A stretch of DNA of 29,033 nucleotides from a virus (Duplodnaviria; Caudoviricetes): positions 1-29,033 of IMG/VR virus record IMGVR_UViG_3300046103_001535. One strand, written 5' to 3'. Below, one piece after another: positions 1 to 29,033 of the stretch (its first letter is position 1; each line of letters starts with the position of its first letter). The translations under genes and the position numbers were made by a program. Under the pieces are notes generated by a model that was not told the DNA's origin, searched no databases, and saw only the letters and a list, made by a program, of their open reading frames with translations.

Positions 1-491
1 CCCGAGCCACCAAAAGTCAGGATCTTATTAGCTCTGCTGGCCGCATATGGCAGCGTCAAATCGGTGTAGGCATCCTGATCATTAAGCCGGATTGTCCTGC
101 CGATACTGGTAACAGCTTCAGCCAAGCTGTTAATTGCTTTTCTTACAAGCCTTGTAACCCGATCAAACGAATCTTCATGGGTGCTAGCAAAAAACGAAGA
201 CTGATTTCCGAACGGCGTCGGCTGCGATGTAGCGAGGTTGTCCGTAATTAAAATAACGAACAGGTTAGCAAGATTGCCTCCCAAAAGCGTGATCGATCCG
301 CCCGCGACATTGCCAACCCCAGTCACCGTGTAGCCCACATTCAGTACCAGCGTGGTAACGAGACTGTTGGTATCCGTGGTTGTGACCAGAAGGTCGGCTT
401 CATCGGTGATCTTAAACTGATAGTCGTAAGTAGCGACACTGCCGTTACCCACCCACTTAGAATACGGTACTTGGTTTGCTGGTATGGTCAT
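1..491 (-). CDS. Tail fibre/tailspike, N-terminal virion-attachment domain (3' end outside window; not in ORF track)
   Basis: ATG at 491 overlaps the TGA of the giant gene (ATGA). The frame is open to the window edge: MTIPANQVPYSKWVGNGSVATYDYQFKITDEADLLV...GYTVTGVGNVAGGSITL...HEDSFDRVT. The GNG..T..Y.F.I, YTVTGVG..GG.IT and HE..FDR motifs are typical of T7 gp17-like podophage fibre N-termini, and the position after the ejection proteins fits. Confidence 0.85.
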   Translation of the reverse strand, partial: MTIPANQVPYSKWVGNGSVATYDYQFKITDEADLLVTTTDTNSLVTTLVLNVGYTVTGVGNVAGGSITLLGGNLANLFVILITDNLATSQPTPFGNQSSFFASTHEDSFDRVTRLVRKAINSLAEAVTSIGRTIRLNDQDAYTDLTLPYAASRANKILTFGGS

Positions 492-3400
492 CGCTTCTTA
501 CCTTTAATTAATGCGTTAACAATGCTTGGGTCTTCTTCCCCGTCATCTGCAGATTGCATCTGCTCCAGGGATCGAGCCACTTGCCCTGATCCCACCATTG
601 GAACCATTGGCTGCAGCGCCCGGATTATCGATGCCACATCAGCCTTGTCAAAAGTTTCCTCTTCATCAGCCAGCTCTGCGACCTCGCCCCCTAATCTTGC
701 CACTCCCGAGATAAAATTGTATGCGGGGATGTTTGGCTTAAAGCCTTTAAGCGCCCCAGCGAAGTTCCTCATCATCATCGATGCACTCAGGCCATAGTCA
801 GCTACGGCGTGGAGCATCCACTTAGCCCAGCCCTCATCGTCATCATCATCAGGCAAACGATCAACTATGAGCTTGCCCACAATCGCGGGAATCAACAAAT
901 ACCACATCATCTCGCGGGTGAATTGAGTCTTGCTAATCTTACCTTTTCTTGCCCTCGACCAGACATCTGCATACAAATTGTAGTTGAAGCCAAAGAACGA
1001 CCCCATAAAGGTTAGCTGCTTGGAGACTTCTGGTCCAACCTGCCTTGCGAAAGTACCGGAACCCTGAAACATTGGTGCCATGTCTTTCTTCTGACCAGAC
1101 CCCATAAGCGCCGCAGTCTCCTGATCCGCATATTCATACGCAGCGAGCTCGATCTCTTCCTTGGTCATACCCGGCTTGGCTACCCTCTCCAGCCCCGTCC
1201 AGTATGAGGCCATCCAAGTGGGATAGGTGCCGATGGCATCACCAATAATCTGCAGAACAAAGCGGCGTTGCTCAATCCAGCCAGCCGCAGCTCGCTTCTC
1301 AAGAACAGCAGACTGCTCCATAACTTCACGATTTATCAGCTTGTTGCGTTCTTGCATGAAGATCGAGCGCTCCTGTACCCACTTGATTGTCTCAATTGGG
1401 TGCAGGGCAAACTCAAGCATAGCCTTCATGGTCTTAACCTCACCATTGCGACCGAATGAGTTGCTTAAAGCCAGAGGCTGCTGAACCATGTTTCTGACCG
1501 ACAGGGTTAGATAGGCGATCGATAGATTGCTACGCACATATCTCATAGCCACGTTGATCGGACCGCCCGCCTCGATATTGCCCTGGAACACCCCAGCAAC
1601 CGTATCCATAAACGACTGGAACTTTTCTTTTCCGTAAGCTTCTAAGATTGCAGACTTAGTCGTTGGGTGATTCAAGAACTTGCTCACCTGGGCGCTGGCT
1701 TCTGCAAACGCTATAAACTGCATTACGTCATCAGCGGCGCGAACTACGTTGCTTACTTCTAGCCTGATTTCGCGGCCACCAGAACCTTGGCGCTCGATCA
1801 TAGCCCCTGTCTTAGACTGCTTTATGCGATCACTCACGTTCATAGTGTTCTGATCGCCCTCATGCATATCCAGCTTCTGCTGGTCTTTCATGCTCCAGTG
1901 ATAATAGATGCGCTGGTATCCGCCGGGCATAACCGTATCCCCAGCCTTGAATGGCACATGGTCAACCTTCATCGGAGCAACGCCAGACAGCACCTGTTGT
2001 ATCCGGGAAGACTCTGCCCAGTACTGCTCGTTGTATGCCCAGATGTCCATGACCAACTGCTTCTGCTCTTCGGTCAGCAGGTTTAGCATTACCTGCACAT
2101 CGTTCTCGGTCAGCGCAACACCCTTGTGTCCGCTTTTCAATATTGCTTCACGGGAGTCAGGCGAACCCCAATAGACTGCCAGCATTACACGCTCGCCGGC
2201 AGACATGGTCATCTTCTCGCCAGCCTCTGTGCGGCGGGTAATGATGCCTTCCTCAAGACTTTCAGACGCTCCTCTGGCGCTTTGGATTCGTTTCTTAGTG
2301 GTGCGAGTAAGCTTGCCGGCAAAAGGAAGGAACATGTCATTGATCTGCTCACTCGCAGCCAGATCCATCTTGGTTCTCTTGTTGGTCGCAGCTATGATCG
2401 GAGCAAGAACATTCCGATACCAAACGCCGTTGGTCTCATAATCATCAAATAGCCTGATGTCAGTTCGCATAGCAATCTGATCTTGAGTTATGCGGCGACC
2501 ATACGACAGCACGGTCTCGTCCCAGGTTCTGTCGTTGATGGTCTCGTTAGGCGCTTTCTTTGTTGTTGAGTTGAGTATTGACTGTGCAGCCTCTTCGGCC
2601 TGAGCGGTGACTGCGGCGTACTCCACATCGCTAAGCTGCTTGCCGACAGACAGAAGATTCTTAACAGCGTCCCTGAGAGCAGCAAGGTCTTCCACGGTCA
2701 TGTTGCGCCAATCCTGAATCTGATCAAGGTAGGCATCGGCTATCAGTCCAGGGTTTGCTTCCGCTTGCCCCTGGATAAACTTGTTTACTTTAGCCAAGCG
2801 TGCCTCAACATCATTTTTGTTGGGTGCCTTGCGTGTATCAAACATAGACAACAGAACCCGAAGCTGGGTTATATACTCAGGGTTGTAACGCTTCGGATCA
2901 CGCTTGGCGGTCTTTTGTTTTGCCAGCCATGCTCTGTGCTTCTCACCCTGCTGACGCTGTATAAGAGATTCTTTGTACAGATAAAATTGTCGCAGCTGCT
3001 TGTGCTTAGCTTCTCGAGCCTGAACCCATTCACCCTTTGCAGAGAATCGTGCAACCTGCCGACCGTACTTTTGTTCTGATGCGAGGTGCTTGCTTGGGTT
3101 GATATCCTTCCACGGCATCGAGGCCACTTCTTGCCTTGCAGCCTCCTTATAAGCTGCAGACTGTACGCGAGGCATCGGCTGCAGCGCCTCTTTGTTGCCA
3201 AGCTTCTGGTTCAGAATATGCAGCTCGAGCACATGGCGCTTGGCTTGCTTGTCGTTATGCACAGCTTCCTGGGCGGCGTCGTATAGCGTGCCGTCACGCT
3301 GCATGTCGCCTTCACGCTCTTTGACTCTAGCCTCGGCTTCAGCCTTAGCTGATGCTGGGCGGTCTTTAGGCTTAATGGCATTTGCCATTGCTATGACAAG

Positions 3401-6400
3401 CTCTTCGCCACTCTTGTATCCGAGAAGAGGTGCTGCTTGATCCGGGTGCATGCCGCCCTTGTTCATCAAGCCTTTAATGCTGGCAGAAACGTCCTCGCCG
3501 TAAATAGCGTTAACTAAATCGCTGTTCAGTTTGAAGTTTGGTATTCCTTCAACGGTGGTTCGGCCTGACAGGAAATCATAAACAACGAGATCCTGACGCT
3601 CTTCCATCTCTTCGGCAATAACCATGCGCTCTTGAGCAACCTCATCCTTCCACCACTTTTCGCGTTCGCGTTGCATCTCTGCCATTGTGGCTGCAGTCAG
3701 CTGTGCATCTGCCTCATCCTCTGCCTCTTGAACAACCCTAAGGTAATCTTCAATCTGCTCTGGCGTAAGACCGAGCCGATCTACTGGCATCGTCTTATAA
3801 TGCTGCTGCTGTTTAGCCTGATCCATCTCGGCTTCGGTAGCCATTAGACGATTCATAACCTCCCGGACTTCGTCCGATAGCTCCGTTCCAGCAAGATTGT
3901 TGCGTGAGAATATGCTTGTGCCTTTCTTATAAATCATTACCAGCCAAGCCTGATACTTGTTAAACACGCTCTGCAGTTCTGCTGTGGGCGCTTTGCCTTC
4001 AAACAAATAATGCTCGAACCCACTGGCAAATTTCTCTTGCACTTCGCGCTTCTGGTCTTGATCAAGGTCTTCGTATCTTTTGCCCTTGTACCCAGCCCAA
4101 CCCATGACGATGTCCAGGTCAGCCTGTATCTCCGGGCTTGCACTTGCGAGGTCGGTGTAGATGGTCAGGAACAGGTGGCCAGACTCATGCAAGAACGTGC
4201 TTAGGTTGGCACGGGGAGTGAGTGTTATCTCACGGGTGCGCGGATTAAAGTAGCCGCGTGGCTGCAGTTTCTTCGGTGCTTTGGCTGGTGGGCCAGCATA
4301 GTCCTTCTGCAAAAATTCGCCCCTAGATTGTAAAATATCACGGTTCGGTTTATCGCGTGATGTCGCATACTTGTTCGGCGACGTTTGATAGACTAAATCC
4401 ACTACCCTTAGGTTTACTTGATTGTCAACATAGTCGTTCAAGAACCTCATCAGGTTTTCGCCGTCACGAGCCTCTTTTGTTTTAACAATCACAGCAGCGG
4501 TGTTGGTTTTATCCATTGCTGCCAGGATGCGCTTGGGCATTCCGTTAGGTATTAACAGCTCGATCTCATCCAACGACATTGGGATCGCACCTATCATTAC
4601 GTTTTTGTTGTCCATCAAGATAATAGCGTTGTCAGACTCAACAGATTTGGCTGCTTTTATCGCGGCTGTTGGATTGTTAACTAAGATTCTCCCCCGAACA
4701 CGCTTAGCAAATACTCGCTCGGTCAGAGATATAGTATTGCGCCTCCCGGCGATCGTAGCTTCAACAACCACCGACCCCCGACCACCCTCCTTATTTATGC
4801 TGGAAGCAAAGAGACCGTCACCAACAACCACATGACCTCTATATTCAATACCGATATGAGAGATTAGCTCTTGGAATTTTTCGGTTACCGCGTAATCATC
4901 AGTACCTTTATCAAGACCGGATGGCGTGCTCACGCCTGAAGGATGATTGTGGCCAAGCCACACGCTTGCAGCGCCGGGTGTTGCTGCAATCGATCCAACC
5001 AACTCAAGGAAGTTAACGCTTGTGCGGTCTTTAAACCCTTTTGTATGGCGGATCAAATGTATAGGCTTGTTGTTCTTGTCCAGAACAAGAATAACCATAG
5101 TCTCTTGGGCGTGCTTACGGAGTGGCGCTAATACATGCGCCACATCTTCAGCAGAGTTTACTTGATCAAGACCTATCGGCAGGGTTGATATCTCGCGATG
5201 CTCCACCCGTATCCTAAAGTTATCTGCAGCCTGTGCTCTTGCTAGGTCTTGGTCGGTGGTGTCGGCTTGATAAAAGACCTCGTCCTCCGCGTACCCGATT
5301 GGGTCTTCACGGACTTCGAGGGTGCCATTTAACGCTGCGGCTTCGGCTTCGCGTTGTTTGAGTTCTTCCCCACTGTACTCTGTGAGGAGTTGCTCGAACG
5401 CAGCCCGCCGACCACGAATCCACGCTTGTAAGCCGGGTGATCCGCTGAAGCTTCTTTCAAGTATCGCCTCCCCGGCAGGGTCTTTCTTCCAATTGTGGTC
5501 ATATCCATACTCTCCTTGAGTCAAAATCACATCGTGATCAATTATTCCTAACTGATCTTTGTGACCATCGAGGAAGTTCTCAATCTCATCAAAGAACACC
5601 TCATCGTCCATGAACGGCACGCCTGTGTCATCATCACGGAAGTTAATAACCGTAACCTCATTGGGTCCGGTTAAGGTCAGCCCAGTATCTTCCCCGAGGA
5701 AAACCTGCATTGATTGTATCATGATGCGCAAGTCATTACGCGATGGATTACCAGAAAAGGTGAAAGCGACACCTCTAGCGTACTTACCGCCCCTGACCTG
5801 AAACTGGCGCTGTGGCTCAGGCTCATCAAACTTCTTTTTAGCCTTTTCAGCCGCGTCCCTGCGCTCTTCCCAGGGAGTATAAAGCTTCAAAAACTCCTCC
5901 TCAAAGGGGGCGTTTTTCTTGTCTGCGAAGGCTTGAGCCTCGACCTGCGTATCAGCTCTGGACTTATTAACCATAGCGCCAGTAGCCAGCTTGATTACTT
6001 TAAACTGCTGTTCTTCTTTAGCTTTCTTGCTGGTAAGCGCCATCGGATCAGCGCGGAACCAAGGCACGGCATTCTGCTTATAGATGTACTGGATAGCCCG
6101 GACGTACCGCCGAACCTCTGAAACACTAAAACCCCCCGCGCCCTTTGTTGGTAGCAGATGACTCAGTGCGTTATTTACAATGTCGCCCTGGTAGCCGCCT
6201 TGAGACTCACGCAAGTATGCGAGCGGAACGCCGAGTAATGCTGCTAGATTATCTTCGCCATCCGCAGAAATCAGTAACTTCATCGCTCGGGCTGTAAATA
6301 GCCTCTGGGTTTCTGGCGACGCATCAAGTATCTCGAGACCAAGGGATCGGCTGGGGATGGCTTCCCAGGAAATAACCTGTGTCATATGTGCGAGGAAATC

Positions 6401-9400
6401 ATCAAAGCTCATTCGGCTTTCTTCTACTGCTGCCGGCACTCGCTCGGTGTCCACCGCCATCGCATGCTTGCGCCAAATAGCCCCATGCTGTCTATTGCCT
6501 TCAGCTGTCGTTGGTCTTTTGTTCTTGCCTTTATCGTCTTTCGTTGCAATGCCTTTCGCAATAGACTCTTCCCACGTCGCAGCCTTAACATCAGGGAACT
6601 CATACCGAGCCTTCATTGAAGACCAAATCATGGCTTGCAGCTGGTGTGGTGTGTATCGATCTTCACCCGGCTGGAGATTCTTATTCATGCGAGCGGTATG
6701 GCGGCGGATATCATTTTCAGAGAACGAGTATCTGCCTGTCCCTGCTACGTCATTGCTGGCCGCATCGCTGGTGTATCCGTATGCACGCAACATCCACATA
6801 TCGATAGTGACAGGCTTATTAAGTTCGTTAATCAAATCCTGATCAAGATCCAGCTGCTCCAGGGCATTTGGTACTGTTGCAAGGATGTGATGCATGAGAT
6901 TCTTGTAGAAAGAATCTGTCTTCCGACCCTCAAAAGGTATTCCATCGTACAGAACCTTGCGGGCTTTGGTGTCTTGCGTGTCGGTCTTTACCTTGAGGTC
7001 TTTCCTTGCAACGCCGTTCTTGTATTGGTTCCACGCCCTAACCGCAAAGTATGTATTGACCTGGACGTTCGATTGAGGCGAGTAAATTGCAATTAGCTGA
7101 ATAATCTTTTCGGCATCACGCACGTTGCCCTGTGCGATCTCAAGAATCCGGCGTGAAGAGTCTTCGTACCAGTAACGACCCGCAGCGCCTTCATCAATTA
7201 GTTGGACGATAGATTTACGCAGCTTGCGAAGACCGCCTCTGGTTTCTGCTCCAGGCGGAACGCCTTTGTACTTGCCGTCTTTATATCGCGGCGGATTCCA
7301 ATTCGCCCACTTCTTCTCTTCCGCAAGATCAGCCTCTGTTGTTTCGTACTTGCCCGTTTCATCGTTTATCTCTGCAGGTACAACAGGATCTGCATCAACA
7401 ATCCCAGAAGCGTTGTCTGTTATAACTGGGTCGCCGTTGATGCTTGTGATTGTGACGGGCTTTGTGCTGAACGTCACAATGTTGGTGCTGCCATCTTCGA
7501 GGTACTTGTTTCCAGGGATTCCCATCCGATCCAGCTCGAGTGAAACGTCCTTTGCAACCATATTGGATGGTTTTACTACTGACCCATTAGGCATGGTTAG
7601 GTTGTAGGTATAGCCAATCTGCTTCTGTGCATCAGCCCCAGTCATGTCTGGCGTGAAGTTGTCATAGCCCGCAATTTTTAGTTTGTTATATACGGTGGGC
7701 TGCTCTTCCAAAGTTTTGTCGAGGTCGATCATCTGATCGATAGCATCGTTATTGATGCTTACTTCGTACAGAACGCCTTCGTTCCGGGGCGTTGTGGCTG
7801 TGTCAATGCGATCTACGATTGACTGCACAACCGCCGGGTTAACCGCCAGCTCTTCACCATCTTGCCCAACCCACTGAACATCTTCCGCGTAAGAAGGAAT
7901 TTCACGCAATGACTCGGCATAGTCTGTGTTGAAGTCAATCATCGGATCATCTGACCAGCGCCGGGCTATTGATTCAACAGTAGTAGTGAGCATAGCCCAC
8001 GCTGTCTCACGCTCGGATGCTGGCAGAGAGAACAAGAAGTCTTCGAGTGTTTGCCCGTTAATACGGGTGGCATTTAACGCTGCTGAAAATCGGCCTGTAG
8101 CGAAGTCTGCATAGAGCTCGCCTTTATCTTTGTTAGTTGCGAAGTTAAGCCCCCAGCCGTGACCGAGAGCGCCAACGCCAGATCCAATGCGAGACATATC
8201 GAACGCATCAAATCCATATGGTGATCCGTGCCACGCTGTTTCGCTTACTTGGTAGGCAGCAGACGGAGCATCCAGACGCGGATCGTCAAGGCGAATGACA
8301 TCGTCCTTGCTTTCGATGTACGCCTCTGGATCGCCCTGATAGCCATCCTCTTCGATGTTGGCATTCTTGAGGTAGACCTCAAGCACTTCGCCCTCGTTCG
8401 CAAATAGAGCAGCAGTTGAAAAATTCTCTGTGAATGCGCCAGCAACTCCGCCGTCCGGGAGTTCGTTAAACTCGGTGAAATCAGATTCTGTTCCGTGATA
8501 CCAGACTCGGCTTATATCAAACCCAAGAGCCTTGGCACGCGCAGCCCGCTCCTCGCGATTCACACGGTATGCGAGGCGGTCTGTTTGGTAGGCGGCAGAT
8601 TCTTCCGCTGTTCCATCAACACCCTTCGCTCCGGTGTCTGCTCCCTCTATGGGTCTGGGTTTGCCCCCCCCGGCCAGAGACTGATAAGTCTGATCATCGA
8701 CTTGCTTTAAAATCGCATCCATCCTCCTAACATTTACACGCCGCGCATTCATCAGTGATTCCTGCACTTTCGTAAGCAGTACGCCCCTTCTCTCTAGTTC
8801 GTCTGCTTTTTGAATAGCACCACCAACAATCTCGTCAATCCGTTTCTTGCCATCTGTTGCCTTTCTCCTAGCAACAGTCATCTCGTCTGGCGAATCTATG
8901 TCTGCTAATCGCTTGTTAATATCGCTATTTTCACGCTCCAACTGGCGATATTCTGCCACCATCGCTGTTCCATCAACACCCTGCGCTCCGGTGTCTGCAT
9001 CAACGGCTAACGGTCGAACCTGTTCTGGCGACAGCGCAACCATTGTTGCTATTTCGCTTCTCTCCAGAATGTCATTCAACAGAACCGCATCATAGCCAGC
9101 GGCCTTTAAGGCATCTCTGACAGCAGGGATATAAACCATGTCGATTGGGTTAGAGCCATCGTAGGGGCTGAAGTTTGAAATATCGTCCGATAAAAAGTCC
9201 CACCCATAGTCGTTAAGAATGTCGCCCTCTATCTGTACATCAGCCCCGGCTGATCTGGCAATCTCCATAAACTCCACGATGCCTTCGCGGGTAGTAATGT
9301 CCAACGGGTTGTTCATTGTTACGTTGTACTCAGCAACCCGTCCACCCCTGTCGCCGGCAAACCATTCCGCTCCAGCTCTGTTGCGGGTTAAAAATGCAGG

Positions 9401-12400
9401 GACATTCAGGCTGCTTTCGTTAGCGCCTGGACCGCCGTGATACCAACCGTCCTGACCAATCGCCTCACCATCACGATGAGTAATAACGGCATCGCGATCA
9501 TCGAACACTACATAGTTTCGGTCGCCTCCACGCCTACTGAGAGCGAACCCATCCCAGAATTTAATACCCCGGATTCCACGGGCTAGCATCCTAGTTGAGA
9601 CCTCTTTGTCATCACCAATAGCATCTGCCATTAGGTAATAGATCTCGCCCCCAGTTAGAGTCTTCCAGCCGTCAATTGGATCGGTCTCTTGCCAAACCAG
9701 TTCATCCTGGCGCTCCTTTTGGTATGCGTTGAAAAGAGTGTAATTTGATTTGCCGGGCAGGTCTTGAGTCCACCAATGCGCGAAGAACTCCTGCACCTCG
9801 GCAGACTGCTCTTCCATGCTTATATCCCAATCCATAGCCGAATCAATCATGCTGTCGGATACTTCAACGGTGTACAGGTGACCAGCAGCTGGGTCGCCAA
9901 CGTGAATAAAGACAGCATCCTTGACCATCTTGCGAAGAGCAAACATCTGCTGTACTGGATAGCCAGCGGACTCTCCGTCTTTTGCTTCTGCATTAGCCTG
10001 AAGCATGTCCATAACTGACTGAGTAAACTCTTCGTTGCCGGCGAGCTCGGTGTATACGGCAGCTGTTTCTATAGTATTAAGAACACCGTTGCTGCCGGCA
10101 TCTGCCGCCCACTCTGCCGCCTCTGTCAACCATTGAGATACATCCTCTGGCCCGTTAATCGTCCCAAGATCATACATCTCGTTCAAACCGTCATCGATCA
10201 GGCCAAAGTAAACGTAATCGGGTGATGCAGTTTTTTGTCCTCCCGACTTCCTGTAGCGTTCGGCAACAGCCAGTGCTTCCGATATGTATATGCCCCAGCC
10301 TTTGTAACTCTTCCCCTCTCCTGAGCGAACTTTGCTCAGGTCAAAGCGTTCAAACAAGTGGCGGGATCCGTGGTATCCGAGCTGCTCATAAACAATGTCT
10401 TGATCGCTATCAGGAGCGCCCGGATTGTTTTTCAATTCGGTTTGTGCGGCCTCATTCTGCTTATCAGTCAGAGGTATTCCGTTAACGCCTGTGATCGATA
10501 GATCGTTATCGCTGAACACGATCAGGTTGCGGTTAGCTTCGCCAGAAGCACGAGAACTACCATCGAGATACTTCATGCCCTTGATGCCGTACTCGGACAG
10601 CATGTACTTCGATGCCATGCGGTTTGGATTGCCGACTACAAAAAGTTCCACCAGCTCTTTATGCTGAGCGTCACTTACTAAGCCCTTCAGCTCCTGAGTT
10701 TTGCGTTGGTGGAAGTCATAAACAGTTTCATTGGGGGCCATCATGTCCCCGGCAATATCAAACTCTTTCATGTATTTATACAGCGTGTCTTCAGCCGCTA
10801 TGACCTGATACTCTTCTGAACCCTCAGCCTCTTCTGATAGCTGGGAGATCAATTGCGCCCACAATTCAAGCCCATTAATCGATTCAAGATCGGCAGTCGG
10901 ACCGAAGACTTCCATCGCCAAAGCTTGAATGGCTTCGCTCTGAACCGATAAATTCGCATCCTGATCAATCATAGTTGCCTGGACTTCAGGGGATACGCTG
11001 ATGTTATACATGAAGCCTTCGGTCTCGACGCTGATCAGACTTGGGTCGAGAGTTCGCATCTCGTCCACAGTTGCCTGATCGACAGTTATCATGTTGTTGC
11101 CAGTAGGGACAAAGTCGTTAACAGCCTTCTGGGCTTCTTTAATAGCAGAGTTCAGCCATTCGGCTGCGTTATCAAAGTCGCCATCGACCCGCTCATCCAA
11201 ATAGAAGTAAGCTTTGTCGCTTATCTTTTGGCCAGCAACCAATACGGGCGAACCTTCATCGGGCAGGAAGGGTTCTGCCTCACTGATATTTTCGGCGGTG
11301 TACCAACCCCAGCCACGATCCTGACCGCCTTGTCCCCGGCTCATGTTTTCGCTATCGAAGCGGGTGAAGTTGAACGGGGACGCATGCCACAGCTCAGCTA
11401 CTTCCTGGGTTGCTGCAACTTCTTCTGCGGTCATTCCGTTTACTGACGTAATCGTCAAAAGGTTTTCATCGAATACGACTAGGTTGCGTGTAGCCATTGT
11501 GTCAATCGCATCTTTGATGCTGTCAACAGTCAATGTGCCATTATTGAGAGCGGGGTATTCCTCAAAAACTGCTGAAAGCGCCTTCTCGTAACTACCTGTC
11601 TCGTTGTAAACCCTTGCCGCTAGATCGGTCGTTGGGCCGCTGCCTTTTGAAGAATAACGGGAACCCCCATCGAAGTACTTGATGCCGGGGATGCCTTTAT
11701 CATTAAGGAACTCGGATGCTTTCTCAGGGCCGAGTCTATTTGCTAGTAGATTGTAAGCGTTTTCGCCATTGGTGTTGCCAAAGACAAACATCTGCTCCGG
11801 GTCAATTATCTTAGCTAACTTGTTGCCTATTGGCTGATCCCAATCAAGCATTCTATCAACCGCTTCGTCTGGGATCTCTACTTCGTATAAGGATCCCTCA
11901 GGTAGTGCATATTTTTCAAATACCGCCTTCTCGTCAGCATTCATCAAATGACCATATTCATCAATCATTCCCCGAATTACTCCGGGGACTGATTGATTCG
12001 GCATTATATCTCCTGGGATGTCGTACTCCTGCATGATTGGCCCAATTTCATCGAAAGCTTCTTCTTCGTCATACCAGGTTGGGGTATCTGGATTGTATAT
12101 GTGAATACTTCCAATCCCCTGCTGGCCTTGCCGAACATAATCACCAGCCACCCCTCTATTCTGAGCCAAGTACAAACCATACCCGAAAGCCTGTGCGCCT
12201 TCACCTGTCCCCATCTTGTCCAAACGGAAACGACCAAGCGGTGCTTCGCGTATGACGGTCGATCCTTCTGGAAGCACATCACCTGACTCCACCCATTGCT
12301 GGGTTCCGTCACTTAACTCTATAAGTGTTTCTGGTGGGAACTTGTACGGTGAACCATGAAACACAGCCTGATCGAATGCTTCCGGGGGCATGTCTGACAA

Positions 12401-14722
12401 AGCCTCGCGAATCTCTTCGTTGCTCATTGTCTCTGGATCAAGACCTGCTGCCTGGAGTAGAGCCTCAACAACCCGCAATTCAGCACGGGCGGTATCGATC
12501 GATGTCGGCTGTGTTGCCGTAGCGGTCTGTGTTTCTGACTGCTCAAGCTTGGCCTCTAGTTCAGAGATATCATTCTGTACTTGCTGTCTCATCTCAGCCA
12601 CCAATTCTTCGGTAGCTTCATCCTGCTCGGTCATCGTTGCGTACTTGCCTTCGTAAGTTCCGGCATCGATAGCATCAAGATCATTGTTGAGCGAACCAAT
12701 CTCTGCCATGATTTGGTCTTTAGAAGACTCAGCGGTCGCAGCCTCCCCAGCTTGCTGCTCCTCAAGCGCAGCGCCCTCCAGGCTGACGTTAGACTCCCCG
12801 GTCTCACCATTGCGGATCTTATTCACAATAGCATCGAACCCAGTAATTGCGTCACGCTGTGAGCGTAGGTTCGGGTCGAGCTCGTTACGAATACTGCCAA
12901 CCTGCTCATCAAACAAGGTCTTGGCTGTTACACCCTCATTGCCGGCGGCACGCATCTTCTTGGCCAATGTGCGGAATACTGCTTCGTACATCATGGCATG
13001 CTGCTCTGATGTGTCGGGAGCATACCCAACACCCTGGAGCCAGCGGTTCATCTCAGAGTAGACTTCAGCTTCGGCAGTCCGCACCTCGACATCCATCGCC
13101 TTAATGTTTTCGATCTCAGCATTAAGGTCTGTTTGTGCCGCCTCGTTCGGAGTCATAGAGTCCAGACCGAGCTTCATGTATGGCTGCAGCGCCGCTTGGT
13201 TTGCTGCGCCGGCAACCTCTACCGCATAGACCTCGATGGGTATCTCAATATAACCGCCGTTCTCGCCCTTTTCTACGAGCTGTTCGGTGATTATCTGTCC
13301 CAGAGGGGTGTCGGCAAGCTCGTTGTCTTCCATGAAGAATACAGCGCCTTCTGGCTCCATATACACAGTTTTTGTGTCAGACTCTTCGCCCATAGCAGCA
13401 ATAGCTTCTTTGAACTTTGCCGGGTTGGTGTCGCGCAATTTGGACTCTGTGAACAACTGCGATGCCCGAGCCATGCGAGCTTGGTCTTCATTGGTCGCAT
13501 CGAGCTGCCGGGATTCCATCACGGTCGATGCGGTAGCACCGCCGCCTGATAGGATCAGACTGCCTTTAAACGCCATCCACGCTTCTTGCGCTACTGCCGA
13601 CGCATCCTTGCCAAACTGCTCAGAATCATAGGGCGTGTCATCGTCTTCGAGAAACTCACGCAACCCTATAACGACAGCCTTCTGTGTACCCTCTTCAATG
13701 GTGTTGTAGGCAATAGCGCCAGCGGCACCTTTCGCATTCTCTTTGGCTATATTAAAAAGACCCTTCTTTTTCAGCTGTTTCGCAATGGCTTTGATGCCCT
13801 CTTTCTCAATCCAATCCTTTACGCCAGGTATTGTGCCAGCAATCTTTTTTGCGCCAATAAACTCAGGCACAACCATAAGGCTGGAGTAGATCAGAGACCC
13901 TGTCATTGCTTGCTCTTCGGTCAAGCCATACTCATCTGATAGATCAGAATAAGCCTCATCGAAAAGCAGCTCCCATGTGCCCTTTGCCATCGCGGTAACC
14001 CCGGCAGCACCGGGCACTACCAACCCAACAGCATCGGAAAAGCTTGGCATGTCTCCATCGCCAAAAACTGCGTTAGCCATCCCACCAGCAGTTTCGCCGG
14101 TCTTCTGTGATGCGTTAAAAAAGTTACGCACACCCATGCCGACCACATCGCCACCCAGATACAATGCCGATGACCAGAATCCAGCCTTATCGTGAGCGGT
14201 CTGATTGTCTTGCCCGTGATCAGACAGGTATTCAAATTCCTTCTGCTCTTTAGCGTTCAGCCCACCATGAAACAATTGCTGAGCGCGTAACTCTGCTTTG
14301 CGCTGTTTGCCCCAGCCGCCAGCCAAACCCTTAGGAATTGCTAATAGGTGAGCCTCGATTGATCCGAGAGTCTCAACATCATCGTGTGCCTGTGCGGCGT
14401 TGTTTTGGTCTGATAGGAACTGAGCAAGTACGGGCGACTTTTCTAGAAGGCTGGTAGTGTTGATTTCTTTGAGCCGATTTTCATTCTTGATATCATCGCG
14501 AACAGGGGCAACAAGTTCGTTCGGAACGCCCGTCTGTTTCGATAGGATATCGTCCTCTGCGGCCTTGGCTGGATCAACCTGGATGCCGTTGCGCAAAGAG
14601 TTGTCTAGCTGTATTTTTCTTGGATCAGAGCCAAGAGGATCAGTTCCCTCGCCTACCAACATTCCCCGATCAAGCATCCGCAGCCGGCGCTTCTGTCGGC
14701 GATCCTCCAGCTCATCGGTCAT
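488..14722 (-). CDS. Giant (4744 aa) internal virion/DNA-ejection protein of polyvalent-protein type (gp16-position), carrying multiple enzymatic cargo domains
   Basis: Uninterrupted 14.2-kb ORF in the last internal-virion-protein slot, between a gp15-like gene and the tail fibre. Contains an LPD22-like N-terminal segment, six HG(S/T)-type ART-like modules, an HhH-GPD-like domain, a RadC/JAB HNHPSG motif and an HESGH zincin motif. Confidence 0.85.
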   Translation of the reverse strand: MTDELEDRRQKRRLRMLDRGMLVGEGTDPLGSDPRKIQLDNSLRNGIQVDPAKAAEDDILSKQTGVPNELVAPVRDDIKNENRLKEINTTSLLEKSPVLAQFLSDQNNAAQAHDDVETLGSIEAHLLAIPKGLAGGWGKQRKAELRAQQLFHGGLNAKEQKEFEYLSDHGQDNQTAHDKAGFWSSALYLGGDVVGMGVRNFFNASQKTGETAGGMANAVFGDGDMPSFSDAVGLVVPGAAGVTAMAKGTWELLFDEAYSDLSDEYGLTEEQAMTGSLIYSSLMVVPEFIGAKKIAGTIPGVKDWIEKEGIKAIAKQLKKKGLFNIAKENAKGAAGAIAYNTIEEGTQKAVVIGLREFLEDDDTPYDSEQFGKDASAVAQEAWMAFKGSLILSGGGATASTVMESRQLDATNEDQARMARASQLFTESKLRDTNPAKFKEAIAAMGEESDTKTVYMEPEGAVFFMEDNELADTPLGQIITEQLVEKGENGGYIEIPIEVYAVEVAGAANQAALQPYMKLGLDSMTPNEAAQTDLNAEIENIKAMDVEVRTAEAEVYSEMNRWLQGVGYAPDTSEQHAMMYEAVFRTLAKKMRAAGNEGVTAKTLFDEQVGSIRNELDPNLRSQRDAITGFDAIVNKIRNGETGESNVSLEGAALEEQQAGEAATAESSKDQIMAEIGSLNNDLDAIDAGTYEGKYATMTEQDEATEELVAEMRQQVQNDISELEAKLEQSETQTATATQPTSIDTARAELRVVEALLQAAGLDPETMSNEEIREALSDMPPEAFDQAVFHGSPYKFPPETLIELSDGTQQWVESGDVLPEGSTVIREAPLGRFRLDKMGTGEGAQAFGYGLYLAQNRGVAGDYVRQGQQGIGSIHIYNPDTPTWYDEEEAFDEIGPIMQEYDIPGDIMPNQSVPGVIRGMIDEYGHLMNADEKAVFEKYALPEGSLYEVEIPDEAVDRMLDWDQPIGNKLAKIIDPEQMFVFGNTNGENAYNLLANRLGPEKASEFLNDKGIPGIKYFDGGSRYSSKGSGPTTDLAARVYNETGSYEKALSAVFEEYPALNNGTLTVDSIKDAIDTMATRNLVVFDENLLTITSVNGMTAEEVAATQEVAELWHASPFNFTRFDSENMSRGQGGQDRGWGWYTAENISEAEPFLPDEGSPVLVAGQKISDKAYFYLDERVDGDFDNAAEWLNSAIKEAQKAVNDFVPTGNNMITVDQATVDEMRTLDPSLISVETEGFMYNISVSPEVQATMIDQDANLSVQSEAIQALAMEVFGPTADLESINGLELWAQLISQLSEEAEGSEEYQVIAAEDTLYKYMKEFDIAGDMMAPNETVYDFHQRKTQELKGLVSDAQHKELVELFVVGNPNRMASKYMLSEYGIKGMKYLDGSSRASGEANRNLIVFSDNDLSITGVNGIPLTDKQNEAAQTELKNNPGAPDSDQDIVYEQLGYHGSRHLFERFDLSKVRSGEGKSYKGWGIYISEALAVAERYRKSGGQKTASPDYVYFGLIDDGLNEMYDLGTINGPEDVSQWLTEAAEWAADAGSNGVLNTIETAAVYTELAGNEEFTQSVMDMLQANAEAKDGESAGYPVQQMFALRKMVKDAVFIHVGDPAAGHLYTVEVSDSMIDSAMDWDISMEEQSAEVQEFFAHWWTQDLPGKSNYTLFNAYQKERQDELVWQETDPIDGWKTLTGGEIYYLMADAIGDDKEVSTRMLARGIRGIKFWDGFALSRRGGDRNYVVFDDRDAVITHRDGEAIGQDGWYHGGPGANESSLNVPAFLTRNRAGAEWFAGDRGGRVAEYNVTMNNPLDITTREGIVEFMEIARSAGADVQIEGDILNDYGWDFLSDDISNFSPYDGSNPIDMVYIPAVRDALKAAGYDAVLLNDILERSEIATMVALSPEQVRPLAVDADTGAQGVDGTAMVAEYRQLERENSDINKRLADIDSPDEMTVARRKATDGKKRIDEIVGGAIQKADELERRGVLLTKVQESLMNARRVNVRRMDAILKQVDDQTYQSLAGGGKPRPIEGADTGAKGVDGTAEESAAYQTDRLAYRVNREERAARAKALGFDISRVWYHGTESDFTEFNELPDGGVAGAFTENFSTAALFANEGEVLEVYLKNANIEEDGYQGDPEAYIESKDDVIRLDDPRLDAPSAAYQVSETAWHGSPYGFDAFDMSRIGSGVGALGHGWGLNFATNKDKGELYADFATGRFSAALNATRINGQTLEDFLFSLPASERETAWAMLTTTVESIARRWSDDPMIDFNTDYAESLREIPSYAEDVQWVGQDGEELAVNPAVVQSIVDRIDTATTPRNEGVLYEVSINNDAIDQMIDLDKTLEEQPTVYNKLKIAGYDNFTPDMTGADAQKQIGYTYNLTMPNGSVVKPSNMVAKDVSLELDRMGIPGNKYLEDGSTNIVTFSTKPVTITSINGDPVITDNASGIVDADPVVPAEINDETGKYETTEADLAEEKKWANWNPPRYKDGKYKGVPPGAETRGGLRKLRKSIVQLIDEGAAGRYWYEDSSRRILEIAQGNVRDAEKIIQLIAIYSPQSNVQVNTYFAVRAWNQYKNGVARKDLKVKTDTQDTKARKVLYDGIPFEGRKTDSFYKNLMHHILATVPNALEQLDLDQDLINELNKPVTIDMWMLRAYGYTSDAASNDVAGTGRYSFSENDIRRHTARMNKNLQPGEDRYTPHQLQAMIWSSMKARYEFPDVKAATWEESIAKGIATKDDKGKNKRPTTAEGNRQHGAIWRKHAMAVDTERVPAAVEESRMSFDDFLAHMTQVISWEAIPSRSLGLEILDASPETQRLFTARAMKLLISADGEDNLAALLGVPLAYLRESQGGYQGDIVNNALSHLLPTKGAGGFSVSEVRRYVRAIQYIYKQNAVPWFRADPMALTSKKAKEEQQFKVIKLATGAMVNKSRADTQVEAQAFADKKNAPFEEEFLKLYTPWEERRDAAEKAKKKFDEPEPQRQFQVRGGKYARGVAFTFSGNPSRNDLRIMIQSMQVFLGEDTGLTLTGPNEVTVINFRDDDTGVPFMDDEVFFDEIENFLDGHKDQLGIIDHDVILTQGEYGYDHNWKKDPAGEAILERSFSGSPGLQAWIRGRRAAFEQLLTEYSGEELKQREAEAAALNGTLEVREDPIGYAEDEVFYQADTTDQDLARAQAADNFRIRVEHREISTLPIGLDQVNSAEDVAHVLAPLRKHAQETMVILVLDKNNKPIHLIRHTKGFKDRTSVNFLELVGSIAATPGAASVWLGHNHPSGVSTPSGLDKGTDDYAVTEKFQELISHIGIEYRGHVVVGDGLFASSINKEGGRGSVVVEATIAGRRNTISLTERVFAKRVRGRILVNNPTAAIKAAKSVESDNAIILMDNKNVMIGAIPMSLDEIELLIPNGMPKRILAAMDKTNTAAVIVKTKEARDGENLMRFLNDYVDNQVNLRVVDLVYQTSPNKYATSRDKPNRDILQSRGEFLQKDYAGPPAKAPKKLQPRGYFNPRTREITLTPRANLSTFLHESGHLFLTIYTDLASASPEIQADLDIVMGWAGYKGKRYEDLDQDQKREVQEKFASGFEHYLFEGKAPTAELQSVFNKYQAWLVMIYKKGTSIFSRNNLAGTELSDEVREVMNRLMATEAEMDQAKQQQHYKTMPVDRLGLTPEQIEDYLRVVQEAEDEADAQLTAATMAEMQREREKWWKDEVAQERMVIAEEMEERQDLVVYDFLSGRTTVEGIPNFKLNSDLVNAIYGEDVSASIKGLMNKGGMHPDQAAPLLGYKSGEELVIAMANAIKPKDRPASAKAEAEARVKEREGDMQRDGTLYDAAQEAVHNDKQAKRHVLELHILNQKLGNKEALQPMPRVQSAAYKEAARQEVASMPWKDINPSKHLASEQKYGRQVARFSAKGEWVQAREAKHKQLRQFYLYKESLIQRQQGEKHRAWLAKQKTAKRDPKRYNPEYITQLRVLLSMFDTRKAPNKNDVEARLAKVNKFIQGQAEANPGLIADAYLDQIQDWRNMTVEDLAALRDAVKNLLSVGKQLSDVEYAAVTAQAEEAAQSILNSTTKKAPNETINDRTWDETVLSYGRRITQDQIAMRTDIRLFDDYETNGVWYRNVLAPIIAATNKRTKMDLAASEQINDMFLPFAGKLTRTTKKRIQSARGASESLEEGIITRRTEAGEKMTMSAGERVMLAVYWGSPDSREAILKSGHKGVALTENDVQVMLNLLTEEQKQLVMDIWAYNEQYWAESSRIQQVLSGVAPMKVDHVPFKAGDTVMPGGYQRIYYHWSMKDQQKLDMHEGDQNTMNVSDRIKQSKTGAMIERQGSGGREIRLEVSNVVRAADDVMQFIAFAEASAQVSKFLNHPTTKSAILEAYGKEKFQSFMDTVAGVFQGNIEAGGPINVAMRYVRSNLSIAYLTLSVRNMVQQPLALSNSFGRNGEVKTMKAMLEFALHPIETIKWVQERSIFMQERNKLINREVMEQSAVLEKRAAAGWIEQRRFVLQIIGDAIGTYPTWMASYWTGLERVAKPGMTKEEIELAAYEYADQETAALMGSGQKKDMAPMFQGSGTFARQVGPEVSKQLTFMGSFFGFNYNLYADVWSRARKGKISKTQFTREMMWYLLIPAIVGKLIVDRLPDDDDDEGWAKWMLHAVADYGLSASMMMRNFAGALKGFKPNIPAYNFISGVARLGGEVAELADEEETFDKADVASIIRALQPMVPMVGSGQVARSLEQMQSADDGEEDPSIVNALIKGKKR
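3830..4262 (-). other. Domain of giant protein: zincin-like HExxH metallopeptidase-fold domain
   Basis: RGYFNP...ITL...ANLSTFLHESGHLFL (4175-4189)...QEKFASGFEHYLFEGKAP. HExxH plus a downstream E (EKFA) that could be the third ligand. Confidence 0.7.
4385..4685 (-). other. Domain of giant protein: second, degenerate JAB-like repeat
   Basis: VNNPTAAI...AIILMDNKNVMIG...TNTAAVIV...LRVVDLV aligns by eye with the RadC scaffold (i.sp..a / l.LD.kn..i / naa.vi / i.llDhi) but lacks the E/HxH residues. Confidence 0.5.
4813..5165 (-). other. Domain of giant protein: RadC-like JAB/MPN domain with intact metal-binding motif
   Basis: VNSAEDVAHVL..LRKHAQETMVILVLDKNNKPI...VWLGHNHPSGVSTPSGLD...HVVVGDG shows the full E...HxH...SxxD JAMM signature (first H about aa 3258). 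Confidence 0.85.
6600..7230 (-). other. Domain of giant protein: HhH-GPD DNA glycosylase-like alpha-helical domain
   Basis: WYE...IAIYSPQSNVQVN...GRKTDSFYKNL...PVTIDMWMLRAYG...YSFSE..I...TPHQLQAMIW. The K after G-R and the D of VTIDMW (about aa 2641) parallel the catalytic Lys and Asp (PVDxW/HxxR) of Nth/Ogg-family enzymes. Confidence 0.5.
7433..8239 (-). other. Domain of giant protein: ART-like module 6 (long type)
   Basis: AWHGSPYGFDAFD (H about aa 2165)...IGSGVGALGHGWGLNFA...LYEVSI...MIDLD...GIPGNKYLE...TNIVTFS...ITSING. Confidence 0.6.
8249..8599. repeat. Pair of 15-bp direct repeats (8249-8263 and 8585-8599), each encoding SAAYQ
   Basis: ttggtaggcagcaga vs ttggtaggcggcaga (14/15), 336 bp apart and in frame, flanking ART-like module 5. 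Confidence 0.7.
8270..8545 (-). other. Domain of giant protein: ART-PolyVal-like module 5 (compact, possibly degenerate)
   Basis: RAKALGFDISRVWYHGTESDFTEF (H about aa 2076)...AFTENFSTAALFA...GEVLEVYLK. The C-terminal half is very short. Confidence 0.55.
8606..8641. repeat. 36-bp direct repeat, copy A (encodes ADTGAKGVDGTA)
   Basis: cgctgttccatcaacacccttcgctccggtgtctgc; 35/36 identical to 8963-8998. Confidence 0.95.
8963..8998. repeat. 36-bp direct repeat, copy B (encodes ADTGAQGVDGTA)
   Basis: cgctgttccatcaacaccctgcgctccggtgtctgc; 357 bp (119 codons) from copy A, same frame. Confidence 0.95.
9010..9448 (-). other. Domain of giant protein: ART-PolyVal-like module 4 (short type)
   Basis: WYHGG (H about aa 1762)...AFLTRNRAGAEWFA...VAEYNVTMNNPLDI...LKAAGYDAVLL...MVALSPEQVR. 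Matches the HG / F.T....A..ya / l...nPl / L...GYDgv / vvf.p.Qi layout of polyvalent-protein ARTs. Confidence 0.65.
9467..10381 (-). other. Domain of giant protein: ART-like module 3 (long type)
   Basis: GYHGSRHLFERFD (H about aa 1451)...SGEGKSYKGWGIYIS...LYTVEV...AMDWD...GIRGIKFWDG...RNYVVFD...ITHRDG. Confidence 0.6.
10478..11395 (-). other. Domain of giant protein: ART-like module 2 (long type)
   Basis: LWHASPFNFTRFD (H about aa 1113)...GQGGQDRGWGWYTA...MYNISV...MIDQD...GIKGMKYLDGSSR...RNLIVFS...ITGVNG. Confidence 0.6.
11436..12367 (-). other. Domain of giant protein: ART-like module 1 (long type)
   Basis: VFHGSPYKF (H about aa 789)...GTGEGAQAFGYGLYLA...LYEVEI...MLDWD...GIPGIKYFDGGSR...RNLVVFD...ITSVNG. 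Confidence 0.6.
13150..13460 (-). other. Domain of giant protein: LPD22-like (large polyvalent protein-associated) segment
   Basis: SKLRDTNPAKFKEAI...TVYMEPE...ITEQLVEKGENGGYIEIPIEVY resembles the recalled LPD22 pattern (skl.er.p..f.efi...vyid...eql......g.di.ip...y). Recognition only; boundaries approximate. Confidence 0.55.
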
Positions 14723-16378
14723 CTAATACCCCTTCCTGTGTACATATTCTTCAATTATGTAGTTGGTTGTCGTAGGTGAACCTTCCGCGGCAAGCTCTGT
14801 GATTATGTCTTCCAATTCATCTACAGGAATACTATTAATGTTAACGTCAAGATCCCCCGACAGCATATCGATACCGAACAGTGTGGTTACTTGGTTGTAT
14901 TCCCAGAAAACTTCAGCTGCGAACTTGCGTGAAACGTCATCGGGAACATTCCCATACCGTTTGTTATCGGGATTTAACTCCCAAGCGGCAACTTTGTCGG
15001 CATACATGCCGTACAATATATTCTTGCGAATACCCCAATCATCGTAACTCTTTGTATTTTTGGAAGCCCTTGGCCCAAGGTACTCCTTCACGCCATCATT
15101 AAAATGCATGAGAGGTGTCTTCATTGGTCTTTTCTGCCCCGGAGCTACTTTATTCGCCATGTTGAAGAACAAATCCTGATCGTTCCTCGATAATTTACCC
15201 GCACTTTTCTTGATTGCATCAGCAATGTTTTGCTTTGTATATGATGGGTCGCTTAGCATTCCCATTACCTCCCAACGGGTTTTCTGATCTGACTCAACAA
15301 GATTACCCGCGCCACCCATTATCATTTTTAGAGACGCTGGATCAGATTCTATTTTTGACCATTCCTCAGCGCCAAGCTCATCGCGAACCTGCAACCATGA
15401 CTTTTCTGGATGCTCTGCCATGTTTTGAATAACCCGACCAACCGAAAGATTAACAGCATCGGCTTTTGCGGACTTTTCGACGGCAAAGTCATGGTCGATC
15501 TGACTCAATGCCAGCTTCAATGGCTCGCCCTCTAGGTCGCGGCGAGCAGCTGCGCGGCGTTCCATTAGATTAAGAGGCTTGCCAACAAGTTCTGCTGAAT
15601 ACTTCTGCGACACTTCAAGGTCAGCAGAGGAGTTAACCTTGAGGCTTAGCTCAGACCTCTGTTCGGGCAGAATCTCGGTTCCCCATCGATCGAGGTAAGC
15701 AGCTGCGCCTTCGGTGTTCTTGTTGTTCAGTAATACACCGATCGCGGACTGATGAGCGGCAGACACAGCCGCTTCGACAGCAACCTCGCGTGCATCTTCC
15801 GGGAGTCCCATCATGTTGGCTTTATCAGTGGTGTTCCTAATAATCTGATCAATATAAGGCTGAGGCTCGCTGCTGAATCGAGCAACGTCTTCTTGAGCCT
15901 GAATGACAGCGGCATCGTAGATAGTCCCCTGATACACCTTGCGCTGCTCAGCCGCATGGGATGCGGTTGTTTGGTTCTCGCGCTGCAAGTACTGATTGGT
16001 CGTTGACATGTACTTGCCAGCTTGCGGTCCAGGCAACAGGCTTTTGCCAACTTCATTACGCATCTTTTCTACGTTTCTTATGTAGTTGTCTCGGGCTTCG
16101 TAGGTTGCGTTGCCGCCCTGAAGGTTCTGAAAGCCATCCTCGGCTTCACCCATAGCGGTCAGTCTTTTCCTGAACTCAAGCTCACTAGCATCTGAGGCCA
16201 TCTTGTCATCAGCGGCCTTCATGCGAAAAGTAACGTCATTCATCTTTCGGCTTGCTGATGTTAGTCCTGCACCAAGCCCAGCACCAAACGCATCCGCTCC
16301 AGGGTTAACCCTTATGGAAACGTCAGGCAGACCTTGCTGCTGTACTTGACTGGTGTTGTACTCTGGAACTTTGGGCAT
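14723..16378 (-). CDS. Internal virion/ejection protein (T7 gp15-position)
   Basis: 551 aa, helical and Ala/Gln/Glu-rich. N-terminus MPKVPEY...AFGAGLGAGL is typical of this slot. AAGGA RBS upstream; lies between the gp14-like gene and the giant gene. Confidence 0.7.
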   Translation of the reverse strand: MPKVPEYNTSQVQQQGLPDVSIRVNPGADAFGAGLGAGLTSASRKMNDVTFRMKAADDKMASDASELEFRKRLTAMGEAEDGFQNLQGGNATYEARDNYIRNVEKMRNEVGKSLLPGPQAGKYMSTTNQYLQRENQTTASHAAEQRKVYQGTIYDAAVIQAQEDVARFSSEPQPYIDQIIRNTTDKANMMGLPEDAREVAVEAAVSAAHQSAIGVLLNNKNTEGAAAYLDRWGTEILPEQRSELSLKVNSSADLEVSQKYSAELVGKPLNLMERRAAARRDLEGEPLKLALSQIDHDFAVEKSAKADAVNLSVGRVIQNMAEHPEKSWLQVRDELGAEEWSKIESDPASLKMIMGGAGNLVESDQKTRWEVMGMLSDPSYTKQNIADAIKKSAGKLSRNDQDLFFNMANKVAPGQKRPMKTPLMHFNDGVKEYLGPRASKNTKSYDDWGIRKNILYGMYADKVAAWELNPDNKRYGNVPDDVSRKFAAEVFWEYNQVTTLFGIDMLSGDLDVNINSIPVDELEDIITELAAEGSPTTTNYIIEEYVHRKGY

Positions 16379-16413
16379 GCCTTGTCCTTAGTAATCAGGG
16401 ATAATTAAATGGC

Positions 16414-16977
16414 CTATCCTGTCGGATTGACGGGCACTGTCTGGTTGGTGAAACCATTGTTATACATATACCAATCACGAGACACTGTGCCAGCGCCAGA
16501 GATTAATGTTCCTGCTGCATTGAGCGTGCCTGCACGTTCTGCCAGTTCGCCACCAGCAAGATCATTCATGCCACCGACCTCATAACCGTAAGCTTGGCGC
16601 TGGGCATTGCTTCGGATGATCTGAGCATCGAGCTCGCCGAAGTCGCTAGTGTCCTGCATCATATTGAAAGCAGACCCGACCCCGGCGTTAATACCACTAG
16701 CACCAAAGTTGGCTTTCTGTTTGCTCTTGACCAGACCGACCTGCCTACGATGATCAGCCTCGGCATTCTCGCCGCGCTTGATTGCATCGGTAGCCATTCG
16801 GTTCTTAATCATGGCGTTGTTCTGTGCAACCTCACCCTGATACTGACCCTGCTCATATTGAGAGTAGGCGGATATACCAGTGCCAATAAGAGATACAGCA
16901 GTCATTGTGCCAATTGCTGCGGCTGTTCCGCCTGAGGCAGCCGCCGGCGCTAAAAATGCTAAGAATGGTAGACACAT
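16414..16977 (-). CDS. Internal virion/ejection protein (T7 gp14-like)
   Basis: MC start, hydrophobic Ala/Gly-rich N-terminus, Q-rich helix, (F)GASGI..G.GS motif and C-terminal AAGTLISGAG. Confidence 0.8.
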   Translation of the reverse strand: MCLPFLAFLAPAAASGGTAAAIGTMTAVSLIGTGISAYSQYEQGQYQGEVAQNNAMIKNRMATDAIKRGENAEADHRRQVGLVKSKQKANFGASGINAGVGSAFNMMQDTSDFGELDAQIIRSNAQRQAYGYEVGGMNDLAGGELAERAGTLNAAGTLISGAGTVSRDWYMYNNGFTNQTVPVNPTG

Positions 16978-16980
16978 AAT

Positions 16981-17271
16981 CTATGCTCCGAGAAGTGTTT
17001 TGTTGGTGTTAGGCCCATCAGGGTTTGATCGGCGAACCGTCGCGCGTTGGTCATCGGACTTTTTAGCTTGTCGTTTCTGTGTCAGAACGGTGTTATCGGA
17101 AACCGCCTGAGTATACGCTTCTGTCTTTTTTCGAGCCTGACGGCCACCGAAAGCATCGCCCACATGCTGGAAAGATTCTCTGTGAATGCCCTTGAAATTC
17201 AGAGGGTTAAGCCCCTCCTTGCCTACGGCCATTGCCCTTTTTGGATCAAGTATCGCACTAATTTCACACAT
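16981..17271 (-). CDS. Small virion protein (MC start, C-terminal KTLLGA)
   Basis: 96 aa, TAATG-coupled to the upstream gene. The basic C-terminal half ends in KTLLG, like the small protein upstream of the portal. Confidence 0.65.
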   Translation of the reverse strand: MCEISAILDPKRAMAVGKEGLNPLNFKGIHRESFQHVGDAFGGRQARKKTEAYTQAVSDNTVLTQKRQAKKSDDQRATVRRSNPDGPNTNKTLLGA

Positions 17272-17732
17272 TAAGCTGCCCTCCGGGCAAAAGGATAGAA
17301 CAGCTCGCCGTTCACTCCATATTCAACTGGTTCACTAAACTCAAACCCCAGCCATTTAAGCCATCGAATGGACGTATTATTACGCACATCGACATAGTTT
17401 CGTAGCTCAGGGTAGGTGTTTCCCATAGAAAGTAGATAAGTTCGGCACTCCAAAATGAACTGGCGCTTCACTTTATCCACGCCATCAGTACCTATCAGCC
17501 AAGGTGCGCCCACTCCGCTAAGGACTGAGATTGGGGCGACGCCGAAAATGATCGCAGGCTTATCATCAACCATTCCCGTATAGCACGATGTCGATAGCCG
17601 ATAGGATCGGTATATGGCTTGCATGATTCCTATGTTGGTTGCGGCGTTAATCTCACGCCGATCATGCTCACGGATGTTACAGGCTATCTCAATGATATGC
17701 TCTGCCTTGGCGGGGATGACATATCCCCTCAT
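17271..17732 (-). CDS. T7 gp13-like protein, GNAT acetyltransferase-like fold
   Basis: IREHDRREI.A, G.PWLIGT and L.NYVDVRNNTSIRWLKWLGFEF (GNAT motif-B-like N..S.R.L..LGF); located directly after the nozzle gene. Confidence 0.8.
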   Translation of the reverse strand: MRGYVIPAKAEHIIEIACNIREHDRREINAATNIGIMQAIYRSYRLSTSCYTGMVDDKPAIIFGVAPISVLSGVGAPWLIGTDGVDKVKRQFILECRTYLLSMGNTYPELRNYVDVRNNTSIRWLKWLGFEFSEPVEYGVNGELFYPFARRAA

Positions 17733-20494
17733 CAGAGCAATATCACTTCGGGGATCAGCGCCAGTATTGTTGCCGGCAAAGGATATGGCTGACGGATAAG
17801 TACCTGCCCGTCCTCAGTCCACTCAATAGCCATACTCAAATACTTGACTCCACTGCTTAGTTCCAAGCCTATGTATCCGTCGCCCACATCTCGCTCTTTA
17901 AAGTCGTATAGCTTTGCTGCATTCTTGCCACCCTGGAGTCCACGGCTTTCCTCAACCCGTAGCGCCAGGCGACTGATACCCTTCTTCCGGGAGTTTGAGC
18001 TGGCATCTGGTGAACTGAAGTCTACTGGCAGCGTTTGAATATCACATAGATAGCCGAGACCAACACTCACCTTGTACGCTGGGCTTGGCAGCGTGATCGC
18101 TCCATTAACAACCACAAGGTCTGACACTACGTTGCCGTCAGCGAGAGCCTGTACTGTTTTACCCTCCAGGTGATTCAGACCTACAACGCTCTTGGAGCAT
18201 TCTTTTAACCTTCCGTTAGACACCCAGTCTTCATACAGATTTGAGTCTATGCTTCTTCCATTGAGGTCGAGAAGCTTGATCTTGGTGCTGTCTATCTTAG
18301 CCACTTTGAATAGTCGGTCATTAAGCGTCACCATGCCGACAATGCCTGTGACCAAGACAATATCGTCATCGACAAAGCTGTGACTTCCATTCACAAATGT
18401 GTCAGCGCCTTTTTCTATGCTGGTAATCTTTGAGTAGGTTGCCATAGTACGAGTCAAGCCTGCATCAACACAGAAGGGGTTTGACTTGCTTCCGGGGAAG
18501 TCTCGCTCGTGCAGTCGCTCAACAAAGTATTTGGTTACGCCACCGACCTCTCGCTTAACAGTAGCATAGATAATGCTTTCAGCGCCCTCAGCAATACTGC
18601 TGACCGATACAAATTCGCCCTCGGTGCTGTGTTGAGTCCAGCCCCATACCTCTTGCTCGGTAAGGTATGTCAGCATAAGCAAAACGCCATCGTCCCGAAC
18701 GGCTGCAACGATGCTATACGGCTCTTCGGCATAACACCAATCTACGATCTGATGACCTCGAAAAAGATGCTCAGCCATTATCGATAGATCACCTGAGATG
18801 TGTTTGTCATCCTCGAAAGAGTATTCAAGATTGCGAATCCTGGAGCCTTGCTCTTGAACAAACAAAGCAGTACCACCAACCTCCAGAGGACGTACTTGAT
18901 TGCAGCCGCGACCACCCTGTCGCACGGCTTGTACGTTTCCTGGTGATACTGCCGAAGAGTCATCGGCTGCGCTGATCGCCCACTCACCGCCTGATGTCAT
19001 TACCATCAGGTCTTCCATCGGCATCAGATGTCGTATTTCGTTAACTTGCCTGTTTGCTAAAGCAACGGTAATAGAATCATCGGAACGCTGAGGCCGACTG
19101 TAATCCATATTATCAAAGTCGCCTGTTTTGCTCATCCAAAATGTTTGCGGGTAAGTATACGATCCGCCAAACGCCAGCCTCTGTTGATAGTACGCCACAC
19201 TACGCGGATAGAGATTCGTAGCGTTAAAAGGATTGGATGCGACCGGCGGAGTAATGCCAACATCAGGGCCAAGGTTATAGTCGGTAAAGCCGGGGCGGAC
19301 ACGCATCTCACCAGCTGCAATCCAATGACCAGAGTCGTGCGCCCAGGTTGCAGCCGAAGTGTCTAAAGCTGGAGTGAACCTAAACTGGGTAGAAGAATAA
19401 TATTCAATAATTGAATACTTGTCGTTTAGTTGCTCATACTGTGCCTCGCCATCGATACCAGAAAACCAAACCGCGTCACCTTCAACAAGCCCGTGGGCCG
19501 ATGCCACAGTTACAAGTGCGTCTACGCTTTCTGTAATTGAGACAACGGCTATAGCCGCGTCTGGTTCTGCATCAGCCTCACCGACGAACCCGAAAGTTCC
19601 CGACATATGGCTGCGCTCTTTATAGACGTTGTAGTAAGTCGCTCCTGAGTTGTTGTCCCAGTTCATCTGAACGCCTCGGGTTGCCCCTTGAGGAAGAGGA
19701 GACCATATAGCGGCCACAGCTGAACCGACAGACTCATCACCCGAGTCATTTGCAGTTGTAATAACGTACCTATAGGCTTTTGCGCCAGTTGAAGGGGTAG
19801 AGCCTACATTGCTTAGCGTAATATTAGCGGGCGGTGTCAATGAAGAGGCGAAGTTTAGTGGCGACACAGTCCAGGCATAGTGTGCCGTTCTCCGTACTTC
19901 CTGTGGCGGATGAGCCGGGTGAGCTAGAGTCATAACATCGGCAGACTGCGTGAAAGTAATCTCAAACAGCTGGCTTTCGGTGAAAGGAATTGTGATCACG
20001 GGAACTACGGCACATGTGCCTGTAGTCGATGATGTTGTCCCACCCACCAGGAAAGTGGACGATGTCACCCCTGATATAATTCGCGGCGAGTAATCAAGGT
20101 CGGTGCCAGTAAGGGAAAAGAACACCTCGTCACCATCGCTGTACCCGTGCGCAGTTGCGGTTGTAACTTCGCCGCCACTCGTAATGTTGTTAATGACAAC
20201 ATCAGGCTCAAGAACGATACCGCCGTCCATGACAACGCGCATCTTGCCGGCAGAGAATAGGAGCTGATAAGTTTGCTCGGTATTGAATTGAAAGGGTATT
20301 AGCCGGGTCAGTAAGTCACCTGGAACCGCGTAGACAAACTCAAACCCCGGACGGGTAGACATGCCACCGTGGGCATGAACAAACCAGTTGTGCGCAAGAG
20401 CGACCGATGTCTGATAGCGCGATAAGTCTGATCGTGCGTAAAGCCCCGGAGTTATCTCCCCGCCTGTTAGTGATGGCTGGTAATCGCGAGGCAT
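17732..20494 (-). CDS. Tail tubular protein B / nozzle (T7 gp12-like)
   Basis: 920 aa. QPSLTGGEITP.LYARSDL.RY, G..TRPG, LIPFQF, TQSADV..L.H, YP..VAYYQQRL.F, WMSKTGDF.N, EQEVWGW..H and QPYPLP.TILA are characteristic of BPP-1/epsilon15-like nozzle proteins. Confidence 0.88.
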   Translation of the reverse strand: MPRDYQPSLTGGEITPGLYARSDLSRYQTSVALAHNWFVHAHGGMSTRPGFEFVYAVPGDLLTRLIPFQFNTEQTYQLLFSAGKMRVVMDGGIVLEPDVVINNITSGGEVTTATAHGYSDGDEVFFSLTGTDLDYSPRIISGVTSSTFLVGGTTSSTTGTCAVVPVITIPFTESQLFEITFTQSADVMTLAHPAHPPQEVRRTAHYAWTVSPLNFASSLTPPANITLSNVGSTPSTGAKAYRYVITTANDSGDESVGSAVAAIWSPLPQGATRGVQMNWDNNSGATYYNVYKERSHMSGTFGFVGEADAEPDAAIAVVSITESVDALVTVASAHGLVEGDAVWFSGIDGEAQYEQLNDKYSIIEYYSSTQFRFTPALDTSAATWAHDSGHWIAAGEMRVRPGFTDYNLGPDVGITPPVASNPFNATNLYPRSVAYYQQRLAFGGSYTYPQTFWMSKTGDFDNMDYSRPQRSDDSITVALANRQVNEIRHLMPMEDLMVMTSGGEWAISAADDSSAVSPGNVQAVRQGGRGCNQVRPLEVGGTALFVQEQGSRIRNLEYSFEDDKHISGDLSIMAEHLFRGHQIVDWCYAEEPYSIVAAVRDDGVLLMLTYLTEQEVWGWTQHSTEGEFVSVSSIAEGAESIIYATVKREVGGVTKYFVERLHERDFPGSKSNPFCVDAGLTRTMATYSKITSIEKGADTFVNGSHSFVDDDIVLVTGIVGMVTLNDRLFKVAKIDSTKIKLLDLNGRSIDSNLYEDWVSNGRLKECSKSVVGLNHLEGKTVQALADGNVVSDLVVVNGAITLPSPAYKVSVGLGYLCDIQTLPVDFSSPDASSNSRKKGISRLALRVEESRGLQGGKNAAKLYDFKERDVGDGYIGLELSSGVKYLSMAIEWTEDGQVLIRQPYPLPATILALIPEVILL

Positions 20495-21174
20495 TAGTAT
20501 CTCCGATAGAACGCGCCGTTTTCATAATAGTGCTGAGGCATAGAGCTCGACCGCACGGCTAAGTTAGCGGGGAAGGTCTTGCTTGGCGAACGAGCCTGAT
20601 TGGCATCGTGAGCCGTTGCTTCTGCCAAAAACCTCTTGTATTCGTCTGATGCTTTGTCGCTAAGCCTAGACCCAGAGTCACCTCCAAACTGTATAGCAAG
20701 ATCCGATGCCAAGTACCAAGCAAGCGCCTGAACAAACTGGTAGCTGAACAAGGCGGTATCTTCAATTAATCTGGTGTATGCAATGTAAGGCTTGTCTTCG
20801 TTGCAGAGGATAACCTTCGATGTATCGTGCTCGTTAGCGGCAACCTCATAGTTCAGCGAATCGAACCCAAACATCCCAGAGTTGTTGTGAACGATAGAAG
20901 AGCCAACACCTTGCGGCAACAGATATTCTATCTTGAGACAGTCTGTTGGGTAGTCGTATTCATGCAACCATTCAACAGGGGTGTTGGCCGTTAACGCTAA
21001 AGCCTTAACCCTCTTTGCAAAGCGCCACGGGTACTTCTCGAGCAGTTGATTACGGCCCAAGGTATAAAGCACTTTGCACTTTATCGCCTCGGACGTATTC
21101 TCTTCGATATTATCTATGGTTCCCGCACGCGCCCTGATCAACGCCAGGTTGCAGATGTCGGTTACCGTGGTCAT
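20494..21174 (-). CDS. Tail tubular protein A / head-tail adaptor (T7 gp11-like)
   Basis: TDICNLAL, YPWRFA.R..AL, W..EY.YP.DCL and F..ALAW.LA..LA motifs; synteny. Confidence 0.85.
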   Translation of the reverse strand: MTTVTDICNLALIRARAGTIDNIEENTSEAIKCKVLYTLGRNQLLEKYPWRFAKRVKALALTANTPVEWLHEYDYPTDCLKIEYLLPQGVGSSIVHNNSGMFGFDSLNYEVAANEHDTSKVILCNEDKPYIAYTRLIEDTALFSYQFVQALAWYLASDLAIQFGGDSGSRLSDKASDEYKRFLAEATAHDANQARSPSKTFPANLAVRSSSMPQHYYENGAFYRRY

Positions 21175-21335
21175 TAGTCTTTTGCTTTTGCTGCTTTAGC
21201 GACTTTAACAGGCTCAAGGTATGCTGGGCATTCATCTTTTTTAAATGCTGGCAGCTCTACAACGGCGTGCTTTTCGCCGGGTTTTCGCAGAATGCTGTCT
21301 ATATAGCATGTTTCTATTACGCGATACTGAGGCAT
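21174..21335 (-). CDS. Small hypothetical protein, 53 aa (not in ORF track)
   Basis: GGAGA RBS, then MPQYRVIETCYIDSILRKPGEKHAVVELPAFKKDECPAYLEPVKVAKAAKAKD*. Its TAA overlaps the adaptor ATG (TAATG) and it fills the gap exactly. Confidence 0.8.
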   Translation of the reverse strand: MPQYRVIETCYIDSILRKPGEKHAVVELPAFKKDECPAYLEPVKVAKAAKAKD

Positions 21336-21351
21336 AACAATCTCCAAGAAT

Positions 21352-21386
21352 TAAATAAAGGCGGGGGAGACTTAGCTACCCCCGCC
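21352..21386 (-). terminator. Rho-independent terminator after the capsid/cement genes
   Basis: Minus strand GGCGGGGG-tagctaagtct-CCCCCGCC followed by TTTATTTA; 8-bp all-GC stem about 20 nt downstream of the cement stop codon. Confidence 0.8.
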
Positions 21387-21406
21387 ATAGTGCTATTGAC
21401 TAATGA

Positions 21407-21841
21407 TTAGCCGTTACTTTGAATGGCTGTAGTCAGCGCACAAGTTACTTTGCCAGCACTAAAGCCGGTTACAACAACATACTTAACTCGAAGATACTGC
21501 AGCACGCCGTAGGGGATCACCTGAGGTAACAGATAAGCACCTTGTTTCAGGTTTGCAATAACCAATGCGCCTGAGGTTTCCAGCGTGACGGGGCTGGTGA
21601 AAGCCTCATCAGTTGAGGTTTCCAGGGACACAGTTATGTTGCCAGAACCGACAAAGGTAATCACTGACTTGGCAAGCAAGAACAGAGGGGTACCTTTAGC
21701 CGCATCAGCAGCAATGCCCGAGGGCGCGTCTGCTGATGTTTTAACAGCAGCACCATCTACAGATATGATATCCGAGTAGGTGGTAGCCACTGCAGTCTTG
21801 GCAACATCTTCGTCAAACAATGTGAGTGAATCTAAAATCAT
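21407..21841 (-). CDS. Capsid cement/decoration protein (BPP-1 Bbp16-like)
   Basis: MILD.L..F, V.LETS.DE.F.SP and L.YLR.KY.V...G.VT.AL motifs; AGGAG RBS; immediately after the major capsid gene. Confidence 0.82.
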   Translation of the reverse strand: MILDSLTLFDEDVAKTAVATTYSDIISVDGAAVKTSADAPSGIAADAAKGTPLFLLAKSVITFVGSGNITVSLETSTDEAFTSPVTLETSGALVIANLKQGAYLLPQVIPYGVLQYLRVKYVVVTGFSAGKVTCALTTAIQSNG

Positions 21842-21881
21842 TACGTTCTCCTGCGAGAATTAAAGGAAAAACTTGGAGCAA

Positions 21882-22904
21882 TTAAGCCCCGCAGTTTGCT
21901 TCCGTGTTTATGATGGCATCTGTCTCGCGGATTGGAACACCACGATGAGACATAATTTCCTTACCGTCAATCTCGCTTGGAGTGTAACGTAAGGCACCCG
22001 GAGTAACGGTACCGCTAACTGTTGGGCTGGTTGGCGTTGCTTGCTTGTCGAGTGCTTTACACACATCGGTGTTGCAATAGATCGCCGTGCGTCCGCCAGT
22101 AATCTGGCGCTGCTTGCATGCCCAGAAGGCGTCGCGCAATAGACCAAACATATCGGTAGTGCCAGCGTTCATAGCGGCTACATCAACATTTGCAATGCGA
22201 ACAACATAGCGCCAGTCGCGTACAGAAAGACCAATATCCCAAGTGAACTTTTCACGGAATACATCGTAAAGGCTACCGTCTGAAACTTCCTTGGTAGTCT
22301 TGCCTTTGTCTTCGCGACCGAGACCAGCTTTCGAGCCTTTAGGGTACAGGCCGTGAGCTGTGCGTGGTCCCCAAACAACCATCCAGATAGATGTGTTTGC
22401 GTTGCTTGATCCGCCAGCGTTGATGATCTGTCCGCCATTGTCGGCAGAAAGGCTATCGAAGCGTGGGGTCAGACCCATGAACTGCTCAGGATCAGCATCT
22501 GTGTTGCCGTAGAAGATTGCTTCGGCCATCTGCTGATTCATGCCTTCGATGAAAGCAATCGCTTCGTTCAGCCGGAACTGGCGAGGGTTTGCAGACAGTG
22601 CAACGAGCTTAGCGTCAACCTCGGACCATGCTTCAAGCATGCCGCAAGTATCTTCTACCTGAGTGTTAGTGCCTTTCTGGGGCTGAACACCCTGATAGAG
22701 CCGACGCCAAGTTGCCTGGGGAATACCCGAGCGAATGGTAGTCAGATGCTTAGTACCGCTGTTACATTCCATAACAGGAAGATCCTGCAGGATTGGGTTG
22801 GTATCGTTCAAGATCTCAATAATATCCGAGACCACATTGCCTTGATAATCTGACTGCTTAGCCAGATCCAGCAATGTTGGATTTGCGTATGATAAAGTTG
22901 CCAT
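21882..22904 (-). CDS. Major capsid protein (BPP-1/epsilon15-type HK97 fold)
   Basis: PTLLDLAK, IIEIL..TNPIL.D, H.TT.R.G.P..TWR.LY.GV, FYG....PEQF.GL.PRF, TSIW.VVWG, GL.VRDWRYVVRIAN and GVPIR.TDA; GGGAG RBS. Confidence 0.93.
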   Translation of the reverse strand: MATLSYANPTLLDLAKQSDYQGNVVSDIIEILNDTNPILQDLPVMECNSGTKHLTTIRSGIPQATWRRLYQGVQPQKGTNTQVEDTCGMLEAWSEVDAKLVALSANPRQFRLNEAIAFIEGMNQQMAEAIFYGNTDADPEQFMGLTPRFDSLSADNGGQIINAGGSSNANTSIWMVVWGPRTAHGLYPKGSKAGLGREDKGKTTKEVSDGSLYDVFREKFTWDIGLSVRDWRYVVRIANVDVAAMNAGTTDMFGLLRDAFWACKQRQITGGRTAIYCNTDVCKALDKQATPTSPTVSGTVTPGALRYTPSEIDGKEIMSHRGVPIRETDAIINTEANCGA

Positions 22905-22936
22905 GAGAATTAACTCCCGTTAATGGACAGAATTGT

Positions 22937-23590
22937 TTAACCGCCTGTCGCTGGCGTTGTATCTGCATACATATTGTCTGCAGTACCAGGTGATGTGGCG
23001 GCAGGATTGCCAGCGCCCGGATTATCTTCCTTCAAGGTGCGACCTACGGCTAATGCGAATCGGAACATCTCGGGATGATTGCCAGCACCTGTCTGGTTTA
23101 ACATCTCTTTCAATTCCGGTGTACCAAACTGATTGATTGCGCTTGCGGCTATGCCGGCGTTCGCCTCAAAGTCTGCTCCACCCGTTCCGCTGAGCTGTGT
23201 GTCGGTCTTAATGTCGTTAATCCAGCCGTCTAACTGCTGCTTGAATGCATTTTGACCGTCCGTAGCATCAGCCAGCCGCTGTTCCGTAACCATCCCGGTA
23301 AGCTTGTTGGCTTGATCTTGAGTCAGTCCTAGCTCCTTGAATGTTGTCTGAGCTCGGGTCGCAAGACCCTCGTCCAATTCAACACCTTCAGGCATCTCGA
23401 ACAAATACGTTTCTGGAACCTCACTACCGCTTTCCTTGTTGTCGGAGTTCGTTTCCGCAGCTTGATTGCCTTCCCCGGTTGTACTGGCATCAGTTGTGCT
23501 GGTGTCAGTACTCGTTAGAAGGGTTTCACTTGATGTCGAATCCTCGTTGGTATCGGTGTTAGTCTGCCCATCTTGGGTATCTTCCATCAT
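22937..23590 (-). CDS. Capsid assembly scaffolding protein
   Basis: Acidic, Thr-rich disordered N-terminus, VPE.Y.F..PEG, FKELGLTQDQA.KL and L..TG.GNHPE..R motifs. Start moved to ATG 23590 because the track's TTG start region contains the GGAG RBS. Confidence 0.8.
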   Translation of the reverse strand: MMEDTQDGQTNTDTNEDSTSSETLLTSTDTSTTDASTTGEGNQAAETNSDNKESGSEVPETYLFEMPEGVELDEGLATRAQTTFKELGLTQDQANKLTGMVTEQRLADATDGQNAFKQQLDGWINDIKTDTQLSGTGGADFEANAGIAASAINQFGTPELKEMLNQTGAGNHPEMFRFALAVGRTLKEDNPGAGNPAATSPGTADNMYADTTPATGG

Positions 23591-23605
23591 GTTCTTAGTC
23601 TCCAA

Positions 23606-23902
23606 TTATCGTTTCGGCTTTAGTAATTCATGTGCGAGATCCACATCTATGTTTGCTAGATCAGACCAAATCTCTCTACCAAAGTCCTGCCGACCAGACT
23701 TGTGATAGGTCAATGAGTTGCCCGTCATTACTGACTGGAACATCCCACTTCTTTGAATAATATCTGACATGTACCGCTGAAACTCTGGCATCTTTAGCAA
23801 AGTAGTTCTGTCTTTCGCCAGGCGCTCTGAGTACTCTCGAATATCTCTTAGCTCTTCTGCCTTCTTTTCAAGGTCTTCCTTGCGGTCTTCAACTGTGCTC
23901 AC
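23606..23902 (-). CDS. Conserved post-portal protein (Bbp19-like)
   Basis: 98 aa between portal and scaffold. LL..PEF.R....I...G.F......GN....G....G pattern; GTG start overlaps the portal TGA. Confidence 0.6.
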   Translation of the reverse strand: MSTVEDRKEDLEKKAEELRDIREYSERLAKDRTTLLKMPEFQRYMSDIIQRSGMFQSVMTGNSLTYHKSGRQDFGREIWSDLANIDVDLAHELLKPKR

Positions 23903-25548
23903 GATCCTGCCAGCGGTCCTAGAGCTTCATCGGTGGCCGATATGCCAGCCTTGCCCATAGCGTCGGCAGCTTCTGACAACATCTGCATCTGCTGCTGTCT
24001 TTGAGCGGCTTCAGCCTCAGCAGCAACTATCTGTTCTACTTCCTCATCGCTGCGGATAACCTTAGGTGGCGTGCCTTTCGCTTTCGCAAACTCATCGATC
24101 GATTGAACCGCATCAAACTTGTGCCGTGACTCTGGCCAGACCTGAGCGATGTTCATTGCATAGGCTGCGGTGCTTTCAATGTTGGCTGTGCCGACTGCCT
24201 TCTGTGCTTGGGCTAGTACGCTGATGTACTCGACACGCAGGTTGATGCCAGAAAGCTCAGGAGGTGGTGGAGGGATGATCCCTGCCCGGTTTGCCATAGC
24301 AAAAGTACGATCTATCGCGGGGTCAAGGGCTTCATTGTTTAAGCGTTCGAGTACGCTGCCAAGCATCAGCAGCTTCTCTTCTTTGCGTTCGGCGATCTCG
24401 GTTGCGGTGATCTGCGCACGATCCATCTCGGTAATCATCATAAATAGATCGGCGTAGAAGTGCCTGTTTATTCTGTTTTCTTTCTCTTGGATGTCAGCAG
24501 TAAGCTCAGCAATCCGAGGGTTCACATCATATACGGATGCCAAGCCGGGCTTTCCTGATGCCGCCATTCCAGGGATGTAGCTTATTCCGCCAGCAATTAG
24601 GTCTGCACCTTGTGCTTGAAGGATGCTGTCGCCGACCAGAGGAGGGTTGTGCATCTTTTCAATTGCAATCTGTTTGTCCAGCTCCTCAATCTGCAGCGAC
24701 TGGTTGGTGCCTATGCTGTTGATGCCGGGGTAGGCGCTGGCGTATACGTCCTCGCCTGAAACCTCCCAGCGGGGGGCTATGAACGGAAGTTCTTGAAAGC
24801 CGGATTCCATAAGCACGGCATCGTGTCTACCGCCTTCTTCGATGTAGACAGACTTGAACTTCATGTCCTTGGCTAACGGAGATCCATACTTGGCTGTATC
24901 GCTGGGTTCAATCGCATGGATTACTGGGACACGCTCATCGTAATTGCCTTTGTCCCACAGGTTGTTAACGGCCTGTGAGCAGTTCTCTTTGCCGAATCGA
25001 CCCACCATCTGCCGCACAGTCATCTCATACTGGCGATACATGGTGTCTACTTCACGCTCACCATTCACCGCCAGGTAGTAACTTCCGACTGTGTAAGGCA
25101 CGCATCGTATGACGCTATCGAAGTCTTCATAGATACCAACAGGCATCTGCCCAAACACGCCGAGCTCTTGATACATCGTGTGCATTGAGTTGTAGAAGTT
25201 TGAGCGGGCGAAGATCAGCAGCAGCAGCTTCTCTGTCTTGCCAAGCCATTCCTTAACTGGTCCGAACTCTGCAAGATCAGGGTCTGGCGTGGTGAGGTTG
25301 AACCAAGGTCTTGCCGGCGAGGTGATGCCAGCTTGCATGCCGCTTGATTGCGTGTTGCTGGCTATCTTGGCTGTTTCGTTATAAAGGTTTTCGTTACGCC
25401 GGGGCTTGAGCACTTCCTGTCGCATGAACCGACCCCTGGAGCCAAGAACATAATCGCTCATGTCCTCCCAGGTGGTCATATATGGCGACCGCTCAATCTG
25501 TAGAGCAGCCAGCCGCTTCGTTATTTGATCGCGACATTCTTTTGACAT
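23899..25548 (-). CDS. Portal / head-to-tail connector protein
   Basis: G.TSPARPWF.L, SNFY, DT.YR, PRW....DVY...PG, TATEI.ER.EEKL.MLG.VLERL..E.L.P.IDR.F and PPPPPEL.G..L.VEYIS.LAQAQK. Confidence 0.95.
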   Translation of the reverse strand: MSKECRDQITKRLAALQIERSPYMTTWEDMSDYVLGSRGRFMRQEVLKPRRNENLYNETAKIASNTQSSGMQAGITSPARPWFNLTTPDPDLAEFGPVKEWLGKTEKLLLLIFARSNFYNSMHTMYQELGVFGQMPVGIYEDFDSVIRCVPYTVGSYYLAVNGEREVDTMYRQYEMTVRQMVGRFGKENCSQAVNNLWDKGNYDERVPVIHAIEPSDTAKYGSPLAKDMKFKSVYIEEGGRHDAVLMESGFQELPFIAPRWEVSGEDVYASAYPGINSIGTNQSLQIEELDKQIAIEKMHNPPLVGDSILQAQGADLIAGGISYIPGMAASGKPGLASVYDVNPRIAELTADIQEKENRINRHFYADLFMMITEMDRAQITATEIAERKEEKLLMLGSVLERLNNEALDPAIDRTFAMANRAGIIPPPPPELSGINLRVEYISVLAQAQKAVGTANIESTAAYAMNIAQVWPESRHKFDAVQSIDEFAKAKGTPPKVIRSDEEVEQIVAAEAEAAQRQQQMQMLSEAADAMGKAGISATDEALGPLAGS

Positions 25549-25749
25549 TTAGCCGCCCAGAACAGTTTTGCCAGTATTGGCCATTCCTGCTGCACCTTGG
25601 GTGCCAGTCAGAATTGTGCCTCGATCGCCGTATCCAGCTAGCTGTCGGCGGCGTTCATCGCCACGCTTGCGCTTGCCTGATACTGCTTCATAATCCGGTG
25701 CCTCTGGTGGAGGTGGAGGGGGCGGCGGAACATCGGGGGAACTACACAT
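25549..25749 (-). CDS. Small virion protein upstream of portal (T7 gp6.7/7.3-position)
   Basis: MCSSPDVPPPPPPPPEAP...GTILTG.QG...GKTVLGG. The real start is probably ATG 25749 (or 25755), just after the terminase stop, rather than the track's 25851. Confidence 0.75.
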   Translation of the reverse strand: MCSSPDVPPPPPPPPEAPDYEAVSGKRKRGDERRRQLAGYGDRGTILTGTQGAAGMANTGKTVLGG

Positions 25750-25756
25750 AAGCATT

Positions 25757-27250
25757 CTACCTTTGTCGTTTAAGTCTATCTTTGATCGGGTTGTAGTCCT
25801 TGGCCTTGTGTGCTTTGACCTGCGCCGCTTGTCGTTGGGACTTTGTAGCAACAGGCATCGCAGTAGTCAATGCCAGACAATCCAGTATGTTCGGGCTTCG
25901 ACCTATGATCGCTTTCGTGTCTGCTTTGGGCGGTAGTTTGTACTTGCCGTCTAGCATCGGTAAAAGCTCACAGCCAACCATCTCGTCATACAAGTCCTGC
26001 TCGTCAGGTATGGCCATGCCATCTTTCAAGAGGTCTCGGACGTTAATATACATCTCAGAACGCTTGTTGAAACAGTCTTCTCTACTACTTTTGCCAGAAA
26101 ACCAGATTAGATTCCAGCTTCGACCTAGTGTTCGCCCGGCAGAAACGATGCCTGTGCCATACCCGCCATCGATATTTACGCAGTCAATCTCATGCTCATC
26201 CTCATACCTAGCAATCAAATTGGCTATCTCAATGTCATTGTCATTCTTAGGCAGTCGCTTGAGTATCTCGAACTTCAGACCCTGGCGCATCCCAATTACG
26301 AGCTCGTCATCGCCCTCCCATGCCGGATCACAGGCAAGTATCTTGGGTGCAAAGCTGTACTGCTCATCGCGCAGAGTCTTGCCGAAGGCTGCGTCAACGT
26401 CCTCGGTCTTAAACAGCGCCCGCGCTGACATAGACGGGAACTGCCCCCTGACACGGATCTTGAAGAAATCGGAGTCTTCGCCGTACTGCTCCGCCCATCG
26501 TTCAAACAGCTTTTTGTTAGTGCCTTCAACATCCCGGCTGTCTATCTGTTTGGTGTACCACCACTTCTTGAAACGCCTGAAGCAATCGCGGAAGCGGCCT
26601 GTGTTGCGTGTTGGGTTGCCGAAGACTATCCAGATGATCTGTGTGCCCTCATCTGTCAGCGCCCCTTCGGTAACTTCCCATATCTTGTCATCGATCGCCG
26701 AGCCTTCGTCCATTACAACCAAGATGCGCTTGCCGGCGTTGTGCAAACCAGCGAACGCCTCAGGATTGCTATGCGACCAGGGGATGAAGTCGGCTCGCCA
26801 AGACTTCTCGCTCTCCTTTCGCTTCCGAAAGATACTTGTGGCCGTGTACTCAAATAAATCTGATGTGATTGAAAGCCTATGCCACTTGGTCACTTCCGGG
26901 ACAGTCTTGGTTCGTAGCTGGCTTTCGGTGTTAGCTGTGACGTTACATCTGCAGTCAATCATCGTGTCCAGCGCCCAGCTGCTAATCATGCCGATGCCGG
27001 CAGACTTGCCGATACCGTGACCAGAAGCTACAGCTATAAGGCACGGCTCGTATCGAGTTTCCGGGTTAGCTAGGTGGTCTCGAATGGTGCGCATGACATC
27101 AATCTGCCAATGGCGCAGCTGCTTGTCTTTGAGGTCGCCGTCGCCCCACGGGAAAGCCCATAACGAATAGCCTAGCGGGTCATTCTTAAACTTAGCAAGG
27201 TTGCTGACAATGTTGTCGATCATCACATCGTTAGACAGTGGCTGGCTCAT
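25757..27250 (-). CDS. terL: Terminase large subunit
   Basis: Walker A VASGHGIGKS, Walker B VVMDEG, motif III FGNPTR.TG.F, and RNase H-like nuclease acidic residues (ACDPAW.GDD, NIDGG, SPN..D.LALT). Confidence 0.95.
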   Translation of the reverse strand: MSQPLSNDVMIDNIVSNLAKFKNDPLGYSLWAFPWGDGDLKDKQLRHWQIDVMRTIRDHLANPETRYEPCLIAVASGHGIGKSAGIGMISSWALDTMIDCRCNVTANTESQLRTKTVPEVTKWHRLSITSDLFEYTATSIFRKRKESEKSWRADFIPWSHSNPEAFAGLHNAGKRILVVMDEGSAIDDKIWEVTEGALTDEGTQIIWIVFGNPTRNTGRFRDCFRRFKKWWYTKQIDSRDVEGTNKKLFERWAEQYGEDSDFFKIRVRGQFPSMSARALFKTEDVDAAFGKTLRDEQYSFAPKILACDPAWEGDDELVIGMRQGLKFEILKRLPKNDNDIEIANLIARYEDEHEIDCVNIDGGYGTGIVSAGRTLGRSWNLIWFSGKSSREDCFNKRSEMYINVRDLLKDGMAIPDEQDLYDEMVGCELLPMLDGKYKLPPKADTKAIIGRSPNILDCLALTTAMPVATKSQRQAAQVKAHKAKDYNPIKDRLKRQR

Positions 27251-27576
27251 AAGGCTTCGAGGCTTTTTGTTATGTTGGTGACCTCTTCGTATTCGCCGTC
27301 TTCATACTCAACTACACGGGTCTCTGCTTCAATCATTCTCTGGTGCAGCTTGTCTGATACCGTAACTTCAGCATGAACCTCTCTTGGTAGTATTCGACCC
27401 AACAGCGTACAGAACACAGCCGGGTTCTCTTGGCCAACCCTCACGAGATACTCCACACCGCCAAGCTCATCGAAAGCCTTGACGATAGTTTCCTTCATGT
27501 CGGTGGTCATGTGGTTGACAGTTCCCTTCTTCCTGCCTGACCCTTTTGGTCTTGGTCCGCCCTTCTTAGCAGCCAT
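27247..27576 (-). CDS. terS: Probable terminase small subunit
   Basis: Basic N-terminus GSGRKKGT.N..T..K..I..A...GG..YL...P..F..LLG.ILP; ATGA-coupled to terL. Confidence 0.72.
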   Translation of the reverse strand: MAAKKGGPRPKGSGRKKGTVNHMTTDMKETIVKAFDELGGVEYLVRVGQENPAVFCTLLGRILPREVHAEVTVSDKLHQRMIEAETRVVEYEDGEYEEVTNITKSLEAL

Positions 27577-27582
27577 TGGACT

Positions 27583-27885
27583 TCAATCCGTTTTTGATTT
27601 GACAAGGATCACAATATCTCGCCTTGTTTTGGCGAAGTGATACTCTTTGCAGCATGCGACAACGATCTCAAGAAAGTCCTCCAGGGAGATGCGGTTGTCG
27701 AATACACCGATAAGCCGCTCACCTTTTCTGTACTCACGCTCCCTTGTTTTTTCAGGATCGAGGCATTTAAAGACGGCGACTTCACCCTTCTCACGCCAGT
27801 TCTGGGGATGCTGGACAACCAGTTGGTATTGCTGACCGGGGCATTCGTGCAATTTTTCATACGCTTCAATTAGCCTCACGCCCAA
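27583..27885 (-). CDS. Hypothetical protein
   Basis: 100 aa, TTG start with GGGAG RBS just upstream; stop 6 nt before terS. Confidence 0.6.
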   Translation of the reverse strand: MGVRLIEAYEKLHECPGQQYQLVVQHPQNWREKGEVAVFKCLDPEKTREREYRKGERLIGVFDNRISLEDFLEIVVACCKEYHFAKTRRDIVILVKSKTD

Positions 27886-27922
27886 GGCTCCCTGTCGTTA
27901 TCTTGTTGTACTAAGTGACTAT

Positions 27923-27951
27923 ATTCTAATCACATTGCGTTGCAACCTCAA
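27923..27951 (-). promoter_or_regulatory. Candidate sigma70-type promoter for the late/packaging operon
   Basis: Minus strand TTGAGG-N17-TAGAAT in the only sizeable intergenic region, directly upstream of the structural operon. Confidence 0.5.
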
Positions 27952-27965
27952 TGCAGTAATATTGT

Positions 27966-28015
27966 TCGCCTCGCCTTCCCTTGCCTAACCTAGCTTTACC
28001 CAACCCACCCACACC
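27966..28015. repeat. Degenerate tandem 5-mer array (10 units, NNNCC)
   Basis: tcgcc tcgcc ttccc ttgcc taacc tagct ttacc caacc caccc acacc. Confidence 0.65.
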
Positions 28016-28076
28016 CAGTTCAAACTGGTGAAACCCCATTGCAGACAATGCCTCAGGCGCTGTGGCGTGGCGGTTT

Positions 28077-28361
28077 TCAATCTAATATGTTTTCTAGATC
28101 AACCTTATCAGTTACATCCCTGTAAATTCGCTTATTCAGTATCTTTGATGCCGATGGTGTTGATATGCCATGCTTCATTGCCACCCAGCGTGGGGGCTTA
28201 CCGGCGATCATGTCAATGTAGATATCCCTTGCCCGTATAGCCCCGATGCCCCTGTCCCCAGCACCCTGCGGTATGCTTGGTTTTCTGCGTATAACGTGAA
28301 ACCTCAAAGCCTTTGGGTTAGGCACACAGCCAGCGAACATCCCGAGATGTATTTTGCTCAT
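28077..28361 (-). CDS. Small HTH DNA-binding protein
   Basis: ARDIY...AGKPPRWVAMKHGISTPSASKILNKRIY has a classic HTH pattern (A...GIS..S.S.I); TAATG-coupled to the upstream gene. Confidence 0.6.
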   Translation of the reverse strand: MSKIHLGMFAGCVPNPKALRFHVIRRKPSIPQGAGDRGIGAIRARDIYIDMIAGKPPRWVAMKHGISTPSASKILNKRIYRDVTDKVDLENILD

Positions 28362-28573
28362 TAGCCCGCTGCTCCATAAATGCGCCCGCAGAAATCGCAG
28401 AACCCAATCAACGGCTCACCGTGTATGCACTTCCCTGAACCTTTCTCATGGTCTTCCAGGGCCTTTAGAACAGCGTTAACGGCCTCTTCATCGGCTTCTG
28501 CTTGACGGGTTCCGTGTTCGCCCAGTAACTGGCCAATGTGTTTGACCCGCTCTATCTGTGTTGCTAAGTCCAT
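28361..28573 (-). CDS. Hypothetical protein with C-terminal CxH...CxxC putative zinc motif
   Basis: KCIHGEPLIGFCDFCG; translationally coupled at both ends; GAGGGGG RBS. Confidence 0.65.
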   Translation of the reverse strand: MDLATQIERVKHIGQLLGEHGTRQAEADEEAVNAVLKALEDHEKGSGKCIHGEPLIGFCDFCGRIYGAAG

Positions 28574-28689
28574 TATGCTTTCCCCCTCTTAAAAATCCAC
28601 ATCACAATTAGCGGCATAACCGCAACCCCGGCGGCGATCAATACCGTTATCAGGAATGCCACCTCTTGGTCATTAATTGGACTCATCAT
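28573..28689 (-). CDS. Small single-pass membrane protein, 38 aa (not in ORF track)
   Basis: AGGAGA RBS, then MMSPINDQEVAFLITVLIAAGVAVMPLIVMWIFKRGKA*. About 24 hydrophobic residues followed by KRGK; TAATG overlap with the next gene. Confidence 0.7.
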   Translation of the reverse strand: MMSPINDQEVAFLITVLIAAGVAVMPLIVMWIFKRGKA

Positions 28690-29033
28690 CTGTTTCTCCT
28701 CCGCGAATCATCCACTTAGTATAATTGGCAATGTTGATGTATACCCGACCGTGGTGGCGCTCTATGCCTCCAAACTCATCGAGCCGATTTTTATCGGATT
28801 GATCGATTTCCCAGCGTAACGATTTATCGGTTTTTTCTAAACCCGGATAGCGTTTTACGAACGCCTTCACTGTCATTAAGTTATCAAGTGGGCTGTTGTT
28901 TTCACAGCCGGACTCCGCTGTAAAAGCATCCATAATGCTGTCCACATATCCAGTCAGCGCAGCCAATTGCATCGTTGTGAATGCGGCGTGGTCAAACAGC
29001 TCAAGTCTGGCGTCGTTTAGTATCTCAAATGTT
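28673..29033 (-). CDS. Putative excisionase/AlpA-like winged-helix DNA-binding protein (5' end probably outside window)
   Basis: LMTVKAFVKRYP...SLRW.I...N.L...G.I.R..GRVYINI..Y.KW resembles phage Xis-like small DNA binders. The frame stays open upstream of ATG 28972 to the window edge. Confidence 0.5.
   Translation of the reverse strand, partial: TFEILNDARLELFDHAAFTTMQLAALTGYVDSIMDAFTAESGCENNSPLDNLMTVKAFVKRYPGLEKTDKSLRWEIDQSDKNRLDEFGGIERHHGRVYINIANYTKWMIRGGETDDESN

Follow-up and report, generated by a model that had tools for sequence, protein, structure and literature searches.

What is a marine podophage doing with a protein of 4744 residues at the place where its relatives encode a likely ejection protein? 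The question is raised by a single open reading frame (ORF; 488..14722 on the minus strand, 526 kDa, zero cysteine) in the window, by which we mean the whole 29,033-nt stretch of DNA analysed, itself a whole assembly. A preliminary description made from the sequence had recognised one ORF, about half of the window, in a gp16-like slot; both ORF and slot hold, and the strand is added here. Our analysis leads us to consider it probable, at roughly 0.7, that the phage packs this protein as its largest ejection protein and ejects it along with the genome, and that its own peptidase cuts it at [LFY]-x-Q joints, freeing modules that would probably act early against host defence.

The integrity of so long a reading frame comes first. 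Its ATG adjoins the stop of the upstream gene, with an AGGAAGG ribosome-binding-like stretch present. Parts of the stretch occur in 24 runs from seawater and sea ice, eight of which contain at least half of it, and contigs of four other runs span all module junctions with no insertion or deletion listed (for example X2 1-5847 and 5846-8876, X3 4434-9026, X4 8787-10582 and 10740-11552, X3 11509-12452); this support consists of contigs rather than raw reads, the 2024 runs may be one campaign, and uncovered bins in single runs were given no evidential weight. A chimeric assembly, which the preliminary description had named as fatal to its own reading, is very unlikely and already largely refuted: the whole stretch is not spanned by any single listed contig, but overlapping contigs bridge each junction mostly at 99%+ identity, the close relative P0003 is colinear with the 4744-aa protein over aa 2461-4744, and GC is flat (0.49-0.52). 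Twelve same-strand alternative-frame ORFs lie inside the region of the giant ORF, for which we claim no overprinted gene.

Table 1. Features of the giant ORF and its neighbours (positions in the window; all on the minus strand)
Feature	Position	Strand	Remarks
Tail fibre/spike gene start, downstream	3..491	-	cut by window end; PHROGs tail fibre N-terminus E 1e-28
Giant ORF	488..14722	-	Bbp10/IVP-D-slot polyvalent protein; phrog_9880 E 4e-194; Bbp10 25% over 1250 aa, E 7e-69
C-terminal conserved helical part	488..3922	-	aa 3601-4744; IVP-D-like scaffold
Zincin metallopeptidase (MPTase)	3923..4264	-	HESGH at aa 3512, third-ligand Glu helix at aa 3563; FLQ before
JAB-like partner domain 2	4355..4714	-	aa 3337-3456; no metal ligands; after JAB1 in 4 other proteins
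RadC-type JAB domain 1	4787..5170	-	aa 3185-3312; FYQ before; E...HxH-x7-S-x2-D intact; RadC E 7e-18
Second ferredoxin-like domain	5510..5803	-	aa 2974-3071; travels with HhH module
Ferredoxin-like domain	6047..6379	-	aa 2782-2892; partial SAM-lyase signature: G-x-[WYF], Q-[DE]; no Glu69 equivalent
DUF7178, HhH-GPD glycosylase-like domain	6443..7330	-	aa 2465-2760; Pfam E 1e-9; Lys2601, Asp2641
Long ART-like module 4	7409..8233	-	aa 2164-2438; strand-2 Tyr to Asn, possibly inactive
Short, minimal ART-like module 2	8249..8575	-	aa 2050-2158; between two SAAYQ motifs; Pfam E 4e-5
Helical module	8606..8998	-	bracketed by 36-nt direct repeat
Short ART-like module 1	9008..9439	-	aa 1762-1905; Pfam E 0.002; own ART-PolyVal profile E 4e-7
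Long ART-like module 3	9443..10390	-	aa 1445-1760; YEQ before; Pfam ART-PolyVal E 9e-5
Long ART-like module 2	10457..11389	-	aa 1112-1422; H-A-S replaces H-G-S
Long ART-like module 1	11417..12361	-	aa 788-1102; FDQ before
N-terminal conserved part, helical/coiled	12362..14722	-	aa 1-787; 37-38% to P0003 and P0002
LPD22	14351-14599	-	aa 42-124; Pfam E 3e-15
Upstream context	14723..20494	-	nozzle (920 aa), gp13-like GNAT, 96-aa ORF, gp14-like internal virion protein, 551-aa Bbp11-like protein

Gene slot, scaffold and exchangeable middle

The giant ORF lies in a full podophage structural block, between the 551-aa Bbp11-like gene and the tail-fibre gene, with terminase, portal, scaffold/protease, an epsilon15/BPP-1-type major capsid, Bbp16 cement, adaptor, nozzle, gp13-like, gp14-like and Bbp11-like genes upstream. 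This gene order is that of BPP-1, Carin1, T7 and epsilon15, and it places the ORF in the IVP-D slot, after the nozzle and IVP-A/B/C and before the fibre; as expected of polyvalent proteins, it is encoded among late virion genes. The neighbourhood recurs among 65 complete relatives, with a nozzle gene upstream in 58 and a gp14-like gene upstream in 44. The nozzle of the window (17732-20494) exceeds its PHROG profile by about 200 aa and carries an E1_FCCH-like insert (aa 702-744; Pfam E 9e-11) plus similar repeated inserts.

Both ends of the protein are conserved. Residues 230-640 are matched in 41 of 83 loci, a set made up of the best 80 of 569 relatives confirmed by a viral scan and three further loci. 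The other end has a single stretch of moderate hydrophobicity, near aa 4605. Its final 1260 aa are matched at 22-35% identity by 49 annotated phage records, BPP-1 Bbp10 and Carin1 gp32 among them, and 33 of these cover at least 80% of the query. Bbp10 is listed as an IVP-D homologue in Table 2 of Hardies 2016 (PMC4819975), a paper that also has IVPs bring passenger domains into the cytoplasm. Because direct tests of the scaffold profile are weak (hhalign E 0.05 against the T7 gp16 single sequence, on one short motif; E 0.39 against the epsilon15 gp17 single sequence; no match to PDB sequences), the IVP-D link rests on that published HMM work. PDB sequence searches with the whole protein or with the scaffold, ART or HhH profiles gave nothing significant, and the profile scores of cyanophage A4 gp27 (E 0.41) and gp26 (E 0.014) were not accepted as evidence of a relation to the scaffold. 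Another Bbp10-like protein, OANV1 gp16, has 2986 aa (PMC9239159). The scaffold also occurs, together with a long ART module, in BK063671.1, a virus record labelled as having an archaeal host (Methanomicrobiales).

The C-terminal part had been described as apparently structural; it begins with an HExxH zincin peptidase that had been missed. The peptidase motifs (HExxH and the downstream Glu helix) are complete in 67 of 107 family proteins and the anchor is present in 78 of them; residues 700-1000 of Bbp10 have been used as a zincin seed (PMC3650047). In three relatives (P0010, P0011, P0013) an inserted module interrupts the peptidase region just downstream of the HExxH helix.

Between these ends lies a variable part, aa 788-3465 (nt 4328-12361), which starts at aa 788 because aa 641-787 are common to the two closest relatives. 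The preliminary description was thus right about a middle made of modules and wrong about its limits (about 4290-12800, about 2,800 aa), and the comparison that it had proposed, of conserved ends around a variable middle, came out as predicted both against P0003 and P0002 and across the 83 loci. These two nearest relatives (4234 and 3182 aa; 60% identity in the C-terminal part) group with the giant protein in a quick tree (SH-aLRT 100). P0003 shares aa 27-783 and 2461-4744, but where the ART array would stand it has 1147 unrelated residues; P0002 contains a single ART and lacks a JAB, and other scaffold relatives carry PBECR, SNF2 helicase, GGDEF, SLT, GNAT or ParB. Thus orthologues differ in architecture, and unrelated domains share one chain (LPD22, ART-PolyVal, DUF7178 and RadC above Pfam cut-offs, with an HExxH peptidase), as in polyvalent proteins.

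Several of these replacements have features of their own. The payload of P0003 (aa 826-1972) has no Pfam match and includes a large module with an EEMQADLHQ..GRKAGY motif; two stretches of P0003, about 1530-1680 and 1690-1820, look like ARTs by eye. In P0002 a small domain with an HEGRHR motif (aa 1750-1920; ParB-like by eye) replaces the JAB pair between the HhH unit and the peptidase. Individual relatives (P0017, P0020, P0024, P0016, P0010, P0022) join the same scaffold to GGDEF, SNF2 helicase, SLT, GNAT, DdrB-ParB or MuF-C.

The giant ORF is the longest among the scaffold relatives retrieved. For the 65 complete relative ORFs from IMG/VR, drawn from the best 80 of 569 and the three further loci, the median length is 2223 aa (range 1327-3771), and a length-restricted search added 23 of 2658-4403 aa; the giant ORF nevertheless sets no record for its class, one HhH carrier having 5052 aa. 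As to payload, the 83 loci (again the best 80 of 569 plus three) show long ART matches in 8-11, a JAB in one and the HhH module in none, and 88 complete relatives, by our own profiles, have at most three ART starts each and none in 56, against four long and two short in the giant ORF. A 59-row quick tree does not demonstrate repeated gain of the HhH module: the HhH label needs seven changes, well-supported branches force only one, and the HhH rows were enriched by our own search.

Predicted folds and active sites of the modules

Six ART-like modules had been described, and six starts are found (long, aa 788, 1112, 1450 and 2164; short, about aa 1762 and 2075), the four long ones being related; the two short ones alone, however, fall below the curated Pfam cut-off (E 0.002 and 4e-5). 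Taken whole, the protein scores 62 bits against ART-PolyVal (PF18760; cut-off 31.2). Internal repeats escape self-BLAST and are detected by windowed phmmer. The long copies form a conserved family marked by the motifs H-G-S, G-x-Y, G-I-x-G-x-K-Y-x-D and R-N-x-V-V-F; their identity to copy 3 is a mere 22-27%, but all core motifs and the frame are kept, which suggests long selection. This combination argues against the view that duplicated modules accumulated at a permissive site, where they are tolerated and largely neutral, which we hold to be highly improbable even though the short ARTs are apparently absent from a close strain (X20; see below) and most complete relatives do without any ART.

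The ART fold itself was modelled on copy 3, alone among the six. The model (mean pLDDT 67) has a confident core and uncertain helical inserts, and the core is of the PARP/diphtheria-toxin type. Its best fold match (VIA, 48,161 chains) is 9K3A_B residues 1420-1604 (Z 11.1, rmsd 4.6, 160 aligned); next come tankyrase (Z 8.8, rmsd 3.8 over 122) and, at Z 6-9, the ART cores of PARP and toxin type. Foldseek on the PDB returned no match at E<=0.001 for this model or for that of the HhH unit. Among 50,697 phage records, tblastn found two matches to the long ART and none to the HhH module.

9K3A represents cyanophage A4's pre-ejectosome (PMC12002296), and its chain B, present in five copies, is by its numbering A4 gp27 (L086:20116-25269, P0198, 1717 aa). 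Residues 1420-1604 of gp27 show an ART-like YHGT..GxYF..GxDA pattern and went undetected by sequence profiles. Because gp27 is not a scaffold relative and was not detected by sequence profiles, we treat it as a fold-level precedent only. The terms ADP, ribosyl, NAD and PARP are absent from the main text of PMC12002296, and ADP and ribosyl from one of its supplements, figure images lying outside this scope. Directly before the ART-like fold, aa 1320-1400 of gp27 look ParB-like by eye, with no Pfam match.

In the ART modules the NAD-binding His is invariant in the long copies and present in all six, and the Tyr is found in long copies 1-3 and lost in copy 4. On the last strand, at a position assigned by motif analogy, 17 of 17 aligned long ARTs have Asn rather than the Asp/Glu of characterised H-Y-D/E enzymes; a conserved Asp (KY[LF]D) follows strand 4. 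NAD+ transferase activity of the long ARTs is uncertain because of this replacement, and so is the earlier proposal of enzymes acting on NAD+. Long ART 1 has a 34-aa insertion (12216-12315) directly after its first ART His motif, overlapped by an alternative-frame ORF of 92-102 codons (12004-12312).

The HhH-GPD-like module of the preliminary description is borne out by the model of the 650-aa DUF7178 unit (pLDDT 92, pTM 0.88) and by fold search: the first 300 residues match 3N0U (VIA; Z 9.5, rmsd 3.5, 171 aligned), and about 15 further HhH-GPD entries, together with a queuine salvage enzyme, stand in the top 50. Helical folds can score high by chance; the matches of DUF7178, however, are to one family. 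Lys2601 is conserved in 159 of 159 aligned rows and Asp2641 in 158 of 159, as expected of the HhH Lys and catalytic Asp, and by motif we take them to be equivalent to the EndoIII residues. HhH-GPD folds in phages also act as DNA amino-acid transferases, and base modification is therefore an alternative to excision. DUF7178 is widespread (864 representatives at E<=0.001), and 137 of the 158 carriers examined exceed 1500 aa, 39 of the 158 having the scaffold of the giant protein.

The matches of the two ferredoxin-like domains that follow include phage SAM lyases of the Svi3-3 / T3 SAMase kind (6ZM9, Z 6.3, rmsd 3.9, 121 of 129; 7OCK_L, Z 6.2, rmsd 3.3, 126 of 152), but unrelated ferredoxin folds score equally well; in the ESM Atlas the two had only unnamed matches, at 0.81. 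SAM lyases strictly conserve Gly56, Glu69 and Gln104, and the Glu is needed (PMC7877911). By motif mapping, the first ferredoxin-like domain has the Gly in 148 of 156 and the Gln in 151 of 155, with a Glu at the expected columns in at most 5 of 156; since this conserved Glu is missing, we term the domain SAM-lyase-like rather than a member.

As for the two JAB-like modules described earlier, JAB1 is confirmed by its RadC match and JAB2 is weaker. The nearest named clusters of JAB2 in the ESM Atlas are RadC (0.77-0.78), which is a lead only; it has no RadC profile match, its HMM tests were negative, and profile tests of JAB1 against JAB2 did no better than reversed controls. RadC-type JABs have been argued to be without the ubiquitin-tail groove (PMC5512222, section 16), and JAB2 is without metal ligands, so that action on protein conjugates, which the preliminary description had thought possible, and ubiquitin-like deconjugation in particular, are unlikely.

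Joints between modules and the proposed delivery

A short motif recurs where modules begin. Of the 65 non-redundant members, 55 have [LFY]-x-Q no more than 25 residues ahead of the peptidase (background 0.19, shuffled 0.22), often with Gly next (21 of 55); for this count the anchor was present in 76 of 107 proteins. The motif also lies no more than 40 residues ahead of 24 of the 33 ART starts (background 0.30-0.32). Nominal p-values exaggerate the enrichment because the members are related. Flanking residues vary widely between members. In the giant protein the strict motif precedes four of about ten modules (ART 1, ART 3, JAB1 and the peptidase), other joints read AYQ, TYQ, IGQ or ATQ, and the HhH unit has no motif before it. 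We suggest [LFY]-x-Q as a candidate cleavage or recombination joint.

The DNA bears its own marks at joints. The 36-nt direct repeat around the helical module (8606-8641 and 8963-8998) is 35/36 identical with a spacing of 357 nt, or 119 codons, and the module has no homologue among the proteins collected. In run X20, a close strain, one contig skips 8263-8570 in frame (102 codons, short ART 2), within five codons of two SAAYQ motifs, and one skips 9000-9457 in frame (152 codons, short ART 1); with a depth of about 4, sides of 55 and 32 letters and the letters between unread, these skips hint at module loss or replacement. Joints and indels from a distant depth-27.9 contig (X9/X12), and an out-of-frame joint at 11696-12143 (side 22), were set aside as other organisms. 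A 34-nt near copy of the 36-nt repeat occurs with unrelated flanks in another contig, in four runs, and the X20/X22 strains diverge exactly at the repeat.

We propose that a Bbp10-type scaffold with conserved ends carries a swappable middle of enzyme-like modules, and that the protein would be packed in the head and ejected into the bacterium together with the genome. Packaging and ejection are likely, judging from homologues and the literature: for H66 gp60, a podophage polyvalent protein of 3787 aa by coordinates, the record note gives virion presence as 'verified by mass spectrometry', and phi24B gp47 (2811 aa) was found in virions according to a preprint. A few copies of a 526-kDa protein would, we infer, fill much head space. 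Once inside, the protein's own metallopeptidase may cut the chain at the [LFY]-x-Q joints, as their position and conservation suggest, and the modules so freed would probably counter host defence within the first minutes, the ART folds through NAD+-dependent modification or binding, HhH-GPD through base excision or DNA-base chemistry, and RadC through nucleic-acid processing. What counts against cleavage is N4 vRNAP, which has an MPTase yet is packaged unprocessed (PMC5512222, section 8).

That precedent also suits an account in which packaging and ejection do take place, most modules being tethered, non-catalytic binders or decoys for NAD+, ADP-ribose, DNA or host defence proteins, [LFY]-x-Q being a structural or recombination joint instead of a cut site. 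The last-strand Asn of the long ARTs and the lost Tyr of copy 4, the ligand-free JAB2, the SAM-lyase-like domain without a Glu69 equivalent, and the DNA-level repeats and in-frame skips at joints all fit such an account. We nonetheless regard it as unlikely, since the HhH Lys/Asp, the JAB1 metal motif and the HExxH+E are intact and strongly conserved, and the long ARTs keep their invariant NAD-binding His.

Conversely, the chain could be cut during assembly, with only the conserved ends entering the virion and the modules acting at a late stage in the cell that makes the phage, on progeny DNA for instance or against superinfection. For P1 DdrB, cleavage comes before packaging (PMC5512222, section 8), and the late structural operon and the size of 526 kDa would accord with the same course here. 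Against it, an ART-fold domain is resolved inside the A4 pre-ejectosome, and H66 gp60 and phi24B gp47 are found in virions, an observation on these proteins rather than on their middle regions; we judge it quite improbable. Delivery of the whole chain followed by cleavage at the joints is the reading that we prefer, and a bolder form of it, possible in our view if on balance doubtful, would make Bbp10-type proteins self-processing polyproteins in which each cargo opens with [LFY]-x-Q as swap joint and zincin cut site, so that about ten separate anti-defence enzymes would be injected, among them ARTs of an undescribed H-Y-N family and a fusion of HhH-GPD and SAM-lyase-like parts that acts on modified DNA. 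If true, nature would have provided in this scaffold a programmable chassis for delivering proteins into bacteria.

Relation to known systems

The concept put forward in the preliminary description is already published, in Iyer 2017 (PMC5512222), Hardies 2016 (PMC4819975) and a 2022 NAD+-ADPr survey. Iyer 2017 sets out the polyvalent-protein concept, proposes injection with DNA and MPTase autoproteolysis, inventories LPD22, ART-PolyVal, RadC and MPTase, and cites a prophage protein with 12 ART copies; 'glycosylase' is not mentioned in it. The literature searched gave no description of the [LFY]-x-Q joint or cleavage motif (the passages of Iyer 2017 covered included), of DUF7178 as an HhH-GPD fused to a SAM-lyase-like fold ('DUF7178' gave no result) or of a podophage ejection protein with an ADP-ribosyltransferase; most subscription papers and the Iyer supplements were outside its scope and may record the first two. 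Similarly, no prior report placing the long ART's best match inside the A4 pre-ejectosome was found in literature searched mostly without subscription papers.

The polyvalent-protein idea is thus known but almost untested, and the giant protein and its relatives make it testable in BPP-1, Carin1 and cyanophage A4. Three points lend themselves to experiment: whether, and at which position, the peptidase of a polyvalent protein cleaves the chain that it belongs to, the motif offering a concrete site; the role of ART-PolyVal domains, one of which now seems to lie in a solved pre-ejectosome; and the substrate of the widespread DUF7178 module. If the proposed delivery is true, podophages would bring in a large, fast-changing enzyme kit before transcription, which bears on host range and on engineered protein delivery.

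Set beside known systems, the giant protein resembles the polyvalent proteins of Iyer 2017 in joining many disparate domains in one chain within a virion gene block, and differs from what the passages covered describe in that the ARTs are given there as H-Y-D, whereas its long family reads H-Y-N, and RadC is listed as conjugative-type (section 33). The DUF7178 unit shares a predicted fold and an invariant Lys and Asp with HhH-GPD glycosylases (3N0U, 1KEA, 2ABK), and it resembles phage SAM lyases (6ZM9, 7OCK) in the Gly, aromatic and Gln of the lyase signature and, tentatively, in predicted fold, but at 7-11% identity, as a fused 650-aa unit inside giant proteins and with the Glu69 equivalent missing. 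A4 gp27 is likewise an ejection protein, and its residues 1420-1604 are the best structural match of the long ART module, but it has another scaffold, 1717 aa, one ART-like domain and no detectable sequence similarity to the giant protein. The giant podophage internal proteins N4 gp50 (the virion RNA polymerase), H66 gp60 and phi24B gp47 are found in virions with cytoplasmic passengers, which in their case are an RNA polymerase, a methylase-type domain or LPD/MuF-C and not an ART array with HhH-GPD and JAB. The IVP-D epsilon15 group (Bbp10, Carin1 gp32) has the same slot, an N-terminal LPD22, a peptidase followed by a 1250-aa C-terminal part at 25-27% identity, and passengers to be expected; Bbp10 has 2052 aa and Carin1 gp32 2854 aa, with PBECR passengers, against 4744 aa and about 11 modules here. 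The giant protein is an extreme case of a known design.
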